Below are positions 1-64,000 of a stretch of DNA of 64,000 nt, piece by piece. Position numbers and translations under genes: made by a program. Numbering within the stretch: position 1 is the stretch's first letter; each line of letters begins with the position of its first letter. The stretch is from an uncultured Nitrospiraceae bacterium (GTDB lineage: Bacteria; Nitrospirota; Thermodesulfovibrionia; Thermodesulfovibrionales; Dissulfurispiraceae). The stretch spans positions 832,001-896,000 of the forward strand of contig CAVSHF010000005.1 of the NCBI GenBank assembly GCA_963727805.1, read 5' to 3'. The notes beneath the pieces were generated by a model. That model was not told the DNA's origin and did no database searches. It worked only from the letters and a program-made list of their open reading frames with translations.

Positions 1-17
1 ATACAAAGACCGACGCC

Positions 18-551
18 ATGGATGCGCAGGCATATCTCGAAAAAGGGAATGCTTACTTCAACGAGAAACAATATGATGAGGCCATCCAGAACTATGGAAA
101 GGCTTTATCGATGAAATCGGACTTCCCCGACGCGTACTATAACCGTGGCCTCGCCTATTACAAGAGGGGCCGATACTCAGAGGCAGTCGCCGACTTTACT
201 AAGGTCCTTGAAGTGAACCCTAACTATACCGAGGTGTATTATAACCGAGGTCTTGCCCACTACAAAAAAGGACATCATGAGAAGGCTATTGAAGACTACA
301 CAAAGGCCATATCCCTGAACCCTAACCTTGCAGAGGTCTATCTTGATCGAGGCATCGCTTACGCATATAATAAGCAATATGAAGAGGCCATCGATGACTA
401 CAACAAGGCGATTCTGCTAAGACCCAATTATGAGTCCGCCTATTTTAACAGGGGCGTGGCCTATACGCGTAAGGCCGCAGCTGATTTCAGGAAGGTCTGC
501 GACATGGGGAATAAGTTGGCGTGCGATAACTTCAAGCAGATTTCTGATTGA
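18..551 (+). CDS. Tetratricopeptide repeat protein
   Basis: Repeated 34-aa units of the form AYYNRGLAYYKxGxxxxAIxDYxKAIxLxPN. Confidence 0.9.
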   Translation: MDAQAYLEKGNAYFNEKQYDEAIQNYGKALSMKSDFPDAYYNRGLAYYKRGRYSEAVADFTKVLEVNPNYTEVYYNRGLAHYKKGHHEKAIEDYTKAISLNPNLAEVYLDRGIAYAYNKQYEEAIDDYNKAILLRPNYESAYFNRGVAYTRKAAADFRKVCDMGNKLACDNFKQISD

Positions 552-566
552 AAACTTAACGGGTTT

Positions 567-1193
567 ATGAGCGACGAATTATTCAATCACAGCTTACCTC
601 TGCTGTTACAGGTGCCGAAGCTCGATCGGCGCGTCAACATCTCCGTGATCGGCTGGCAAAAGGACCTTTTCCTGCTTACAAACCTGCCTTACATTAACGA
701 AAAACCGGTGAAGCTCAAAGTCGAAGACAACTGCATTATACGGTTTTTGCGAGGTGATGATGCTTATGGTTTTCAAACATCTATCATCTCAGTACAATTC
801 TTCCCTGCGCCTCTTATATTTTTTAAATATCCTCTTAACATCGACAAGACACCATTCCGGAAGTCGAAGAGGTTTAGGCTGAATATCGCGGCAAAACTTC
901 TCAATCCTCAGGATGTTCACAACTACGACGTCGAAATTGCCGATATCAGCGAGACAGGATGCAGGGTTAAGGTCAATAATGGGGAAGAAGTAGCCCCACC
1001 AGCAGGCACACGTTTTTATCTCACCTTCAATATTCTCGAAAAAGGAATCGAGGCGGACTGCATTCTCCGTAATGTCCGAAGCCTGGACGATGCCCTTTTC
1101 CTCGGCATGGAATTCACCTCGATATCAAAGACAAACAGGGAAACCATCGCTGCCTTCATAGAGATGCTGTCCCGGGTTATTAGCAATCCTTAA
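567..1193 (+). CDS. Flagellar brake-like PilZN/PilZ c-di-GMP binding protein
   Basis: RxxxR (RKSKR) and DxSxxG (DISETG) PilZ motifs, plus an N-terminal PilZN-like region. Confidence 0.85.
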   Translation: MSDELFNHSLPLLLQVPKLDRRVNISVIGWQKDLFLLTNLPYINEKPVKLKVEDNCIIRFLRGDDAYGFQTSIISVQFFPAPLIFFKYPLNIDKTPFRKSKRFRLNIAAKLLNPQDVHNYDVEIADISETGCRVKVNNGEEVAPPAGTRFYLTFNILEKGIEADCILRNVRSLDDALFLGMEFTSISKTNRETIAAFIEMLSRVISNP

Positions 1194-1346
1194 CCGCCTA
1201 TCTTCTATTTTCTTTGTCATTCTTTATTTGTCTGCCTGCCATGTTAAACTATCCTGTCTGTCACTTCTCTGATAGGAATTTAGTGGGTCAGGAACATCCG
1301 TCGGAATTGAAAAGGAAATTTACCGAAATCCTTAGGAGATGAAAGC

Positions 1347-2519
1347 GTGATAAAAACAGGACTCGACTGGTTCGATAAAAGATGGCCCAGAACACTCGCC
1401 GGCTCAAAAGTGGCCCTACTCATCCACCCCGCCTCGATAAATAGCACGCTTGAACACGCATCATCCCTCTTTCTCCAGTCGCCAAAGTTCGAGGTGATGG
1501 CATTCTTCGGTCCGCAGCACGGCATTCGTGGAGAGACGCAGGATAACATGATCGAGTGGAAAGGGTTTCGGGACCGGAGGAGTGGCCTTCCTGTATACAG
1601 TCTTTACAGCGAAACCAGAAAACCGAGTGCGGCCATGCTTAAAGACATCGACGCAGTCGTCGTGGACCTGCAGGACGTTGGTGCCCGTTATTACACGTTT
1701 ATCTGGACCATGGAGCTCTGTATGCAGGCGTGTGCCGAAATGGGCAAATCGGTTGTCATCCTCGATAGGCCTAATCCACTGAGCGGATCAATTATTGACG
1801 GTACCGTTTTATCGTCGTCTTTCGCATCATTTGTCGGACTTCGCCCTCTTCCGATTCTCCACGGAATGACCTTAGCAGAAATCGCCCTCTACATCAAACA
1901 CGAATATTATCCTTCTCTTGATCTACACATTATTCCGGTAACAGGATGGATGCGGTCCCAGTGGTTTGATGCAACGGGACTTCAATGGGTATTGCCCTCT
2001 CCCAACATGCCGACCCTCGATACAGCAACTGTTTATCCTGGGATGTGCCTTCTCGAGGGGACTGTGCTAAGCGAAGGGCGCGGTACAACACGCCCATTCG
2101 AAATCTTCGGCGCACCTTTCATCGACCCTGATAGGCTAGTCGCGAGGCTTGACGAATTCAAGCTTCCCGGTGTCGTGTTCAGACCTCTCTATTTCCAGCC
2201 TACTTTCCAGAAGCACGTGGACAGGATTTGCGGAGGCGCGCAAATCCATGTTATCGATAGAAGGAGATTCAAGTCCTTCAAAACAGGCGTAGCAGTGCTC
2301 AAGGCCATCCATGATCTTCATCACAGACAGCCCCTCTGGAAATCGCCTCCTTATGAGTATGAAGCTGAGAAGATGCCGATCGACATCCTTGCAGGAAATG
2401 ACTGGTTGAGAACTTCTCTCGAACAAGGAGAAGAACTCGATCAAATGGAGGCGCGATGGAGCACGGAATGCGCCTCTTTCGGGAAGAAGGTCAGAAGTAA
2501 ATACCTTATCTATGAGTAA
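1347..2519 (+). CDS. DUF1343 / NamZ-like exo-beta-N-acetylmuramidase
   Basis: FGPQHGIRG, DLQDVGARYYT, LDRPNP, PSPNMP and SEGRGTTRPFE motifs. Confidence 0.9.
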   Translation: MIKTGLDWFDKRWPRTLAGSKVALLIHPASINSTLEHASSLFLQSPKFEVMAFFGPQHGIRGETQDNMIEWKGFRDRRSGLPVYSLYSETRKPSAAMLKDIDAVVVDLQDVGARYYTFIWTMELCMQACAEMGKSVVILDRPNPLSGSIIDGTVLSSSFASFVGLRPLPILHGMTLAEIALYIKHEYYPSLDLHIIPVTGWMRSQWFDATGLQWVLPSPNMPTLDTATVYPGMCLLEGTVLSEGRGTTRPFEIFGAPFIDPDRLVARLDEFKLPGVVFRPLYFQPTFQKHVDRICGGAQIHVIDRRRFKSFKTGVAVLKAIHDLHHRQPLWKSPPYEYEAEKMPIDILAGNDWLRTSLEQGEELDQMEARWSTECASFGKKVRSKYLIYE

Positions 2520-4392
2520 AAGTTTTAATTGCTTTATCCTCGCCGCAGGGTACGGCGAACGTCTGCAACCTATCACTAATTATATCCCCAAGCCGCTTCT
2601 TCCCATCCTTGGGAAGCCCCTGCTCGAATCGATCATCGAGAAGATCATTGCCCTTCCCTCCGACAAAATTAGGATCGACAAAATCGGGATAAACCTTCAC
2701 CACAAGAAAGAGGCCATTCAAGAATGGACCGAAAAATCGCCCTTTAATGCCCGGATTGTCCTATTCCCTGAAAACTCAATACTCAACACCGGAGGGGCGC
2801 TGAAGAATGCGGAGTCGTTTCTGGCTGGTAGCGATTTCATCGTGCATAACGGCGATATCATCTCCGATATCGATATACTCGCTTTGGCAGAATACCACCA
2901 TTGTGAAAAAAACCTCGTGACCCTTGCGGTCCACGACTATCCGCAGTTTAATAATGTGGTAATAGACAGGGATGGGTTGCTCAAAAGAGTCGTAAAGACG
3001 AATGTACTGCGTGATGGATATAAGCGCGCAGTTGCCTTTACCGGCATTGCAGCTTACTCCGAAGAGTTCCTCAGTTTCCTTCCGAAGCACGCATCCAGCA
3101 TTATCGATGCATGGATGAAAGCTACGGCGTCCGGTCATCGCATCGGCACTTTCGATGTCACCGGATGCTCATGGAGCGACATTGGCAGTCCCTCCTCTTA
3201 TGTTTCTGCGGTTATTCTCGCACTGAGGAATGACGGAGAAGCTGCCCATATCGCCCCCTCCACTCTAGGCTGTGAAGATGTCCACCTTGATGGCAATATT
3301 GTGATAGAGAATGGCTGCACTCTAGGCAAGGGCTCTTCATTGGAGAACTGCATCGTCCTTCCCAACGGCTGTGTAGAGAAGGGGGCCACCTATTCAAACT
3401 GCATCGTCGGGCCTGATTATGTCATCCCTATCGATGAATCAGCATTCTTACTGGTGACCGACAAAGGAACACTCATTGGCACCGGAGGCTCTGACAGAAG
3501 CTATTTCAGGACACGAAACGAGAGCGGTACCGTGATTTTTATGCAATGCCGACATGAAGACCCTGACTTTTCACGCCACATAGAATATACAGCTTTTTTT
3601 AGAAAATACAGCATACCCGTACCCGAGATGTTCGGTGCAGACTTAGAAAATAGATCTGTCTATTTTGAAGATCTGGGAGACCTTTCTCTTTATACGTGGC
3701 TTAAATGCCCTCGCTGCGACAGGACGATTGAAGAAGCATATCGGCGTGTCATAGACATCCTTGTCCAGCTCCATTGCGAAGCTTCGGAGCACGTATCTGA
3801 GTGCCCTGCACTTGCAGACCGCATCTTCGATTATGCTTATCTAAGATGGGAAACTGACTACTTTACAGAAAGATTTGTTAGGGGACTTAAAAACATAGAA
3901 ATCGGCGATGCTTCCTCTCTTGCTGATGAATTTCACCGGCTCGCGCTTAGAACAGGTGCCTTCACCAAAAGAATCATCCATCGCGATTTCCAGTCGCAGA
4001 ATATCATGATGACAAAAGGGGGCATCCCGCGCATCATTGATTATCAAGGGGCTCGGATGGCACCTCCCGCCTATGATGTCGCCTCAATTCTCTGGGACCC
4101 ATACGCGCCCCTGAGAGATGATCTCAGAGGAAGGCTGCTCGTTTATTATAAAGACAGAATGACTGAAAAGGCCGGGTCATGGTTTAAAACAGAGGAGTTT
4201 ACTGAATCACTGCTTTATTGCAGGCTCCAGCGGCATATGCAGGCCCTTGGCGCCTATGGTTTTCTTTCAACATTAAAAGGCAAAACCTACTTCCTCAAGC
4301 ACGTTCCCGAAGGACTGCGGCTCTTAAAAGAAGAAACAGATATGGTGAAGGAAGAATATCCCGTTCTTCATAATCTTGTTGCGCATTTGTGA
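2512..4392 (+). CDS. Fused nucleotidyltransferase (MurU-like) and aminoglycoside-phosphotransferase-family kinase (AmgK-like)
   Basis: N-terminal ILAAGYGERLQPIT..PKPL; C-terminal HRDFQSQN, IIDYQGAR and LQRHMQALGAYG; overlaps the NamZ-like gene. Confidence 0.85.
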   Translation: MSKSFNCFILAAGYGERLQPITNYIPKPLLPILGKPLLESIIEKIIALPSDKIRIDKIGINLHHKKEAIQEWTEKSPFNARIVLFPENSILNTGGALKNAESFLAGSDFIVHNGDIISDIDILALAEYHHCEKNLVTLAVHDYPQFNNVVIDRDGLLKRVVKTNVLRDGYKRAVAFTGIAAYSEEFLSFLPKHASSIIDAWMKATASGHRIGTFDVTGCSWSDIGSPSSYVSAVILALRNDGEAAHIAPSTLGCEDVHLDGNIVIENGCTLGKGSSLENCIVLPNGCVEKGATYSNCIVGPDYVIPIDESAFLLVTDKGTLIGTGGSDRSYFRTRNESGTVIFMQCRHEDPDFSRHIEYTAFFRKYSIPVPEMFGADLENRSVYFEDLGDLSLYTWLKCPRCDRTIEEAYRRVIDILVQLHCEASEHVSECPALADRIFDYAYLRWETDYFTERFVRGLKNIEIGDASSLADEFHRLALRTGAFTKRIIHRDFQSQNIMMTKGGIPRIIDYQGARMAPPAYDVASILWDPYAPLRDDLRGRLLVYYKDRMTEKAGSWFKTEEFTESLLYCRLQRHMQALGAYGFLSTLKGKTYFLKHVPEGLRLLKEETDMVKEEYPVLHNLVAHL

Positions 4393-4458
4393 TCCTTTTG
4401 TCCGATACAATTAACTTTCGATTCTATCTCTGAAGCAGACTTAGCACAAGCTTTCACT

Positions 4459-5934
4459 TCAGTTATTCGCATAGTCATTATAACTCATAAGAGTCAGGAT
4501 AGTAGAAACCCTTACCCGTTTGTCAAATAATACCTTTGGCAGAATCTTGATTATAAAATGCGATCGTTTCAGATTCGTAGAAAACAGAAATGTACACAGA
4601 CGTAAGGTAAAAAGAAGACGGTACCTGAATTTTATGGGGTCTATAATGTTCGAATGCTTCCAGAAGTTACTACCCCAGTAATAATTGAGCTTTCTGAGAA
4701 TTGCATCAAAGGAATAGACACTCCGAACGACTTTCCAGTAACCTTCAAGGAGCTCTTCCCGACTTAATAATGCCGGTTTGAACACTACATGTTTGGTATC
4801 GTACCCGCTCCAGTCCTTATGAACGATCCTGCCTTCTTCTTCGAGACGTTTAAAGAGCTTGGTGCCTGGGAATGGAGTGAGAATATTTATGACTGGCATC
4901 AAAAGATTCGTATTTTCTATGAAATTAATCAGTTCGTCAAAACTAGACTTAGTCTCGAAGTCATACCCGACTATGAAGGAACTGTGGACTAGAATTCCGT
5001 GAGACTGAATATTCTTAATCGCTGCAGCATAGTCATGCCTCAGGTTGACACCCTTATCCATGCGCGAAAGATTCTCTTTTGAAACGGACTCAAATCCTAT
5101 AAAAATCGAGCCGCAACCGCTCTCCTTCATCAAGGTCAGCGTTTCGTCATCCTCCCCAATATTGATTGAAGCCTGACATGACCAGTTTAGATTATAAGGC
5201 TTCAGCGCCTTAAAAAGCTCCCGGGCGAAATTCCTGTTAGCAATAATATTATCATCAGCAATAAAGATTGATTTCTTCTTGAAACGGGTAGGGTTGCTCT
5301 GCAAATGCAGGATCTCAGATACAACCTGATCGACCGTTTTATTCCTGATGCGTGTTCCATCAAAAGCATGCACGGAGCAAAATTCACAGTGAAAGGGGCA
5401 TCCCTTTGTCGTCTGAACGATGTCGACAAAATATTTTTCTCTGGAAAGTGCGTCCCATGCCGGAATAGGCGCTTTTGTGAGGTCTGAGTGGTCTTCTGCT
5501 TTATATATTCTCTTCAGCTCGCCCCTTTCCGCGTCTTCCAAGAGGGCATGCCACACATATTCAGCCTCGCCGATAACCACAGTATTGCAATATTGCAGGG
5601 CCTCTTCAGTGCACATTGAAGGATGAATGCCGCCCAACACGGTCTTTACCCCTCTTTCTCTAAACTGTCCCGATATCGAGTATGCTCTGTTTGCGCTCAT
5701 CGTCCTTACGCTGATGCCGGCAATATCCGCTCCCCAGTCATAATCTATCTGTTCGATGTTCTCATCAAAAACTCTGATCTGATGCCGTGAAGGTGTCAGT
5801 GAAACTAGGGTGGGGATGGCTAAATAATAGGTATAATAGTTCTTAGAAAATAGGAAGCGCGAAATAAAGTTGTGGTCGTAAAAACTCTTTTCGACTCGGT
5901 TACTGTTGAGTGGAATAATCAATGCTATCTTCAC
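4459..5934 (-). CDS. B12-binding domain radical SAM protein
   Basis: CPFHCEFC (CxxxCxxC), N-terminal cobalamin-binding GGIHPS..GEAE, and TPFPGT. Confidence 0.9.
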   Translation of the reverse strand: MKIALIIPLNSNRVEKSFYDHNFISRFLFSKNYYTYYLAIPTLVSLTPSRHQIRVFDENIEQIDYDWGADIAGISVRTMSANRAYSISGQFRERGVKTVLGGIHPSMCTEEALQYCNTVVIGEAEYVWHALLEDAERGELKRIYKAEDHSDLTKAPIPAWDALSREKYFVDIVQTTKGCPFHCEFCSVHAFDGTRIRNKTVDQVVSEILHLQSNPTRFKKKSIFIADDNIIANRNFARELFKALKPYNLNWSCQASINIGEDDETLTLMKESGCGSIFIGFESVSKENLSRMDKGVNLRHDYAAAIKNIQSHGILVHSSFIVGYDFETKSSFDELINFIENTNLLMPVINILTPFPGTKLFKRLEEEGRIVHKDWSGYDTKHVVFKPALLSREELLEGYWKVVRSVYSFDAILRKLNYYWGSNFWKHSNIIDPIKFRYRLLFTLRLCTFLFSTNLKRSHFIIKILPKVLFDKRVRVSTILTLMSYNDYANN

Positions 5935-6743
5935 AGATTATTATACGCCTTCTGGAGCTATAATTACTTCCTCCCTCTGATAAGCTGAGAAGTATCTTTA
6001 GCGTAGCGACCGACGGTTTCCGGATATCATCGCGGACCGGTTACATGCGGGATTGCAGCTAATGCTGACTGGACACTGCCAGTGGCTGCAGCTTGATGCT
6101 GGCATCAAAGTAGCGTCCTTCGGCTATGAGAGTCCTAGATAGGGGGAAATGGATGGGAAGATATGATTCGACAGCAGATCACGGCTTCAAAATGAAGAAT
6201 TTTAGTGCGACAGACGAACGATAAACGGTGTTATGTTTGCCTAAAACCTGATGAGCCCGTTAGTAAGATGTTTTGGTGTTAAGAGACGGTCGTAATTGGA
6301 GACGACGCAACACAAAGTTTTTGCTGTTGGCCGATGTCTGACTAGGGAAGGGGATGCCCGTATTTTGAAGTTCTTTATAGCAATGTGATGGTGAGAGCGG
6401 TTACTGGATCTTTAGAGCAAATCAAAGTCCTTTGGCCTTTCCGCGGCTTTGTCTGCGCAACTCTTATGGCCAATCTGCTTTTAAGTTTACAATCGACAAA
6501 ATATTTAGGAATGAGTGCTTGTCATATCATATGGACTGGCACTCGAAATGGCCCTTCATGCATAATGGATAAAGGAGTCTTTTTGTGGGGAGCAGACATT
6601 TGAGATATCTGGCTCGGGGTTGCAAGGCGACATTAACAGGGCCTTGACTTGCCTCAAAATCCAGTAGAATACAGTATCCCAATCAATGAAATCTGTTTCC
6701 GCTTAACTTTCCTTGAGAGGGATGCGAGACAAAGGAGGACTGC

Positions 6744-9116
6744 ATGAAAAATGAGCTTAACAGGAAAGATCATCTTTCTGCGGTCAAAGTCGTTGGAGTT
6801 TATGCCACAGTTGCCGTTCTATGGATCTACTTTATCGATAATATATTTGACTCCATCATACTGGATAGCGCCTTCTTTGTTAACAGTTCAGTTTTAAAAA
6901 CATTACTCTTTCTCATCGTGACGTCCGCGCTCCTCTATCGACTAATTATTCAGCATTTAGAGAAATCAAAACATATAGAGGAGAAACTGCGCGTGGACTT
7001 GAATCTCATAAATATCGCGCTAAAAGGCACTACAGACGTGATTTATATAAAAGACCGGGATGGGCGTTATCGACTGTTCAATTCTGCTGCGGGACACATG
7101 ATAGGCAAAACCGCTGAGGAAGTAATCGGCAAGGACGACACCAAAATATTTCAGGATGAACAGGCCATGCGCGTCATGGAACATGATCGTCAAGTCATGG
7201 ATGCACGCTGTGCTATTACCTATGAGGAATTTATCACCACAATCGATGGTATGGACCGTACTTTTCTCTCTACCAAGGGGCCGATCTTTGATGAAAAAAG
7301 GGAACTTTGTGGGCTGTTCGTTATCTCGCGGGACATTACCAGACGCAAGCAGGCGGAGAAAATGTTAATTGACAGTGAGGAACGATATCGACGTCTCTTC
7401 GAAGTCGAGTCCGATGCTGTTTTGCTGGTGGATCGCGAGACCGAACAGATTATTGACGCGAATGAGGCTGCACTGAAACTTTATGGATACAGTAAATTTG
7501 AATTCCTGCTTCTCAAAAATACCGATGTATCAGCAGAACCGGACAAAACCAGGCAGGCGATAGCTACGCTACAAACTAGAATTCCGTTGCGCTGGCACCG
7601 TAAAAAAGATGGCACCATATTTCCAGTAGAAATAGCTGCCAGTTATTTTGAATACCAAGGACACAAGATTCATGTAGCGGCAATACGAGACATCACGGAA
7701 CACAAGGAACTGCAGAACAGATTGAACGCAATTATGCTTGAACAAAGCGTTATCCTGGAAAACGCAAGTGTTGGCATTTCCTTGGTGAAAGACAGAAAGC
7801 AAATGTGGGCAAACCGGAAACTATCAGAGATTTTCGGCTATCCCATTGCGGCCATGGAGGGCCAAAGCACTCAAATGTTTTTCGCATCTTGTGGAGACCA
7901 TGAAAAACTGGGGCAGGAGGCATATCCTACAATCGCTCAGGGTGGTGTATACAGTACTGAACTGGAGCTGAAGCGAAGCGATGGAACTATTTTTTGGGGA
8001 AAGGTGCGAGGCAAAGCAATTAATACTTCGGATCCTTTAGCCGGCAGCATTTGGATCGTCGAGGACATCACGGAACGTAAGCGGATAGAGGCCGCCCTAG
8101 TTGAGAGTGAAATAAAATATCGCGCACTCGTTGAAAGTCTGCACGAAGGTGTTTGGATGATCGACAGTGATGAGAGTACAGTGTTCGTAAATTCACGTAT
8201 GGCAGAGATGCTAGGCTATACTGTGGAAGAGATGTTTGGGAAAAACATCATCTCTTTCATTGACCGATTCAGCTGGGAAACAGCAGAGAGATATTTCCAG
8301 AGACACAAGTGGGGCATAAAGGAGCGCCGCCGTTTTGACTTACGGCGAAAGGATGGAACGATACTAAATACTTCGGTGAGCACCTCTTCCCGTATTGACA
8401 GCAACGGCAAATATGCCGGGGCGATAGTCGGCGTAATAGATACTACTGAACAGCTACAATTGGAGCAGAAGATTCAACAGATCGGCATCACTGAGCGACA
8501 GCGACTAGGGCGTGATCTGCACGATGATCTCGGACAGCATCTCACAGGGATCGCCTTTATGTCCAAAGTGTTGGCTCAAAAACTCACACTGAAATTGTCT
8601 GAAGAGGCAACCGATGCCGGGACTGTATTAACCCTCATCAATGAGGCAATAAACAAGACGAGAAGTCTGGCACGAGGGTTCTGCCCTGTGGGACCAGGAG
8701 CTGAAAACATTATTTCGGGATTGAAGGCACTAGCGACAAAGGCCGAAACCATGTATGGAATATCCTGCAGTTTGGACGTAGACAACACGATAAGGATAAG
8801 AGACAACAATAAGTCAATGCAGCTTTGTTATATCGCCAAGGAAGCGATCAATAATGCAATCAGGCACGGTAGGGCAAAGAAAATATCGATTTCCCTGACT
8901 GCGGCAGATGATAAAATCTCACTCACGATAAGCGACGATGGGGTGGGGCTCCCGAAGCAATTGAGCTTCGATAAGGGTATGGGATTGGATATAATGATGT
9001 ATAGGGCTGGAATAATGAATGCTTTGCTGAATATACATGGTGGATCATCTGGGGGTACTGTGATCAGCTGTTCATTTAAAGAAAGCGATGGGGGGGCTGG
9101 GAGCATCGATCAATGA
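6744..9116 (+). CDS. Membrane multi-PAS sensor histidine kinase (HisKA_3 type)
   Basis: Two N-terminal TM helices, four PAS/PAC repeats (RDIT/EDIT), ERQRLGRDLHDDLGQ H-box, EAINNAIRHG and DDGVG. Confidence 0.92.
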   Translation: MKNELNRKDHLSAVKVVGVYATVAVLWIYFIDNIFDSIILDSAFFVNSSVLKTLLFLIVTSALLYRLIIQHLEKSKHIEEKLRVDLNLINIALKGTTDVIYIKDRDGRYRLFNSAAGHMIGKTAEEVIGKDDTKIFQDEQAMRVMEHDRQVMDARCAITYEEFITTIDGMDRTFLSTKGPIFDEKRELCGLFVISRDITRRKQAEKMLIDSEERYRRLFEVESDAVLLVDRETEQIIDANEAALKLYGYSKFEFLLLKNTDVSAEPDKTRQAIATLQTRIPLRWHRKKDGTIFPVEIAASYFEYQGHKIHVAAIRDITEHKELQNRLNAIMLEQSVILENASVGISLVKDRKQMWANRKLSEIFGYPIAAMEGQSTQMFFASCGDHEKLGQEAYPTIAQGGVYSTELELKRSDGTIFWGKVRGKAINTSDPLAGSIWIVEDITERKRIEAALVESEIKYRALVESLHEGVWMIDSDESTVFVNSRMAEMLGYTVEEMFGKNIISFIDRFSWETAERYFQRHKWGIKERRRFDLRRKDGTILNTSVSTSSRIDSNGKYAGAIVGVIDTTEQLQLEQKIQQIGITERQRLGRDLHDDLGQHLTGIAFMSKVLAQKLTLKLSEEATDAGTVLTLINEAINKTRSLARGFCPVGPGAENIISGLKALATKAETMYGISCSLDVDNTIRIRDNNKSMQLCYIAKEAINNAIRHGRAKKISISLTAADDKISLTISDDGVGLPKQLSFDKGMGLDIMMYRAGIMNALLNIHGGSSGGTVISCSFKESDGGAGSIDQ

Positions 9117-9808
9117 TGAAGACGGAGAATCAGGAACTTACAGCAAAAAGCACAACGCGTATATTTCTGGTTGATGATCACCCCATTGTACGCATGGGCC
9201 TTGCGCAGCTCATCAATCAGGAGGCGGGCTTTACAGTCTGTGGCGAAGCCGAGAACAGCGAGAAGGCTGTCATTGGCATAGCTGAGCAGATCCCTGATAT
9301 CATCATTATCGATCTCAGCTTGGGTGAAGGTAACGGTCTCGAGCTCATTAAAAGTTTAAGGGACACCAATCTGGAAGTAAAAATGCTCGTTCTATCTATA
9401 CACGATGAGGAAGTTTATGCGGAACGAGCATTGAGGGCGGGAGCTGGGGGATATATCATGAAACATGAGGCTGCTGAAACAGTCATCGCCGCGATCCGCA
9501 AAGTAATGAAAGGCGACATTTATTTAAGTGAAAGGATGTCTGGAAGGCTACTGAGCAAAATTTTCCATGGAAAGCTGACCCCATGTGCTCTGTCTCTCGA
9601 TCATCTCAGCGCCCGCGAACTGGAAGTCTTTCAACTGATTGGTGATGGCTGGAGTACGAAACAGATTGCGGAACGACTCGGCCTGAGCATTAAAACAATA
9701 GAAACGTACCGCGAGAAGATTAAGATCAAATTGACTCTGAAGGATTCATCCGAACTCCTAAGACAGGCGATTCGCTGGCGACAATATGAGTGTTCAACTA
9801 TTAAATAA
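9113..9808 (+). CDS. NarL/FixJ-family response regulator (REC + LuxR HTH)
   Basis: LVDDHPIVR..D..K receiver domain; LSARELEVF..IAERLGLSIKTIETYR HTH; overlaps the kinase stop. Confidence 0.93.
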   Translation: MMKTENQELTAKSTTRIFLVDDHPIVRMGLAQLINQEAGFTVCGEAENSEKAVIGIAEQIPDIIIIDLSLGEGNGLELIKSLRDTNLEVKMLVLSIHDEEVYAERALRAGAGGYIMKHEAAETVIAAIRKVMKGDIYLSERMSGRLLSKIFHGKLTPCALSLDHLSARELEVFQLIGDGWSTKQIAERLGLSIKTIETYREKIKIKLTLKDSSELLRQAIRWRQYECSTIK

Positions 9809-9884
9809 ACTCAGGCAACTGGAAGCCTGCTGCACCTCCTTGTCATATCGTATCAAGAGATTTCTCATAGCCTTCAAAATCCCC

Positions 9885-9930
9885 CCCCCCTATACTGTAT
9901 AGGTGATATCCCCTATATAGTATAGGGGGG
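9885..9930. promoter_or_regulatory. 46-bp near-perfect inverted repeat with nested palindromes, probable regulator-binding array upstream of the MCP
   Basis: cccccctatactgtataggtgat|atcccctatatagtatagggggg, two mismatches between arms. Confidence 0.55.
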
Positions 9931-10137
9931 AACCCCCCATCTTTGCTTCTAATTTCCCATGATAGACAATACTATCAGTTTTATGAACAATTAAAGACAG
10001 AAGACCCTGATAATGCAACGGCTTGGTTGAGACAATATGTGCGGATATTTAGAGCGAAGTTTATTCGGTCCGTCAAACTCCGATAGGCGAGACTGATTTG
10101 ACGTCATTATCTATATAAACTCTGCAGAGGTGAGAAT

Positions 10138-11760
10138 ATGTTGAAGAATCTCTCTATCAAGGCGCGGTTGCTGGTGGGTTTTGGTGCCATAATGTTTCTT
10201 TCCGTGCTGCTTTCCGTTGTTGCATTGTTTGCTATCCGTACCATTAATGGGGAAATCGACAGAATAGTTAGCGAACGCTGGCCGAAGACCGTCCAAGCAA
10301 ATGATATCATCGATAATATCAATGTTGTTGCCCGGGCTCTCAGAAATGCCATTATCCTTGAAGATGCACACATGGGACAAAGGGAACTCGACCGCATCCC
10401 TGAAGCGATCAAAGGCGTAACTGGAAATATCGAAAAACTCGAGAAGTCGATCAGCAGCGACAAAGGCAAACAACTGTTGAATGACCTCAAAGGCAAGAGA
10501 TCGGCTTATCAGGACGATTTAACAAAGACGTTGCAGCTTATCAAAGAAGGCAAGAGGAAAGAGGCGGGTCTCTATCTAGTGACGACCCTGCGGAAGACAC
10601 AAAGTGCTTATTTCGCGTCAGCCGAAGAACTCATCAAATATCAGAGCCAACTTATGGAAGAAGCGGGTAAAGATGCCGGAAACAAAGCTAGGCAGACACA
10701 GATCCTGGTGATTGTGCTTATCCTTGCGGCTACGGTTCTGTCAGTAGTGGGATCCCTCTTCATCATCCGGAGCATAACCGTGCCTCTGTCAGAAGGGGTT
10801 GGGGTGGCCAACAGACTTGCAGCAGGTGATCTGACGGCGTCGGTGACGATTAGGAGTAATGATGAGATAGGCACACTGATGAGTGCCATGGATAATATGG
10901 TGAAAAGCCTACGGGATTTGATAGGCAAGATCCAGTATGCTTCAGTGAATATGGCCTCTGGCAGTGAGCAGCTCAGCGCCAGCGCAGAGGAGATATCGCG
11001 GGGCATGGAAGGTCAGGCTGCCCGCTCGAACCAGATTGCCACCTCTACTGAACAAATGTCCCAGACCGTTATTGACGTGGCAAAAAATACAGCCAACATC
11101 GCTCAGATATCCACACAAACTTATAGTCATGCCCAGGATGGCGCGAGCATTGTCAATCGATCAGTCGATGAGGTGCAGGCCATCGCCACGACTGTTGCCG
11201 AATCGTCTCAGGTCATGCAGCGCCTCAGCGAGAGCTCAAAACAGATTGGCAATATAGTGGGCGTCATCAACGACATTGCCGACCAGACCAATCTGCTGGC
11301 CCTTAATGCAGCCATCGAAGCCGCTCGAGCAGGGGAGCAGGGCCGGGGTTTCTCGGTTGTTGCCGATGAAGTCAGGAAACTCGCTGAAAAGACCACTCAG
11401 GCCACCTCTCAAATCAGCACGATGATATCCTCCATCCAGGTTGAGGTTGCCCATGCTAATACCTCATTAGACAACGCCACTTTGCGCGTTGAGAGTGGAA
11501 TGGAGTTCAGCCGGAAAGCCGGAGATTCACTCAATAATATTGTAAACAGTTCCAACAACCTTCAGTCCATGGTGCAACAGATCGCTTCAGCCACAGAGGA
11601 GATGTCAACTGTCTCCGAGACTATCAGCTCTGACATCCAGAGCAACGCTGAAGGACAGAAGGAGATATCGGCCGGTTCCGGTCAGATCGCGCAAGCCTCA
11701 TCGGATCTTGCCCGGCTTGCAACGGAACTGAAGAGTGTAGCGAGTCAGTTCAAAGTGTGA
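10138..11760 (+). CDS. Methyl-accepting chemotaxis protein (4HB sensor, HAMP, signalling domain)
   Basis: Two TM helices; [38 protein letters not shown]. Confidence 0.95.
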
Positions 11761-11908
11761 GCCCAGACCCATTTAGGCTCTCAATCCATGCAACTCAACT
11801 TAACCTCGATATCACTCCTGCTGTGACAGCACCGGTTGTGGTAGGCAGAACGATTGGAATTTCGCCTATTCGTACTGTGATCGAGACAAATTTCTATGAC
11901 CTGAGAAT

Positions 11909-14900
11909 ATGATTTATTACCTTCGAGTCTCTATGGCCGTTATACGTGAAAACCTCAATTATATTACGGTGAGTTTGAGTGTTGTTCCCCTGCTCCTGAT
12001 CTTAATAATTAATACCGGATGCTGCGATGTAATCAAGATTGGAGTGCTTGCCAATCGCGGCGATGAAAAATGCAGGCAGATGTGGGACCCAACCGCAGAA
12101 TATTTGTCAAATAAATTACCCGGGTATATATTTAAAATCATTCCTTTATCATTTGATAAAATTTCCTCTGCCGTCAAGAATGAAGAGGTAGATTTTTTAC
12201 TCACCAACCCTTCTATTTACGTAGACTTGGAAGTGCAATACAGCATTTCCCGCATAGCCACCTTAAAAAGTCAGTATACCAAAGTCTACCCGTGTTTTGG
12301 CGGGGTCATTTTTACCAGATCGGACAATCCCAATATATATGTTTTGCGAGATTTAATCGGCAAGAAATTCATAGCGGTAAATCAAACGTCACTGGGCGGG
12401 TGGCAAGTTGCATTAAGGGAATTTAAAAAAGCTGGAATAGACCCCTATAGAGACTTTGAGATCGTACAATTTTCCGGTAATCACGAATCAGCAATCCAAG
12501 CTGTGGTTGACGGCAAGGCTGATGCTGGAACGGCCAACACAGACGTATTTGCAGATCTCCTGCAAAACGGCAGCATTAATCTGAATGACTTTCGCATATT
12601 GATGCCTGAAGGGTTGGATATAAATAAAAATGATTTCCCTTATCCCGTCAGCACAAGACTCTACCCTGGATGGCCCTTGTCAAAGTTGCAAAAGACTCCT
12701 GAGAACTTAGCGACTAACGTAGCAATCACCTTGCTCGATATGAAGGTAGATAATGAGGCGGCACGAGCAGCGGATTCCAAAGGGTGGTCCTATCCTCTCA
12801 ATTATCAAGAAGTCCACGAACTGAAAAAAGAACTTAAATTGGGTGTCTATAAGGATTTTGAGAAGGCAACAATGATGATTATTTTACACAAATACAAGGG
12901 CGAGATTCTCCTGGGCTTTCTCATATTCCTGATTTCGTTAACAGCGTCGATCGTTCTGGCATATCTGTACCGGCATTCTAAACTGACCGAGAAGGCCTTG
13001 AGACTGTCGGAGGAAAAATTTTCCAAGGCCTTTCGTTCCGTACCTGCCGGTCTTAGTATAAGTAGTCTTTCAGATGGTCATTACATAGAAGTAAATGACA
13101 CTTTCCTTCGCGATAGAGGGTATACAGGGGAAGACATCATCGGGCAAAGGGCAACAGAGTTGAATATGTGGGTCGAACCGGAGCAGAGGGTCGAAATGTT
13201 GAGTAAACTACAGGAAAGTGGGAAGATGGTTACCAACAGGGAAGTAAAGTTCAGGACGAAGACCGATGAGATTCGAACGATGTTATGGTCTGCTGAACTC
13301 ATGGAATTCGGCGGAGAACGAAACGTAATCGCAATAAGCCAAGACATTACCCAATTAAGAGAAGTGCAGGAGGCATTAAGAAGATCCGAGGAATGGTACC
13401 GCAGCGTAATAGACTATACATACAATTGGGAATATTGGATAGACGACAACGGCAATTTCTTATATGTTTCTCCATCATGCAAGCGAATCACCGGATACAA
13501 TCCGGTAGATTTTATGATGGATAAAGAGTTGCTGCGTAAAATCATTCATCCCGACGATATGCAACTTTTCATGGACCACCTCCATACAATATCCGGGTGT
13601 GGTGAAGTCGTCCCCATCGACTTCAGGATAATCGATGCTGAAGGCAAGGAGAAGTGGATAGGACACGTATGTCAGGGCGTTATGGGCAGTGGTGGAGAAA
13701 TCCGCGGAAGAAGGGTTAGCAACCGTGATATAACCGACAGGAAAAGGCTTGAAGAAGAAAGAGAGCTCCTGCAGACCCAACTTTTACAAGCCCAGAAGAT
13801 GGAGGCAGTGGGACAGCTTGCCGGTGGCATTGCTCACGATTTTAACAATATTATTTATGCGATATCAGGCTATGCCCACCTGCTGATGGACAAAGTGAGC
13901 GTTGATAATCCTGCTAGAGACTACGTCGTAGAGATACTCGAATCGGCGGACAGGGCAGCTGAAGTCACCCACGGCCTTCTTGCATTCAGCCGCAAACAGG
14001 TGATGAATGTCAAATCATTGGATGTGAATGACATTCTTGGAAGGTTTAAAAAATTAGTACCCAGGATAATCGGTGAGGATATAGAAGTAATCATTACGTT
14101 GTCAAGCAGTAAAGTAATCTGTATGGCCGATGCAGGTCAGATAGAGCAGGTCTTGTTGAATTTAGTGAACAATGCCAGAGATGCCATGTCTAAGGGCGGA
14201 AGGCTGATATTAAGTGGCCAACTTGTTGAACTTGACGACACTTTTATTAAAATACATGGGTACGGAAAGTCCGGCACCTATGTTCTTGTTTCTGTGTCAG
14301 ACACAGGCATTGGCATGAATAAAGAGACTCTAGCAAAAATATTTGAACCTTTTTTTACAACGAAAGAGTTTGGAAAAGGAACAGGTCTCGGACTTGCAAT
14401 GGTATACGGCATAATAAAGCAGCACGAAGGCTATATAACTGTTTACAGCGAGCCTGGGGAAGGATCAACTTTCCAAATTTATCTTCCGTCAGCTCAGTCA
14501 AATGCAGAAGTCCCTGCAAGACCTGTTGTACACCTTCCGGTAGGCGGGACAGAGGTCATACTCGTGGCGGAGGATGATGATAGATTGCGAAAACTCTCCA
14601 AAATCGTCCTGACACAGCATGGGTATGAAATAATACTGGCTCGGGATGGTCAAGAGGCGTTAGATAAATTTATCGAGAACAAAGACAGAATTCAGCTGGT
14701 TCTCCTTGACATGGGGATGCCTCAAAAAAGCGGGAAAGAAGCTCTTAATGAGATCAGAAGAATTAAGCCGGACATGAAAAGCATTTTTTTAAGTGGTTAC
14801 ACTGCTGACAGGCTGAATAAAGACAGTCTGCATGACGAAGATATAAACTTATTATTTAAGCCGGTATCACCCAAAGATCTATTAAGAAAGGTAAGAGAAA

Positions 14901-14914
14901 TCCTAGACAAATAA
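11909..14914 (+). CDS. Hybrid sensor histidine kinase (PhnD/TtrS-like periplasmic domain, two PAS, HisKA, HATPase, REC)
   Basis: QKMEAVGQLAGGIAHDFNN, NLVNNARDAM, DTGIGM, FEPFFTTK..GTGLGL, C-terminal receiver; start uncertain. Confidence 0.9.
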   Translation: MIYYLRVSMAVIRENLNYITVSLSVVPLLLILIINTGCCDVIKIGVLANRGDEKCRQMWDPTAEYLSNKLPGYIFKIIPLSFDKISSAVKNEEVDFLLTNPSIYVDLEVQYSISRIATLKSQYTKVYPCFGGVIFTRSDNPNIYVLRDLIGKKFIAVNQTSLGGWQVALREFKKAGIDPYRDFEIVQFSGNHESAIQAVVDGKADAGTANTDVFADLLQNGSINLNDFRILMPEGLDINKNDFPYPVSTRLYPGWPLSKLQKTPENLATNVAITLLDMKVDNEAARAADSKGWSYPLNYQEVHELKKELKLGVYKDFEKATMMIILHKYKGEILLGFLIFLISLTASIVLAYLYRHSKLTEKALRLSEEKFSKAFRSVPAGLSISSLSDGHYIEVNDTFLRDRGYTGEDIIGQRATELNMWVEPEQRVEMLSKLQESGKMVTNREVKFRTKTDEIRTMLWSAELMEFGGERNVIAISQDITQLREVQEALRRSEEWYRSVIDYTYNWEYWIDDNGNFLYVSPSCKRITGYNPVDFMMDKELLRKIIHPDDMQLFMDHLHTISGCGEVVPIDFRIIDAEGKEKWIGHVCQGVMGSGGEIRGRRVSNRDITDRKRLEEERELLQTQLLQAQKMEAVGQLAGGIAHDFNNIIYAISGYAHLLMDKVSVDNPARDYVVEILESADRAAEVTHGLLAFSRKQVMNVKSLDVNDILGRFKKLVPRIIGEDIEVIITLSSSKVICMADAGQIEQVLLNLVNNARDAMSKGGRLILSGQLVELDDTFIKIHGYGKSGTYVLVSVSDTGIGMNKETLAKIFEPFFTTKEFGKGTGLGLAMVYGIIKQHEGYITVYSEPGEGSTFQIYLPSAQSNAEVPARPVVHLPVGGTEVILVAEDDDRLRKLSKIVLTQHGYEIILARDGQEALDKFIENKDRIQLVLLDMGMPQKSGKEALNEIRRIKPDMKSIFLSGYTADRLNKDSLHDEDINLLFKPVSPKDLLRKVREILDK

Positions 14915-15837
14915 TAGAGTATGAGCTTACTTATCTGAGAAAGGTCCGCGCATTCGCGTCATCGACTATGATTTGCATGCATGTTCAAGGATATAAATAC
15001 CCGTTCGAAATCCCCAAGAGTCATAGATCGTAAGGTTATGAAAGGGCGAGTCGGTCGCACTGCGGCTTTCACGCTATACTTAATATTTTAACCACCGCAT
15101 TTCATGTATTCAGAATGCTCTGCGACATTATCCGCTAAACATTGGACTGCTTGTGCCTGATAAAATAGTATCTCTTTCCATGCGAGTCCAAAATATGCAT
15201 TAAATACACTTTTGTGATATATTGCGGACAATTATGACAATCATATACAAACGTAGTGGTAATACCCAGTCTCTTGGGATAACCCGTTCGACGTCACGCG
15301 CGACCTTGTATAGCGGCATAGATGGCACCCTTCTTATCGATCCCAAAGGCATTCGCCACGCAATTAGCGCAATACTAGATAGCATGACAACGAACAATGG
15401 TAACATCTCACGGGGTGCACGACAACTCAGCAAGCCAGTACATCTCATTTGCAAGATCACCAACTAGGTGTCTCGTTGTGTCGGAAGGGGAGCTACGTCA
15501 ACTTGTTGCTGAGACTTCGCCCGTAAACTCGCAAATCTGAAATTGACAATCGAATCGCCTCATTGAAGACTCAAGATGCAACAATCACCATAAGACGTTA
15601 CCTTGGCTCGAAGGACATAGATTTTACCTCACCTCAGAGCGGCGCGAAATCATCGACAAGGAACTCGCCCGTATCAATAGTTCCCCTTGGGCAGTCGGAG
15701 AAATAAGATTGGAAACGTTCATTTTTGTTGTGGATCCGGCTATGAATGATATTACTCTGCGGAATCGGAACTAGACATGGGAACAGACAGCTGACAGAAC
15801 TCCCCAGCGAAGTCTAAACACAAGGGCATCATGAATG

Positions 15838-15864
15838 AAAAAAAGGGCCTATGACGGCCCCTTT
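15838..15864 (-). terminator. Intrinsic terminator downstream of ahcY
   Basis: Minus strand gggcc-gtcata-ggccc hairpin followed by TTTTTTT, about 20 bp after the ahcY stop. Confidence 0.7.
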
Positions 15865-15885
15865 CATTTCTTAAAAAATATTCTG

Positions 15886-17145
<1,260 letters not shown>

Positions 17146-17167
17146 TTATCCTCCATTTTCAGGACTT

Positions 17168-18322
17168 TTATAGTCCCGCTCCTTTCCTTAAAATTTCAGC
17201 CTTGTCGGTACGTTCCCACGTAAACTCGGGTTCGGTCCTGCCGAAGTGTCCGTAGGCTGCAGTCTTCTTGTAAATAGGCCTTCTGAGATCCAGGGCATCG
17301 ATGATCGCTTTGGGGGTAAGGGCGAAGTGTGCCCTTATCAGTGAGACAATTTTTTCATCGGATATCTTGCCGGTACCGAAAGTATCGATGAATATCGAAA
17401 CAGGATCGGGGACGCCTATGGCGTAGGCAATCTGGACTTCGAGCCTTTCGGCAACGCCTGCAGCAACGAGATTCTTGGCGATATATCGGCCCATATACGA
17501 GCCTGAGCGGTCGACCTTCGTTCCATCCTTGCCGGAGAAGCAGCCTCCCCCATGGCTACCAACGCCCCCGTAAGTATCGACGATGATCTTCCTGCCGGTC
17601 AGTCCAGTATCTCCCATCGGGCCTCCGACCACGAACCTGCCGGTGGGATTGATGTGATAGGTGATGTGCTCTTCATCGAGCAACTCCGGAGGAATTACCG
17701 GCTTGATGACCTTTTCGATGATGTCTTCACGCATCTCCTTAAGTGTGATGTCGGGACTGTGTTGAGAGGATACGACAATGGTATCGACCCGCATAGGTTT
17801 GTAATCCTCGTATTCAATGGTCACCTGGGTCTTCCCATCTGGCCTCAGATAACTCAGGATGTCCTCTTTCCTGCACTCGGAAAGCCTCCTTGCAAGCTTG
17901 TGAGCAAGCATAATTGACATCGGCATGAGCTCGGGCGTTTCGTTGCAAGCAAAGCCGAACATGAGTCCCTGATCTCCAGCGCCTCCGGGATCAACGCCCA
18001 TCTTGATGTCGGGCGATTGTTCATGGATTGATGTAATTACTGCGCATGTTTCATAATCAAAACCGTATTTCGCCCTGGTATATCCGATATCCTTTATAGT
18101 CTCGCGTACGATCATCGGGATGTCAACATACGTGGTCGTAGTGATCTCACCCGCCACAAAGGCAAGACCTGTTGTGACCAGTGTCTCACATGCAACCCTC
18201 GAATAAGGGTCTTTGCTCAGAATGGCGTCGAGAATGGAATCCGATATCTGATCGGCAATCTTATCGGGATGACCCTCCGTTACCGATTCCGAAGTAAAAA
18301 AGTATCTTTTGTCAGCCGCCAT
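17168..18322 (-). CDS. metK: S-adenosylmethionine synthetase
   Basis: [33 protein letters not shown] and GGGCFSGKD. Confidence 0.98.
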
Positions 18323-18372
18323 CGCTCACCTCCATGTGCGTAGGTTCTAGATTAATGATGTGAAACACCCTA

Positions 18373-19389
18373 TTACTCTTTTATCAAATACTCTGCAATC
18401 TGGACTGCATTCAATGCCGCCCCTTTTCTCAGGTTATCGGATACGATCCACATATTGATTCCGTTGTCTGTTGACTCGTCCTCGCGAATCCTTCCGACAA
18501 AAACCTCATCCTTGCCGTCGCAGTGGATCGGCAGTGGATAAATGCTCTTTTCTGGCGCATCGAAGACTATCACACCCGGAGCCCTGGATAGTAACTCCCT
18601 CACAGCATTGGCCGTAATTTTTCGCTCTGTCTCGATATTCAGCGCTTCGGAATGGCCTCTAAAAACAGGAACACGTACCGTTGTAGCCGTGACCCTGATC
18701 GAATTATCTCCCATGATCTTTCTCGTCTCATTGACCATTTTCATCTCTTCCTTCGTATATCCATTGTCAAGAAATTTGTCGATCTGAGGCAACACGTTGA
18801 AAGCGATTTGGTGTGGGTAAACGTTGCACTGAACGCCTCTGAAGCTAAGTAAGTCTGAAGTCTGCTGCATAAGCTCGTCCATCGCTTTCTTGCCAGTGCC
18901 CGAGACGGCCTGGAATGTTGTTACCACTACGCGCTTGATCTTTGCAGCATCATGTATCGGCTTCAGGGCAACCACCATCTGTATAGTAGAACAATTAGGA
19001 TTGGCTATAATTCCCTTATGCCAGTTGAGGTCATGGGGATTGACTTCAGGAACGACAAGCGGGACCTCTGGGTCCATCCTCCAATAGCTCGAATTATCGA
19101 TAACCACACATCCCGACTGAGCGGCGATAGGCGCCCATATCCTGGACCTCTCTGCTCCCGCTGAAAAAAGCGCGATGTCGATACCCTTGAAAGAATCTTC
19201 ATTGATGACCTCGACAGGAAGCTTCTCACGCCGGAACTCAAGGGTCTTATCCGCAGAACGCTCCGAGGCAAAGAGTCTCAGTTTTCCAACAGGAAACTCG
19301 CGCTGTTCAAGTGTCGCGATCATCTCATTGCCGACGGCCCCTGTTGCACCCACAACGGCAACAATATATTTTTCTTTTTTCCGCAGCAC
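18373..19389 (-). CDS. asd: Aspartate-semialdehyde dehydrogenase
   Basis: VVGATGAVG, ANPNCSTIQ, SGTG and DNLRKGAALNAVQIAE. Confidence 0.97.
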   Translation of the reverse strand: MLRKKEKYIVAVVGATGAVGNEMIATLEQREFPVGKLRLFASERSADKTLEFRREKLPVEVINEDSFKGIDIALFSAGAERSRIWAPIAAQSGCVVIDNSSYWRMDPEVPLVVPEVNPHDLNWHKGIIANPNCSTIQMVVALKPIHDAAKIKRVVVTTFQAVSGTGKKAMDELMQQTSDLLSFRGVQCNVYPHQIAFNVLPQIDKFLDNGYTKEEMKMVNETRKIMGDNSIRVTATTVRVPVFRGHSEALNIETERKITANAVRELLSRAPGVIVFDAPEKSIYPLPIHCDGKDEVFVGRIREDESTDNGINMWIVSDNLRKGAALNAVQIAEYLIKE

Positions 19390-19393
19390 GGTC

Positions 19394-20467
19394 TTACTCC
19401 TTTATTTCCGTCACATATTTGGCTGCAAGATCCCCGACCTCTGTCGTGGAATATCCCATCTTGCCTGCGGCAAGGCTCTTCAAATGCTTGCCTGTCACCT
19501 CCATAGCCGCCCTCTCGATCACCTTGCCAGCAGTATTCTCGCCGAGGCATTCGAGCATCATCCCTCCCGCGCAGATCGCCGCCAGTGGATTGATGATATT
19601 CTGCCCTGTATATTTCGGGGCCGAACCGCCGATCGGTTCGAACATCGAAACACCCTCAGGGTTAATGTTGCCGCCGGCTGCGATACCCATACCGCCCTGG
19701 ATCATCGCGCCGAGATCGGTGATGATGTCGCCGAACATGTTGTCAGTGACAATCACATCGAACCATTCTGGATTCTTCACAAACCACATCGTGGTCGCAT
19801 CGACATGCGCATAATCAGGCTTGATCATCGGGTATTCTTTAGCGACTTCATAAAACGCCCGTTCCCAAAGGTCGAATGCGAAGGTGAGAACGTTCGTCTT
19901 GCCGCAAAGCGTCAACTTGTTCCTCTTATTTCTCTTCTTGCAGTATTCGAAGGCGTATCTGATACAGCGCTCCACGCCTTTGCGAGTATTGATCGATTCT
20001 TGGATAGCGACCTCATCAGGCGTGCCTTTCTTCAAGACACCGCCCGCGCCAGCATAGAGGCCCTCTGTGTTCTCACGGACGACAACAAAGTCGATATGCT
20101 CAGGGCCTTTGTCTTTTAGCGGACACTCAACGCCGGGATAAAGCTTAACCGGTCTCAGGTTGATGTACTGATCGAGCTCGAACCTGAGGCGAAGCAATAT
20201 GCCTTTTTCGAGGATGCCGGGCTTCACATCCGGATGTCCTATTGCGCCGAGATAAATTGCATGGTATTTTCTGAGATCGTCGGCTGCGCCGTTCGGCAGC
20301 ACTTCACCGGTTCTCAGGTAGCGATCGCCTCCATAATCATAGTAGTGGTAATCGAGCTTAAATCCAAACCGTGCAGATGCGGTATTGAGGACCTTAATCC
20401 CTTCGGCAACCACCTCGGGACCGGTGCCATCGCCACCTATGACTGCAATATTATATGTCTTGCTCAT
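19394..20467 (-). CDS. leuB: 3-isopropylmalate dehydrogenase
   Basis: IAVIGGDGTGPEV, VVRENTEG, NMFGDIITD and FEPIGGSAP; start set at ATG 20467 (MSKTYNIAV) after an AGGAG RBS. Confidence 0.88.
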   Translation of the reverse strand: MSKTYNIAVIGGDGTGPEVVAEGIKVLNTASARFGFKLDYHYYDYGGDRYLRTGEVLPNGAADDLRKYHAIYLGAIGHPDVKPGILEKGILLRLRFELDQYINLRPVKLYPGVECPLKDKGPEHIDFVVVRENTEGLYAGAGGVLKKGTPDEVAIQESINTRKGVERCIRYAFEYCKKRNKRNKLTLCGKTNVLTFAFDLWERAFYEVAKEYPMIKPDYAHVDATTMWFVKNPEWFDVIVTDNMFGDIITDLGAMIQGGMGIAAGGNINPEGVSMFEPIGGSAPKYTGQNIINPLAAICAGGMMLECLGENTAGKVIERAAMEVTGKHLKSLAAGKMGYSTTEVGDLAAKYVTEIKE

Positions 20468-20690
20468 AAGTGCTTCTCCTTTGTTTAATTTAATCTTAGG
20501 CTGCTCGATCAGTCCCCCTTGCTGTTTTAATATAACAGTCGGGGCTGACAGCGTCAGCATCTGAAACTTTGCTGAGACTCAACACCTTGCCCGCAAGCAA
20601 TATCGCTTCTATCTTCATGCCATGCTTTGGCAAAGCTGTTATTCTGTTATAATGAACAGATATTATAAATCTTTATCAAACAATTTTCCA

Positions 20691-21629
20691 ATGAAAAAAG
20701 TCATCGTCCTTCTCGGACCAACTGGCGTCGGGAAAACCGCAGCCTCGCTCATTCTGGCCCAAGCCATCGGGACAGAGATCATCAGCGCCGATTCAATGCA
20801 GATATACCGTCATATGGACATTGGGACCGCAAAGCCGACTCCGGAAGAACAGTCAGCAGTAAGACATCACATGATCGATGTCGCAGATCCCTGGGATTCC
20901 TTCAGCACCGGCAGGTATATCAAACAGGTCCAACCCGTCATTGCCGCTCTCCACGAGAGACACACCGTGCCAGTGATAGTCGGAGGCACAGGGCTTTATA
21001 TAAAAGCTATGACACGAGGCATATTTCACGGTCCGTCCGCCAATAAGGATTTGAGGGAAGAATTATTGACGAAAGAGAGTGCTGAGCCCGGTTCTCTTTA
21101 TAGGCAACTCCAGTCTGTTGACCCTGTGTCAGCAGCCGCGATAATGCCTGCTGATGTGAGAAGGACTGTCCGCTCCCTTGAGGTTTACCTCACAGGAGAA
21201 AAATCGATGTCCGAGATGCAGGCCAGATATACCGAGCGGCTTCCCTATTTTTTTATCAAGATCGGCCTGACGAGAGACAGACAAGAACTATACGAAATGA
21301 TACAAAAGCGCGTAGACATAATGATCGAACGGGGACTGGTGGATGAGGTCAAGCAGATAATCGCTCGAATCTGCGAGCACTACAAAGGCCCAGTTGCTAA
21401 TTTGTCATCCTTGCAGGCCATCGGGTATAAGGAACTTATACCCCATATTGATGGGAATCTGTCCTTGCCTGACGCAGTCGAGCTTATTAAAAAACACTCT
21501 CGCAACTACGCCAAACGACAGTTCACCTGGTTCAGGAAAGAAGAAGGAATCAACTGGGTCGATATAACTGGTATTTATGAATCTGCAGCGATCGGTAAAA
21601 AATTGCTTGAGCTGGTCGGGGCGGCATGA
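20691..21629 (+). CDS. miaA: tRNA dimethylallyltransferase
   Basis: GPTGVGKT, DSMQIYRHMDIGTAKP, GGTGLY, AIGYKE and RNYAKRQFTWF; start set at ATG 20691. Confidence 0.96.
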   Translation: MKKVIVLLGPTGVGKTAASLILAQAIGTEIISADSMQIYRHMDIGTAKPTPEEQSAVRHHMIDVADPWDSFSTGRYIKQVQPVIAALHERHTVPVIVGGTGLYIKAMTRGIFHGPSANKDLREELLTKESAEPGSLYRQLQSVDPVSAAAIMPADVRRTVRSLEVYLTGEKSMSEMQARYTERLPYFFIKIGLTRDRQELYEMIQKRVDIMIERGLVDEVKQIIARICEHYKGPVANLSSLQAIGYKELIPHIDGNLSLPDAVELIKKHSRNYAKRQFTWFRKEEGINWVDITGIYESAAIGKKLLELVGAA

Positions 21630-21670
21630 TAATGAACCGACACACACCATTATGCTTCTGATATTGCCTT

Positions 21671-21949
21671 CTATCTCCGCCCCTCAATCAAAAATATGGA
21701 AAACTCTTTGTTCCCTGCTCCTGCCACATCTCTGACAACCGTCGCGGCCGTTGTGTTGCTGACATCATGGAAGCCCGATTCCTGAAGCAGCTTTTTTAGC
21801 TCTTCACGGTCGAACCCGAAGTGGAACACGCCTGTATTATCGCTGTGGAATAAACCTCCCTCCGCATCGAGATCGGCGAAGCATAGCCGACCTTCCGGCT
21901 TGAGGAGTTGATGCCACATCCTGAACAGCATGCCGGTATCAGGAACATG
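21671..21949 (-). pseudogene. 3' fragment of a class I SAM-dependent methyltransferase gene, truncated by the transposon insertion
   Basis: HVPD..LLKPEGRLCFADLD.EGGLFH..FHFGFDREEL is a methyltransferase C-terminal half; the SAM-binding N-terminus is missing and the frame runs into the transposon end at 21950. Confidence 0.8.
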
Positions 21950-22015
21950 TGTCATTTCCAAAAGATAACTTAACCTAACAACAAATAACTTAACTGATAT
22001 ACAAGATAACTTAAC
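21950..22015 (+). repeat. Tn5053/Tn402-like transposon end: 25-bp terminal repeat plus transposase-binding repeats
   Basis: TGTCATTTCCAAAAGATAACTTAAC (21950-21974); ATAACTTAAC at 21965, 21985 and 22006. Confidence 0.85.
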
Positions 22016-22150
22016 TCACCTAGCCCTTATTCCCTACTAAAGTCGGTCATTATTGCTTATAGGAGGACTTTCTTAATCTCGTTAAGTGCCTCGTTCGGCT
22101 CCGAACACAGGACTTCGAGGCCGGACACTGTTATTTCCTTGCAATATAAG

Positions 22151-22333
22151 TCAAAGTCGACGTCCTGCCTCCCTTTGCCTATAAAAGTTCGGTTCATATG
22201 CGACCGGCTTGCTACCTGACGCTCCAAAAGTCATCCTGGAATCAATTCCAGGGTACCAATTGTTGTTCCCGTTGGTGTCTACACACCATGTGCCATTTCT
22301 AAAAAGGCCGATTTCCGAATTGTTCCACGGCAT
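22151..22333 (-). pseudogene. Orphan FG-GAP/VCBS-like repeat fragment
   Basis: IGLFRNGTWCVDTNGNNNW copies the repeat unit of the adjacent gene and shares accatgtgccatttctaaa with ~23083-23101. Confidence 0.55.
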
Positions 22334-22376
22334 AATGGCTAAGGCCCTACCTGCTTATTAGCTTGTAAGAATCTGT

Positions 22377-23951
22377 TTATTTTACGATCGGCTTGTCACC
22401 GGGCAGCCCACCGAATACCGTTAGAGAATCAAGATTGGGATCCCACTGATCGTTGTTGTTCATATCCAGGTACCAATTGCCGAAGCTAGGTCTGAAAACA
22501 CCGATCTTGGTGAAGCCATTACTATTCCAGTCGCCAACAACGGGGATATCACCGGTCGTTCCAAAGGTTAAGCAAGCGTCTTTAGTCGGATCTGCGGGCG
22601 CTCCGCACCCCGCCCATATGCCAGTAGCAACGAATGCCCCAGAATAGTCAAGATACCATGTCCCATTCCTGAATACCCCTATTTTAATTCTGCCGTCTCC
22701 ATTCCAGTCGCCAACAACGGGGATATCACCGGCTATCCCAAGGGATAAGCAAGCGTCTTTAGACGGATCCGCGGGAGCTCCGCACCCCGACCATATGCCA
22801 GTAGTAGCTAATATCCCGGAATAATCAAGATACCATGTCCCATTCCTAAATACGCCTATCTTATCCTTTCCATCGGTACTGCCGTTCCAGTTACCTACAA
22901 CTGGAATATCACCAGCCTGGCCCAAGGCGATCGTTTTATCAATACCCGGATCCCATGCATTGTTACCGTTCATATCGAGCAACCATGAACCGCTTCTGAA
23001 AACACCTAATTTTATTGTGCCGCTACCGGTCCAATCGCCTGCGACCGGGATATCACCTGCAGTGCCAAAACTGATCGTAATATCGCTGGACTCCCAATAA
23101 TGGTCACCGTTGGCGTCTATATACCATGTGCCATTTCTAAAGACACCTATATTTGATGCAATGATAGATATAAATACATTTCGACCCATACCCACCGAAA
23201 CATTGCCGGCGGCGTCTTTTGCGTAAGCGTAAAGTGTATGCGCACCTCCAGTTACGGCCGTATAAGATGCGGGTGCCATTGACGACCATCCCGCGGCTCC
23301 AGCACTTGGGGCAGCGGGGTTTTCAGTAATAATATATCCTGTTACCGCTACGTTGTCCGAGGCAGTCAAAAGGGTAACTGGAACCTGGAGGGTGTGTACA
23401 ACTGCAGGAATAGTGAACCCGTTCACTGTCGGCGCCTGGTTATCAATTATGGAAACTGTTGCGCTTACGCCTACTGAAACATTGTTGGCAGCGTCTTTTG
23501 CATAAGCGTAAAGAGTATGCACACCTGTAGTAGCAGCCGTATACGATGTGGGTGCCGTTGACGACCATCCCACGGCTCCGGCACTAGGGGCAGTCGCGCT
23601 TTCAGTAATAATATATCCTACTACCGCTACGTTGTCCGAGGCAGTAAATACGGTAACCGGAACCTGGAGGGTGTTGAACACCACTGCGGGAACAGTGAAC
23701 CCGGTTACTGTCGGAGCTATGGTATCAAGGCCGGAGGCACCTGAAACCGTCTTGGACAACCGATTGCCCATCGCGTCATAGTTATAAACTATAGCGGTCC
23801 CATCTGAATTCGTAACCTGTGCCAGCTGGTTTAAACCGTCATAGCCATAAACACTTGTTGTTGTTGTGGCGAAAGTTGTAGTGGTGTGTGCACAGAAGCA
23901 CAGAATCATCACAGTAAAGACAATATATAGAAACTTAGAAAAACTCTTCAT
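22377..23951 (-). CDS. Secreted protein with N-terminal YD (RHS) repeats, two Ig-like repeats and FG-GAP/VCBS-like repeats
   Basis: Signal peptide; YGYDGLNQL..YNYDAMGNR; two DxxAPTV..HTLYAYAKDAA units; repeated GDIPVVGDWNGDG..IGVFRNGTWYLD. Confidence 0.8.
   Translation of the reverse strand: MKSFSKFLYIVFTVMILCFCAHTTTTFATTTTSVYGYDGLNQLAQVTNSDGTAIVYNYDAMGNRLSKTVSGASGLDTIAPTVTGFTVPAVVFNTLQVPVTVFTASDNVAVVGYIITESATAPSAGAVGWSSTAPTSYTAATTGVHTLYAYAKDAANNVSVGVSATVSIIDNQAPTVNGFTIPAVVHTLQVPVTLLTASDNVAVTGYIITENPAAPSAGAAGWSSMAPASYTAVTGGAHTLYAYAKDAAGNVSVGMGRNVFISIIASNIGVFRNGTWYIDANGDHYWESSDITISFGTAGDIPVAGDWTGSGTIKLGVFRSGSWLLDMNGNNAWDPGIDKTIALGQAGDIPVVGNWNGSTDGKDKIGVFRNGTWYLDYSGILATTGIWSGCGAPADPSKDACLSLGIAGDIPVVGDWNGDGRIKIGVFRNGTWYLDYSGAFVATGIWAGCGAPADPTKDACLTFGTTGDIPVVGDWNSNGFTKIGVFRPSFGNWYLDMNNNDQWDPNLDSLTVFGGLPGDKPIVK
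22524..22860. repeat. Intragenic tandem duplication, 177-bp period (FG-GAP-like units)
   Basis: attccagtcgccaacaacggggatatcaccgg at 22524 and 22701, with continuing similarity. Confidence 0.85.
23195..23715. repeat. Intragenic tandem duplication, about 279-bp period (Ig-like units)
   Basis: gaaacattg..gcgtcttttgc at 23197 and 23476; taccgctacgttgtccgaggcagt is repeated. Confidence 0.8.
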
Positions 23952-24386
23952 TGAACCCTCCTAATTTATCTATTAATCTTTAATTCCCATATTGATGCTC
24001 ATCAGCCTGCATCGAACAATCACAGACGTTACGTTCCCCTTGCCGTCGCAAAGGTAGTTGATGCTATCTCCTTACAGCGAAAAATAATAGAAAATACCGA
24101 TGATTTTAAATACCACCCCTAAATTTCTTACAAAAAAGTTCGGCTTGTAAATTGTTTTTTGCCAGCATATCGGATAATAGTATATGTGCTATAAAACAAT
24201 TTTATTTTTTTCAGCAATCGTATCCGGTTTAGCACACCTGTTGATTCTCTTCCCGCCAAAACAAAAGGATTGCCCCCCCCTTTGCAATATCGTATGTGTA
24301 CTTATATCCAGGACTAAGTATGGTATCCCTCGAACTAACTGCTCAACCGTCCCATTTAGACATTCGCCCAAGCGTAGCGACTCCCG

Positions 24387-24782
24387 TCAATTGATAGATC
24401 TGCAAATCACCGCTCCCTCAGCTCCCCATGAAGGCTCCATGACAAACAAAATCAATTCATTGTTCTTTATCTGCTTCAAATATTTACCTATAGCGTCGCT
24501 GGTTATTACAGGTTGTGTCTCATTTGAGCTATGAATCCATTTGACCCACTGAATGATTTCCTTATCATCCAGAGGAATTTCGGTAGAAACAATAAGTCTG
24601 GAAACAACATTCTGAAAATTTAAATCATTGATTCGGAACGAAACAACATCGCTAAAACTCAAATGCGCGGCTATTCCATTTACCCGAATGAAACCAAGCA
24701 ATATTTTTTTCTCTAATCGCTTAATCTCGACAGAGACCAATTCCGCATCATGGAACCCAGACGACAATTCTTCTTTCAGCAT
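24387..24782 (-). CDS. Putative immunity protein for the RHS toxin
   Basis: 131-aa ORF directly downstream of the RHS gene, GGAG RBS, FHDA..PSWGAE motifs. Confidence 0.65.
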   Translation of the reverse strand: MLKEELSSGFHDAELVSVEIKRLEKKILLGFIRVNGIAAHLSFSDVVSFRINDLNFQNVVSRLIVSTEIPLDDKEIIQWVKWIHSSNETQPVITSDAIGKYLKQIKNNELILFVMEPSWGAEGAVICRSIN

Positions 24783-24830
24783 ATCTTTAGCTCCCCAAGC
24801 ATTTAATGAGTTTTGAATCTTATGTTGCCG

Positions 24831-27800
24831 TTATCTCCCTTGAGGCCATGGTGACACTGGATAACCTTGACCTCGTACAGGGTTGCCATTAGCATCACGA
24901 TCCCAGTTATGTGCATGTGGATCGTCATGATGATCATAATCGATATCAGTTTCCGGTTGACCATCAGCTCCGTACTGCCTCTCTTGACCACTTCCAGGAT
25001 TCTTACAGCGACTTCCCGGATCGCCAGTATTTGGTGTTTTAGCGTAAGAATTCCACCAATCTTTTGCCATATTGATCATATCTGAAATGGCGTCTCCTGC
25101 GTTTTGAAAGCCTTGCCAGATATCATTAGCCAACTGCTGATTAGCCGCTTGCTGCTGTGGTGTAGGTGGTAATATTAAAGGTAACGGAATTGGACCGGGT
25201 AACACCATTGCTTGAAGTCCAAACGGATCCACCCAGTTCACGGGACTATTGCCAACGAAACGATATAGGTTGACATCGCCGTATTCTCTCAGAGGGTCTC
25301 TATTAATCCATCTCCCCAGTGCGGCATCATAGAACCTGAACCCGTAGTACGAAAGTCCCGTGTCAGCGTCGTATTCCTTCGTCGAAAACATATACGGCTG
25401 GTCGACGGTGGCTGATTTCTTCATGAGGACACCGAAGGAATCATAGGCATAGGTGTCGACCGGTGTTTGCGTCGAGTCAATCACTGTGACCACGTTGCCC
25501 TTGCCATCGTAGAGGTAATTATAGTCCTGGCTGTTCTGCCTGAGGTTAAGCAGTCCGCCGATTCCGCCGGCACGGTTCTTACCCCACAAGTATTCTCTTT
25601 TCACAATCCAGCTATTTAGTCCGTCTTTTTCCTGCACAGAGAGGAGCCTGTCTCTAACGTAACGGATGTCACTCGCGGTTGTCCAAATCCCGTTCCCGTT
25701 CGTCTCTAATGTCTTTATCATCTCAGTAAGTACGCCATCCCCACTGTAAGAATAGCTAGTCTGGTGAGTTACGTTTTGGTTGTCGGTAAACGACGCTGAA
25801 GTAAGTCTGTTTGCAGCATCGTAACCCAGCGTCATTGGGTAGCCAGATGGTGTGTACGCCCGAGTCATGTTCCCGTCATTATCATAAATAAGCGCTGCCC
25901 CGTTAACCTTTTGCACCTGGTTAACCTTGTTTTGAGTGCTATCGGCATTTATGTAGCTGTAAGTTGTAGTGCCGTTAATGAAGTTGTCAATTACCGCTCC
26001 GTTGGTAACCGTCTCAGTGCTAATCATATCTGGATGGGTCGCATCGGCGTAAGCATACGCATAACTGCTGATGATACTGTCGCTGCCCGTATTTGGATGG
26101 TAATAATTATACAAGCCCATAAGTTTATTCAAAGGATCGTTATACTGATGTTGATATTGGGTATTACCGCCATTTGGACGCGTGAGCTTCTGCACAATTG
26201 GGCTGCTCGGACTGATTGTCGTGTCGTAGCTGTAGACATACGGAGCGTCGCTTCCCCTCTGAATGGTTGAAAGTCGGCCAATCCCATCATACCCATAAGT
26301 TATAAGTTGACTCCCCAGTGCCTGCATTGTGCTCAATTGCCCGAGAGAGTTATAGGTGTACGTAATAGTTGGCTGCGTGTCCCCGGGATATGTCACCGTC
26401 AGCAGCCGCCTGTTGTTATCATAGCCGTAGTAGAACGTCCCAATGCCATCAATCCTGTAATCAAGCCTGTTGTTAGGATCATAATGAAGCGTGACGTTCG
26501 GCGTTGCTGTTACTCCTGTTCCTGTCGTATAGTTTATATTCGTCAGGTTGTTAATGGGATCATAAAGGTACGTTGTCGTTGTCTGGGGACGCGCGGATGT
26601 AGTCAAACGGAGCAGTCCGTTGGGCCAATAGGTATAAGAGATGGAATTGCCGTCCGCATAAGTTTTCAGATTGAGCCTGTTATCATGGTCATAGCCAAAT
26701 GTCGTTACTCTGCTGTTAGCGTCGGTAAAGGAAGTCAGGTTGCTGTTGGCGTCATACCCGTATTGAAATGTTTGCAACAATGCTCCAGAAGGTCCGACGG
26801 TCTTGTAGTAGAGTCTCCTTAGTGCATCATAGGAATAGGTTGTCGTGAGCCCCGATCTATCTGTCGTGCTGTTGACCATAAAAGGACACGAGGTATTGTT
26901 AGATATCACTTCCGTCCTATTATCAGGATAGTTAATCTGTGACAGTTGATCCAACCCCATATATTGATAGGTCACATATACGCCGTCCGCATAGGTAGCA
27001 TCGGATAATCTCCCGATGTTATCAAAGTCGAAAGTGCCCATTAGCGTGTCAGATTGCGATCCCTGGTGCTTTAATATCTTATGCAAAGTGTTATTGGGCG
27101 CATCATAGACAAAACTCGTGGTCGTCTTCAATGCCGACACATTATTAGCCTCTATTGCCGAAGTAAGACGGCCATAACTGTCATATTCATACTTTGTCTC
27201 TACACTTACACTCATCCTGTCTAAAATATCAGTGACATCATGCGTGCTGTAGGAATTGTAAGTACCGTATTGATAAGTGACCGTACCAAGTCCATCAGTG
27301 ATGGTATGGACATCGACACCATTGGAATAGTAAGCATATGAAATGGTGGCATTACTGGTAGTCGGGGTGGTAATTGTGGCATCCCAGAAGTAGGTGATCC
27401 GGCCATTTGAATTATACTGATAATGCGTGGTGTGGTTGTTGGCGTCTGTAATGGAGGCTGGACGTCCGGTGACCGGATCATAGGTGTATCTCGTAAAGTT
27501 TTGCTCAGGGGTAACGATGTTCGCAAGCTTAACCTTGGGAAGGCTCGACCGGTCAAAAAAGTATGAAGTCTTCGGTGCCGCTGAAGTCAAGTTATTAGAG
27601 ATTGCACCGGTCACTGGATCCTTAAAGTAAGTAACATAGTCCCTCGGGCTAACATACCAGGTATTGGCACCATTGTAAAAATATTCTTCCGCATGATTAT
27701 TTGGGTCAGTAATGGTTATGCGGTAGTTCTTGCCCATACCCAACGGATCGTCCGGCGCAGGATAGGCGACGGCCGTTGATGAGCCGTCATTCGGCTCGAT

Positions 27801-29036
27801 TTTGAAAACCCATGTGCTACTCGACGTGCCATTGGACTTTGTGATACCTGTAAGATAACTGTCTGCATTGTAGGTATAAGTCGTGATGTAAGTTCCCATG
27901 TCGGATGCTGACACAAGATTGCCCGAGGTATCGAACAGAAAGGTCGCATGACGCGGAGAGAGAGAGGGGTCGGTGACAGTGAGGCTATCTTGGGCATACT
28001 GGAAAGAGGTTGTTTGTCCGCCGGCATCTGTGATGGTCGACAGTTTTCCCCCGACATAGCTAAGGGTAAGAGGTAACCCGTGCGGGTCTATTATTTGGAC
28101 TAAGGATGGCTTTGTAAGTCCCGACGATTGCGGGATATCGTACACATAGACGGTGTCGTCCAAAAACCTCAACTGGTATTGAGAGCCAGAGGTATGTGTC
28201 AGAGTGTTGAATACCCCAAATGGTTTTGTATAAATGCCCCCGCTAAGAGTATATGCGTCCTGTCTACCGTCAGGCATATTTACCGTTACGTTTCCGCTTC
28301 CATCCACTGCTAGGGAACTCCCATAGTTAAAAGTCCATTTGTTTCCAAAAGGAGCTGTGGCATCAATAGATGCTAGAGAGTTATAACTCAACTGAAGTTT
28401 GACCTGTGGCCCATATGCAGGCTTATACCAGATAGGAGTATCTGATATGTTCAGATTCATGTTGATCTTATTCACAGACCAGACAGGTGAACCTTGACCA
28501 CTACACGGGTCGTCGGGATTTGTATCAGTACCTAAATCATCAGCTGGCGGTGGCGAGGGATCCTTCTGTTCATATACAGCAAAAGTTGTTGTATTCCATG
28601 CGGGGGGGATATCTGGCATGGGACCCACTGTTATTTCAGCTGTAACTACGACAGGCATATTAAGAGGATTATAGGGCGCATAAGGATCACAAGATGATGA
28701 AAAACTATGCCCATACTGATCGACGCCAACCTCTTGACAATTAGCCGTGGCGAAATAATAGCCGTCCTCCGGAAAGGTATAAGTTATTCCGTACCCATAA
28801 TTGTAAATGGATCCTTTTGTTTGGTGTGTAAACCACATCGGTAAAACTTCGCAGTATAAGTCTGCTTCAACATTCATAGATAGAATCGATAGTAACAGCG
28901 TCAATACAATAGTGATCATGATCAAAAAGAATTGCATTCTCCTTTTCATTTTCACTGTCAGTAGTGAGGATGCACATTTCTTACCTTTTCCTTGCCCCAT
29001 TTCAAAAAGCGACAACAAATCACTATTATTCTTCAT
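24831..29036 (-). CDS. RHS repeat polymorphic toxin with C-terminal Ntox37-like toxin domain
   Basis: N-terminal hydrophobic signal, many YD repeats, RHS core (KEYDADTGLSYYGFRFYD..GRWINRDP..NSPVNWVDPFGL), tip KTPNTGDPG..GQERQYGADGQP..DIDYDH..PHAHNW. Confidence 0.9.
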   Translation of the reverse strand: MKNNSDLLSLFEMGQGKGKKCASSLLTVKMKRRMQFFLIMITIVLTLLLSILSMNVEADLYCEVLPMWFTHQTKGSIYNYGYGITYTFPEDGYYFATANCQEVGVDQYGHSFSSSCDPYAPYNPLNMPVVVTAEITVGPMPDIPPAWNTTTFAVYEQKDPSPPPADDLGTDTNPDDPCSGQGSPVWSVNKINMNLNISDTPIWYKPAYGPQVKLQLSYNSLASIDATAPFGNKWTFNYGSSLAVDGSGNVTVNMPDGRQDAYTLSGGIYTKPFGVFNTLTHTSGSQYQLRFLDDTVYVYDIPQSSGLTKPSLVQIIDPHGLPLTLSYVGGKLSTITDAGGQTTSFQYAQDSLTVTDPSLSPRHATFLFDTSGNLVSASDMGTYITTYTYNADSYLTGITKSNGTSSSTWVFKIEPNDGSSTAVAYPAPDDPLGMGKNYRITITDPNNHAEEYFYNGANTWYVSPRDYVTYFKDPVTGAISNNLTSAAPKTSYFFDRSSLPKVKLANIVTPEQNFTRYTYDPVTGRPASITDANNHTTHYQYNSNGRITYFWDATITTPTTSNATISYAYYSNGVDVHTITDGLGTVTYQYGTYNSYSTHDVTDILDRMSVSVETKYEYDSYGRLTSAIEANNVSALKTTTSFVYDAPNNTLHKILKHQGSQSDTLMGTFDFDNIGRLSDATYADGVYVTYQYMGLDQLSQINYPDNRTEVISNNTSCPFMVNSTTDRSGLTTTYSYDALRRLYYKTVGPSGALLQTFQYGYDANSNLTSFTDANSRVTTFGYDHDNRLNLKTYADGNSISYTYWPNGLLRLTTSARPQTTTTYLYDPINNLTNINYTTGTGVTATPNVTLHYDPNNRLDYRIDGIGTFYYGYDNNRRLLTVTYPGDTQPTITYTYNSLGQLSTMQALGSQLITYGYDGIGRLSTIQRGSDAPYVYSYDTTISPSSPIVQKLTRPNGGNTQYQHQYNDPLNKLMGLYNYYHPNTGSDSIISSYAYAYADATHPDMISTETVTNGAVIDNFINGTTTYSYINADSTQNKVNQVQKVNGAALIYDNDGNMTRAYTPSGYPMTLGYDAANRLTSASFTDNQNVTHQTSYSYSGDGVLTEMIKTLETNGNGIWTTASDIRYVRDRLLSVQEKDGLNSWIVKREYLWGKNRAGGIGGLLNLRQNSQDYNYLYDGKGNVVTVIDSTQTPVDTYAYDSFGVLMKKSATVDQPYMFSTKEYDADTGLSYYGFRFYDAALGRWINRDPLREYGDVNLYRFVGNSPVNWVDPFGLQAMVLPGPIPLPLILPPTPQQQAANQQLANDIWQGFQNAGDAISDMINMAKDWWNSYAKTPNTGDPGSRCKNPGSGQERQYGADGQPETDIDYDHHDDPHAHNWDRDANGNPVRGQGYPVSPWPQGR

Positions 29037-29328
29037 CAGCCCCTCTTTGCATCCAGGTTATTTTTGCATATCCTTGCGCTATTGTTATGTGAGTTAGTTA
29101 GTGGAATGTCGGCTGCAGTTAGATGTGCGGGGATAGCCCCCTTAGATAAAACAGAAGAAAAAAGAATGGAAATAATGAATGATGGAGTCGGGAGTGGAAG
29201 TGCGGCAACGCTTTCGTACAACAGAAACCTCCATAAAAGAAGTTCTTGTTGTCACGCGCCTCTTGAGTCCCTCCCAGATACCCAGGCAACGCCTGACGAA
29301 GATAAAAAATATCTATAGAAACTGTCAG

Positions 29329-29384
29329 AGTCTACCACTTAACAAAATTAATGTCAAGGAATTGGGCCCTTTTGTCAAGGAATT
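29329..29384 (-). promoter_or_regulatory. Sigma70-type promoter for the RHS operon with a duplicated -35 region
   Basis: Minus strand TTGACA(29357-29352)-17 bp-TAGACT; tgtcaaggaatt repeated at 29352 and 29373. Confidence 0.55.
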
Positions 29385-29669
29385 TTTCATTACTTGTACG
29401 TACTAGACATCTGATGATTACTGGATGGCCCCAGAAATCTTTTCTTGTCTGCTTCTTCCTGTACCTCACATCGATGCATATGTGACGGAAATTACGATTC
29501 TTCTTTGATATGAGACATATATTCTATAGAATACACTTATATGGTTCGTATCACTGAAACGAGTCCAGCAAACTGCACTTCTTATTGAAATAATGCAAAG
29601 CTGTTTGGTAATATTTTCACAGCTGAACAGAAACTCTATAATCATTAGTTAGATAGTACAGATGACTTT

Positions 29670-30431
29670 GTGAAAGGTCCTAAGAAGATGTCTATTCTAA
29701 GCGAGATGACCTATAGTGTGCTGAGGGTGACAACGGTTATTTCTGATCACCTTTTCTGGCCGGCGATGGAAACTTCCGGGCAGCGAGCGGCTCGAGAGCT
29801 ACAACTGCCTCCGTCTTTTATTCAACAACTATTAGCAGTCGAAGATAAACGTTTTTTCTACCACCTTGGCGTGGATTTCCTATCTGTACTGAGGGCATTG
29901 TTATTCAATATGGGGACAGCAGTGACTCGCCGGCACGGTGCAAGCACGATAACCCAACAAATATACTCCAATACTACCCGTCGCAACGGAACTTACCGAT
30001 CCACTGTCGGTTTCAAGATTGCTCAGTCGACCTGGGCAGTTAAGAGAACATTGACACACTCAAAGCTATATGTCCTTAGGGATTACTTAGATTCGGTATA
30101 TTTCGGCAAGTCTTTCTATGGGCTTAAGCAGGCTTCCGAGGGATATTTCGGACGGATCCCGCGTGACCTCTCTATAGCCGAGAGTTTCTTTTTAGTTGAG
30201 CGCATCGCAAGACCTAACAAAGTCTGCGTCAGACGGATAGAAATTCTCGCCGCCAGGAGACCCCTTGCCATCCTCCTCAAAGCTGATCTCACCATCATCT
30301 GTCAACTGGCAGCACTGTACGAACGGTATTTTAATTGTGGGGAGGTAATAGCACAATGCCTGGAGAGGTCTCTCAGGAAACAGGTCGTGCATACGTCTAC
30401 GTATTCGGAGGCTGTCTCGAGAGAGCGGTAA
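29670..30431 (+). CDS. Stand-alone peptidoglycan transglycosylase (GT51) domain protein with no obvious TM anchor
   Basis: EDKRFFYHLG (EDxxFxxHxG), GASTITQQ, KxxxLxxYLD and GLKQASEGYF; start GTG 29670 or ATG 29688. Confidence 0.85.
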   Translation: MKGPKKMSILSEMTYSVLRVTTVISDHLFWPAMETSGQRAARELQLPPSFIQQLLAVEDKRFFYHLGVDFLSVLRALLFNMGTAVTRRHGASTITQQIYSNTTRRNGTYRSTVGFKIAQSTWAVKRTLTHSKLYVLRDYLDSVYFGKSFYGLKQASEGYFGRIPRDLSIAESFFLVERIARPNKVCVRRIEILAARRPLAILLKADLTIICQLAALYERYFNCGEVIAQCLERSLRKQVVHTSTYSEAVSRER

Positions 30432-31072
30432 AAGGGTTCCAACAGGTTTTTAACGTGTATCAGAACCCGGAGAAATTGACCTTCGCAGGATTCTCTGGAG
30501 CCGAATACTCCTTCGATCTTTCTGGCCTTTACGAAGGGGCTGAAGTGTTTGTGGAGTCAAAAGGGTATCGCGATGGCTCAGGCATTCTGGACGGATACAA
30601 AGAGTTTTTGGCCAAGGCATATTGTACCTCTGTTCAGAACATGAGACACCGGAACGATCATTTCTGGTTTGTCACAAACGTGTCGTTTGGCTCTTCGATT
30701 GGTCGCCGCTTATGGTCTCCTGAATTCATTGCTGACTCACTTGGTGGATCGAAGTCGCCAAAGGCCGCGATGATTATCGGCAGTGCACCGATCGATGAAG
30801 GACATGTCCGATCCCTCAGCCAAAGAATTGCCATTGGTATCTTTACCGACTCCTTTATTAAGGTGATGGGCGTACTGTATCACTTTCAGCCGGGAGATAC
30901 GCTGTGGAGCGCAACGAAACTGATACACGGGGGCCGCATGCCACTTCCTTATTTCGACCCAATTGTGACAAGCGTGCAGCGCATGAACAATAATCAAGAT
31001 CCGAATCGAATTCGCTACGGACAGCGGCTGCATTTGCCCTGGTTCGGTATCCGCGATGCCGATAATAACTAA
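30356..31072 (+). CDS. PD-(D/E)XK restriction-fold nuclease with C-terminal LysM domain
   Basis: FDLSG..VFVESKGY nuclease motif; YHFQPGDTLWS..N..DPNRIRYGQRLHLP LysM; GGAGGT RBS before ATG 30356; overlaps the upstream gene by 76 bp. Confidence 0.72.
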   Translation: MPGEVSQETGRAYVYVFGGCLERAVKGFQQVFNVYQNPEKLTFAGFSGAEYSFDLSGLYEGAEVFVESKGYRDGSGILDGYKEFLAKAYCTSVQNMRHRNDHFWFVTNVSFGSSIGRRLWSPEFIADSLGGSKSPKAAMIIGSAPIDEGHVRSLSQRIAIGIFTDSFIKVMGVLYHFQPGDTLWSATKLIHGGRMPLPYFDPIVTSVQRMNNNQDPNRIRYGQRLHLPWFGIRDADNN

Positions 31073-31261
31073 CAGATAAAAGATACCAAAGAGCGTGTAA
31101 ATGTCACGGGTATTATGCTGAAACATACCCCTTATTCAACATCACGACCATTAAACGAATTGAATATGATGATGAAGCTGTTATTGACGGTGCAGGTAAG
31201 GTAGTAGATATGAGTGGTGTTGATCCGCGTAGAATATCCAGAATCGTTGTGAGAGGTACCG

Positions 31262-32008
31262 ATGCCGTCGTCTAATATGATTATCATTCCTGCGGAGAAA
31301 CTTGTTGAAGGTTACGAATACGCAGTTGAGAACGGAAGTCGTCTGTTTAATGCTGCTCTTTTGCTATTGGATAAATATCCTGATAAAGCCCTTGCACTAG
31401 CACAACTTGGGCAGGAAGAAATTGGGAAATCGCTGACTATACTGGCTGCTTTTCACCTACCTGAAATTCCCACTGCTTGGACTTGGTTCTGGAAAGGCTG
31501 GAAAAGCCACACACTAAAAGCTCATAGAGCTTACCTTTATGAAATCATCTATCCATTGCGAATTGAGATGAAAGCTCCGGATGGGACAAAATACGCTGGC
31601 CACCCGTTACGAACCCCAATATCAAAAGAAAAGGAGTCAGGGCTATATGTAAATTTCGATGTAGCCTCAAGTTGCTTTGTCAATCCCATTAGTGATGTAT
31701 CAAATTTTGACGCTTTAGCACGCATCTCTACGCTATTGTATCTTAGCACAACAGCTGATGCCGTTCGGCGCGTGTTGCTCCATACAGACATACCGTTCCG
31801 GACGAAAGAATTCGGCGCTGTCGCGTTCAAAATTTGTAGCGAAGAGGTCTACCAACAGGATATGCCACAGATCCTCGAGCAGTTCGGAGCATCATCGGTA
31901 AGGCACGCCAAGATACTGCATGACCTGAACATGGCCTTGAGAAGTGTACCTCCAGGCTTCGAACATGCGACAGGACAACCTGTTGTTAACCAGTCTGATG
32001 ACACCTAA
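31262..32008 (+). CDS. AbiV-family (HEPN) abortive infection protein
   Basis: NGSRLFNAA..ALALAQLGQEEIGK..HTLK..KESGLYVNF. Confidence 0.8.
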   Translation: MPSSNMIIIPAEKLVEGYEYAVENGSRLFNAALLLLDKYPDKALALAQLGQEEIGKSLTILAAFHLPEIPTAWTWFWKGWKSHTLKAHRAYLYEIIYPLRIEMKAPDGTKYAGHPLRTPISKEKESGLYVNFDVASSCFVNPISDVSNFDALARISTLLYLSTTADAVRRVLLHTDIPFRTKEFGAVAFKICSEEVYQQDMPQILEQFGASSVRHAKILHDLNMALRSVPPGFEHATGQPVVNQSDDT

Positions 32009-32217
32009 CAATCGTCTCCCTTGGACTCCAGGTCTGTTCGGAATTGCAACGTAGAACATGCACGTGGCCCTGTCAGCCAGTCATTCGAAATGAATTTGTT
32101 TTCTGGGAATTTCCAGTTGTACTCAGCATAATAATCAGGATGCTCTCAGGTAGTGACTGCTGTGAGAACATGCAAGCCGAATATAGTGAAAATTAGATCA
32201 AGTAAACTGTTTATAGC

Positions 32218-32276
32218 TGCACGGAAGCAACATGCACGGAAGCAATATTGACTTGGACTAGACATTCTGATATTAT
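32218..32276 (+). promoter_or_regulatory. Promoter of the TnsE-like gene with a tandem 13-bp direct repeat
   Basis: tgcacggaagcaa at 32218 and 32233, then TTGACT(32248)-17 bp-TATTAT(32271). Confidence 0.55.
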
Positions 32277-32336
32277 CCTGAAAACTGGCTAATAATATAT
32301 TAGACATATAAGAACCTGCTTGATAAAGAATTCCAG

Positions 32337-34037
32337 GTGCCCTCGAACAAAAGAGATATAGACGGCCTCATACTGCGGGGATTATCTGATCCCAGATTCA
32401 AAGATCGGATATTCAGACTTTGCTGGATACAAGACATATTTACTAAGCCATCCCAAAACTCTTACAAGGTCCTCTTCCAGGATGTAAACTCGCCAATGTA
32501 CTTACGGGAGAGTATTTTCCCGGAACACCTCTCTTATTACACCATAGGATCTTACTATCAGAATTCCAGGCTATACAACAACAGACCTGAAATAGGCGAC
32601 ACTATCCCTATAGAAATAGAATCTACAGAAAGCAATCTTATAAAAAGAATCTCCGATGTGATTACGGATGATGAGTATGATCTCAGAACCTTTTTTACAC
32701 CGTCATCTGGCAAGGAAAAAGATTATACGTCTGAGAATAAGAGGCAATACTGTGTTATATTCGAAACCGATAAACAAATCATTATTTTCCCTTGTGCTGT
32801 AATAGGTGCCACCTATTATTTCACGTCCTCTTCCATAAGGAAACTGATATTTGTGGGGAACCTGGAAGGGCTCTACGAAAAACCTGTCAAGATTGATTAC
32901 GAGATAAAAACGGCAATGATAGTCATGAAACCGGGATCGGCAAACGAGGACGCAAAGAATATCGTCCGGTTCGTGAAAGACCTCTACGCCGATGAACTGT
33001 GGAAAACTATCAGGATTAATCTTTTGCAGGAAAAGAGGTCGGTAGAGATATTCGGAGGAGAATCATCTTTCGTTCCTCTTAAGATCGATTTCCCAGTCAA
33101 ACAGAATATTCCCATGTGGGTCAGAGCATTAAAGTTTCCTGGAAACAACGGCACGAAAGAGAAGATTTTGGTCTTTGAGATATTGAGGGAGTATAGTCGC
33201 TATGATTTCGAATATCTCATACGCGTGAGGAGGGAACAGAGCAATGTAACCTCGGCCGAAAATGAGCTCATACCGACGGAAGCTAAAAAGACCAGCAGCA
33301 CGATAATTAATGAGCCGCCAATCTCTACCCTGAGCCCAGTCACTATCATATACAACGTTGATGATAAGAACCCCAATGCTGAAAAAATCAAGATTATCGA
33401 TCTGCACATAGCAGCTACTGATTCCACAATCCGTCCACTGCGCGAAATCTCCGACGAATTAGTGGATATAAGTCTCATTCAACCCGAATTGCACGGAGAG
33501 GAGTCCGTGAGACCAGGATCTATTGAGCAATCACATCAAGAACCGCAAAAGACGAAAAATAAATTAGCCTTTAGCCTCAAGGATTTTTGGTATATGACTG
33601 AGATACTCAAAAGCCACACAGATGTTGTAAATTTCCAAGTATATGAACCGCAGTTAATGCCAGCGAGGGATGAGGCAAGTCAAAAATTCTCTCTGAGGGA
33701 AGCGTACAACAAGGTATCCAGACAAAGGAGAGAATATCTGCATGTGACATTCAAATACCTCAACTTTAGTGTATGCCTCATAGAAATAGATCAGACTGCC
33801 TTGCCAAGCGGTTGTTCCACTTATGGATTGGTGATCAAGGGTGATTACAAGTTTACCCAGAGCAACATCGAAGATGTTCTGAATGCCTATGTAAGACGTG
33901 CGAAGATCGTGATGATTTCCGATAAAATGAAAAAACAGGGATTCATATTCTTATCTAAACATCATCCTGGAAAGACAGAAGACAGTTATTATGAAAGGTG
34001 GTGTGAGGAGCTTTTGAGAAAGATAAAGATTTTATGA
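32337..34037 (+). CDS. TnsE-like Tn7 target-selection protein (distant)
   Basis: 566 aa; IIFPCAVIGATYYF mid-region, acidic low-complexity linker, and C-terminal R(E)Y..V..CLIEID..STY..HHP..W pattern resembling TnsE_C. Confidence 0.55.
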   Translation: MPSNKRDIDGLILRGLSDPRFKDRIFRLCWIQDIFTKPSQNSYKVLFQDVNSPMYLRESIFPEHLSYYTIGSYYQNSRLYNNRPEIGDTIPIEIESTESNLIKRISDVITDDEYDLRTFFTPSSGKEKDYTSENKRQYCVIFETDKQIIIFPCAVIGATYYFTSSSIRKLIFVGNLEGLYEKPVKIDYEIKTAMIVMKPGSANEDAKNIVRFVKDLYADELWKTIRINLLQEKRSVEIFGGESSFVPLKIDFPVKQNIPMWVRALKFPGNNGTKEKILVFEILREYSRYDFEYLIRVRREQSNVTSAENELIPTEAKKTSSTIINEPPISTLSPVTIIYNVDDKNPNAEKIKIIDLHIAATDSTIRPLREISDELVDISLIQPELHGEESVRPGSIEQSHQEPQKTKNKLAFSLKDFWYMTEILKSHTDVVNFQVYEPQLMPARDEASQKFSLREAYNKVSRQRREYLHVTFKYLNFSVCLIEIDQTALPSGCSTYGLVIKGDYKFTQSNIEDVLNAYVRRAKIVMISDKMKKQGFIFLSKHHPGKTEDSYYERWCEELLRKIKIL

Positions 34038-34157
34038 TGGAGTTTGCTTATTTCGGTCTATTTTTGCAAGCCATATGATTCAATCCTCAGTGTATATCAG
34101 CTTAACCTTTTCTGGATGAAATTCGCGTAGCATTGGTAGGATAACGGAAAATATAAA

Positions 34158-34250
34158 TTGACAGAGTAATAGTAGTCTGCTAAGCTTTGTGATAGGAGGG
34201 GGGTCGACCGCCTTCAGTTTCTGATGGCGGTCGGTCATCCCTTTTTTATT
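34158..34250 (+). promoter_or_regulatory. Promoter followed immediately by a terminator hairpin (leader/attenuator or sRNA)
   Basis: TTGACA(34158)-17 bp-TAAGCT; then cgaccgccttcag-ttt-ctgatggcggtcg stem and a TTTTTT tract. Confidence 0.6.
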
Positions 34251-34324
34251 GCTATTTACCAACGCCTCGAGTGTATTAATATCCGGAAGTGTGGATGTTG
34301 CAGTAATCATTCAGGAGGGAATAT

Positions 34325-35458
34325 ATGGCAATCAAGAGGGTATTTGTCAGTGATGTTCATATGAGTCCTGGTTGGAGTTTGCCCACCCCTCAGCGCTCAT
34401 ACGACTGGTTTAGCATCAGCCAAGCGCAAGAATTTGGGGCTTTCCTTGATAAAATGATTACTGATAAAACGATAGGCGAAGTGATACTTTTGGGTGACCT
34501 CATGGATGGATGGGTTTATCCAATCGAGACTAAGCCACCTATATATGCCGAGACAGCCAGCGCACTTCATATTGCCCCTATTATGAAGAAATTGAGGGAA
34601 CTTGCCAGGAATAAGCCGGTTATCTATGTTATAGGGAATCACGATATGACCCTAGCAGAGGCACAATTTGACAATTTCAGAACAACCGGGCTTGCGGGGA
34701 TTACATTTCAGGATATTTATGAAACGCCGGACGGACTTTTTGCTGCTCACGGGCATCAATATACCATGTATAACGCCGTTGATCCGAAACACGATTCAAA
34801 ACACAAACTTCCTCTAGGGCATTACATTTCCCGTCTTGCAGCCACTGTGGCCGAACGAAAAAACATCCGCTACAGCACTGCTGATATTGCAGCTATTGTC
34901 AGGGAAAGCTGTTCCGCTCAGTTAATAGCTTCGGGATTATTTGACCTGCTAGTGAATATACCGTTAAATCATTTAGCTAATGAATTGGGCAACATGGGAG
35001 ATAAAACTCAGATTAAAACGGTTGACGGCAAAAAAACTACTTTAGCTGCAATCAAACAACAATACTCGCGATTAGCCCACGATTGGGGAGAAGAACATGG
35101 ACTCCTCGCCCCTTTACAGTCAATCGAATGGGAAACTGAAGCAGTAGGGCTCTGCGGAGTAGCCGATCAAATAGCTAGAGGCACTCTGACTTCTTTTAAC
35201 ATCACCGTGGGTAAAAGGTACAAAGTGGTAATCTTCGGACATACTCATAAAGCAGACATTGAATATTTGCAAACACCTGATTTGCCAACTTCGCCGGAAC
35301 CAATTGATCGTTACGGTATTTATGCAAATTGTGGGGCGTGGTGCCTCAAAAAAGACGAACCTACTTACGTGATAGACGAATATGATCAAACCACCGGCGA
35401 GCACAAAATTACGTTAACCTATAGAGATCCGGCTAACAATATTCAACTTACAATTTAA
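34325..35458 (+). CDS. Calcineurin-like metallophosphoesterase
   Basis: SDVH, GDLMD, GNHD, HGH and GHTH motifs; AGGAGG RBS. Confidence 0.9.
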   Translation: MAIKRVFVSDVHMSPGWSLPTPQRSYDWFSISQAQEFGAFLDKMITDKTIGEVILLGDLMDGWVYPIETKPPIYAETASALHIAPIMKKLRELARNKPVIYVIGNHDMTLAEAQFDNFRTTGLAGITFQDIYETPDGLFAAHGHQYTMYNAVDPKHDSKHKLPLGHYISRLAATVAERKNIRYSTADIAAIVRESCSAQLIASGLFDLLVNIPLNHLANELGNMGDKTQIKTVDGKKTTLAAIKQQYSRLAHDWGEEHGLLAPLQSIEWETEAVGLCGVADQIARGTLTSFNITVGKRYKVVIFGHTHKADIEYLQTPDLPTSPEPIDRYGIYANCGAWCLKKDEPTYVIDEYDQTTGEHKITLTYRDPANNIQLTI

Positions 35459-35472
35459 ATACATGGAGACAA

Positions 35473-36348
35473 ATGACGCTCATAGAGGAACAGTTAACCG
35501 ATAAGGAGAAACTCATGGACACATTTGAGCTTTGGTCTTACGATGTCAGTGGTGATTTGGGACAATATGCAGAGCACACTTATATTAAGTGTCCTGATAA
35601 GGGAACGTATTTTGACTGTTGGGGTAACCATCAATCTCCAACTGAAGGAGCGGGTGTCCACCGTTTTTCCTGTGAAGGGATATATGAGGTGGCTGACTGT
35701 TACAGAAAGAATATTGGGGAAATTAAAGATACAGCGGGCATTGGTGTTTATGGCGTAAACGGAGTCTGCCATCAGACCGCAAACCTGTTTCTTTATTCGA
35801 CGGGACGGGCCATAACCATTGCTGACGGGGTAAAGGGCTATTGGCTTAGCAGCCTTGCTTACGGAACATATGGTGATCTGAATCCCTTTGATACGCCCAT
35901 CAAACCACTTTTTGTGGAAGCCTGGAAACTTACTGTATACAACCCTTGCTATCAAACATACGCCGATGGGAAAGGCAAAGGTAATGAGCTTTTCCAAAGT
36001 CTCGCGAAATTACACAAAACAATTGTGCAGGACAGGATCAAGATATCGCATCCTGAACTGATCCACCATGAAGCATCCATCCTTGCAAAACAGGTATTGC
36101 CTGAACTGAACACCGACCTTTTTGAAGATATTCATATCGATTTTCTGAGAGAAAAGCGTGCCATTATAACAACCAGGTTGAAGGGAGTTGATTTAGGCAA
36201 CAAGATTAACGAAGGCGCAGCTCAGTTTCAGATATCCCTGGCTCAAAGAATAGGAGCTGAGGCGTATAAAAAACTGACAGGATTGAATGCGGGGGAAACA
36301 CTGCGGATCATAGACCCAGCAATTGCAGCAAAAGCGGCTAAACAATGA
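35473..36348 (+). CDS. Hypothetical protein, possible permuted papain-like (His...Cys) enzyme
   Basis: AEHTY followed by YGVNGVCHQ, i.e. His before Cys; 14 bp after the upstream gene. Confidence 0.55.
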   Translation: MTLIEEQLTDKEKLMDTFELWSYDVSGDLGQYAEHTYIKCPDKGTYFDCWGNHQSPTEGAGVHRFSCEGIYEVADCYRKNIGEIKDTAGIGVYGVNGVCHQTANLFLYSTGRAITIADGVKGYWLSSLAYGTYGDLNPFDTPIKPLFVEAWKLTVYNPCYQTYADGKGKGNELFQSLAKLHKTIVQDRIKISHPELIHHEASILAKQVLPELNTDLFEDIHIDFLREKRAIITTRLKGVDLGNKINEGAAQFQISLAQRIGAEAYKKLTGLNAGETLRIIDPAIAAKAAKQ

Positions 36349-36500
36349 CAATGGACATAGCCAATTATCCATATGTTTGAATCCTTACAATTATCTGACC
36401 ATTTATAGGTGGTAGTGATGAAAATAAGGCTCGTTAGAATTCTGAATATCTTTGGACGCCCAGACAAAAATCTCAAGGATGAATTGAAGGGAGGAGTGAG

Positions 36501-37535
36501 ATGGACATAGAATTCCATTATTACATGACTCACCTGATTGCATTAAGGGCTGGCTTCAAAAAAGAAGATGCTCTGAAAATAGCCTATGCAAGCCAATATA
36601 CGGATGATAATGATGAATCGCGTAAGATCATGGGAGGGGATACGCCATACTACAATTCAATAAGCCAAACGTCGGATATTCAAAAGCCACAGGAAGAACG
36701 ACTGAGCATATACCCGATATTTCACTTCTGTCCTGGCACAAAAGATGAGATGTTCAAATATTCGCCATTGCGCAAGGATGGCGGTTTTAATCTACTTACA
36801 ACTATTCGGGATAATAGTAATGCGCGGAAGATTTTCGATGATGCTCTCAAGGCTGGCGACGTATATCGCATCGGCATCGGGACACACATGTATGCGGATA
36901 CGTTTTGCCATAGGGACTTTTCAGGGTGGAAGGATGCATTTAACTGGATCAAGCTGAAAGGATTTGCCGGAGGAGTATGGAATGCTGTGGGACCAGCAAT
37001 CGGGCATGCACTTGCGATGCATAATCCGGATATACCATCTCTTGTATGGGAAGACACGCGGCTGACTTCAAAGTACAGCCTTAAAAAAAATAAAGAACAG
37101 ATCCTCATGGCAGCAGGAAACATCTTCGATATTTATTGCGGGCTGACTAAACCGGGAAAAAAGAAATCTGCCAGCAGAGATAAGCTTCTCGGCGATCTTA
37201 GTGACGCCATAGGGAACGAGGCCGAGACCGATTCGACCAAAGATGTTCGTGTTAAAAATTACAGAATTCTTCTCGATCTCGATTATAGGGAATACGATGA
37301 ACAGCAATGGTTTGATAGTGCAGTTGATGAAGTAGTAGATCCTAAAACAGTGGGCACCTCTAATCTTAGAATGCTTATTTGGAAACAAGATTATATGAAA
37401 AGTGACTGGTACTTGTTTCAGGAGGCGGTAAAAGAGCATCATGAAGCGGCGATGTATGTTCTTAAGGATACGTTTGATTTGATGGAAATAGATGAAAAAA
37501 TGCTGGTGGGCAAGTCTACTGGTGATACGGAGTAA
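36501..37535 (+). CDS. DUF6765-like protein (phospholipase C/P1 nuclease-like Zn motifs)
   Basis: FHYY, ASQYTDD, FHF and GIGTHMYADTFCH; GGAGG RBS. Confidence 0.7.
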   Translation: MDIEFHYYMTHLIALRAGFKKEDALKIAYASQYTDDNDESRKIMGGDTPYYNSISQTSDIQKPQEERLSIYPIFHFCPGTKDEMFKYSPLRKDGGFNLLTTIRDNSNARKIFDDALKAGDVYRIGIGTHMYADTFCHRDFSGWKDAFNWIKLKGFAGGVWNAVGPAIGHALAMHNPDIPSLVWEDTRLTSKYSLKKNKEQILMAAGNIFDIYCGLTKPGKKKSASRDKLLGDLSDAIGNEAETDSTKDVRVKNYRILLDLDYREYDEQQWFDSAVDEVVDPKTVGTSNLRMLIWKQDYMKSDWYLFQEAVKEHHEAAMYVLKDTFDLMEIDEKMLVGKSTGDTE

Positions 37536-37588
37536 TTGTATTCCTATTGTCTCTTTTAGGAATTCACAGTAACAGGAGAAAGGAAATT

Positions 37589-39049
37589 ATGCCTCTTGCG
37601 ATTCGTCCATCTCATTTTTATAGCCTTTTAAGTCCATCCGAATGTGCATTGCGGCTATATCTAAATCATCAGGGGATCGAGCCTGAAACGCCAGGAGCAT
37701 TTGAGCAGGTGCTTTTTCGACTGGGACAGAGACATGAGAAGAATCATCTGGCTACCTTTTGTGCTTTTTCAGATCTGACAGGCAAATCAGCAGAAGCAAC
37801 TGTGGAGGAATTAAATAGAAGAGCACCAGTTATATATCAAGGTACCCTCCGAGCCACAGTGCAAATAGATGATAATCTGATCGAGATCGTTGGCATTCCG
37901 GATTTCATGATCTGGGACGAGACGGGCTATGTAATTCGCGATTGCAAAATATCACGGCACATAGATGAAGCACGCCATCCTGAAATACCTCGGCAAATGC
38001 AAACATACGGATGGCTTTTCGAAAAGATAACCGGCAACAGACCTTTAAGGCTTGAGGTGTTAAAAGGCGATGGCATCATAGAAACCTTAGACTATGCCGG
38101 AGAAAGTGTGCCTTTATCGTATCTGCAATCTTTGGCGGAGATCATTTCCCTGAATGAGGAGCCGTATTCACCGGTCGGATGGAGTAAATGCGGTAGCTGT
38201 GGATATAACGAACTATGTTGGACACGCGCTTCTGATCAAAGGGATGTCGCTTTGGTATACGAGCTTGATCAAAACCTCGCCAAGCGTTTGCGCGAACTAG
38301 GTGTTTTGACAATAGAGCAACTCGTTGGTCGATATAATGAGCCAACACTGTCAGAACTCAAGAGGCCTTGGGGGGCCCGAGAACAAAAGGTTGGGAAAAA
38401 AGCAGAAAGGATACTTTTACAGTCAAGAGCAATGATCGCTAAGAAAGAAATTATCCTTAAAAAGCCTGCGATCCCGATATCAAAGAATTATGCCATGTTC
38501 GATCTTGAGGGGCTCCCTCCGCAATTGGATGAACTCGACAAGATTTACCTGTGGGGCGTTCAGGTATTCGGTGAAATGCCGAGTCCCTTCCTTCATTCTC
38601 TTGCAAATATTGGATCGGAAGGCGACAGGCAGGGATGGGAGGATTTCCTGATGATCGCTAAATCGATTTTCTCAACTTATGGAGTTATTCCCTTTGTACA
38701 CTGGGCGCCATATGAGAAAACCAAAATAAAGATTTATATGGAACGATACGGCGATATCGAGGGGCTAGCTGAGAAGGTCCTCTCCAACCTGGTCGATCTA
38801 TTGCCAATTACACGCGAGGCAGTCGTAATCCCCGAACCGAGCTATAGTCTGAAAGTTGTCGAGAAGTACGTCGGATTCAAGCGGACACAAGATGAGTACG
38901 GTGGCGATTGGTCAATCGCCAAATATATTGAAGCGGTGGAAACGGATGATGAAAATAAGAGAAAATCGCTTATCAATGAGATCTTAAAATATAACGAAGA
39001 AGATCTTCAGGCTACTTGGGCAGTGTTTGATTGGTTGAAAACTCTTTAA
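37589..39049 (+). CDS. TM0106-family RecB-like nuclease (PD-(D/E)XK + HhH + RNase H-like)
   Basis: G.RHE, GIPDFM..DCK, CxxC, FDLE, HWAPYE, YSLKVVE and YNEEDL. Confidence 0.85.
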   Translation: MPLAIRPSHFYSLLSPSECALRLYLNHQGIEPETPGAFEQVLFRLGQRHEKNHLATFCAFSDLTGKSAEATVEELNRRAPVIYQGTLRATVQIDDNLIEIVGIPDFMIWDETGYVIRDCKISRHIDEARHPEIPRQMQTYGWLFEKITGNRPLRLEVLKGDGIIETLDYAGESVPLSYLQSLAEIISLNEEPYSPVGWSKCGSCGYNELCWTRASDQRDVALVYELDQNLAKRLRELGVLTIEQLVGRYNEPTLSELKRPWGAREQKVGKKAERILLQSRAMIAKKEIILKKPAIPISKNYAMFDLEGLPPQLDELDKIYLWGVQVFGEMPSPFLHSLANIGSEGDRQGWEDFLMIAKSIFSTYGVIPFVHWAPYEKTKIKIYMERYGDIEGLAEKVLSNLVDLLPITREAVVIPEPSYSLKVVEKYVGFKRTQDEYGGDWSIAKYIEAVETDDENKRKSLINEILKYNEEDLQATWAVFDWLKTL

Positions 39050-39123
39050 GTAATTTACATGCTCAATTGCTGAAAAGCTCGCATTTATAAAACAGGTGTA
39101 CAATTACCCAATAAGGTAAATGC

Positions 39124-39363
39124 TCATCTCAGTTTTGAAGCATACATTTTTTTAACTACCCTGCTTATGAAGCTATTCAATCCTCTTCCCTCAATAGCTA
39201 ACCGTTTCATTTGCTCAATATTGTTGTTGCCAGCACTGTGGTAGTTGTACAGATAAAGAGACCCATCTTTAAATTGAACTTTTATAAAGTCGACTCCAAT
39301 TTCATAAGCAATAACTCCCGAATCGCCTCCAAGATTCTTGTAACTGTCCATAATTATCTCCAT
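39124..39363 (-). CDS. KTSC-like small protein
   Basis: YKNLGGDSGVIAYEIG.DFIKVQFKDGSLYLY..G.GLNSFI. Confidence 0.7.
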   Translation of the reverse strand: MEIIMDSYKNLGGDSGVIAYEIGVDFIKVQFKDGSLYLYNYHSAGNNNIEQMKRLAIEGRGLNSFISRVVKKMYASKLR

Positions 39364-39695
39364 TCTGGTTTGATGTTTAAGAATCTAAATATCACTATTA
39401 TGTAGCATGCTTATTGTTTCGAGACTAGCATATTGATTAAATAATTACAACTGTTAGTCAAACAACTAGTCAAAAGGGCGATGCAATATTAATCAAACTC
39501 ATACCGCCACAGGGATAGTAAGTGTCGCGGAAGAACAACGACTTAAACTCAGATGTCTCATTCAGCTTTAAGACAACCTCAGAAGGTGGCGAGCTGCGGC
39601 CATCATATATTGAACGGTCGGCTTCCATCGAAATTACTGGTCCGCATCATCTTTATAAGAACGCGCTGATACTAATAATCCCCTCCAGCCCTAAT

Positions 39696-39721
39696 TTATA
39701 ATGTCATATATGACATTATAA
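39696..39721. promoter_or_regulatory. Perfect 26-bp palindrome, probable operator
   Basis: ttataatgtcata|tatgacattataa upstream of the DUF6471-like regulator. Confidence 0.65.
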
Positions 39722-39787
39722 TAATATATATGATATAATTAATTATAATATGGAATATAAATGTTATATTCGACAAAAGGCTTAAAG

Positions 39788-40030
39788 ATGGCAAAGATCG
39801 AGTGGACCGAAATCACCAAGGGACTCATTAAATCACAGTTGGCGCTGAGAAATATTTCTTACCTAGAGTTGTCAAGGAAACTGGACAAGATCGGTGTAAC
39901 GGAAACGCCACAGAGCATAAACAGCAAACTTAATAGGGGTAGTTTTCCCGCAACATTCTTTATTCAATGCTTGAGAGCTATCGGATGTAAGTTAACGATC
40001 AAATGTAAAGGGGATGATCTCTATGAATAG
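39788..40030 (+). CDS. DUF6471-like HTH regulator
   Basis: W..KGLIKSQL..ISY.EL..L..IGV.ET..SINSKLNRGSF.A.FFIQCL.AIG. Confidence 0.75.
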   Translation: MAKIEWTEITKGLIKSQLALRNISYLELSRKLDKIGVTETPQSINSKLNRGSFPATFFIQCLRAIGCKLTIKCKGDDLYE

Positions 40031-40126
40031 AACCGCGAATTTTAACAAATAGAAGAGTTGGAAGCTCAATAAAGGTATGTTCACATGGCTTTAGATAGGG
40101 AAAGTCATCAAAAAGGAGACTATATC

Positions 40127-40738
40127 ATGAAAAAAAGTATGATCGAGCTGACTACAGTACCTTCAAGTAAGAAGAACATCGAAGAATCAGTGTGCGAAAC
40201 ATCTGAGATTCGCTTTTATCGGGCAAATGAGAAACTCTATGGTGCCTTTAGCAATCTCTATCGCAGGAATATTCTTTTTGAGGGGCGGGTGTATCCTTCA
40301 GCTGAGCACGCTTACCAAGCAGGGAAAGCTAGAAAGGAAGCTGTAAGAGAATGGATATTGAGTGCGCCTTCTCCCGCCCTAGTGGCAATGGCGGCTCATG
40401 GACTTTACACTTGGGATATTGTGCCCAATTGGGCTGCTATTAAATTTGAACGTATGCAACAGGTACTGCATGCCAAATTTACTCAACACGATGACCTCTG
40501 TGAATTGCTGCTTTCTACTGGCGATGCGCGACTTGTTGAAGCGGGTACGGTCGATAGTCCTATTAACCGGCTATGGGGCGAAGTAAACGGTAAGGGTCAG
40601 AACATGTTGGGTGTCCTATTAATGAAATTGAGAGTAGCACTACAGAGCGAACTCGCTTTCCAAAAGGACATAACAAAGTGTAGAATTAACAATCTCAGAG
40701 TAATTGGAAGACAGGACACTATTTGTGTAGGGGAATAA
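40127..40738 (+). CDS. NADAR (YbiA-like) family N-glycosidase
   Basis: FSN..YPSAEHAYQA.K, W..K..M..AKFTQH..LLSTG..LVE..WG..GQNMLG..LM..R; AGGAG RBS. Confidence 0.9.
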   Translation: MKKSMIELTTVPSSKKNIEESVCETSEIRFYRANEKLYGAFSNLYRRNILFEGRVYPSAEHAYQAGKARKEAVREWILSAPSPALVAMAAHGLYTWDIVPNWAAIKFERMQQVLHAKFTQHDDLCELLLSTGDARLVEAGTVDSPINRLWGEVNGKGQNMLGVLLMKLRVALQSELAFQKDITKCRINNLRVIGRQDTICVGE

Positions 40739-40758
40739 CATTCTAATTTTTTCTCTAA

Positions 40759-42711
40759 TTGACTAACAAAGTCGTGGGAAAGCCTTATCAATCAGAACTA
40801 AACAAGCTACCCGAGACTTATCGTTGGGCAGTGTCACAAAGTATTGCCCCCCTTGTAAAAGCAATAAAGACATCAGCACATCTTCCTCTGATAGCAGTAG
40901 GGTCTGGTGGCTCGCTGTCTGCTGCCGAAGTTATGGTGTCGTGCCATGAACATTATTTTGGTGGTATTGCTCGGTCGGTCACGCCTTTGGAACTCATATC
41001 AGCGCTCCCTGCAAATGGACATGCATCTGTTTGGTTCTTCACCGCAAGCGGAGGGAATATAGACATTCAAAGAGCTTTCGAGCATACTCTGCTATTAGAG
41101 CCGAAGCAGGTATCTGCAATAGTTGGTCGATCTGGAAGTCCTATGGCGAAGCTTCTTGTTGAACATCAATACGCCGATATCTTTGAATTTGATTTGCCTT
41201 CGGGAAGAGATGGCTTCCTTGCTACAAGTTCCTTACTTGCATTCTCCATTTTGATTTGTCGGGGATACAGCGAAGCCCTGCCCGATAGTGATTTGCCGGC
41301 ATCATTTAGAAGTCTTCTGAAAAAGACGCTGCCTTCGAACTTAACATTAAATCAGATCGAGGACGCCAGCCAATCCCTTTGGCGACGGTCAACATTACAT
41401 GTTCTTTACAGCAATGAGCTCAAGGCGGCTGCAATTGATATCGAGTCGAAATTTATTGAAGCGGGCTTATGCTCAGTGCATTTGGCGGACTTCAGGAATT
41501 TTGCTCATGGCCGTCATCATTGGTTGGCTAAACATGAAGATACAAGTGCTATTCTCGCTTTATCAATACCTTCTGATGCTAACTTAGCAACCCAGACTAT
41601 TAAATTGATACCCAACAACATCCCCCGTCTTCACATTCCAGTACAGACAAGAGGCGCCTCGGCATGGCTTACAGGTTTAATTCTTTCATTGTATTTAACT
41701 GGATATGCCGGCAACGCAAGGAAAATTGATCCGGGACGTCCCGGCGTCCCATCTTTTGGGAGCAAGATATATGGTCTTAATACTATCTCTGGTTTTTTGA
41801 GTTCATTCAGCCGCATCGATGCGGCAATTAGACGAAAGGTAAGCACGCATAAAAGTCTTCTTTCTCCACGTCGAAAGAGGCTTTGGGGAAAAGCTTATCA
41901 TTCTTTTGAGAAACGTCTTTTGAACGCTTATTTTGGCGGCATAGTTATGGATTATGACGGCACCGTTGTTGACAGTCGTAATCGCTATGACCCGCCAACT
42001 GTGGAGATGAGTAAGCAAATAGTGCGATTGCTAAGGGAGGGGATTGTCATAGGTTTTGCTACCGGCAGAGGCAAATCTATTCGTAATGACCTTAGAAGCG
42101 TAATCCCTAAGAAATTCTGGGGACAAGTTTTGGTTGGCTATTATAACGGCGCTGAAATATCACTTCTCACTGATGGTAATGTTCCGGATGGATCGTCACC
42201 TCCTTGCGATGATTTGCAGAAATTACTAAATACCCTAGCTGAAAATATCGAAATAGCCTCCTTGGCAAAAGTGGCACCAAGAAAATTTCAACTAACCATT
42301 GAACCAACGAGTATGGTTCCAGAGACTTTTCTTTGGGAATTAGCACGGAGCGAATTGTGCGCAGCTGAAAATATGTCCGAGAATATCTATCGTTCTAGCC
42401 ATTCAATAGATATCTTGGCACGAGGAGTATCAAAGGTTTCTGTTATTGCGGAAGTTAGCAAGAGAATTGGGCGTAACGTCGACGTGCTAACCATAGGTGA
42501 TCGCGGCAAATGGCCAGGCAACGATTCTACTCTACTAACACACATTTATTCATTAAGTGTCGACGAAGTCTCCTTTTCGAAGGATACCTGTTGGAATGTA
42601 TGCCCTGCCGGTGTGCGGGGGCCGCAGGGAACACTTTATTATCTGAGTAACCTCCTGCCAGTCCCAAGATTGCGTTTCAGTGCCGTTAAGTTTTCTGCAA
42701 TGGGAGAGTAA
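40759..42711 (+). CDS. SIS (sugar isomerase)-like plus HAD hydrolase fusion
   Basis: VGSGGS, TASG.N.D and NFAHGRH (SIS-like); DYDGT, ATGRG, SK..GD.G..GND (HAD); start may be GTG 40774. Confidence 0.8.
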   Translation: MTNKVVGKPYQSELNKLPETYRWAVSQSIAPLVKAIKTSAHLPLIAVGSGGSLSAAEVMVSCHEHYFGGIARSVTPLELISALPANGHASVWFFTASGGNIDIQRAFEHTLLLEPKQVSAIVGRSGSPMAKLLVEHQYADIFEFDLPSGRDGFLATSSLLAFSILICRGYSEALPDSDLPASFRSLLKKTLPSNLTLNQIEDASQSLWRRSTLHVLYSNELKAAAIDIESKFIEAGLCSVHLADFRNFAHGRHHWLAKHEDTSAILALSIPSDANLATQTIKLIPNNIPRLHIPVQTRGASAWLTGLILSLYLTGYAGNARKIDPGRPGVPSFGSKIYGLNTISGFLSSFSRIDAAIRRKVSTHKSLLSPRRKRLWGKAYHSFEKRLLNAYFGGIVMDYDGTVVDSRNRYDPPTVEMSKQIVRLLREGIVIGFATGRGKSIRNDLRSVIPKKFWGQVLVGYYNGAEISLLTDGNVPDGSSPPCDDLQKLLNTLAENIEIASLAKVAPRKFQLTIEPTSMVPETFLWELARSELCAAENMSENIYRSSHSIDILARGVSKVSVIAEVSKRIGRNVDVLTIGDRGKWPGNDSTLLTHIYSLSVDEVSFSKDTCWNVCPAGVRGPQGTLYYLSNLLPVPRLRFSAVKFSAMGE

Positions 42712-42713
42712 AT

Positions 42714-43874
42714 GTGAATCATGCACTCGGACTCCGGGTACTTAGTGAAATAATGGGGTGGGATGATAATCAGGCAAGGACAGAGTTCAGGTGGCTATCC
42801 TTTATGTCTCGATACAAATATGATGGGTATGGAGACTATCTCGCAGGAGCACGTTTTATAGAAAGCCTCGCAACGTGGTTGCAACAATTCAATTTTACAG
42901 ATAGAAGTATTGCTTATGAATACATTAAGAATGATTTGATCTATATTAGTCCTGCTGAAATGCAAAGACTTATTGAAAAGTTGTTTCCTGAAGTTGTTCA
43001 GCGTCATTTAGCAAAGACAGTGGCAACTTATCTTAAAATACCGTCGCACAAGGTATGGGCTAGTAAGGAGACCGTTGAAGAATTTGACTGGCAAAAACGA
43101 AAGACTTTATTCATGAGCTTAAGCGATGGTGCAAGAATTGATATTTTCCGAAGGGTAAATGCTTCGACAATTTCTAATGAGCAGATTGTCGCAGCAACCC
43201 AGATAGATAAAACAAAGTGGGGAAGCTTAATAAAGGACTTAAGAGACGATCTGGATAAACTACGTCCCGGGCAGGGCAGGAATGCCACCGTGTCTCGAAT
43301 TTATCTGATAGATGATTTTACGGCATCAGGAACAACCTTGCTTAGGTATGATGAGAAAGAAGCAAATTATAAAGGCAAACTCGATAGATTTTATAATTCA
43401 ATCGATTTTGCTCAGAACGAATTGAAATCTGATTTTGGAGATATTCTTGATAAAAAATGGGAGCTTATTATCCATCATTATATCGGGACCGAACAGGTAA
43501 CTCATGTCATAAAGAAAAGGTATGAAGAATCACTATCCATAAAGGCAACGTGGAATCCAAGAGTCGACTTCACTTTTGGCATGATTCTCGCCCAAAATAC
43601 AGCATTGGACAAGCAGTCTAATCACCCATTCGTTGAACTATGTAAAAAATATTATGATCCTTCACTCGAAGGCAAGGGCTTGCACGCTGGTGCGAGCGGT
43701 AATCCTGACCTGACTTTTGGCTATGGTCAATGTGCGCTACCTCTCGTTCTCGAACACAATACGCCTAACAATTCACTACCTTTAATGTGGGCTGAGACCA
43801 GAGGGGCAAACGGACGACATGCTATGCGACCACTTTTTCGGCGAAGACAGAGATACAGTGATTTAGCCGAGTGA
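42714..43874 (+). CDS. Phosphoribosyltransferase-like conflict effector (PRTase-CE type)
   Basis: IYLIDDFTASGTT PRPP-binding loop; GYG..L..HNTPNNSLP..W..PLF.R. Confidence 0.78.
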   Translation: MNHALGLRVLSEIMGWDDNQARTEFRWLSFMSRYKYDGYGDYLAGARFIESLATWLQQFNFTDRSIAYEYIKNDLIYISPAEMQRLIEKLFPEVVQRHLAKTVATYLKIPSHKVWASKETVEEFDWQKRKTLFMSLSDGARIDIFRRVNASTISNEQIVAATQIDKTKWGSLIKDLRDDLDKLRPGQGRNATVSRIYLIDDFTASGTTLLRYDEKEANYKGKLDRFYNSIDFAQNELKSDFGDILDKKWELIIHHYIGTEQVTHVIKKRYEESLSIKATWNPRVDFTFGMILAQNTALDKQSNHPFVELCKKYYDPSLEGKGLHAGASGNPDLTFGYGQCALPLVLEHNTPNNSLPLMWAETRGANGRHAMRPLFRRRQRYSDLAE

Positions 43875-43880
43875 CAGAAT

Positions 43881-45821
43881 ATGGCAAATCCATTTGAAAA
43901 GAGGGCTACTGAGTATCTGCGTGATGACGCAGCGTTTCTTTCGGTAATCACACCGGAACCTTTGCACACTTTCTTTGAGCGTCATGCCAAAGCTGGAACT
44001 CTTTACGACAGGCTTTGCATGGTTATTGGAACCCCGGGTAGCGGCAAGACAACCATTGCCACTCTGCTTCAGTTGCGGACAGTTGAGACTTTACTGAATA
44101 GTTCAAACATAGAAGAATATAAAGTTCTATTACATGCATTAACAAGATGTGGCGTTGTAAGAGAAAAGAAAATTGAAATTGTTGGATGTCGGCTACCCCT
44201 TGAGTCAGAATATCGAGAATTCTGGGAACTCCCATACAAGGAAGATATCAAGATTGGATTGGTAAAGTCCTTTATTCAATCGAGAGCAATTATTTCTTGG
44301 ATGAAAAACCTAGAAGCAAACGGACGTTATAAGCTGGATAACATAAATATAGTGTATCGGGATGGGACTGAAGCTGCGTCTGAGGCAGTTGGGGGTGTTA
44401 CCGCCTCTAATGTCTTTAGCAAAGCGAAAATAGTTGAACGGTCAATATACGAAATAGGTGCCGCTCTCATCCCGCCAAGTGAGAGTTCCCTGAAGAATGA
44501 AGTTATAGCTCCATACCATCCTTTTGATATTATCAATTACTTTTTAATCGATGAATCCGCAACAGGGACGCAAAGAAAGCTAAAACCATTAGTGATGCTA
44601 GACGATGCACACACGCTTCATCCAAAACAACTTTTGGAGGTACAAAATTGGTTGGCTAGAAGGGAGATGACAATTGGACGTTGGCTATTGATGCGGCTAG
44701 ATGCGCAAACGCCTAAGGAGATTATTGATAGCTTCGGGACAGATGCTGACGTCGAGGGAGAATCAAGGATCAACAAGAGTCGCGAAATAACGCATATCTG
44801 GCTTCAAAGTGGTGTGGGACGGCGGAGGCAGCGGGAAGATTTCCGAAAAATGGCCAGGAGTATGGCAGATAAGTATTTACGGTTAATGCCCCTCTTTACT
44901 CGCCAAGGGATTTCTCGTTTCTCGGATATCCTGGGTATTAATGTAAAAGAAATATCTGATACTAAGATGAAAGATCTTGAAAAGCAAGTGAGCAAACTTC
45001 AGAAACAAAAGGGGATAAGTAATCCGCGAAGAGGAAGTTTAGAAGGTGATATCGACAGATATTTCGATAATTCTGATACAGCTGATAAGGGACAAGATGT
45101 CCGTTTAGCGATGCTTCATATAATGTTTCATCGCTATGCCAACAGGGTTCCACAAAAGAGCCTGTTTAATATAGGCGAAGAGGATTATGGACCGGACCCA
45201 TCTAAGCCACTAAAGGTAACATCTGCACTTGCCGACGGTGCAAGAATATTCTTACTGCATAAGTATAGTCGACCCTATTATTACGGTATAGATACTTTAT
45301 GCGATGGAAGTTCCGAAAATGCTGAATTGTTTCTGCAATTAGCAGGCAGATTAGTGGAAGCGGCTGAAGCTCGCATCATAAAATCGCCGAATGAGAATGC
45401 AGCACTGGCTCCTCAATATCAGCATCAATTGCTCACTGAACGTGCAAGAGAGATTGTTGACGACTGGTCTTTTCCAGCTTTTAACGAGGTCAAAGCCCTT
45501 TGCGCTCACATGGCGAAGCAGTGTGTAGAAAAATCTCTTGAACCTAATGCTCCTTTAGACGGGGGGGCAATAGCATTTGGAATATTGCAAGATGAGTTTG
45601 ACGAAATTGCGACAAATCATCCCGAGCTGGCAAAAGTCATTAAGTTTGGCGTGGCATATAACGCAATATCGTTAAGACATAGATATTTGGCGAAGAACAA
45701 GGAATGGTGTTTAATCGAACTAACAGGGCCTGTTCAAATTGTATATGGGTTAACTTTGAACAGAGGCGGCTTTTTAGAAAGACGCGTCCCAGATTTATTG
45801 AAGGCACTGGAGAAGAAATAG
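43881..45821 (+). CDS. ORC/CDC6-like (STAND-related) P-loop ATPase
   Basis: N-terminal NPF..RA.E, Walker A GTPGSGKT, Walker B VMLDD, YYYG..S.N. Confidence 0.75.
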   Translation: MANPFEKRATEYLRDDAAFLSVITPEPLHTFFERHAKAGTLYDRLCMVIGTPGSGKTTIATLLQLRTVETLLNSSNIEEYKVLLHALTRCGVVREKKIEIVGCRLPLESEYREFWELPYKEDIKIGLVKSFIQSRAIISWMKNLEANGRYKLDNINIVYRDGTEAASEAVGGVTASNVFSKAKIVERSIYEIGAALIPPSESSLKNEVIAPYHPFDIINYFLIDESATGTQRKLKPLVMLDDAHTLHPKQLLEVQNWLARREMTIGRWLLMRLDAQTPKEIIDSFGTDADVEGESRINKSREITHIWLQSGVGRRRQREDFRKMARSMADKYLRLMPLFTRQGISRFSDILGINVKEISDTKMKDLEKQVSKLQKQKGISNPRRGSLEGDIDRYFDNSDTADKGQDVRLAMLHIMFHRYANRVPQKSLFNIGEEDYGPDPSKPLKVTSALADGARIFLLHKYSRPYYYGIDTLCDGSSENAELFLQLAGRLVEAAEARIIKSPNENAALAPQYQHQLLTERAREIVDDWSFPAFNEVKALCAHMAKQCVEKSLEPNAPLDGGAIAFGILQDEFDEIATNHPELAKVIKFGVAYNAISLRHRYLAKNKEWCLIELTGPVQIVYGLTLNRGGFLERRVPDLLKALEKK

Positions 45822-45823
45822 CC

Positions 45824-46921
45824 ATGGCCATTCCGTCTTGGCATAAGTCTATTGACCATTATGATAAAGATGTTAGCATTTTCTATGTACTTCACTTCTC
45901 GGAAGCACATAGAAAATGCCTGCTTATTGCAGGAGCCGGGTTCGACCCAAGGACAACTGTCCTCGCAAGAGAACTTTCGGCTACGCTAGGAAATCGATTG
46001 GAAGCCCTGTTTATAAGGGAAGAGCGTCCAAACCCAGATACTACACTTGTTGAGCGGGCTGAAAGAAACTTAAGTTCCCTTCAGCAGATGTGCCCAATTA
46101 ATCGGGTTCTCAGCATTGCTGTATTTTCTGATGATAATGCTGTTGTTGGAGGCATTAATGCAGTTTCTAACATAGTGAACGTCGACTTGGCATCCTATAC
46201 AGATATAATTATAGATTTCAGTGCGCTATCGATAGGCATCAGTTTTCCGGTGGTCAAGTATATTTACGATAGCCTTCGGAAGGATGGAACCAATACCAAT
46301 ATTCATTTGGCGGCTGTTTCCAATCCCGAATTGGATTCATTAATATCGTCTGTTCCAAATGATCGAGTAACAGAGGTGCGTGGATTCTCTCGAATTGATA
46401 AACTTTATGGAGAGGTCGAAAAAGCAAAACTTTGGCTTCCTCAATTGTCAGGAGGCAGGCACGAGACTCTAAGAATAATATTTGATGATGTTAAGCCTCA
46501 CGACTGCTGCCCAATTTTACCTTTCCCTTCCGATGACGCAAAGAAAGGCGATAACTTGGCGGCCAACTTTATATCAGAACTGGAAAATGAATGGAATGTT
46601 GATACAAGGAATTTTGTGTATGCTGATGAACGAAATCCGTTAGATATCTACAGAACGATTTTACGGATAGATGAGGAACGCAAGCCAGTTTTTGAAAGTT
46701 TCGGAGGTTCCGTTATAATTCTGTCGCCTCTCGGCAGCAAAATGCTTGCTATGGGAGCACTGATTGCTGCTTTAGAAAAACATTTTCCAGTGGTTTACGT
46801 TGAAGCTTTGGAGTATAATGTGGATTGGCATCGCGTAGATGCTATAACTGGAAATGCCTCAATGTCAGCTCACATTTGGTTATATGGTGAAGCCTATTTA
46901 AGAGATATTCGTAATGCCTAA
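45824..46921 (+). CDS. Hypothetical protein in the operon (alpha/beta, possibly CARF-like)
   Basis: ATG 2 bp after the ATPase stop; GFDPR, IIIDFSALS and LSPLGSK motifs. Confidence 0.7.
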   Translation: MAIPSWHKSIDHYDKDVSIFYVLHFSEAHRKCLLIAGAGFDPRTTVLARELSATLGNRLEALFIREERPNPDTTLVERAERNLSSLQQMCPINRVLSIAVFSDDNAVVGGINAVSNIVNVDLASYTDIIIDFSALSIGISFPVVKYIYDSLRKDGTNTNIHLAAVSNPELDSLISSVPNDRVTEVRGFSRIDKLYGEVEKAKLWLPQLSGGRHETLRIIFDDVKPHDCCPILPFPSDDAKKGDNLAANFISELENEWNVDTRNFVYADERNPLDIYRTILRIDEERKPVFESFGGSVIILSPLGSKMLAMGALIAALEKHFPVVYVEALEYNVDWHRVDAITGNASMSAHIWLYGEAYLRDIRNA

Positions 46922-47990
46922 AGATATGAGAAACATTTCCCATAAAAATAAACCGAGAGTGTTTGGCACAGGGCTCTTTGCTCTGGATGTCGTTCTTAGT
47001 GCAGATCCAGCGGAGCCTATTTATTGTTGGGCCGGCGGCACCTGTGGCAATGTTTTGATAATATTGAGTTATCTGGGCTGGAGAGCATCTCCCATCGCAC
47101 GGCTTAACGGGGATCCCTCATCGATACGTGTAAAAGACGATATGTCTCGATGGGATGTGAGCCTTGCTTTTGCTAAGCAGTCTCCGACTGCTACTACACC
47201 TATTATTGCTCAGCAAAACTATCGTGATAAAGGCGGAGATGCGACCCATAAATTTGCTTTTACCTGTCCGATGTGTGGTGCGTCATTACCTTTTTACAAG
47301 GCAGTTCCAAATATTGCAGCGAAGCGCATTGCTGAGCAAATAGAGAATCCTCACGTATTCTTTTTCGATAGAGTATCGGTTAGTGCGCTAACCTTAGCGA
47401 AAAGGTGTAAAGAACTCGGAGCGGTTATTTTCTTTGAACCATCTGCTAAAGGTGACCCCAAGCAATTCTCGGAGGCGGTACAGTTGGCTCATGTCATTAA
47501 GTACTCGCAAGAACGTTTTAGTTTTTTTGTTGACGAGTATAAATCGGCTGGAGAATTGCCCTTCATAGAGATTCAAACGATGGGACGGGAAGGATTAATA
47601 TTTCGTTCAAGTCTGCCTAATGCGAAATCAGAGGAATGGACAAAGCTACCGGCAACGGCTGTAGAACAGGTCGAAGATACGTGTGGTTGCGGTGACTGGA
47701 CCACTGCTGGCCTTATATCGAAATTGTGTGATGTTGAAGGAGTAGAAGGGCTTAAAACAAAGTCTTTGAAAGATATTATGCGTGCTTTGAATTTTGGACA
47801 GGCTCTAGCTTCTTGGAATTGCAGGTTTGTGGGAGCTCGGGGCGGAATGTATCGAGTTGACAGGAGAAGATTTGAAAGAGAAATATCGGAAATTACCAAT
47901 GAGAGTGTCCAAATGACAAGAACGCATACGAAGAAATTATACGATGAGACACCAATGAGAATGATTTGTCCATCCTGCTGCGGAACCTAA
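46914..47990 (+). CDS. PfkB/ribokinase-family carbohydrate kinase with CxxC motifs
   Basis: GGTCGN and DTCGCGDWTTAG; CPMC and CPSC. Confidence 0.85.
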   Translation: MPKDMRNISHKNKPRVFGTGLFALDVVLSADPAEPIYCWAGGTCGNVLIILSYLGWRASPIARLNGDPSSIRVKDDMSRWDVSLAFAKQSPTATTPIIAQQNYRDKGGDATHKFAFTCPMCGASLPFYKAVPNIAAKRIAEQIENPHVFFFDRVSVSALTLAKRCKELGAVIFFEPSAKGDPKQFSEAVQLAHVIKYSQERFSFFVDEYKSAGELPFIEIQTMGREGLIFRSSLPNAKSEEWTKLPATAVEQVEDTCGCGDWTTAGLISKLCDVEGVEGLKTKSLKDIMRALNFGQALASWNCRFVGARGGMYRVDRRRFEREISEITNESVQMTRTHTKKLYDETPMRMICPSCCGT

Positions 47991-48021
47991 TTAAGTGAAA
48001 GGCCCGCAACATTTTAAGATT

Positions 48022-49077
48022 TCAATACCCAATTTCAGCAAGATCGCGAATCGGATTTATTTGTCCTTCCAGATAGTTTCTGAGGACATCCTCTTTTTGT
48101 TCAGTATAGTCTTTCAATATTGAATAAGATGTGATATCTACTGCCTTATAGAACATATCATAGTTACCACTAAGACTGGTTGTCCAAGGGGCGGGATAGG
48201 ACATTTTCGTGTAGATTTCCGAAGATAAAATTGATGCCAGCCATTTACACTGAAAATTATCTTTACCTTTATTCAAGATGTAATCAATATTAAGATCCTC
48301 AGAAAGCTTTCGAGACTTCTTCTTATCGGGCTTTGTCAGGATGACATTGAGAGATTCTATTCCTAGCTCTGCTAATTTCCTGCAAAGGGAAACTAAGCCT
48401 TCATTGAAACCAAAATGAGGATATCCTACGAAATGTTTACCATAAGAGGGACTTTTTTGTTTGACATCGCAAGCATACAATTTATCCTTGTGCTCAATAA
48501 AAAAGTCCACATCATATCTGAATCGGAATAGTTCAGCAAATAATCTGCTTAAAGCGATCTCTTTAATAAGATTAATCTTGGTACGGTTATACTGGATTAA
48601 GACCCTAACAAGCTTCTCCCATCTTTTATTATCTTCCTTTTCTTCCACTGGGGCTTTTTCTTTCCACCATCCACCAGTCAGTTTCTTTTTATTCTTAAGC
48701 CAACGATTATTGATTTCGGGAATATCAGATTGCGATATGGTCAAACAATCAAAGGACTTTTCTGCTTCATTGAAAGAAACTAAAAACACCCTAACTTGTC
48801 TGTTCAGAAAATGCACAAATAGTTTTATATCTAAATCTGTTACTAAGTTATCAGGATTTGATAGCTTATATGCCTCCCCGACACATTGATCCGGAAACCA
48901 CCAATTAGATGAATAAGACAAAGAAGAATCCGATAAAATATCCTTTGCGAATGCCCTTTCAATCAATATTCCTTCTATTCTCTCTACTTTGTTATGTCTG
49001 AATGTGCCAATCAATTTGTTCACATCGTTAAAGTCAATGGATTCAAGAAGCACGTCTTGATTTAACCACTTTGTCAT
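48022..49077 (-). CDS. Putative PD-(D/E)XK-fold nuclease
   Basis: YDVDFF..ACDVKQK..FGFN; similar to the C-terminal part of 51845-53341. Confidence 0.55.
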   Translation of the reverse strand: MTKWLNQDVLLESIDFNDVNKLIGTFRHNKVERIEGILIERAFAKDILSDSSLSYSSNWWFPDQCVGEAYKLSNPDNLVTDLDIKLFVHFLNRQVRVFLVSFNEAEKSFDCLTISQSDIPEINNRWLKNKKKLTGGWWKEKAPVEEKEDNKRWEKLVRVLIQYNRTKINLIKEIALSRLFAELFRFRYDVDFFIEHKDKLYACDVKQKSPSYGKHFVGYPHFGFNEGLVSLCRKLAELGIESLNVILTKPDKKKSRKLSEDLNIDYILNKGKDNFQCKWLASILSSEIYTKMSYPAPWTTSLSGNYDMFYKAVDITSYSILKDYTEQKEDVLRNYLEGQINPIRDLAEIGY

Positions 49078-49395
49078 TATTACCTCCTTCTACCACCAAG
49101 ACATTAGCGGATCACAGTCACGGCTATTCTCATCAGCTTATTTCGTGCGAATATATATTAATCTCTATACACGCACTTCTGAACCTAATTCCATCATAGC
49201 AGTAGCGTATATAATTGGCGAAACTTTTTGTATAGGATATATTCTCATGCATATCACAATTATTAATTGTCCATTGTATCACACCAAGACTGGAAGATAA
49301 ATTATGATGAATACGCCCGTGGCACACGAAATCACAATAAGTGATGAAGATGATTCAGGTTATGAGACAAAATTTTCCGGAGTTCATAATAAATC

Positions 49396-49445
49396 TTGAC
49401 AAAGTGCGATCATCTGGGTAAAATCTGGTATAAATAATACCCAGA
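49396..49445 (+). promoter_or_regulatory. R-M operon promoter with overlapping inverted repeat
   Basis: TTGACA(49396)-17 bp-TAAAAT; TCTGGGTA (49413) ... TACCCAGA (49438). Confidence 0.65.
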
Positions 49446-49452
49446 GGTAATA

Positions 49453-50613
49453 ATGCCGCAAATTCACATTAAGTTGGACAAGGCGACACACGAAAGATTG
49501 AGCAAAAAAGCTCGAGAGTTCAACTTTAGCATCCAGGAATTCGCCGAAAGGGCCCTGTCGCTGGCGGTTGACAACCCGCTTGAAACCATTTTCTCCTCCA
49601 AAAATAATGAAGACAGTAATTCAGAGACTTTGTTTACATTTATCGACCTGTTTGCCGGGATTGGAGGGATACGCTTGGCACTGGAACAGAATAAAGGGAA
49701 ATGTATTTTTTCTTCAGAATGGGACAGGTGGTCACAAAAGACATACTTTGACAACTTCGGAGAAATGCCTGCAGGAGACATTAATGAAGTTCGGTTGAAG
49801 GAGATTCCCGATCATGACATCCTATCAGCTGGATTTCCTTGCCAGCCCTTCTCTATAGCTGGAGTCTCCAAGAAAAAAAGTCTCGGGAAAGAACACGGCT
49901 TCAAGGATAAAACTCAAGGGACACTTTTTTTCAAAGTCGCCGAAATTATCGAGGCCAAGCGACCCAAGGCGTTCCTGCTCGAAAATGTTAAACACCTGAG
50001 AAATCACGACAGGGGGCAGACCTTCGCAATCATCGAGGGTACTCTCCGGGAACTCGGATATACTATTGTCCATGATATAGTCAACGCTGCTCACTATGTC
50101 CCGCAGCACAGGGAAAGGCTTTTTATTGTAGGCTTCAATAGGGATATTTACGGCGAAAAAGTGGACTTTAATTTCCCAGAAATACCCAACGCAAACCCAC
50201 ACCTTGGCTCTATTCTTGAAAAGAGGGTAGATGCCAAATATACGCTGTCGGATAAGCTGTGGAAATATCTTCAGGACTACGCTGAAAAACACCGCCGGAA
50301 AGGAAACGGCTTTGGTTATGGGCTGTTCGGCTCGAAAGATGTGGCACGCACGCTAAGTGCCAGATACCATAAGGACGGGTCAGAAATTCTTATAAAGAAC
50401 GGGAATTTAAATCCACGCAGGCTCACACCGCATGAATGTGCCAGACTCATGGGATTCCCTCACAACTTCAAGATAATGGTATCCGATACGCAGGCATACC
50501 GGCAGTTCGGAAATTCCGTAGTTGTTCCGGTCGTTGCTGCCGTTGCCTCGGAGCTGGTCAAAGCCGCTGGGCTGGGTGCGGCGTCAACCCGACAGTCCGT
50601 ACGGAATGGCTGA
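49453..50613 (+). CDS. dcm: C5-cytosine DNA methyltransferase (Dcm/M.EcoRII-like) with N-terminal RHH-like extension
   Basis: FIDLFAGIGG, GFPCQPFS, ENV, PQHRER, TLSARYHKDGSEILI and QFGNSV. Confidence 0.92.
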   Translation: MPQIHIKLDKATHERLSKKAREFNFSIQEFAERALSLAVDNPLETIFSSKNNEDSNSETLFTFIDLFAGIGGIRLALEQNKGKCIFSSEWDRWSQKTYFDNFGEMPAGDINEVRLKEIPDHDILSAGFPCQPFSIAGVSKKKSLGKEHGFKDKTQGTLFFKVAEIIEAKRPKAFLLENVKHLRNHDRGQTFAIIEGTLRELGYTIVHDIVNAAHYVPQHRERLFIVGFNRDIYGEKVDFNFPEIPNANPHLGSILEKRVDAKYTLSDKLWKYLQDYAEKHRRKGNGFGYGLFGSKDVARTLSARYHKDGSEILIKNGNLNPRRLTPHECARLMGFPHNFKIMVSDTQAYRQFGNSVVVPVVAAVASELVKAAGLGAASTRQSVRNG

Positions 50614-51067
50614 TATTGTCGACACTGCTACCAGAAGCAGGATGATGGCTGGGATCAGAAGCAAGGACACCGGTCCCGAACTTGAAATAAGGAAAAAACT
50701 TTTCGCAAAGAGATTTCGCTACCGCCTTCATGACAGGAGGCTGCCCGGGAAACCGGACATAGTACTCCCCAGATACGGGGCGGTTATCTTCTTCCACGGA
50801 TGTTTCTGGCATGCCCACGATTGTCATCTATTCAGATTGCCTTCTTCCCGCGTTGCTTTCTGGGAGAAGAAACTGCTTCGGAATGCAGAAAAGGACAGGG
50901 AAAGCCGTGACGAACTGAAAGAACTTGGCTGGCGTATCATGACCATATGGGAATGTTCTTTCAGGGGTCCCGGGAAAAAAAGGGATAAAGAGATTGATGC
51001 AATTATCGCAACGGCTGTACAATGGCTGCAATCGGGGAAGAACGATGATATTGAAGTCAGGGGATAA
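50606..51067 (+). CDS. vsr: Very short patch repair endonuclease
   Basis: MADIVD..RSRMM..I.SKDT.PE, LPGKPD, FHGCFWHAHDC and WEC; overlaps the MTase stop. Confidence 0.93.
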   Translation: MADIVDTATRSRMMAGIRSKDTGPELEIRKKLFAKRFRYRLHDRRLPGKPDIVLPRYGAVIFFHGCFWHAHDCHLFRLPSSRVAFWEKKLLRNAEKDRESRDELKELGWRIMTIWECSFRGPGKKRDKEIDAIIATAVQWLQSGKNDDIEVRG

Positions 51068-51073
51068 ACAGAG

Positions 51074-51829
51074 ATGACTATAAGTTTGTTCGATGTACAC
51101 AGAAAACTGATGCCCTCGCCGACGGAAGTAATAAACGAAGCTATAGAAAGAATACTCGTGCCACCCGATAATACTCCCGTCTATATCAAAAGCAATTTCA
51201 GTAAGCTTGTTGAGGAAATACAGGTTGATGCTTATGAAATATACTTGAAAGCTGAAAATGCTATTGGCCAAGAAACCTTTAAGAAGGCCTTGTCCGACAG
51301 ATGTCCGGAAGATGCAAGCAGGGATGAAGTCATCAAGATTGTCTGTTCGATGTTTCATGAATTCGACAGGTTCTATCTGTCGCTGACGCAGTCCCGCAGA
51401 CCGCGGGCTGGCAGTGCTTTTGAAATAGTACTGAAGACCCTGTTTAAACACATGAAATATCCGTTCGATGAACAACAGGTGATAAACGGCAAGCCTGATT
51501 TTCTTATGCCGAGCAAGAAGCATTACGACAAAAACCCAATGGACTGCATCATATTCACCGCAAAAAGGAGTCTGAGGGAGAGATGGCGTCAAATTGTTAC
51601 CGAGGGCACAAGAGGGCTGGGATTTTATCTTGCCACAATCGATGAGGCTGTTAGCCCCCCTCAGCTGGAGGAAATGTTAAACCACAGGATTTATGTCATT
51701 GTTCCTATCAATATCAAGCAAAAGGTAAAGGTATATGCTGACGCACAGAATGTCATAACCTTTGAGGAGTTTTTCAGACACCATCTGGACCCTGCGGTAG
51801 ACCGATGGAGAGATAAAGGAGTCATATAG
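51074..51829 (+). CDS. Type II restriction endonuclease, EcoRII C-terminal-domain family
   Basis: SRR.RAG.AFE, KPDFLMP and AKRSLRERWRQ. Confidence 0.85.
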   Translation: MTISLFDVHRKLMPSPTEVINEAIERILVPPDNTPVYIKSNFSKLVEEIQVDAYEIYLKAENAIGQETFKKALSDRCPEDASRDEVIKIVCSMFHEFDRFYLSLTQSRRPRAGSAFEIVLKTLFKHMKYPFDEQQVINGKPDFLMPSKKHYDKNPMDCIIFTAKRSLRERWRQIVTEGTRGLGFYLATIDEAVSPPQLEEMLNHRIYVIVPINIKQKVKVYADAQNVITFEEFFRHHLDPAVDRWRDKGVI

Positions 51830-51844
51830 ACGGCAATTTGCCCA

Positions 51845-53341
51845 TCACCTGAGAATGTTCTTTCTCCTTTTCGCCACTTCGTCCATAATACTTTTATCCC
51901 CATCAATCTTGCCAAAAAGTTTTTCAGCATGATAAGTATTCCCAGTGCCGATTATCATAAATTCTTCCGGGTTAAGCGGTTCTTGTACTCTTCGATAAGA
52001 GTCTCGACCTGAATCCACACCAGATGTTTCAAAACAGTCATCGCTATCTTTTTTACTTCTTCTAATTGTCTCCGTTACAATCTTGCTGGTAATCCATAAC
52101 AAATTATCTGCTAGTTTCTTATCTTGGATTAGAGGGATAGGGGAGAGCTTGTCCCCCTGCCTCGGATCCACCAATATTACATGCAAAAGGGGTTTGTTAT
52201 CCCTGGAAAGCCATTCAATCAGCTTAACAAAAGGGTTAATATCCAGTCCAAACCTATCGTCTGCAGTAGGATATTTTCTTTTAAATTCGACCGGAACAAT
52301 CTCACCCTCGACCTTAATGAAACAATCCAAGTCAGAAGGCTGCCTTGCGAACAAAGGGAATAGCCAGCAATTCATGAAAATTCTACTTATTGCAAGTGAC
52401 TCGATCTCTTCCGGAGGTAGTTTGTCAATCGCTTCAAGCACTGCATTGTCAATTCCAGAATTATCCGGATTCTTAGGTTCAACAGCGTTGCCTAATCCAA
52501 GCTTTTCTTTGACAAAAACATCGATTGGCAAAGCGCGCGATTTGTTCTCGCCGTATAAGATTGCATTATACATCTCTTTGTCAAAGTTGACCCGTGTAAC
52601 GATTGAATTTCGACTCTTAAGATATTTGGCTATTTCATCATCAAAATCATTCCATCTATTGTGATGATGTTCGAGTCTGAACCAATATTTCGGAACCTCG
52701 CCCATCGGTGTTTCCTGAGGGTAGATAACTTCAACCAATAATCTGTTAAGTCTGCGGATTTCTGTCTTCTCACCCGATGTAAGTTCTCGCGATGATTCTC
52801 TCCTCCAACTTTCTGTCTTTTTTACGAGGTCATATATCTGGCATGTTAATAGCAGTTGTTGATTCTTATTTATTATCTTCTCGTATAGACTCGGCAAACT
52901 GATTACTTCATTGAGCCAACTCACGGTATTAATATCAGCGTTTATTTCGCCAATTGCATAGCCTGCATCAGAGATTTTCTGGCACAGTATCCTGATATCT
53001 ATTCTTGGATTTTTAAATTCACGAGAAGAAAATTCGATGACCTTCTTAAATTGGAAAGCCCATCCTTTTGTCATTAATTGTGAAGTTCGACGGCAATATT
53101 CTTCGAGCTGTGATATGAATTTGTACTCAAATATAAAAGCCGGTACGCGTTTCATCCCTTCTGCCATCAGCAACTCTCCGAAGTGCTCTCGATTGGATAT
53201 ATCAAACCGCTTGTTATAGTGAGCACAGCAAATGCTTCGTTGAGTGGCTCTTTTCATTTGTGAAGAAACTTTATTGGAATTTATCAAGTCCTCACACTGA
53301 TCACTCTTGTGTTCTTTGCGAAACTTATCCAGCTTATTCAT
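51845..53341 (-). CDS. Putative PD-(D/E)XK-fold nuclease
   Basis: PSDLDCF..VPVEFKRKYP..FGLD; GGAGG RBS. Confidence 0.55.
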   Translation of the reverse strand: MNKLDKFRKEHKSDQCEDLINSNKVSSQMKRATQRSICCAHYNKRFDISNREHFGELLMAEGMKRVPAFIFEYKFISQLEEYCRRTSQLMTKGWAFQFKKVIEFSSREFKNPRIDIRILCQKISDAGYAIGEINADINTVSWLNEVISLPSLYEKIINKNQQLLLTCQIYDLVKKTESWRRESSRELTSGEKTEIRRLNRLLVEVIYPQETPMGEVPKYWFRLEHHHNRWNDFDDEIAKYLKSRNSIVTRVNFDKEMYNAILYGENKSRALPIDVFVKEKLGLGNAVEPKNPDNSGIDNAVLEAIDKLPPEEIESLAISRIFMNCWLFPLFARQPSDLDCFIKVEGEIVPVEFKRKYPTADDRFGLDINPFVKLIEWLSRDNKPLLHVILVDPRQGDKLSPIPLIQDKKLADNLLWITSKIVTETIRRSKKDSDDCFETSGVDSGRDSYRRVQEPLNPEEFMIIGTGNTYHAEKLFGKIDGDKSIMDEVAKRRKNILR

Positions 53342-53376
53342 AAGCCTCCCTATAGTTGTTGCATGACTTGGGATAA

Positions 53377-54294
53377 TTATTGTCCCAGATTTAGAAGGTC
53401 AGGCTGATCCTTTCGTGGGATGTGTTCCTCAACTTTTATGATTTCAAAGGATTTGTTTACGAAAGTATTAGCGATCTTATCGAATGTTCTCTTGAGACGC
53501 AGCTGAACCCGCAGTATATCGCCATTTGCAAACCGTTCACCCGACAGTATTTTATTGGTAAATTCCTTGTCCATAATTTTTGCAGCTATTTTATTACCTT
53601 TGTAAAAGAATTCCCATTTGTGATTTGCATCGAACACGATTTTGAATATATTTAGGAAAACATCTTCAACTATATCCGCTTGAGCATCTTGAGCTATCAT
53701 CACCGCTGTCGGATAGTCACGAAGAAGTAGGCTCATGAATTCTTCACGCTTGACTGCGATTAATGACTCGTTTGTTTTTGATCTCAATTCCACATCATCT
53801 ATCGCAGGGTCATAGTTTAACCTATCGAACTGCCGCTCAAAAGCATTGTGAACCCTGTCATTTTTGTTGTAGATATTGAATGTTCTCTTGTCGACAATGG
53901 TGATATTCCCACTATTGTTCGAGATTTCTATCCCAGTGTCTATTTCTTTATATTTTTCTGGCTTTTCACCCTTGAGGTTCAGTTTGAGCCTAATCAGTTC
54001 AACATAGATTTTGATAATTTCGGGGATACTGAATGCATGTTCGGATAAAACCCCTGCTATGGCACCCTCTATGATGTCAAAAGGAACATCAAAGCTGCCT
54101 GCCTGAAAAGGCTTAATTCTCACTTCAATACTCTTGCCCGTTATTAAATCCCTGTTTATCTCTTCGATTATTTCAGTGAAGGCTAAAAGTGTAGCGGCAA
54201 GGGTCTTGGAGTTGACTTCATTCTCTTTACAGCCGAAATGGAATAGAAAATTATCAGAGGATATCTGTTCAATCATATTCACCTCGGGCAGCAT
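53377..54294 (-). CDS. Hypothetical protein
   Basis: 305-aa ORF, F.AGSF motif, co-oriented with its neighbours. Confidence 0.7.
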   Translation of the reverse strand: MLPEVNMIEQISSDNFLFHFGCKENEVNSKTLAATLLAFTEIIEEINRDLITGKSIEVRIKPFQAGSFDVPFDIIEGAIAGVLSEHAFSIPEIIKIYVELIRLKLNLKGEKPEKYKEIDTGIEISNNSGNITIVDKRTFNIYNKNDRVHNAFERQFDRLNYDPAIDDVELRSKTNESLIAVKREEFMSLLLRDYPTAVMIAQDAQADIVEDVFLNIFKIVFDANHKWEFFYKGNKIAAKIMDKEFTNKILSGERFANGDILRVQLRLKRTFDKIANTFVNKSFEIIKVEEHIPRKDQPDLLNLGQ

Positions 54295-54405
54295 TCATCA
54301 TCACTATTGTAGCTTCACAGCATGTTTACAAAATCGTACTCCTTTGTACGCATCATTGCAAGCGAAAAATATGTCCAGTCCCATTTTGCCTTGCATGGCA
54401 TTAAT

Positions 54406-54972
54406 TTATCGTGCTTCGCCCAGGAACTTTTTGAGCTTTTCTATGTCCGTCTGCGCCAGTTTAATCGCCTTTCCCGGTGCTTCACCTGATACCTCTGCCA
54501 GAATCTTCCGCATCTCCGTCCTCAGCAGTTCGAATTCGTCTATAAACACCTTCAGTGTCTTGTGCCTGAGTTGAGAGATAATTTTCTTAATATCCGCAGC
54601 CGCTTCATCGAATCTATTAAGTCGCGACAAGGCCGTGCCGCGAGCAACAAGAGCCCTGCTGAATCCGGGCTTAAGATCCAAAGCCTTGTTGAAATCCAAT
54701 ACAGCAGAATCGTTCTTGCCTACCATCAGCGCAGCCATACCGCGGTATAGATAGGCTTGAAAATAGGTGCTGTCAAGCTGAAGCGCTTTCTCAAAATCCT
54801 CAGTCGCCTTGTCGATCTCGCGGATCTGCAAGTAAGCTTGACCCCTGATGGTATGGATAATAGGCGGAAGAAACCGTGAATGAAGGAGTTTTGTAAGCAG
54901 TTCGATGCTCTCCTCCATTCTGCCAGCACAAAAAAGTACTTGGGCTTCATTTAACAACTCCATCGATATCAT
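54406..54972 (-). CDS. TPR repeat protein
   Basis: Three to four TPR units (RG.AY..A..DF.KAL.L.P). Confidence 0.8.
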   Translation of the reverse strand: MISMELLNEAQVLFCAGRMEESIELLTKLLHSRFLPPIIHTIRGQAYLQIREIDKATEDFEKALQLDSTYFQAYLYRGMAALMVGKNDSAVLDFNKALDLKPGFSRALVARGTALSRLNRFDEAAADIKKIISQLRHKTLKVFIDEFELLRTEMRKILAEVSGEAPGKAIKLAQTDIEKLKKFLGEAR

Positions 54973-55058
54973 GGTGACTTCCTCCGGTAATGAGACTAGA
55001 TATTTCTCTTTACCACAGAACCCGTGGCTTCAGGGTTTTACTAATCTTTTTTCAGAAG

Positions 55059-55496
55059 CTATGCCCTATCTGTGCATCTCTGGTCAATGGAACTAAGGAT
55101 CTCCTTAAAAAGAATCTCATCATCATTATTCGTATCTGTAATCATTGTTGTAACGCCATAGTGCAGCATGATATTTACATTGAACACTTCGCATTTCCTG
55201 AAATCGGTCCTGACTCCTACAATTTGTTTCCCTAGCCCGTAGGCAAAGCCAACCTCCCAACATGTTCCGGAGTCAGCGTCCGGACCGTCCAGTATTGCCA
55301 GAATGGTGTCTGCTTTTTCGACACCACTCTTACAGACCCTAAAGATTTCCTCAGGGGCAGTGTCCAGTCCAGCACATTCTTCTTGTGGCAAGATTACAGT
55401 GAATCCATTTTTCACAAGAAAATTCCGCAGTTTTATGTTCCACTGCTTCTCTGCAGTGGAGAATAAAGGCCCAGCCAAATAGATCTTTTTCACCAA
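55059..55496 (-). CDS. Nucleoside 2-deoxyribosyltransferase family protein
   Basis: IYLAGPLFS, LPQ, DG.D.DSGT.WE.G.A and N.ML. Confidence 0.88.
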   Translation of the reverse strand: MVKKIYLAGPLFSTAEKQWNIKLRNFLVKNGFTVILPQEECAGLDTAPEEIFRVCKSGVEKADTILAILDGPDADSGTCWEVGFAYGLGKQIVGVRTDFRKCEVFNVNIMLHYGVTTMITDTNNDDEILFKEILSSIDQRCTDRA

Positions 55497-55750
55497 AAGC
55501 CTCCTTACGAATGGGGTTGCCTCTAAATAAGAAACTCTTTCCCAATCAAGTGCTTATAAGATTCATATATCGTACCTTTATATCAGCGTCTAAAATGACT
55601 TTACCCTTTGCTTTTGTCCTTTAATGCCTGAGCGCAACATATCCCCGTAGTTGATTATCGGGGAATAACGTATCCCCTTAATCTCAGGCAAGGAAAACCG
55701 TCGAGCATCTTTGAGCAGTTCGCTTCTTAAAGCTGTATATTTTTAGGGTA

Positions 55751-55779
55751 TTTACAGCGAACGTTCGTTCGCCTATAAT
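55751..55779 (+). promoter_or_regulatory. lexA promoter containing a CGAAC-N4-GTTCG SOS box
   Basis: TTTACA-gCGAACgttcGTTCGcc-TATAAT with a 17-bp spacer. Confidence 0.8.
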
Positions 55780-55785
55780 AAAAGT

Positions 55786-56379
55786 ATGTCAAAAGCAATT
55801 TCTGCGGATGCACTCCAAGAGAGAGCTGATAAAATTAGAGACTTTTACTCAGCTAGAGATCGAATGCCGAGCTATTCTGAAATTGCCGGGATATTGGGAT
55901 TCAACTCAAAAAGTTCGGTATTCAAACTAATCGCAAAACTTGAGCAGAATAATTATCTTTTACGAGATGAAACCGGCAGGCTTATCCCTGGGCAGATGAA
56001 ACACTCCCTTCGTGTTTTGGGCACCATCGAAGCTGGGTTTCCAAGTCCGGCCGAAGAGGAACTCGCCGATACACTTTCGCTGGATGAATTGCTCATTAAA
56101 AACCCTCAGGCAACATTTCTTCTGAAGGTATCCGGTGATTCCATGTCTGAAGCAGGGATATTGCCTGGTGACATGGTCATAATTGATCGCTCGCTGGAGC
56201 CAAAAGGCGGCGATATAGTAATCGCTGAAGTGGACGGCAATTGGACGATGAAGTATCTCGACAAACAGGGTGACGAAGTAACTTTGGTACCTGCTAATCG
56301 GAAATATAAACCTATTAAACCACTACGAGAGTTAAAGATCGCCGGGGTTGTCACTTCAGTCATACGAAAATATCAATAA
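55786..56379 (+). CDS. lexA: LexA-family repressor
   Basis: PSYSEIA..GF.S HTH, AG cleavage site (EAGFP), VSGDSM catalytic Ser, TMK catalytic Lys. Confidence 0.9.
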   Translation: MSKAISADALQERADKIRDFYSARDRMPSYSEIAGILGFNSKSSVFKLIAKLEQNNYLLRDETGRLIPGQMKHSLRVLGTIEAGFPSPAEEELADTLSLDELLIKNPQATFLLKVSGDSMSEAGILPGDMVIIDRSLEPKGGDIVIAEVDGNWTMKYLDKQGDEVTLVPANRKYKPIKPLRELKIAGVVTSVIRKYQ

Positions 56380-56393
56380 CCTTTTGACAGTTC

Positions 56394-57410
56394 ATGACCA
56401 AGAAATCGTCACCTAAATTAAAAGACCTAGCTGCGATGAGCCGCAAATGGCCTAAGCTTGGCAAGGCCGAGGCTGATAAGTTAATGCAGGACATTGAAGG
56501 GATGAGGCATCCAGTCTGCCCAGTCTGCGCAGAAAAAGATGCTGTCAGCAGGGACAACTTTGAACTGCCCTCTGAGGTGGACTTTACTGGTGGGGTGCGG
56601 GGTAGATTTTATAAGAAACCATGCAGAAAGGGAAAAAACAATATGGAAATATTATCGGAGAAAATCACAGAAGTATGCGATATGGAAGTCGAGTTTAAAG
56701 GTCGGGAACACCAGGTTCTTTACGAACATGCCAAGAAGAATATGCCCAAGAAGATACTGGACGGTCTTATGATTAGCTGGGCTCTTGGCGATATACTGCG
56801 GAAGAAGTTAAAGGAACTAAGAGACAAAATGAGTCCGCAGGCGCGAGCGGCGGCTGAGAAGAAAACACAACGGATGGAGCTTGCCTTAGATATCACCGAA
56901 AAACTTTTCGGAGAAGCTCCACTTCACTTAAAGAGACCACAGACGGTCGAACTTGCCAAACTCAAGATACGACAACTTCTTGTTCTCGCGCAAGTAAAGG
57001 CCTTACCTATCCCAAAAGACATCAGGGAGAAGATCGTTACTTCGCTTGGGAGCGACAACATTGTGGTGCGCATGGAGAAGAGGTGGCGTATTGTCAGAAC
57101 TGTAATATCTGCTGAAAGGGAAGGTCTTTACGAAGCTGCCGAACACGCAACGGGAGAAGTTTTAACGGATCTGTGTGAGGGCGTTACTCCGCAGAACGGG
57201 CATGGAGAAGTAGATTTCAAGCCTTGCCCTGTAAAGCTAAAGAAAGAAGGGAAGGTATGGATAGCAAGCTGTCCTAGTCTGGATATCCACTCTCGGGGAG
57301 CGACAAAAAACAAGGCTAGGGAAAACCTCGGCGAAGCCATTCGCCTTTTCATAAAAACATGCTCTAGCAGGGGAACCCAAGAAAATGACCAGAAAAGAAA
57401 AGACATATAG
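56394..57410 (+). CDS. Mosaic protein of antitoxin-like segments with a C-terminal HicB-like domain
   Basis: HicB-like aa 280-328; MazE-like aa 256-275; HigA-like aa 137-165; BrnA/CopG-like aa 56-76. Confidence 0.6.
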   Translation: MTKKSSPKLKDLAAMSRKWPKLGKAEADKLMQDIEGMRHPVCPVCAEKDAVSRDNFELPSEVDFTGGVRGRFYKKPCRKGKNNMEILSEKITEVCDMEVEFKGREHQVLYEHAKKNMPKKILDGLMISWALGDILRKKLKELRDKMSPQARAAAEKKTQRMELALDITEKLFGEAPLHLKRPQTVELAKLKIRQLLVLAQVKALPIPKDIREKIVTSLGSDNIVVRMEKRWRIVRTVISAEREGLYEAAEHATGEVLTDLCEGVTPQNGHGEVDFKPCPVKLKKEGKVWIASCPSLDIHSRGATKNKARENLGEAIRLFIKTCSSRGTQENDQKRKDI

Positions 57411-57927
57411 GTTTGCCGCCGTAGCGTACAATGTTGATCCTGAACTAGTCGATAACAGGACAGTCCGGATAATGAAGGTCAAGGCCTTACGATCAGATTC
57501 TTCAGAGAAAATCGCAGAGAATCGAATAGAGAAGCTGAATAAGCAGACAGGAGTCACATGGACGCTCCACAGCGAACCTCACAGATTGTCGGACCGCCAG
57601 GAGCGGGCAAATAGAATGGCCAGGTTTACGGGGCGAGCGAACGACGCTATGTGGGCGACTATTATGTCGCATCGGGATTTCTGGGGCGAGATTGAAAAAC
57701 TGACACAGTCAGAGAAATATATGTCTGCGAAAGGTCCTGACCGGGTGCTTATGAAAATCGAGCTGCTGCACGGGAAAGTCGGAAATACGGAATCACTTCG
57801 GGAAGCTGCTGAGTTTGCTAGGTTAGCCGCGTTGGAGACGACGCGAAAGGTGTACCGGCGGAGCACGAAGAAATGCGGACGCCATACCCATGGAATCGAT
57901 GCGCGAAGCAGTGAGGGGGCTGCATAA
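57385..57927 (+). CDS. Hypothetical protein
   Basis: 180-aa ORF overlapping the upstream gene. Confidence 0.5.
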   Translation: MTRKEKTYRFAAVAYNVDPELVDNRTVRIMKVKALRSDSSEKIAENRIEKLNKQTGVTWTLHSEPHRLSDRQERANRMARFTGRANDAMWATIMSHRDFWGEIEKLTQSEKYMSAKGPDRVLMKIELLHGKVGNTESLREAAEFARLAALETTRKVYRRSTKKCGRHTHGIDARSSEGAA

Positions 57928-58223
57928 ATTTGGACTCATAACTACGAAAGAGAACGGTGATATATCGAAGGCAAGACGCAGGTGTAATTTTTTCTATCTG
58001 TCAGTGGACCTCAATAAAGAAAACCTTGAACTCTCCGATAAGATATATTATGTGTTCCGGGGAGGTTGCAGTATGGGCGAGAAGTGGAGTAGATGCAATC
58101 ATTTGTAAATCTATAAGTATGAAAAAGATGAAAGACATAGGAAGCGAAAAAGCAACAAATGATTTAAATGATAGTAGCATAAAGTGCGATACAATAATTA
58201 AGGAGTAACGGAGGATTGATCAT

Positions 58224-58385
58224 ATGCCGACGTACATTATCAGTCTATTAATTATCCTTTTCGTATATATAGTTCTAAGAATGGTTTTTAGATATTATGA
58301 AAAGAAGAACGACGCAATGATGTCCGAATGGATAGCAGCGGTAAGGAAATATGCTTCTAACCTGTCTCAATCAAAAAAACAGTAG
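58224..58385 (+). CDS. Small (53 aa) single-TM protein, below the ORF-track cutoff
   Basis: GGAGG RBS; MPTYIISLLIILFVYIVLRMVFRYYEKK... Confidence 0.5.
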   Translation: MPTYIISLLIILFVYIVLRMVFRYYEKKNDAMMSEWIAAVRKYASNLSQSKKQ

Positions 58386-58741
58386 TATATAAGCTACAAT
58401 GTTTTTAGGGGGACACATCCCCAAACCCTATCTTCCGACTTCCTGGAATATAAATATCTACGATAATCCTTACCGCAACTGATTGCGGTCATCAACCACT
58501 AGGATATTAAAACGCCAATCCAAGGAAGCAATCATGCCAAAAACGGCAAAGAAGAACCCAATTAATAATATCATGGCACATTACACGGGGCGACAAACTA
58601 TGCTCCCTATGCCTTCGTGTCATTACAGGTAGTTCGCAATTTTCATAACGCCGGCATTGTGCTATAGTTATAAGAAAATACATGTAAAGAAGGATGCTTC
58701 ATACATTACTTGTTAGCTTGACAGTGTGGAGGGGCAAATCA

Positions 58742-59494
58742 ATGCCGGACACCGGTTATGGAGAGCATGGCTTTAAGGAACTTGAAAAGTTATATTGTGA
58801 GAAGCCTTATCAAGGGCAGAACCCCCAGGTTGCTAAAGTTATCTTCCTCGGGCGGGATGCCAATTACCCAAGAATAATAGGGGATAGCGATTTCTTTAAA
58901 TTTATAATTGAATATCATAGAGACGGCGTAGCTTTCTGGAAAAAGTACGGCATACATCACCCATTTCTTCATCCTGAATACCCATATAATAAAAATAAGG
59001 ACAAACGATACAAGGACGGCGTTAAGTATCATGAAGTATTTGCAAAAATGTGCTTAAGTGCAAAATATGCAGAGTATATATCTTTTGTGGAGATACTTAA
59101 TCGGCCAACTGCGGGCAATACTGGACAAGATACAGAAGACTGGTTTGAAAAAAATATTTCTGACGGGCATATAGCTTTTCTGGAAGAAACGTTCAGGAGC
59201 GCAGGCAAAACAATAATATTTATTCCTAAGACTGTAATCGGTGTCGACCTTAAAAAAGTTAAAGACAAGACAGGCCGTTTTGCATGGTTATTGGCAAAGG
59301 ATCGGAACTCAGACAAAGACGAACCTGACTGCATATTAACGGAAGGAAAAGTTAGTTTCTATAAGTGCAACCATTTTTCAGGTGCAATATCAAACCATCA
59401 TTTATGCTGCATATCGAATATAATAAGAAATTGTGCCGACCCTTATATCTGGGGAACAAATAAAGGTGCCGGAAACGGCCCCGCCTCTGGGTGA
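58742..59494 (+). CDS. Hypothetical protein (possible UDG-like fold)
   Basis: PYQG..P..AKVIFLGRDANY, DGV.FW..YG.HHPFL and SFVE; GGAGG RBS before ATG 58742. Confidence 0.65.
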   Translation: MPDTGYGEHGFKELEKLYCEKPYQGQNPQVAKVIFLGRDANYPRIIGDSDFFKFIIEYHRDGVAFWKKYGIHHPFLHPEYPYNKNKDKRYKDGVKYHEVFAKMCLSAKYAEYISFVEILNRPTAGNTGQDTEDWFEKNISDGHIAFLEETFRSAGKTIIFIPKTVIGVDLKKVKDKTGRFAWLLAKDRNSDKDEPDCILTEGKVSFYKCNHFSGAISNHHLCCISNIIRNCADPYIWGTNKGAGNGPASG

Positions 59495-59527
59495 TTTCCG
59501 GCGTTAGCCGGAGGGAAATTTATTATT

Positions 59528-59923
59528 ATGAACAAACAAGTCTCCATATATTGCAGGGCCTGCGCTGAAAGTATTCTCAAACAATGGAAGGGCTGGCCCC
59601 ATAGGGACGCGGTTCCTTTACTCCCGACATCGATTGATGGCAAGTGCGAAAATTGCGGTGGAAATGAAACACTCATTTCAACCGATATCACTTGGTTTAA
59701 TTATCACAACGAATACAGCACCGGGTTGCCCGATTACTGGCTTCTGAAAATTAACCCCAATGGAAACAAGTGGGGGTTCCCGTACTACACTGAAAGTGCA
59801 TGCCGTAAATGCAACGAGAGAACAATACTGAGCTTGATGAATTACCCAAATGGTTCACGAGAAATCAGGTATAATTGTGAAAAATGCGGCGTGTTAACGT
59901 GGGGGACCAACAAAGGGACATGA
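59528..59923 (+). CDS. Zinc-ribbon hypothetical protein
   Basis: Four CxxC pairs; GGAGG RBS. Confidence 0.65.
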   Translation: MNKQVSIYCRACAESILKQWKGWPHRDAVPLLPTSIDGKCENCGGNETLISTDITWFNYHNEYSTGLPDYWLLKINPNGNKWGFPYYTESACRKCNERTILSLMNYPNGSREIRYNCEKCGVLTWGTNKGT

Positions 59924-60012
59924 AAATGACGACAAGAACGTTACGCCTTCTAAATATTGAATAAAATCTGAAGCCCTGATAAAGTCAGATATTACAAGGC
60001 ACGGGAGGTTTT

Positions 60013-61209
60013 ATGATTCATAAGAAGCTTGCATTAAGACTATTTGAAGCCTCTTATATTCAGAGGTGGAATGAAAAAATAAGGCCGGTCGAATTAACCG
60101 AGCTTGATAAGCACGCCCACAAGATGATCATCGCCTATTGCCTGGCGAAATACGAGGAATTGAAAGGAGAGAAGATCGAGTGGCATTCCATCATCAAAAG
60201 CGGAATCTATGAGCTGCTGCGAAGAGTCGTTATTTCAGATATTAAGTCCCCTATCTATACAAAAATTAAGAATGAATTTAAGAATGAATATGCTGAACTA
60301 AACAAATGGGTTTTCAAGAATCTGGCGACAGAATTAACAGGGCTTGCCAAAGGCTCTTTAAAAGAAGAGATATTGCAGTACCTGACAACGGAAGACTATT
60401 TTGATGAAAAGACAAACGCAATCATGAAGGCAGCACATGGTTATGCGAGCTACTGGGAATTCCAGATTATACGTCAAGCAAACCCCTTCGGTTATCAGAT
60501 TCCCGAAATTCACAAACTGATGATAAACGATCTGGAAAATCATCTTGACCTGATAGGGATGAGGAAGATATTGACGGAGCACAAGATATCGGATTTTATC
60601 AGCCTCTGTGGACAGCTTCGATTCCAAATAAGGTGGGGGCATACACCCCGAATCCCCAAAACCTCTGTTCTTGGGCATATGCTATTAGTGGCGTGCATCA
60701 GCTACCTTCTAACAAGAGAGTTGGATGCCTGCCCCGCTAGAATCTACAATAACTTCTTCGGAGGTCTTTTCCATGACTTGCCCGAAGTTGTTACAAGAGA
60801 TATCATCTCCCCTGTCAAAAATGCCGTTGAAGGAATGCCTGAAGCGATAAGCCAGATTGAGAGAGAGCTTGCGGCCGCCGAGATTTACCCGTTGCTTGAA
60901 GATCCTTGGATACCTGAGTTCAAGTATTTTACTGAAAACGAATTCGAAGGCAAGATTATGAAAGATGGGAAGGTGGAATTTGTCTCAAGCGAAGACATTA
61001 ACAATCGTTACAATGAGGATGCATTTAGCCCTATAGACGGCAAGCTTATTGAAGTGTCCGACAAATTTTCTGCTTTTTTGGAAGCCTATGCAGCCGATTC
61101 AATCGGCATAAAAACGCCTCATCTCCAGGAGGGGCTGCAAATTCCCAAGAAGTTTAAAGATACTTCGGTGGCCGGATTGTCTATTTCAGAGCTTTTCGTA
61201 GATTTTTAA
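60013..61209 (+). CDS. Tandem HD-domain phosphohydrolase (YfbR/5'-deoxynucleotidase-like)
   Basis: QRWN..ELDK.AHK, RW..SVLGH..FHDLPE..TRDIISPVK, DK..AFLEA. Confidence 0.85.
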   Translation: MIHKKLALRLFEASYIQRWNEKIRPVELTELDKHAHKMIIAYCLAKYEELKGEKIEWHSIIKSGIYELLRRVVISDIKSPIYTKIKNEFKNEYAELNKWVFKNLATELTGLAKGSLKEEILQYLTTEDYFDEKTNAIMKAAHGYASYWEFQIIRQANPFGYQIPEIHKLMINDLENHLDLIGMRKILTEHKISDFISLCGQLRFQIRWGHTPRIPKTSVLGHMLLVACISYLLTRELDACPARIYNNFFGGLFHDLPEVVTRDIISPVKNAVEGMPEAISQIERELAAAEIYPLLEDPWIPEFKYFTENEFEGKIMKDGKVEFVSSEDINNRYNEDAFSPIDGKLIEVSDKFSAFLEAYAADSIGIKTPHLQEGLQIPKKFKDTSVAGLSISELFVDF

Positions 61210-61405
61210 GCAAGAAGAGATCCCTTCTGAAAAGGCACCAATGGATCATATTTGACCTCAATTTGACTTAAGTTAGACGTTCAGAATGCCGTTGATAGCC
61301 AATCCATCAATGTCTGCACGGCGTGACAAATTATGGTTCCTAAAGCGACAACTTATCGTTCACGTCACAGATTGATTCCCTTTTTCTGTCTCTTTCTTCC
61401 CTTAT

Positions 61406-61615
61406 TTACAGGTCAAAGAAGCCCATGCGACCGCCCCCCGCTTCACAGACAGGCACGACTTTTACTGCAAGACCAGCCGATGTTGCGCGAGCTTGAAGTT
61501 CAGCAGCAATTGAGTTCTGATCGCCATTTATCTTTCGACCAAATGGATCATTCATGGGAATAATGATAAAATCAACGCTTTGTTACTTGATGTGTGCAAC
61601 TTTGAAGTAGGGCAT
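61406..61615 (-). pseudogene. Small hypothetical gene with an in-frame stop
   Basis: AGGAGG RBS; MPYFKVAHIK*QSVDFIIIP..ELQARATSAGLA..VVPV..GGGRMGF, TAA at codon 11. Confidence 0.55.
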
Positions 61616-61694
61616 TAGGGCCTCCTTTTATGTCTGTCTTGGCAAAGTGCCTGCTAGTCTTCTTAACTATCTAGACCGGGCTTTGTCGCTGAGT

Positions 61695-62924
61695 TTAAAT
61701 GCCCCTCTTATCCCCTGTTCCTTTTTTCGTTATCGCCCCGATCCTTACATTGTTTCTGGCAATCAAATCTCTTATGTCCCCTCTCTCATCAAGATGTAGA
61801 AAATTCCCCGTTGTTTTCAAGACACTTTCTCTACAAACTGCTATATGTCGCCTCTTTAGATGTTCGATAACGCTCTGTATCTCATCACAGGTTATAGCGT
61901 AATACTCCATACTGAAGGGATCAGCAATAACCTTATAAAAAAAGGGCAGGTAGAGCAGATCTTTTGTCAATTCTGTCTTTCCTAATTCATTCCTTTCGCA
62001 GAATGTTATAAGATTTTCGGGGAAATTCTCAAAGATCATTATTAATCCCGAAAATAACAGGTACTGAATCTTTAATGGGATATCATAGAAAAGAATATGC
62101 CTCCGCTTAATGACAGGAAAGTCAATTCGTTGTGCCATGGATTCATGGTCCAGTAACCCCTTATCGAATCCCCAGTTGTAGGCAATTTTTATAAACTGCT
62201 GCAAGACACTGTAAAACAGAAATGAATAGGCATAGCGATCGCCGAAACTGAAGATACCAGTCTCCAAAATTTTATATAGCTCTTTTATGGCCCTCAGCCC
62301 ATATGAGTCTGGGTCTACAAACTCTGGTTCCGATTTTGAGAAGTCAAATCCGCACTTATAACAGATCGGGAAATTCTTGTAATAATAACTTCTTCTCAGC
62401 GTTATCGGTATACCGCACTGGGAGCACCGGTCTAATAAGAAGCATCCATGAACAATGCAGGCAGTCGAAAAAGAAAGCCTCCACCTCTTCCTAAAATATC
62501 TGGCGTGGTGCGCTTTTAAGCATAGTGGGCAAAACCTCAGACCGTATCCCTTCGTTATCCTGCTGCGGATAACCAGGGGCTGTATGAATGGCATGCTTGT
62601 GGCTGATATCTCTTCGGCAAGATACCCCTGGTAGGACTTGAGAGTAAGGTTGCAAAGTATTTCATTGCTCAAGAGACACTTGTGCTCAAGCGCCTCCAAA
62701 AGCTTTTGATCAGGTGAAATATCCACATCTCTTGTCCATAAGATATTTTTCCATTCGGGCAGATAAAGGTTTACAAATGTGGCAGGATCCGTCAAGTGAG
62801 CAAGGGCAGTTCTAGTCAGCCATGAACTGAGAAGTTCATCATCCTGAGGAGTAAGACAATATCGGAATTTGTTATTTGCGAAATTGATACGCTTGCTGTC
62901 TATCTTATAAGCAAGAAGGCTCAT
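61695..62924 (-). CDS. tniQ: TniQ-family transposition protein
   Basis: P..DELLSSWL.R.A, RFCPLCL..W....C..H..L.DRC..C and CYKCG; ATGA overlap with the tniB stop. Confidence 0.88.
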   Translation of the reverse strand: MSLLAYKIDSKRINFANNKFRYCLTPQDDELLSSWLTRTALAHLTDPATFVNLYLPEWKNILWTRDVDISPDQKLLEALEHKCLLSNEILCNLTLKSYQGYLAEEISATSMPFIQPLVIRSRITKGYGLRFCPLCLKAHHARYFRKRWRLSFSTACIVHGCFLLDRCSQCGIPITLRRSYYYKNFPICYKCGFDFSKSEPEFVDPDSYGLRAIKELYKILETGIFSFGDRYAYSFLFYSVLQQFIKIAYNWGFDKGLLDHESMAQRIDFPVIKRRHILFYDIPLKIQYLLFSGLIMIFENFPENLITFCERNELGKTELTKDLLYLPFFYKVIADPFSMEYYAITCDEIQSVIEHLKRRHIAVCRESVLKTTGNFLHLDERGDIRDLIARNNVRIGAITKKGTGDKRGI

Positions 62925-63823
62925 ACATCTACCAGTGCAAGCCCGCGTCTCTGGGATGGCCTGATAAATCCACACTCCTTTATAATATCCTCTGTTATCT
63001 TCTCGCTACCTGATTTTATCCCAAATATGGCCGCCTCGCTGATGACGCTGATTATCTCCCCAATTAATCCCTCGCTTAAAGCCAAGACCGTCCTGCCTAT
63101 TTTGCTGTTTGTCGATATCTTGGAGAGTTTTCTTAACGGCAACATCATTTCTATGCTTGCAAGCAGGGATGCGTAATCCGCATTGAGTCTCCAAAGCGGG
63201 AGCAACATTGGCCTGAATCTACTACTGATCTGCATGTCGGTACTGGTGGCATTTAGAGCATCCTTTATACCAACAAGGACTATAGGTAGCATCAGCGCAT
63301 TGCTGATATTCTTCAGCGCGTTCATAAAAGCTTTCTGCTTTGGAACCGACCCACTTAAGATATTGTGGATCTCATCTACAATGAGCACCCCAACGCCCAT
63401 ACTTTCAAAATGATATTTTATTTCTGATGCCTTTTTAGTTAAAGAATCGCTCTTTCTGTGGGGAATTAGTATTGTGTCCAGGATTGCATCATAAAGACCG
63501 TTCGGATCAGGAGTGATCGGTGCCTGCACACAAACTACCGACATTGCCGGTTCTTCCCTTCCATCCGTTGGCAGATGTAATCTCTCGAATTTCTTAACCA
63601 GACTCGTTTTGCCGTTATGACTGTCACCAATAATCAAAAGACATGGCATCCTCGATTTCTTCGGTTCATTTAACAGGTCCTCCATCTTCAGGAGAATTAC
63701 TTCAGCCTTTGGATACATAATAAATTTGTCCGCCTTTATATATCGTATCCGTTCGCGGTCAGGGCTCCACAGCAGTTCCTCTGCTTCCGGGCTTAGAACT
63801 ATTTTATCCTGCACAATATCCAT
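62921..63823 (-). CDS. tniB: TniB-family NTP-binding protein
   Basis: P..SRMPCLLIIGDSHNGKT, LIVDEIHN.L.G, VLVG..Q..SRF and SEG.IGE. Confidence 0.92.
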   Translation of the reverse strand: MDIVQDKIVLSPEAEELLWSPDRERIRYIKADKFIMYPKAEVILLKMEDLLNEPKKSRMPCLLIIGDSHNGKTSLVKKFERLHLPTDGREEPAMSVVCVQAPITPDPNGLYDAILDTILIPHRKSDSLTKKASEIKYHFESMGVGVLIVDEIHNILSGSVPKQKAFMNALKNISNALMLPIVLVGIKDALNATSTDMQISSRFRPMLLPLWRLNADYASLLASIEMMLPLRKLSKISTNSKIGRTVLALSEGLIGEIISVISEAAIFGIKSGSEKITEDIIKECGFIRPSQRRGLALVDV

Positions 63824-64000
63824 CAACGTCTTTCATCCTCATCTGACTCTCTGCGAATCACTTCTATGTCTTTGAAAGGCTTGGGGTTTGTAAAAATATC
63901 ATCAACCCGAGCTTCCACCGCTTTCCGAGTGCTTTCAGGTTCGTCCTTAACAGCCTTATGAAGAGGTTCGGCTTTCCCTTCGTCCGTCTGTCCCGTGCCT
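63823..64000 (-). CDS. tniA: C-terminal end of a TniA/TnsB-like DDE transposase (partial, runs off the window)
   Basis: ..DDIFTNPKPFKDIEVI..* ending; TGATG coupling to tniB. Confidence 0.6.
   Translation of the reverse strand, partial: GTGQTDEGKAEPLHKAVKDEPESTRKAVEARVDDIFTNPKPFKDIEVIRRESDEDERR

Follow-up and report, generated by a model that had tools for sequence, protein, structure and literature searches.

A conserved, mobile two-gene cassette pairing an anchor-less GT51-fold protein with a predicted PD-(D/E)XK nuclease that bears a LysM domain

In CBASS Cap4 and in the type III CRISPR effectors Card1/Can2, a PD-(D/E)XK nuclease is combined with a ligand-binding domain, and the logic of these systems is that such a nuclease–sensor effector is encoded beside a possible ligand-making enzyme. 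The gene pair described here (gene A and gene B) resembles them in the make-up of gene B and in this effector-plus-partner logic, whereas its sensor is a LysM domain instead of SAVED or CARF, its partner is a GT51-fold protein instead of a nucleotide cyclase, and its ligand would be a glycan or a lipid-linked glycan. Lamassu LmuA and Avs3/Avs4 possess a nuclease domain similar to that of gene B (Foldseek ranks 1–3); however, the cassette has no SMC or STAND ATPase and no PADLOC match. On the side of gene A, the closest described proteins are the monofunctional GT51 glycosyltransferases MtgA/SgtB and the GT domain of class A PBPs, which share with it the fold, motif 1 with the catalytic Glu, the core of motif 2, the motif-3 Lys, two conserved Tyr and a hydrophobic jaw helix. 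Unlike these enzymes, gene A has no anchor or export signal, has lost the QQxxK Lys, the RKxxE Arg and Glu and the motif-4 Asn, carries an FFLxERxAxPN signature of its own, is mobile and is tied to a nuclease gene. Lipid II is also at stake in conflict for TelC and the predicted Min-Wnt antiviral effectors, and the accessible text of the lipocone paper presents it as a conflict target (PMC12419801); these lipocone-fold proteins destroy lipid II, whereas for a GT51 and a nuclease it would be the signal. An abstract-level literature search gave no description of a GT51 plus LysM–nuclease pair, although an unnamed listing may exist in the supplements of large defence-prediction studies. The pair is a real, conserved and undescribed two-gene cassette, and a wall-precursor glycan, if it does act as the alarm inside the cell, would be a signal of a type that is absent from the literature searched.

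The window, that is, the whole 64,000-nucleotide stretch of DNA analysed, contains the cassette and its immediate neighbour as follows.

29688..30431, forward strand: gene A, anchor-less GT51-fold protein, 247 aa from ATG
29841..29870, forward strand: GT51 motif 1 of gene A, EDKRFFYHLG, with catalytic Glu52
29937..29972, forward strand: GT51 motif 2 of gene A, GASTITQQ then IYSN
30012..30026, forward strand: altered motif 3 of gene A, FKIAQ (canonical RKxxE)
30186..30218, forward strand: subfamily signature of gene A, FFLVERIARPN, with conserved acidic residue 171 and Arg172
30356..31072, forward strand: gene B, PD-(D/E)XK nuclease fold plus C-terminal LysM, 238 aa, ATG start
30365..30871, forward strand: predicted nuclease domain of gene B with E4, D54, E67 and K69, from structural matches and conservation
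30872..31042, forward strand: LysM domain of gene B with a 9–10 residue insertion between helices, from fold match and relatives
31262..32008, forward strand: AbiV-family HEPN gene, a neighbour outside the cassette (PF18728, E=1.8e-10; TIGR04498)

Gene A, for which GTG 29670 is an alternative start, matches Pfam Transgly (PF00912) over residues 38–185 with E=1e-35 and 123 bits (cut-off 27); no Pfam match to a transpeptidase domain and nothing else of weight was found, and NCBIfam matches were limited to the GT part of PBPs, far under the cut-offs. With its structural model (pLDDT 90, low in confidence from residue 232 on, the last ~25 residues overlapping gene B), Foldseek places GT51 structures on top (E=2.8e-7; probability 1.00 to 3d3h, 2oqo and 3vms). 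The maximum 19-residue hydropathy ahead of motif 1 is 0.97, compared with 1.86–2.72 in the host's three canonical GT51s, and remains at or below 1.63 across the gene-A family (43 of 46 rows scorable), in which a lipobox or Tat pattern was seen in 0 of 46 rows. By this measure gene A lacks the N-terminal membrane anchor of canonical polymerases, and its product is predicted to be cytoplasmic. The protein is basic (34 K+R versus 20 D+E) and has amphipathic helices, which together with the missing anchor would fit a protein lodged at the membrane's inner face.

The motifs of gene A divide into kept and lost parts. Motif 1 follows the canonical EDxxFxxHxG with its catalytic Glu, and E52, D53, K54 and R55 are found in 45/45 rows having a residue there in the family alignment. 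In motif 2, G84, S86, T87, Q90 and Q91 are present in 46/46 rows, but the QQxxK Lys is replaced by Ser94, and Lys at this position occurs in 0/46 rows versus 12/12 canonical controls. Motif 3 retains K110 (46/46) and has Q113 in 45/46 rows, with Glu in none of the 46 and Arg109 in one; the canonical QQxxK and RKxxE, with Lys, Arg and Glu all present in 12/12 controls, are thereby departed from in both motifs. The motif-3 Glu is important for GT51 function. The subfamily signature has E/D171, R172 and P176 in 46/46 rows, and E/D171 and R172 are absent from the aligned solved GT51s, whose loop differs there. Gene-A residues were given provisional S. aureus MGT numbers, with the offset taken from the residue names in the available sections of PMC6053601 and PMC3608906, and the spacings fit. 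In these numbers, E100, D101, R103, H107, G109, D111, R117, G130, S132, T133, Q136, K153, Y176 and Y181 are kept in 43–46 of 46 rows, a set that takes in the catalytic base and the jaw pocket as well as two of the three acceptor pyrophosphate contacts named in those sections (PMC6053601, PMC3608906). Beside the motif-3 Arg and Glu, the family has lost K140 (0/46) and the motif-4 Asn (2/46), and R148 is largely lost, with Arg in 9 of 44 scored rows, all of them divergent; K140 and R148 hold the donor-site phosphate according to the available text of PMC6053601 (for GT51 background, in excerpt, see also PMC4810414 and PMC4632607).

Because the donor-site basic residues and the motif-3 Glu are lost family-wide, a role as an ordinary polymerase is unlikely. 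From these residue patterns we infer that gene A binds lipid II at the acceptor site without polymerising it processively in the ordinary way; mere binding of lipid II, or attenuated transfer, seems more likely than processive activity. An earlier note, made from the letters of the window, had reported a GT51 domain without transpeptidase, with no clear TM helix and with an altered motif 3, all of which agrees with the profile, hydropathy and alignment results. Its description of the catalytic motifs as intact holds for EDKRFFYHLG and GASTITQQ, but not for motif 2 as a whole, and the ordinary lipid II polymerisation that it ascribed to the GT51 fold is unlikely for gene A.

Gene B, modelled with pLDDT 88.8 and pTM 0.87, aligns over residues 5–175 to PD-(D/E)XK proteins (XisH-type 2okf, Z 9.7; 2vld, Z 9.2), and structural matches of the domain also include NucS-type proteins, Card1/Can2, LmuA, Cap4 and Avs3, the last being the sole Foldseek match with E<0.001. 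D54, E67 and K69 are present in 47/47 gene-B rows and E4 in 44/44 rows having a residue, so the modelled alpha–beta core presents the conserved E...D...ExK of PD-(D/E)XK enzymes, and gene B is predicted to cut nucleic acid. The C-terminal domain reaches E=5.6e-4 and 20.2 bits with the Pfam LysM profile, just under the cut-off of 20.9, and residues 172–231 align to the solved LysM 4uz2 (Z 5.8, rmsd 1.8 over 48 residues), with a further match to the chitinase LysM 5k2l (E=0.0044). Its assignment as LysM (PF01476) follows from the beta–alpha–alpha–beta fold and from the profile, since PF01476 is carried by relatives, the Atlas cluster is 71% LysM, and the LysM of the split form in genome G084 (see below) lies above the Pfam cut-off. 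The G-D/E-x-L-W and N...I-x-x-G pattern is kept, and the domain would bind a GlcNAc-containing glycan; LysM can also act as a protein-contact module. No signal peptide was seen in gene B. A lipoprotein signal was considered and rejected, as the N-region is acidic or neutral in 44/44 rows and Cys is absent from 16/47, and the lipobox-bearing helix is the one that holds the invariant E4 of the nuclease core, which argues against an export signal.

A profile of gene B retrieved 106 proteins, nearly all from its family, and 27 gene-B loci (2 in genomes and 25 in metagenomes), which were gathered by searching with gene B and several of which duplicate one another. At 25 of these loci the gene immediately upstream, in the same orientation, is a relative of gene A, and the two others (L018 and L022) have 33 and 0 bases of upstream DNA. 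The linked loci include a contig-edge fragment (L013) and three with a damaged gene A: in L009 and L023 an IS3 element breaks gene A, probably in one event, with gene B intact (full-length in L009), and in L020 a frameshifted gene A, possibly an assembly error, stands ahead of an intact gene B. The overlap of the two genes in the window is exactly 76 bp, a length present in 8 of 16 A–B pairs; 26 of 45 gene-A relatives end in the tail generated by the overlapping gene-B start, and 13 of 45 share the size of their longest contig with a gene-B relative, a proxy for co-occurrence. Across loci, no further conserved neighbour surrounds the pair. Gene A and gene B are a real unit, and both are under purifying selection, with dN/dS relative to the window of 0.13–0.17 in the GT51 core and 0.08–0.16 in the nuclease (three of eight comparisons unsaturated in each) and of 0.10–0.14 in the LysM (five of eight unsaturated). 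The distances of A and B are correlated (r=0.86 over 16 pairs, reached by 0 of 10,000 permutations; r=0.80 when restricted to the 11 closest), which is what genes that move together would be expected to show, and separate A and B trees have little resolution for the most part. A full A–B fusion was absent from the best 150 profile matches; the candidate P0163, in which the first half of A runs into the rear part of B and the D and ExK of the nuclease are missing, looks like a deletion or an assembly chimera.

The cassette is rare, patchy and mobile. Searches of 60 same-family genomes, 100 relatives and 400 genomes of the phylum found it in 0, 1 and 1 of them, respectively, and it also occurs in Hydrogenedentota and Pseudomonadota records. 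When 401, 135 and 401 genomes were searched with the gene-A profile (937 genome searches), short high-scoring GT51s appeared in the four known gene-B genomes only, the other matches being long class A PBPs; neither a gene A without gene B nor a new cassette turned up in these searches, and because no new cassette was found, this reverse search adds little. The host has three ordinary membrane-anchored GT51 genes and one cassette copy. A short broken GT51 fragment (L032, G000:C3:1779815-1779955) lies ~6 kb from an intact host class A PBP gene. A phage origin was rejected, since no relative was found in viral contigs or annotated phages, and plasmid searches gave canonical PBPs only with gene A, besides one weak Arthrobacter match.

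In the window, the cassette lies in a Tn7-like element of ~44.7 kb, of which the following parts were located.

21945..22016, no strand: element end, with target duplication ACATG at 21945-21949, terminus from 21950 and three repeated binding-site-like motifs
61695..63826, reverse strand: tniQ and tniB (TnsC-like), Pfam TniQ E=8.8e-26 and TniB E=1.3e-64

The other end and the second ACATG are at L040:5665-5670, ~2.7 kb past the window. Both ends are inverted copies starting TGTCATT (window 21950; L040:5665), each flanked by the 5-bp ACATG, and the next two ORFs past the window edge were read by eye as TnsB and TnsA, so that tnsA/B/C, tniQ, inverted ends and a 5-bp duplication are all in place for Tn7-like cargo. 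The insertion (window 21945-21950; L040:5665-6021) apparently interrupts the gene for a SAM-dependent methyltransferase that comes right after miaA, and such a target is unusual among elements that carry TniQ.

A split form of the cassette in G084 consists of three overlapping genes, which encode a GT51 of the gene-A subfamily, a nuclease of 183 aa that has no LysM, and a protein of 326 aa whose C-terminal LysM follows an N-terminal part without assignment. This GT51 scores 183 bits, against 67–103 for canonical host enzymes (HHalign 99.95%), and has drifted further in motifs 2 and 3; its island also carries an integrase, RadC, coupling proteins and QatABC. In a FastTree phylogeny of 53 selected nuclease rows, the G084 nuclease and 12 other proteins of 177–188 aa are sister to 19 LysM-fused rows (support 0.93), the gene context of the split form coming from one genome (G084). 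That a LysM gene stands beside GT51 and nuclease even when unfused strengthens the idea that the LysM works with the GT51, and is the best sign that glycan-handling and glycan-binding domains cooperate. In the LysM protein of the split form (L037:10993-11973), the first ~270 residues have no Pfam or PDB sequence match. A nuclease of 26% identity occurs in two Streptomyces records, where it lies in a Tn7-like stretch beside a different partner and GT51 is absent, and the nuclease of the Streptomyces plasmid falls outside the GT51-linked clade in the tree. On this plasmid (NZ_CP109295.1, L036:5938-7964), the related nuclease is accompanied by a 474-aa protein without annotation, again as Tn7-like cargo. 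It belongs to a wider, unannotated family of 185–205-aa nucleases, which may function in further undescribed systems.

The genomic context was scanned at 19 loci (duplicates merged) with at least one neighbour. A defence or toxin gene is nearby at 8/19 loci, and within 1.5 kb at 7/19: AbiV in the window, Qat in G084, PDC-M48B in L002, FRG and PDC-S15 in L007, IetAS, TIR and NACHT in L010, SLATT and AbiV in L011, RES in L014 and Lit in L021. In comparison, 16 neighbours within 1.5 kb of 10 canonical GT51 loci gave 0 PADLOC matches, the control being small and many cassette contigs short. No defence neighbour was found at 11 of the 19 scanned loci, and L005 and L024 sit among metabolic or housekeeping genes, with a cassette G+C 0.11 and 0.16 below that of the flanks. 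AbiV was rejected as a third component, as it stands beside the pair at just one other locus (L011). No profile of the PADLOC 2.0 and NCBIfam 20 defence systems matches the cassette components (best PADLOC E for gene A or B 0.02), and a CD-NTase gene or SAVED/CARF sensor, as in CBASS/Cap4, was not found as a conserved neighbour. A defence or conflict role for the pair is probable. At L001:8071-9126, and at this locus only, the gene directly upstream of the cassette encodes a peptidoglycan-binding domain together with motifs that look lysozyme-like.

For gene B and its surroundings, the earlier note is borne out throughout: the 76-bp overlap is exact (ATG 30356, stop 31072), the PD-(D/E)XK core and the C-terminal LysM have their structural matches although the latter is weak in Pfam, no signal peptide was seen, AbiV starts at 31262, and the pair is transposon cargo. 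What it had expected of further searches, namely linked homologues, predicted nuclease and LysM folds and a blank in PADLOC, was likewise found. Its interpretation, in which cytoplasmic lipid II or glycan chains, for example after phage interference with cell-wall synthesis, could switch on the nuclease, is supported in part.

We tentatively favour, at somewhat short of an even chance, a mobile two-gene anti-phage suicide cassette in which a wall-precursor glycan would activate the nuclease of gene B; a little more doubtful is an immune system in which a repurposed peptidoglycan transglycosylase would convert cytoplasm-facing lipid II into the ligand of a LysM receptor, so that a wall glycan, formed or exposed on the side of the membrane where it does not belong, would be the second messenger. 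The product of gene A would be placed at the inner leaflet, where it would capture lipid II via its kept acceptor site and jaw. The trigger may be a build-up of inner-leaflet lipid II, or infection may directly activate protein A or open a gate. Protein A would then present lipid II or make a short GlcNAc–MurNAc glycan, with transfer weak or non-processive because the donor site is remodelled; the partner LysM would bind this glycan, ligand-driven clustering would switch on the PD-(D/E)XK nuclease, and the active nuclease would kill or arrest the cell. A route for the lipid II trigger exists, since lipid II accumulates in the inner leaflet when phage proteins lock MurJ, as the accessible text of PMC10229422 describes. 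We count in favour of this glycan signal the match of the kept residues to the acceptor and jaw pocket described in the excerpts of PMC6053601 and PMC3608906, the linkage of A and B, the split form, the low dN/dS, the matches of the nuclease to defence effectors and the defence neighbours. The intact gene B behind an IS-broken gene A fits a B that is silent without A; alternatively, the insertion may simply silence B. Lipid II is made on the inner leaflet continuously, and a glycan signal must therefore assume a threshold or a gate. Also counted against it are the lost donor-site Lys/Arg and motif-3 Glu, which may mean that there is no glycan product, the 11/19 loci without a defence neighbour (some among housekeeping genes), the window LysM under the Pfam cut-off and the single genome behind the split-form context.

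Defence may also proceed without a glycan messenger, if protein A is a decoy or guard for a phage protein or envelope damage that activates the nuclease by contact, with LysM as the docking module. The remodelled donor site with its new invariant E/D171 and R172 would suit such a guard, as would the 76-bp overlap in 8/16 pairs, which suggests coupled and equal expression; the defence neighbourhoods would be identical under this account, and related nucleases have unrelated partners. However, the invariant catalytic Glu and acceptor-side residues point to a small-molecule ligand, and the split form keeps LysM as a gene of its own with the G-D/E-x-L-W and N...I-x-x-G pattern, and we regard a guard as rather unlikely. 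Less probable again is a toxin–antitoxin or addiction module in which a cytoplasmic GT51 would act as toxin by holding lipid II or its carrier at the wrong face of the membrane, with the LysM protein keeping it in check. Lipid II is a target of existing toxins (TelC, in the accessible text of PMC12419801), the distribution is mobile and patchy (0/60 same-family genomes), and the natural breaks observed lie in A with B intact and never the other way round. Breaks in B would be under-counted, however, since the loci were gathered via B, and an antitoxin has no need of four invariant nuclease residues.

The anatomy of the pair would also fit an envelope-stress or antibiotic response, in which stalled wall synthesis of any cause leads to dormancy, death or mobilisation of the element with no link to phage. 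Several loci without defence neighbours agree with this, but IetAS, SLATT, AbiV, Lit, Qat and RES genes are adjacent at several others, and we judge the response improbable. A secreted toxin, with an exported LysM nuclease that binds and kills competitors through their wall and gene A as helper or immunity protein, could draw on the Rhs genes of the same transposon and on a lipobox-like pattern near residue 20 in 24/105 gene-B proteins, but is very improbable given the N-region, Cys and E4-helix data above, the lack of a Tat motif and the lack of a conserved secretion gene nearby. The order of antitoxin upstream and toxin downstream is common and would suit protein A as antitoxin of a constitutively active nuclease B, which is just as hard to credit beside a full-length B behind the IS-broken A of L009 and behind the frameshifted A of L020 (possibly an assembly error).

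If the glycan signal holds, a non-nucleotide messenger would be added to bacterial immunity, cells would be seen to guard lipid II traffic, a step that several phage lysis proteins attack, and the cassette would correspond, in bacteria, to the LysM pattern receptors while guarding the cell's own wall pathway. The loss of the anchor, the kept acceptor site, the rebuilt donor site and the LysM nuclease partner point to a new use of the GT51 fold. Even with a defence role alone, the pair would be a small system of two genes within 1.4 kb, and the remodelled GT51 lends itself to telling the functions of donor and acceptor site apart.

The transposon carries several other genes in the window. An EcoRII-like restriction pair is among its cargo, and a Rhs protein of 1401 aa, an Imm50-like neighbour and a second RHS-repeat protein are encoded at 22377-29036. 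A 566-aa ORF at 32337-34037 has no Pfam, PADLOC or NCBIfam match, and its end may resemble TnsE-like proteins; at 34325-37535 a metallophosphoesterase, a 291-aa ORF without assignment and a DUF6765 protein (zinc phospholipase C-like) follow in a row. The operon-like run at 40085-47990 encodes NADAR, a HAD-domain protein, PRTase-CE, an ORC-CDC6-like ATPase, a triple-CARF protein and a PfkB kinase, and reads as a nucleotide-centred conflict system.

Follow-up and report, generated by a model that had tools for sequence, protein, structure and literature searches.

A SIS-HAD fusion protein, PRTase-CE, an ORC/CDC6-like ATPase and a CARF6 protein, together with a PfkB kinase and/or a NADAR of a dedicated clade, form a conserved unit: a mobile cassette of five to seven genes that is found in many bacterial groups. 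The copy described here, which carries both PfkB and NADAR, lies in a stretch of 64,000 nucleotides from an uncultured Nitrospiraceae bacterium (the window). The parts of the cassette are catalogued families, and the SIS-HAD arrangement is a variant of a predicted kind. A defence function with the switch logic outlined here is probable. The tandem-CARF protein would bind a small alarm molecule, and the ORC/CDC6-like ATPase would then turn on PRTase-CE, which may drain PRPP, stall nucleotide synthesis and so abort infection. SIS-HAD would stand in for the DNA methylase of sister cassettes and produce the alarm molecule in its active form, a sugar-amine compound (N-ribosyl or ketosamine) that has lost its phosphate; in uninfected cells PfkB, by phosphorylating this compound again, or NADAR, by hydrolysing its N-glycoside bond, would remove it and set the threshold. 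This division into writer and clearers, with its direction and chemistry, is put forward tentatively. The whole account (an abortive anti-phage cassette with a SIS-HAD-written ligand, a CARF6-ATPase switch and a PRTase-CE effector) is the best explanation we have, held at somewhat less than even confidence; it draws on gene content and order, families, intact motifs, co-occurrence, slot substitution and defence-rich neighbours.

All six genes of the operon are on the forward strand (Table 1), spaced successively by 20, 2, 6 and 2 bp, with an 8-bp overlap of CARF6 and PfkB at the end. An ORF check of the window and Pfam searches agree with the sequence-only reading of a tightly coupled operon in coordinates, strand, gaps and five families (NADAR, HAD, PRTase-CE, ORC-CDC6-like and PfkB, the calls for which all exceed cut-offs). 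The motifs that it had quoted as intact are there, with little or no variation across the HAD, PRTase, ATPase and PfkB homologue sets. Its proposal that the six genes are a unit stands in part: there is a conserved unit, but some parts of the family do without NADAR and some without PfkB. The SIS-HAD protein may truly start at the GTG at 40774, where its homologues begin. Upstream of the operon sit a seventh gene, encoding a DUF6471 protein, and a palindrome that overlaps a promoter-like site. Perfect palindromes of at least 26 bp number four in the 3.9-Mb genome, this one included. The promoter-like site ranks best of 29 found, against 21.7 expected in shuffled sequences. The DUF6471 protein is likely a local autoregulator. 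It was considered as a conserved part of the cassette and rejected, being present at one of 87 loci; on three plasmids, HTH-annotated regulator genes adjoin NADAR.

Table 1. Features of the operon and its upstream region (positions in the window)
Feature	Position	Strand	Basis
Candidate operator, perfect 26-bp palindrome	39696..39721	.	Overlaps -35 box of promoter-like site; putative binding site
Sigma-70-like promoter	39710..39739	+	11/12 matches, extended -10; consensus match only
DUF6471 small HTH-like protein	39788..40030 (alternative start 39761)	+	Pfam PF20075, 1e-25
NADAR N-glycosidase	40127..40738	+	Pfam PF08719, 3e-25
SIS-HAD fusion	40759..42711	+	HAD: Pfam PF08282, 7e-8
PRTase-CE, predicted effector	42714..43874	+	Pfam PF24390, 2e-23
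ORC/CDC6-like AAA+ ATPase, predicted switch	43881..45821	+	Pfam PF24389, 8e-8
CARF6, predicted ligand sensor	45824..46921	+	PADLOC CARF6, 2.5e-100
PfkB kinase	46914..47990	+	Pfam PF00294, 5e-10

The PRTase and ORC/CDC6-like memberships are sound, both proteins scoring above the Pfam gathering score of 27 (83.9 bits for the PRTase, a marginal 31.9 for the ATPase) and keeping their motifs: D200, D201 and G206 of the PRPP loop are invariant in 43/43 PRTase homologues, and Walker A and D241/D242 (Walker B) in 40/40 homologues of the ATPase, which ranks among the most divergent of the core proteins. (An apparent PRTase-ATPase fusion, at locus L048, was rejected as an out-of-frame artefact.) The PRTase also matches the PADLOC PRTase_III-A profile (E 6e-19); it has no match in NCBIfam, and a single-sequence search of the PDB finds nothing for it. 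With the type III-A retron PRTase of Retron-Eco11 (PMC12746101) it has in common the PRPP loop and, of the G-x14-P-N-N-x-P motif, the stretch up to the asparagines (G336...P351-N-N); the last proline is shifted by one and unconserved. That report describes the Eco11 enzyme as toxic once activated, with PRPP falling by about 50%, and its PRPP-depletion model is the one adopted here. In contrast with the retron, the cassette places its PRTase under ATPase and CARF control, and the protein has no C-terminal winged helix match; there is no reverse transcriptase among the operon genes or the recurring neighbours.

The gene that precedes PfkB had been read, from its letters, as a possible ligand sensor, and at the level of family that reading is upheld: the protein matches PADLOC profile PDLC01916 over its full length (residues 9-359). 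Foldseek, the comparison that had been proposed for seeking a CARF relationship, finds no CARF match to its AlphaFold model (pLDDT 92), just low-TM transporter and USP matches. In contrast, VIA-align on the same model gives Can1 (6sce) as best match (Z 14.8, rmsd 3.1, 232 aligned), and the top 22 matches are all CARF or CRISPR-ancillary-type chains. (The sole structure-profile match, a release factor at E 0.048, is taken as chance.) The protein is a pair of tandem CARF domains without an effector domain, and on its modelled fold it is predicted to be a ligand sensor. Can1 and the type III CRISPR CARF effectors likewise have two CARF domains per chain; unlike Can1, CARF6 is without a nuclease domain. 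The host genome (100% complete) has no Cmr2_N or SMODS match and its Csm1 match is far below cut-off; as neither the Cas10 of type III CRISPR nor the SMODS of a CBASS CD-NTase reaches its cut-off there, another source of the CARF ligand is likely.

More distant loci of the ORC family carry related cassettes. A phylum sample of 401 genomes contained 22 that are PF24389-positive, of which 16 were fetched: 13 of these loci have a DNA methylase beside an [effector]-ATPase-CARF6 series, two are of the SIS-HAD type and one is neither. The effectors of the 13 are PRTase-CE (5), HD-CE, calcineurin, TIR or kinase. In 9/13 the methylase is the first gene, the position of SIS-HAD in the window operon, and one locus (L217: methylase-PRTase-ATPase-CARF6-dUTPase) corresponds to that operon slot for slot. 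The catalogued, mostly methylase-linked conflict cassettes of PRTase-CE, ORC/CDC6-like ATPase and CARF6 share these three families, and their order, with the window cassette, which differs in having SIS-HAD with PfkB and/or NADAR and no methylase in the unit; its PRTase, ATPase and CARF6 also form a distinct clade. The ORC-CARF6 pair comes with swappable effectors. Since SIS-HAD stands in the methylase slot, the sugar enzymes probably control the alarm molecule, a gene slot alone being no proof of role. Among the clustered neighbours of 87 loci of the family there is no recurring methylase, and methylase matches lie beside 3/39 loci. The Dcm gene of the window belongs to its own restriction-modification cluster (Dcm-Vsr-EcoRII-like), 1.5 kb from the operon; a methylase acting in trans is possible.

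The sequence-only reading had assigned the sugar enzymes only a supplying or recycling role for the PRTase. That idea is weakened because SIS-HAD fills the DNA methylase slot of related cassettes, and yet it stays the main rival, in a form that keeps the CARF6-ATPase switch, lets infection itself supply the CARF ligand and puts the sugar module downstream of PRTase-CE. PRTase-CE would then phosphoribosylate an amine, SIS-HAD would rearrange and dephosphorylate the product to a toxic end product (or detoxify it) and PfkB or NADAR would reset the system. A PRTase followed by an isomerase and a phosphatase is a natural chemical chain, for which TrpD/TrpF, HisG/HisA and the BtrL/BtrP of butirosin synthesis are examples. 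The PRTase is replaced in none of the complete SIS-HAD-family loci examined, as one would expect if SIS-HAD worked on the product of the PRTase. Two plasmids each carry two PRTase-ATPase-CARF trios with one sugar module between them, the ATPases of the paired trios being 24% identical and the CARFs 27-28%; diverged CARFs, however, need not bind different ligands. NADAR is 73-78% identical across clades whose cores share 21-33%, as would be expected for a fixed substrate. The five methylase-type cassettes that have PRTase-CE as effector but no match to SIS-HAD, PfkB or NADAR argue the other way, as does the slot that SIS-HAD occupies, and we judge this arrangement rather unlikely.

A parallel to an alarm-molecule circuit of the preferred kind is Metis (10.1101/2025.11.05.686725), in which a metabolite triggers the effector and the basal level of signal is cleared by a HAD enzyme. 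The analogy extends to a metabolite danger signal, a nucleotide-draining effector and a threshold-setting HAD phosphatase, and versions of Metis with their own methylase are predicted there. It is an analogy without demonstrated homology: only a HAD-family phosphatase is common to the two, at the superfamily level, the main text of the Metis report has no mention of CARF, PRTase or ORC, and the operon has neither a MisA (PUA plus metallophosphatase) nor a MisC m6dAMP-sensing effector domain. The Metis HAD enzyme is a cleaner and not a writer; this counts against SIS-HAD as writer and is a precedent for the downstream arrangement.

PfkB and NADAR are the variable part of the unit. Each of 81 complete loci selected through CARF6 (71 from genomes and 10 plasmid or viral) has at least one of the two; L226, which had seemed to lack both, does have NADAR. 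On 19 plasmids, found by separate queries, the layouts are PfkB only (10), both (7) and NADAR only (2). PfkB-less loci form a single clade, implying that loss occurred once; the loci with NADAR only make up one clade of 38 (support 1.0), so that the interchange of PfkB and NADAR rests on one loss. G258, G260 and D261 of PfkB are invariant in 43/43 homologues and its Cys-x2-Cys pairs are conserved. Among solved structures, ketohexokinase and fructokinases are nearest to it, a single-sequence PDB search finding nothing. NADAR is a clade dedicated to the cassette, accessory in character and alternating with PfkB: among metagenome loci chosen by NADAR, a core gene is nearby in 73/80.

That NADAR should be the essential eraser, as had been supposed, is not supported by this distribution: it is present in 2/80 CARF6-picked genome loci (absent from 78/80) and 9/19 plasmids (absent from 10/19), and five methylase-type relatives have PRTase-CE with no match to it, to SIS-HAD or to PfkB. 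The mechanism to which that supposition belongs resembles DarTG or DS-32: the PRTase would mark DNA, RNA or protein with phosphoribose, a toxic mark for which NADAR would be the eraser antitoxin, the sugar enzymes recycling. The dedication of the NADAR clade to the cassette speaks for it, NADARs are ribosyl N-glycosidases (PMC9503650), and DS-32, a validated anti-phage system of the DefensePredictor report (10.1101/2025.01.08.631726), pairs a PRTase with a NADAR. DS-32 as described there consists of two genes only, however, whereas NADAR is optional in the cassette family, and the NADAR of the window scores 58 bits against the NCBIfam DS32_2 model, for which the cut-off is 240. The PRTase has no DNA-binding domain match, and no operon gene matches an ART family, as an ADP-ribosyltransferase partner of the DarTG1 (DarT-NADAR) kind would (Pfam, PADLOC and NCBIfam in both cases). 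Phosphoribose marking is, as we see it, improbable.

The SIS-HAD protein consists of a double-SIS sugar-phosphate isomerase/deaminase-like region (about residues 1-345) and a Cof-type HAD-IIB phosphatase, of which D398/D400 are kept in 48/48 homologues; the motifs of the fusion are kept in all clades. Pfam calls no SIS on the window's protein, and a single-sequence PDB search finds nothing for it. The SIS assignment is backed by 4/48 homologues, by ESM Atlas features and by PDB and NCBIfam profile matches: the SIS profile matches 2aml across positions 4-246 (E 2.4e-4), the Glu and His-Gly columns agreeing, and reaches fructose-amino-acid deglycase at E 0.073. NagB-II deaminase matches occur in 7/28 members (best 1.9e-6), these subfamily matches being weak and under curated cut-offs. 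As far as such profiles go, the SIS half appears closest to the double-SIS sugar-amine deaminases and deglycases. With GlmS, NagB-II and FrlB it would have in common the double-SIS build with conserved Glu and His, as the profile matches suggest, and a PfkB partner near the ketose kinases; it differs from them in its HAD fusion, its weak scores and its place in a conflict cassette. FrlD and FrlB are the kinase and deglycase pair of a deglycation pathway, and an enzyme set of this kind, with a YbiA-like NADAR, could instead serve metabolite repair or deglycation under ligand control, and not immunity. The likeness of SIS to deglycases and deaminases and of PfkB to ketose kinases is as this would have it, and the cassette has neither nuclease nor pore; we nevertheless consider it very improbable. 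CARF6, the ORC-like ATPase and PRTase-CE are found repeatedly in the company of methylases and conflict effectors. Conserved transporter or catabolic genes are absent beside the cassette, the clustered neighbours of the 87 loci yielding no further conserved partner.

The surroundings and the distribution of the cassette also argue against metabolite repair. The genes around it are enriched in defence genes, as the defence-like context of the earlier reading had it: 20/149 flanking ORFs (at 15/39 loci) have a PADLOC match at E<=1e-30, against 2/122 control ORFs (Fisher p 2.5e-4; 17/149 and p 1.4e-3 when three promiscuous matches are removed), in a comparison whose control is one genome, whose ORFs were called mechanically and whose related loci are non-independent. 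The distribution is patchy and the cassette mobile, being present in 0/40 relatives and on 19 plasmids, with TniB/TniQ genes (a Tn7-like element) in the window. CARF6 has no match in annotated phages and is on only two IMG/VR contigs. A blastn search of 5,426 E. coli genomes found no DNA match to the cassette, a possible explanation for its absence from the results of E. coli screens.

The full-text literature that was searched contains no paper on this gene set and, consistent with the earlier statement to that effect, no experimental characterisation; the probable source papers of the CARF6 and PRTase-CE families lie outside its reach. Makarova 2020, Burroughs and Aravind 2020, and Nicastro 2023 are reportedly those sources, and the first and last of them may already draw the SIS-HAD layout.

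In its most specific form the preferred reading makes the second messenger a sugar-amine (Amadori-type) metabolite, written in place of DNA methylation by a GlmS/FrlB-like isomerase-phosphatase, read by a tandem CARF and erased by a ketosamine kinase or an N-glycosidase, with several CARF-ATPase-PRTase units plugging onto one signal module; this we regard as doubtful. If the preferred reading is right, CARF sensing would extend beyond cyclic oligoadenylates to a ligand that sugar-phosphate enzymes make, and immune signals would gain a new class. With one CARF6-ATPase switch coupled to sugar enzymes here and to a methylase elsewhere, the family offers a clean test of the whole class, and its natural variants (loci with PfkB alone, with NADAR alone, with the two together, or with two trios on one module) are built-in controls. 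The window copy, having the two accessory enzymes as well as a probable operator, is a good choice for cloning.

All six reading frames that a sequence-only reading had joined in one operon are borne out: they share a strand and are spaced by 20, 2, 6 and 2 bp, the last pair overlapping by 8 bp. The NADAR, HAD, PRTase, ORC/CDC6-like and PfkB assignments of that reading each have a Pfam match above cut-off. The fifth gene, proposed there as a possible CARF-type ligand sensor, encodes a 365-residue protein that matches the PADLOC CARF6 models over its full length (E 2.5e-100). Its AlphaFold model (pLDDT 92) leaves no space for an effector domain, and its best structural alignment is to Can1, a single chain carrying two CARF domains (Z 14.8, rmsd 3.1, 232 residues); a Foldseek search with the model did not find CARF. 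The operon is present once in the host genome. A DUF6471 HTH-like gene lies 5' of it, and a perfect 26-bp palindrome upstream, one of four of its kind genome-wide, overlaps the -35 box of the top-ranked promoter-like site.

A CARF6 alignment search of a genome collection yielded 215 relatives; the best 80 were retrieved and, with the window, four plasmids and two viral contigs, make a set of 87 CARF6-picked loci. The ATPase, CARF6 and PfkB are present in all 87, PRTase in 83 and SIS-HAD (a double-SIS-like domain fused to a HAD phosphatase) in 77, absences being mostly due to contig ends or frameshifted assemblies. NADAR is found in six. The absence of NADAR from the majority of loci is at odds with its suggested role as an eraser antitoxin; despite a DS-32 precedent (10.1101/2025.01.08.631726), a NADAR antitoxin is improbable. 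CARF6, SIS-HAD and PRTase, queried separately against 72,556 plasmids, retrieved the identical 19 records (beyond these, SIS-HAD and PRTase each hit a single stray record, the SIS-HAD one partial), so that the three were rarely encountered apart in this set; PfkB is on 17 of the 19. Hosts include Alpha-, Beta- and Gammaproteobacteria, Desulfobacterota, Acidobacteriota, Planctomycetota, Bacteroidota and Actinomycetota. Clustering of neighbours at the 87 loci gave no further recurrent gene. The cassette was not detected in 40 sampled relatives of the host, though a divergent copy exists in another member of its family (locus L225).

The order PRTase-ATPase-CARF6 is fixed, and SIS-HAD, PfkB and NADAR change position around this trio. 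On plasmids of Sinorhizobium meliloti and Rhizobium tumorigenes the trio occurs twice (identity between trios: PRTase 36-37%, ATPase 24%, CARF6 27-28%) with a single SIS-HAD, PfkB and NADAR. In the double systems L173 (NZ_CP088118.1) and L174 (NZ_CP117256.1) one HTH gene is also common to both trios; a patatin gene lies between the trios of L174 and a patatin-like gene 3' of PfkB in four rhizobial loci. Among 401 genomes of the host's phylum, 22 are positive for PF24389, the ATPase family, and in 13 of the 16 loci fetched from these, which are kin and not independent, a DNA methylase adjoins an effector-ATPase-CARF6 unit, as first gene in nine. The effector is PRTase-CE in five and otherwise HD-CE, a calcineurin-like phosphoesterase, TIR or a protein kinase (Pfam-confirmed in one of four similar loci), with one locus lacking an identification; the remaining loci are two of SIS-HAD type (one broken) and one of neither type. 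Locus L217, methylase-PRTase-ATPase-CARF6-dUTPase, matches SIS-HAD-PRTase-ATPase-CARF6-PfkB slot for slot. The fetched loci show that CARF6 and the ATPase are the constant pair, that PRTase occupies an effector slot, and that SIS-HAD occupies the methylase slot. Three methylase-linked ATPases have large N-terminal extensions (ParA-like by eye, TIR, protein kinase; see table).

Both the PRPP loop and the greater part of the retron effector motif are present in PRTase; the activated Eco11 effector cuts PRPP by about half (PMC12746101). It is probable that CARF6 would bind an alarm metabolite, that the ATPase would then switch state and that PRTase-CE would drain PRPP, aborting infection. As to the sugar enzymes, ESM Atlas features back the SIS half, whose profile aligns weakly with double-SIS proteins such as fructose-amino-acid-6-phosphate deglycase (E 0.073), with weak NagB-II glucosamine-6-phosphate deaminase matches in 7 of 28 members. 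Double-SIS enzymes of these types form or cleave a sugar-nitrogen bond. The Atlas also holds clusters of stand-alone SIS proteins of ~360 residues (Actinomycetota, Myxococcota) closely resembling the SIS half. The HAD half is Cof-type IIB. Among solved structures PfkB comes closest to ketohexokinase and fructokinases, with ribokinase and adenosine kinase more distant; NADARs act as ribosyl N-glycosidases (PMC9503650). A sugar-amine compound would be the sole kind of substrate potentially common to SIS-HAD, PfkB and NADAR. The active ligand, a dephosphorylated sugar-amine, would likely be written by SIS-HAD and likely erased by PfkB or NADAR; this complete scheme, switch, writer and eraser together, we advance tentatively. 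The main rival, rather less likely, has the sugar module act downstream of PRTase, in product maturation or clean-up; in its favour, PRTase is never swapped in the complete SIS-HAD-type loci examined, one module is common to two trios and the Metis HAD enzyme is a cleaner (10.1101/2025.11.05.686725). Metabolite repair alone is very improbable.

All nine plasmid NADARs of at least 66% identity lie on cassette-bearing plasmids within ~13 kb of a CARF6 gene. Of the best 80 among 507 metagenome loci chosen with NADAR as sole criterion, 73 have a core gene close by and six are cut off at contig ends. The last, L136, is a genuine exception, being the sole NADAR of its clade that has long flanks yet lacks any cassette gene; its neighbours look phage-like. 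The commonest layout of the NADAR-picked loci is NADAR-SIS-HAD-PRTase-ATPase-CARF6, without PfkB. Complete four-gene loci have PfkB only in 69 cases, both in two and neither in none in the genome set (9 of 80 incomplete); PfkB only in six, both in two and NADAR only in two in the plasmid/viral set; and NADAR only in 37 (18 short-flanked) and both in five in the NADAR-picked set (38 of 80 incomplete). In a tree of 115 loci all 38 NADAR-only loci form one clade (support 1.0) and those with both genes are scattered over six places. A single PfkB loss thus underlies the alternation, which is suggestive but carries no statistical weight. SIS, HAD, PRTase and ATPase catalytic motifs are conserved across all clades. 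NADARs share 73-78% identity between loci whose core proteins share 21-33%; although NADAR similarity had guided the choice of the metagenome loci, the plasmid loci give the same picture.

The three core families are already catalogued, reportedly by Makarova 2020 and Nicastro 2023. A literature search found no description or test of the layout, which the source papers of these families or their supplements may already show; passages of PMC13712802, PMC12839542 and 10.64898/2026.10.19.760177 name the families solely in other systems. The cassette is of a predicted conflict-system kind and has an unusual sugar-enzyme module; its natural variants open it to direct testing. On the features tested, it does not qualify as a retron, DS-32, DarTG, Metis or a CRISPR/CBASS accessory; the host genome gave no Cas10 or SMODS match above cut-off.

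Features of the window and of related fetched loci (L numbers)
Feature	Position	Strand
Two Rhs-repeat ORFs, 524 and 1401 aa	window 22377-29036	-
Transglycosylase-domain gene overlapping a weak-LysM-match gene, then AbiV/HEPN gene	window 29670-32008	+
566-aa ORF, possibly TnsE-like by eye, no Pfam match	window 32337-34037	
Metallophosphoesterase, unknown 291 aa, DUF6765, TM0106 nuclease, consecutive, 5' of operon	window 34325-39049	+
79-aa ORF divergent from operon, no Pfam match at E 0.001	window 39124-39363	-
Two unannotated ORFs either side of RM cluster, D-x(9-12)-D/E-x-K-like pattern by eye	window 48022-49077, 51845-53341	-
Type II RM cluster (C5 cytosine methylase, Vsr, EcoRII-C-like endonuclease), 1.5 kb from operon	window 49453-51829	+
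PDC-S42 candidate defence gene, TPR protein, nucleoside 2-deoxyribosyltransferase, LexA-like S24 peptidase; rightward HD/YfbR-like nucleotidase	window 53377-56379, 60013-61209	
TniQ and TniB genes at right end; TnsA-like ORF (by eye) just beyond window	window 61695-63826; L185:1781-2425	-
NADAR without cassette gene	L136:9596-10543	
ORC-CDC6-like ATPases beside CARF6 and methylase	L220:5468-8332, L223:6079-8352, L227:5001-7478	

Around the operon lie an AbiV/HEPN gene, a TM0106 nuclease, a Dcm-Vsr-EcoRII-like cluster and a PDC-S42 match. A Tn7-like element may carry the operon, and the region from position ~22 kb to the right end of the window looks like cargo of this kind. The ORFs on either side of the RM cluster, which have no match in Pfam, PADLOC or NCBIfam, are possible PD-(D/E)XK nuclease candidates by their residue pattern, and the row from metallophosphoesterase to TM0106 nuclease is possibly a separate uncharacterised unit. 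At 39 related loci, 20 of 149 flanking ORFs (from 164 picked, mechanically called) have PADLOC matches at E<=1e-30, versus 2 of 122 control ORFs drawn from the host genome alone (Fisher p 2.5e-4; 1.4e-3 without three promiscuous matches).

Follow-up and report, generated by a model that had tools for sequence, protein, structure and literature searches.

What is a long reading frame that seems to be put together from parts of several unrelated antitoxins, and what would its product do in the cell? This question is raised by P0001, a frame in the 64,000-nt stretch of DNA from an uncultured Nitrospiraceae bacterium which was analysed here and is called the window in the following. A preliminary description had taken it for an SOS-linked antidote that neutralises many type II toxin-antitoxin (TA) toxins of host or competitor.

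The reading frame and its promoter

The locus comprises the following elements:

55751..55779, plus strand: promoter with -35-like and -10 hexamers and, between them, a palindromic operator (55757-55772)
55786..56379, plus strand: LexA-like repressor (HTH and peptidase S24), first gene of the operon
56394..57410, plus strand: mosaic ORF P0001, 338 aa, starting 14 nt past the stop of the lexA-like gene
57385..57927, plus strand: 180-aa marker gene without family match, in relatives fused to antitoxin pieces and adjoining tniQ
57890..58000, plus strand: a further piece of the cassette in a different frame (43% to part of the 282-aa mosaic at locus L023); we take it to be antitoxin-derived

P0001 runs over 338 codons without a stop, and the remaining five frames contain 4-20 stops each. 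An open run of this length has a composition-based chance of about 2e-9, which bears out the description as one open 338-aa frame. The end of P0001 overlaps the start of the 180-aa gene. Searched as a whole protein against Pfam, NCBIfam, PADLOC, PHROGs and PDB sequences, it yields no significant family. The best match is PHD_like at aa 280-317 (E 0.034), no Pfam HicB cut-off is passed, and the HicB-like part makes up 51 of the 338 aa. Pfam and PADLOC did not return an effector domain either. With tblastn against plasmids, three weak HicB matches and one unannotated match were obtained. The structural model of P0001 is unreliable outside aa ~110-260 because the supplied alignment is deep only there, and a Foldseek-type fold search with it gave no match at E 0.001. 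Family libraries alone thus do not reveal the mosaic.

Promoter and operator are kept at two related loci, L021 and L035. This palindrome, likewise 27 nt from the start, also precedes a host operon with a lexA-like gene and a gene which we take, from its sequence type, to be dinB. The operator pattern occurs 11 times in the genome, two of these matches being at that promoter position. We infer that 55757-55772 is a LexA box. The LexA-like protein of the window shares 64% identity with the host's only other LexA-like gene. At other cassette loci the lexA-like gene is present in two of eight; four of the misses are 12-kb stretches, the other two contigs of 8.1 and 4.5 kb. What remains of the claimed SOS link is a LexA-type operator in the window and a putative damage control which would extend to two of the eight other loci.

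The cassette as cargo of a Tn7-like transposon

The surroundings of P0001 contain the following transposon parts:

21950..22025, plus strand: left end of a 44.7-kb Tn7-like element, the right end of which lies beyond the window at position 898665 of host contig C5 (host genome G000)
61695..62975, minus strand: TniQ (Pfam PF06527)
62921..63826, minus strand: TniB/TnsC ATPase (Pfam PF05621)
Beyond the window, after TniB/TnsC: TnsB- and TnsA-like genes, labelled from sequence type and order

The transposon shows a 5-bp target duplication, ACATG, and three repeated transposase-site-like motifs. The window cassette lies between ends with this duplication, together with TniQ and TniB/TnsC genes, and hence is transposon cargo. 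At L021, L137, L138 and L139, too, tniQ adjoins the cassette; the L023 cassette adjoins a DnaC-like gene instead. No PIN, PemK, HicA, BrnT or Gp49 gene was matched within the transposon. The neighbours of P0001 are the LexA-like gene and the 180-aa gene, and the earlier observation that no toxin gene is nearby holds for these toxin families throughout the element.

The further cargo is diverse. Past the left end it begins with a repeat protein that looks secreted and an RHS protein of 1401 aa (21918-22016, 22377-29036), and it includes a PRTase/CARF-type cluster (40085-47990) and a Dcm-Vsr-EcoRII-C set (49453-51829). A PDC-S42-like gene, a match to the PDC-M42 model, a nucleoside deoxyribosyltransferase and an HD-domain gene were also seen.

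Modules of P0001 and their donors

To trace donors, pieces of P0001 were searched against genomes of the same phylum, and the matched genes and their neighbours were inspected. Profiles of one half of stand-alone antitoxins place six antitoxin-derived pieces, which cover 246 of the 338 aa; with one unplaced module the composition is as follows (E of the half-profile in brackets):

56418..56504, plus strand: module 1, aa 9-37, C-terminal tail from antitoxins of the Phd family standing before PIN/VapC; Phd domain missing (0.04, the weakest)
56535..56615, plus strand: module 2, aa 48-74, N-terminal part of BrnA following BrnT; C-terminal half missing (4e-11)
56643..56801, plus strand: module 3, aa 84-136, unplaced; a separate 78-85-aa gene at L023, L030 and L036
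56802..56873, plus strand: module 4, aa 137-160, N-terminus of HTH antitoxins following a Gp49/HigB-type toxin; HTH missing (6e-7)
56874..57161, plus strand: module 5, aa 161-256, helical domain from the C-terminal end of an undescribed Phd-type antitoxin paired with a GNAT-like gene; Phd domain missing (1e-29)
57162..57218, plus strand: module 6, aa 257-275, MazE C-terminal tail; AbrB domain missing (6e-6)
57225..57377, plus strand: module 7, aa 278-328, N-terminal domain of HicB-like antitoxins preceding HicA (3e-21)

For each of the six half-profiles, P0001 is the sole match among 47,364 six-frame ORFs of the host. Significant matches are therefore not confined to the HicB part, and the view of a single ORF as a mosaic of unrelated antitoxin pieces is upheld by these profiles of stand-alone proteins.

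The donors of module 1 are 90-94-aa Phd-family antitoxins, with a VapC-type gene directly downstream at 13 of the 14 loci inspected and Pfam confirmation of three phd-vapC pairs. To find them a five-row profile was needed (A3, 251 genomes, best E 1.7e-9; E in the reverse direction 0.04). A single-sequence search with aa 1-40 in 201 genomes had returned one non-self match, which is not an antitoxin; a second A3 match, at G000 C5:68687, covers 17 residues in an unrelated frame and was left out of the counts. Module 2 is 68% identical to L006, and its donors are BrnA genes after brnT (L006, L037, L040, L018), with Pfam BrnA/BrnT. For module 4, which lost its first residues at a deletion joint, the donors are HTH proteins of 104-110 aa, only two of which were found (L017, L128); the one at L128 comes after a frameshifted Gp49-type toxin gene. 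Four of the seven non-self matches of module 6 are mazE genes before mazF, the remaining three being chance matches. Module 7 shares 50-54% identity with L003 and L004, both before Pfam HicA genes. Compared with L021, the window carries 30 extra nt in frame between modules 1 and 2 (56500-56540), with a brief tandem duplication from which a CPVC motif arises.

Thus five of the seven segment labels given in the preliminary description stand: the Phd/VapB-type tail (aa 9-38), which agrees with the Phd-tail profile and the phd-vapC donor loci; the BrnA/CopG-type N-terminus (aa 56-76), as BrnA; the HigA-type N-terminus (aa 137-165); the MazE tail (aa 256-275), with its mazE donors; and the HicB-like part (aa 280-328). 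The two others, an addiction-module-like stretch at aa 196-218 and a HigA-like one at aa 239-255, turned out to be parts of one helical domain (aa 161-256), and the module at aa 84-136 had been missed.

Which half of the antitoxin was kept

Thirteen stand-alone antitoxin families were cut in two at Pfam-guided boundaries and 27 mosaic proteins were searched. The half without the DNA-binding domain matched mosaics in 13 of 13 families, a count which is partly circular as donors had been found by use of the pieces. Not circular is the count for the DNA-binding half, which matched in one of 12 families (in P0049), nor the finding that 12 of the 13 donor families adjoin a Pfam toxin. For BrnA, the CopG-like and one HTH family we took the C-terminal half to be the DNA-binding one, and HicB was left unlabelled. 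The N-termini of BrnA, HigA-type antitoxins and HicB are presumably toxin-binding parts.

In both MazE and Phd/YefM, toxin binding resides in the C-terminal tail, according to the accessible portion of PMC4803016; for BrnA, that of PMC5086665 holds no domain map. As stated in the available text of PMC10440598, a SUMO fusion of just the Phd-C region neutralises the corresponding toxin.

There are exceptions among the mosaics: whole HigA HTH domains in many of them, an AbrB domain in L021 and a Phd domain in some mosaic. Non-antitoxin pieces were found as well, namely the N-terminus of a 373-aa protein at L035 and a NusG piece at L025. Within P0001 the DNA-binding halves of the donors remain unmatched, in line with the claim that DNA-binding domains are absent; for module 3 this absence is uncertain since the ESM Atlas gives aa 84-136 a lean towards a ribbon-helix-helix (0.87), which is no more than a lead. 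At the level of sequence these comparisons establish P0001 as a string of unrelated type II antitoxin pieces, each being the half without the DNA-binding domain of its donor.

Related cassettes

Eight relatives of P0001 emerged from 5.8 billion similarly long proteins. These have only 19-60% of the query in common and then continue with other pieces, e.g. TacA1 tails or HigA domains. L021 and L035 show the order lexA-like gene, mosaic ORFs and marker gene, with promoter and operator as in the window, and have three mosaic ORFs of differing content; homologues with shuffled segment order behind the same lexA-like gene, which had been proposed as a check, do therefore exist. Further mosaics were found at L023, L027, L030, L032, L137, L138 and L140, and among database proteins (P0013, P0031, P0046, P0049, P0057, P0159). 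They reach 495 aa. Additional donor families in the relatives are FitA-like/VapC, CopG/BrnT, HVO_A0114/TumE, Phd/ParE, the C-terminal part of MbcA/ParS, and DUF2442. Sequence by sequence, these relatives shuffle, gain and lose pieces, and no toxin gene appears to travel with them. At L032 the mosaic is followed by a mazE-like gene that is intact and then by a toxin-like ORF, which we count against a toxin sponge.

The marker gene has strong matches (profile A8) in four of 68 genomes of the family; the copies at L137:5518-7002, L138:3963-4430, L139:8061-8609 and L140:4967-5449 often stand directly after tniQ. The profile of module 3 (A7) had no match in 250 other genomes of the class, and viral contigs gave no relative with profiles A2 or A7.

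Some neighbouring genes deserve mention. Beside the 495-aa mosaic at L137 there are two genes without an evident toxin, an orphan MbcA/ParS-type antitoxin gene (5102-5518) and a 105-aa gene of module 5 alone (7258-7572). At L025:113-1229 an N-terminal piece of NusG is joined to a cassette segment, and behind it stands a fusion of module 5 with DUF2442; the NusG fusion may be a captured piece of a housekeeping gene or a chimeric contig. A Cys-rich segment, not antitoxin-like and of no clear family, is found in mosaics at L035:8490-8796 (minus strand) and L138:4739-5296.

Assembly, joints and capture of pieces

Misassembly of the whole ORF was considered and rejected. A contig from another study covers the part from the lexA-like gene to module 3, with 92 differences and 2 gaps in ~1,420 nt relative to the window, and another one covers modules 5-7; where this could be tested, most junctions recur in other samples. 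Two joints derive from deletions:

56811..56819, plus strand: first deletion joint, in frame, at a short imperfect microhomology that reads K-E-L in both parents
57373..57383, plus strand: second deletion joint, which removes the post-HicB modules of the relatives (TacA1 tail and others)

Both parents of the first joint are present in contigs of public runs, one continuing past 56818 as P0160, another entering at 56817 as P0002. This evidence consists of loose contig ends in runs X1 and X2 and of the comparison with L021/L022; no contig bridges 56811-56819 among the matches listed (22 of 25 pieces). Stretches lacking contig cover, this joint included, carry no weight in either direction. Across the second joint, by which the next gene is brought up against P0001, run X1 has an identical contig (57194-57587); this run may be that of the source sample. 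The parent contigs together with the L021/L022 comparison point to the window gene as an in-frame deletion fusion. All six joints of P0001 are in frame, for which the chance is 1.4e-3 with the strand given.

Two pieces still match their presumable sources at the DNA level. The L027 piece (88 nt, 86% identity) and the L035 piece (112 nt, 84% identity) each match an antitoxin-type gene of G000 beside a PIN-type gene, and the L027 match starts where the N-terminal half of the donor ends. Both matches suggest that TA operons of this lineage were the source of captured pieces. A dedicated recombinase or a repeat for capture was not identified; short-homology recombination appears to have joined the pieces in frame after their uptake from such operons of the host lineage.

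Across 55786-57927, dS between the window and L021 or L035 varies from 0.24 to 1.2 among genes of the same cassette pair. This unevenness suggests recombination among cassettes or replacement of modules.

Selection on the pieces

dN/dS was estimated for 47 aligned pairs, 3 of lexA and 44 of cassette modules, with at least 45% identity and at least 30 columns. The lexA pairs gave 0.06-0.15. For the cassette modules the values were 0.13-0.61 in 38 of 44 comparisons, the other six being saturated, and the bootstrap interval stayed below 1 in 36 of these 38; one interval for module 1 includes 1. The pairs are non-independent, the identity filter favours low values and some of the signal may predate capture. 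Stretches across shared joints gave 0.25 (0.13-0.41), 0.29 (0.17-0.45) and 0.30 (0.12-0.61); because they span the joints, these values reflect mostly the history after fusion. The region with modules 1-3 has a dN/dS of 0.25. As judged from these ratios, the cassette pieces are conserved at the protein level, under purifying selection.

Module 5 and a putative GNAT-like toxin

For module 5 the partner of the donor was modelled as well. Of 31 stand-alone module 5 proteins scanned, 24 have PF02604 (Phd/YefM) at E up to 0.1, three of the 31 above the curated cut-off. Where the context is known (L026, L028, L029, L031, L033, L034), the donor precedes a gene of 170-226 aa that has no Pfam or NCBIfam match. 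The model of this partner (pLDDT 61, pTM 0.61) has only GNAT-fold chains as its top structural matches, with middling Z of at most 6.7 and an rmsd of 3.9 over 96 aligned positions; Foldseek gave no match at E 0.001.

AlphaFold2 modelled aa 151-250 as a helical unit with pLDDT >90. In complex prediction, aa 158-258 of P0001 and the L034 partner reached 0.90, against 0.43 for the best of three controls. Of the solved pairs 116 of 157 attain this mark, of the mismatched ones 2 of 215; these counts are only roughly valid for the present alignments. The runs share at least 91% of contacts, with a partner pLDDT of at least 88. As neither chain has a significant PDB match (by sequence, and by Foldseek where tested), the high score is less likely to reflect structures already known to the predictor, and we take it as support. 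Conservation is higher at the predicted interface, which includes aa 178, 233, 237 and 246, than elsewhere (0.65 vs 0.43, 52 non-mosaic rows). There, P0001 agrees with the family consensus at 25 of 30 positions, as compared to 25 of 66 others. On the strength of this model, aa 158-258 is predicted to bind the GNAT-like partner of the donor pair, a partner which stems from another organism. The pair of a Phd protein and a GNAT-like gene was seen at L034:9776-10920, L028:1749-2725, L029:3-1116 and L033:2264-3151. It is a candidate for an undescribed TA system with the GNAT-like protein as the putative toxin.

Targets, proposed role and alternative explanations

Resident toxins are not an obvious target, contrary to what had been supposed for host toxins. 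The host genome G000, 100% complete, has no PemK (MazF), HicA or BrnT match and none to profiles of the matching VapC clade or of the GNAT-like partner; it has five PIN matches of other clades and one Gp49 match with a different antitoxin. This scarcity of evident resident targets fits protection from incoming or past elements, and also loss of use. G003, yet another carrier of the cassette, has one PemK, three HicA and five BrnT matches, so that carriage does not purge such genes. Several TA-type pairs (two PIN, one Gp49, one HigA) are located on the 109-kb contig C4 of G000, which is possibly a plasmid.

We consider it probable that P0001 is a poly-antitoxin, a toxin sponge against addiction and TA-based defence. 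TA operons of the host lineage would have supplied the pieces, which short-homology recombination would have fused in frame, and selection would retain the toxin-binding halves. When DNA is damaged or a new cell is entered, self-cleavage of the LexA-like repressor would switch on the operon, each module binding its own toxin family: VapC, BrnT, HigB/Gp49, the GNAT-like protein, MazF and HicA. TA promoters would not be bound, the loss of the DNA-binding halves avoiding their repression or titration. The carrier cell would thereby be shielded from post-segregational killing and from TA-based suicide caused by co-resident or incoming elements. Each individual module is probably narrow in range, so that breadth would come from their number. 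The window copy is a shortened derivative, and some of its short modules may be non-functional by now.

Could the cassettes instead be a graveyard, in which TA operons inserted at a hotspot beside tniQ were stripped of their toxins and shrank by deletion to useless fused remnants? The deletion joints do sit at microhomologies, frameshifted or isolated fragments occur at 57890-58000 (out of frame) and in L022/L024, the MazE tail has drifted and decayed in P0002-P0004, module content differs between almost all copies, and the cassette is rare, as the searches with A7 (0 of 250 other genomes of the class) and A8 (strong in 4 of 68 family genomes) illustrate. Random decay, however, would not remove the DNA-binding half in 11 of 12 families and spare the other half. 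ORFs of 300-495 aa that remain open across many joints, dN/dS well below 1 over shared joints, interface residues that are kept, and a conserved promoter and operator speak against it as well; we regard this explanation as unlikely. Decay is most visible in the short modules, and these might be mere passengers of a functional poly-antitoxin family in which activity is confined to one or two folded modules (aa 161-256, HicB). Only aa ~130-260 are modelled with high confidence (the alignment being deep only there), and the aa 161-256 domain also exists as a lone 105-aa orphan gene in L137. The region of modules 1-3 has a dN/dS of 0.25 too, however, and many mosaics repeatedly contain short neutralising tails that are 55-86% identical to those of donors; such a restriction to folded modules is very unlikely.

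The product might also act on regulation, either by stripping toxins from TA repressor complexes and thereby de-repressing or priming TA and defence operons during the SOS response, or as bait for Lon/Clp proteases or phage proteins. Toxins serve as co-repressors in type II systems (PMC4487406, in its accessible part), which speaks for such a role, as does the surrounding defence cargo (PRTase/CARF-type, PDC-S42, PDC-M42, Dcm-Vsr-EcoRII-C). In a version of it, the aa 84-136 module, with its ribbon-helix-helix lean, or retained HTH domains, such as the whole HigA domains of many relatives, would bind DNA. But most DNA-binding halves were removed, the host is without most of the matching operons and P0001 is devoid of a detectable effector domain, and the idea is compatible with toxin binding anyway; as a separate explanation we hold it to be quite unlikely. 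Going further than the poly-antitoxin reading, one could see in the cassettes an acquired heritable memory of TA systems, for which the transposon would go on capturing neutralising antitoxin halves, add them in frame to ever longer polyproteins and express these upon DNA damage to disarm many addiction and TA-defence toxins together. This extension is tentative and, in our judgement, has somewhat less than an even chance.

Relation to known systems

The comparison with published systems is based on the accessible parts of the papers cited. The nearest analogy are the polyimmunity proteins (PMC3482391), which likewise combine unrelated antidote domains in one chain, mostly in toxin-free operons, and were proposed to provide pre-emptive defence. 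These consist of SUKH, SuFu and Imm domains against delivered polymorphic toxins, whereas the mosaics consist of trimmed type II antitoxin pieces, would be directed against intracellular toxins, belong to Tn7-like elements and in three cases stand behind a LexA-like gene. P0001 has the same layout, with six antitoxin-derived modules and no toxin neighbour, but differs in its domain families: no SUKH, SuFu or Imm-type Pfam match was found in it, and P0013 has one weak Imm41 match (E 0.009, under the cut-off). If both are of the same kind, the mosaics would be a variant of polyimmunity proteins with different parts, targets and trimming.

Orphan antitoxins share with P0001 that a toxin-free antitoxin on a mobile element is proposed, or was shown, to act against host or competitor TA systems, as in T4 Dmd, the DarG-like phage enzymes (PMC11825919) and the antitoxins of plasmid leading regions (PMC11541004); in the accounts available these are single whole antitoxins, not concatenated trimmed pieces. 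In chromosomal anti-addiction TA modules (PMC12548467) an antitoxin cancels plasmid toxins in trans, but the modules described there are complete TA pairs of one family each. Panacea/PanA antitoxins (PMC8832971, PMC10440598) face many toxin folds with portable neutralising regions; there, as far as described, one domain is shared and each gene has its own toxin, whereas P0001 has no Panacea match in Pfam at E up to 1 and no cognate toxin. AID clusters (10.1101/471110) are mobile arrays of acquired orphan immunity genes too, though according to the available text separate, unfused whole genes against type VI secretion toxins rather than TA antitoxins. In an ordinary type II TA operon the cognate toxin gene adjoins the antitoxin, which is not the case for P0001, and HicB antitoxins are short single-family proteins encoded with HicA, in contrast to the 51 of 338 aa of HicB here. 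We found no description of fused, trimmed type II antitoxin pieces in the literature searched, which is largely open-access. In summary, the architecture is real and selected, it is apparently undescribed, and the poly-antitoxin function is predicted.

Implications

If functional, the mosaics would represent a general counter-measure to type II TA systems, the known counter-measures being one antitoxin per system, and would give direct evidence that TA toxins, in their role as addiction or defence modules, cost a mobile element enough to evolve a broad antidote. The long-argued anti-addiction idea would become testable one module at a time. The trimmed minimal pieces could yield neutralising peptides for more than a dozen families, and the unplaced modules a route to new TA pairs. 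Should the reading as a memory prove true, the array would be a pointer to TA pairs that are still undescribed, such as that of the Phd-type antitoxin and its GNAT-like partner, and a natural map of minimal neutralising peptides.
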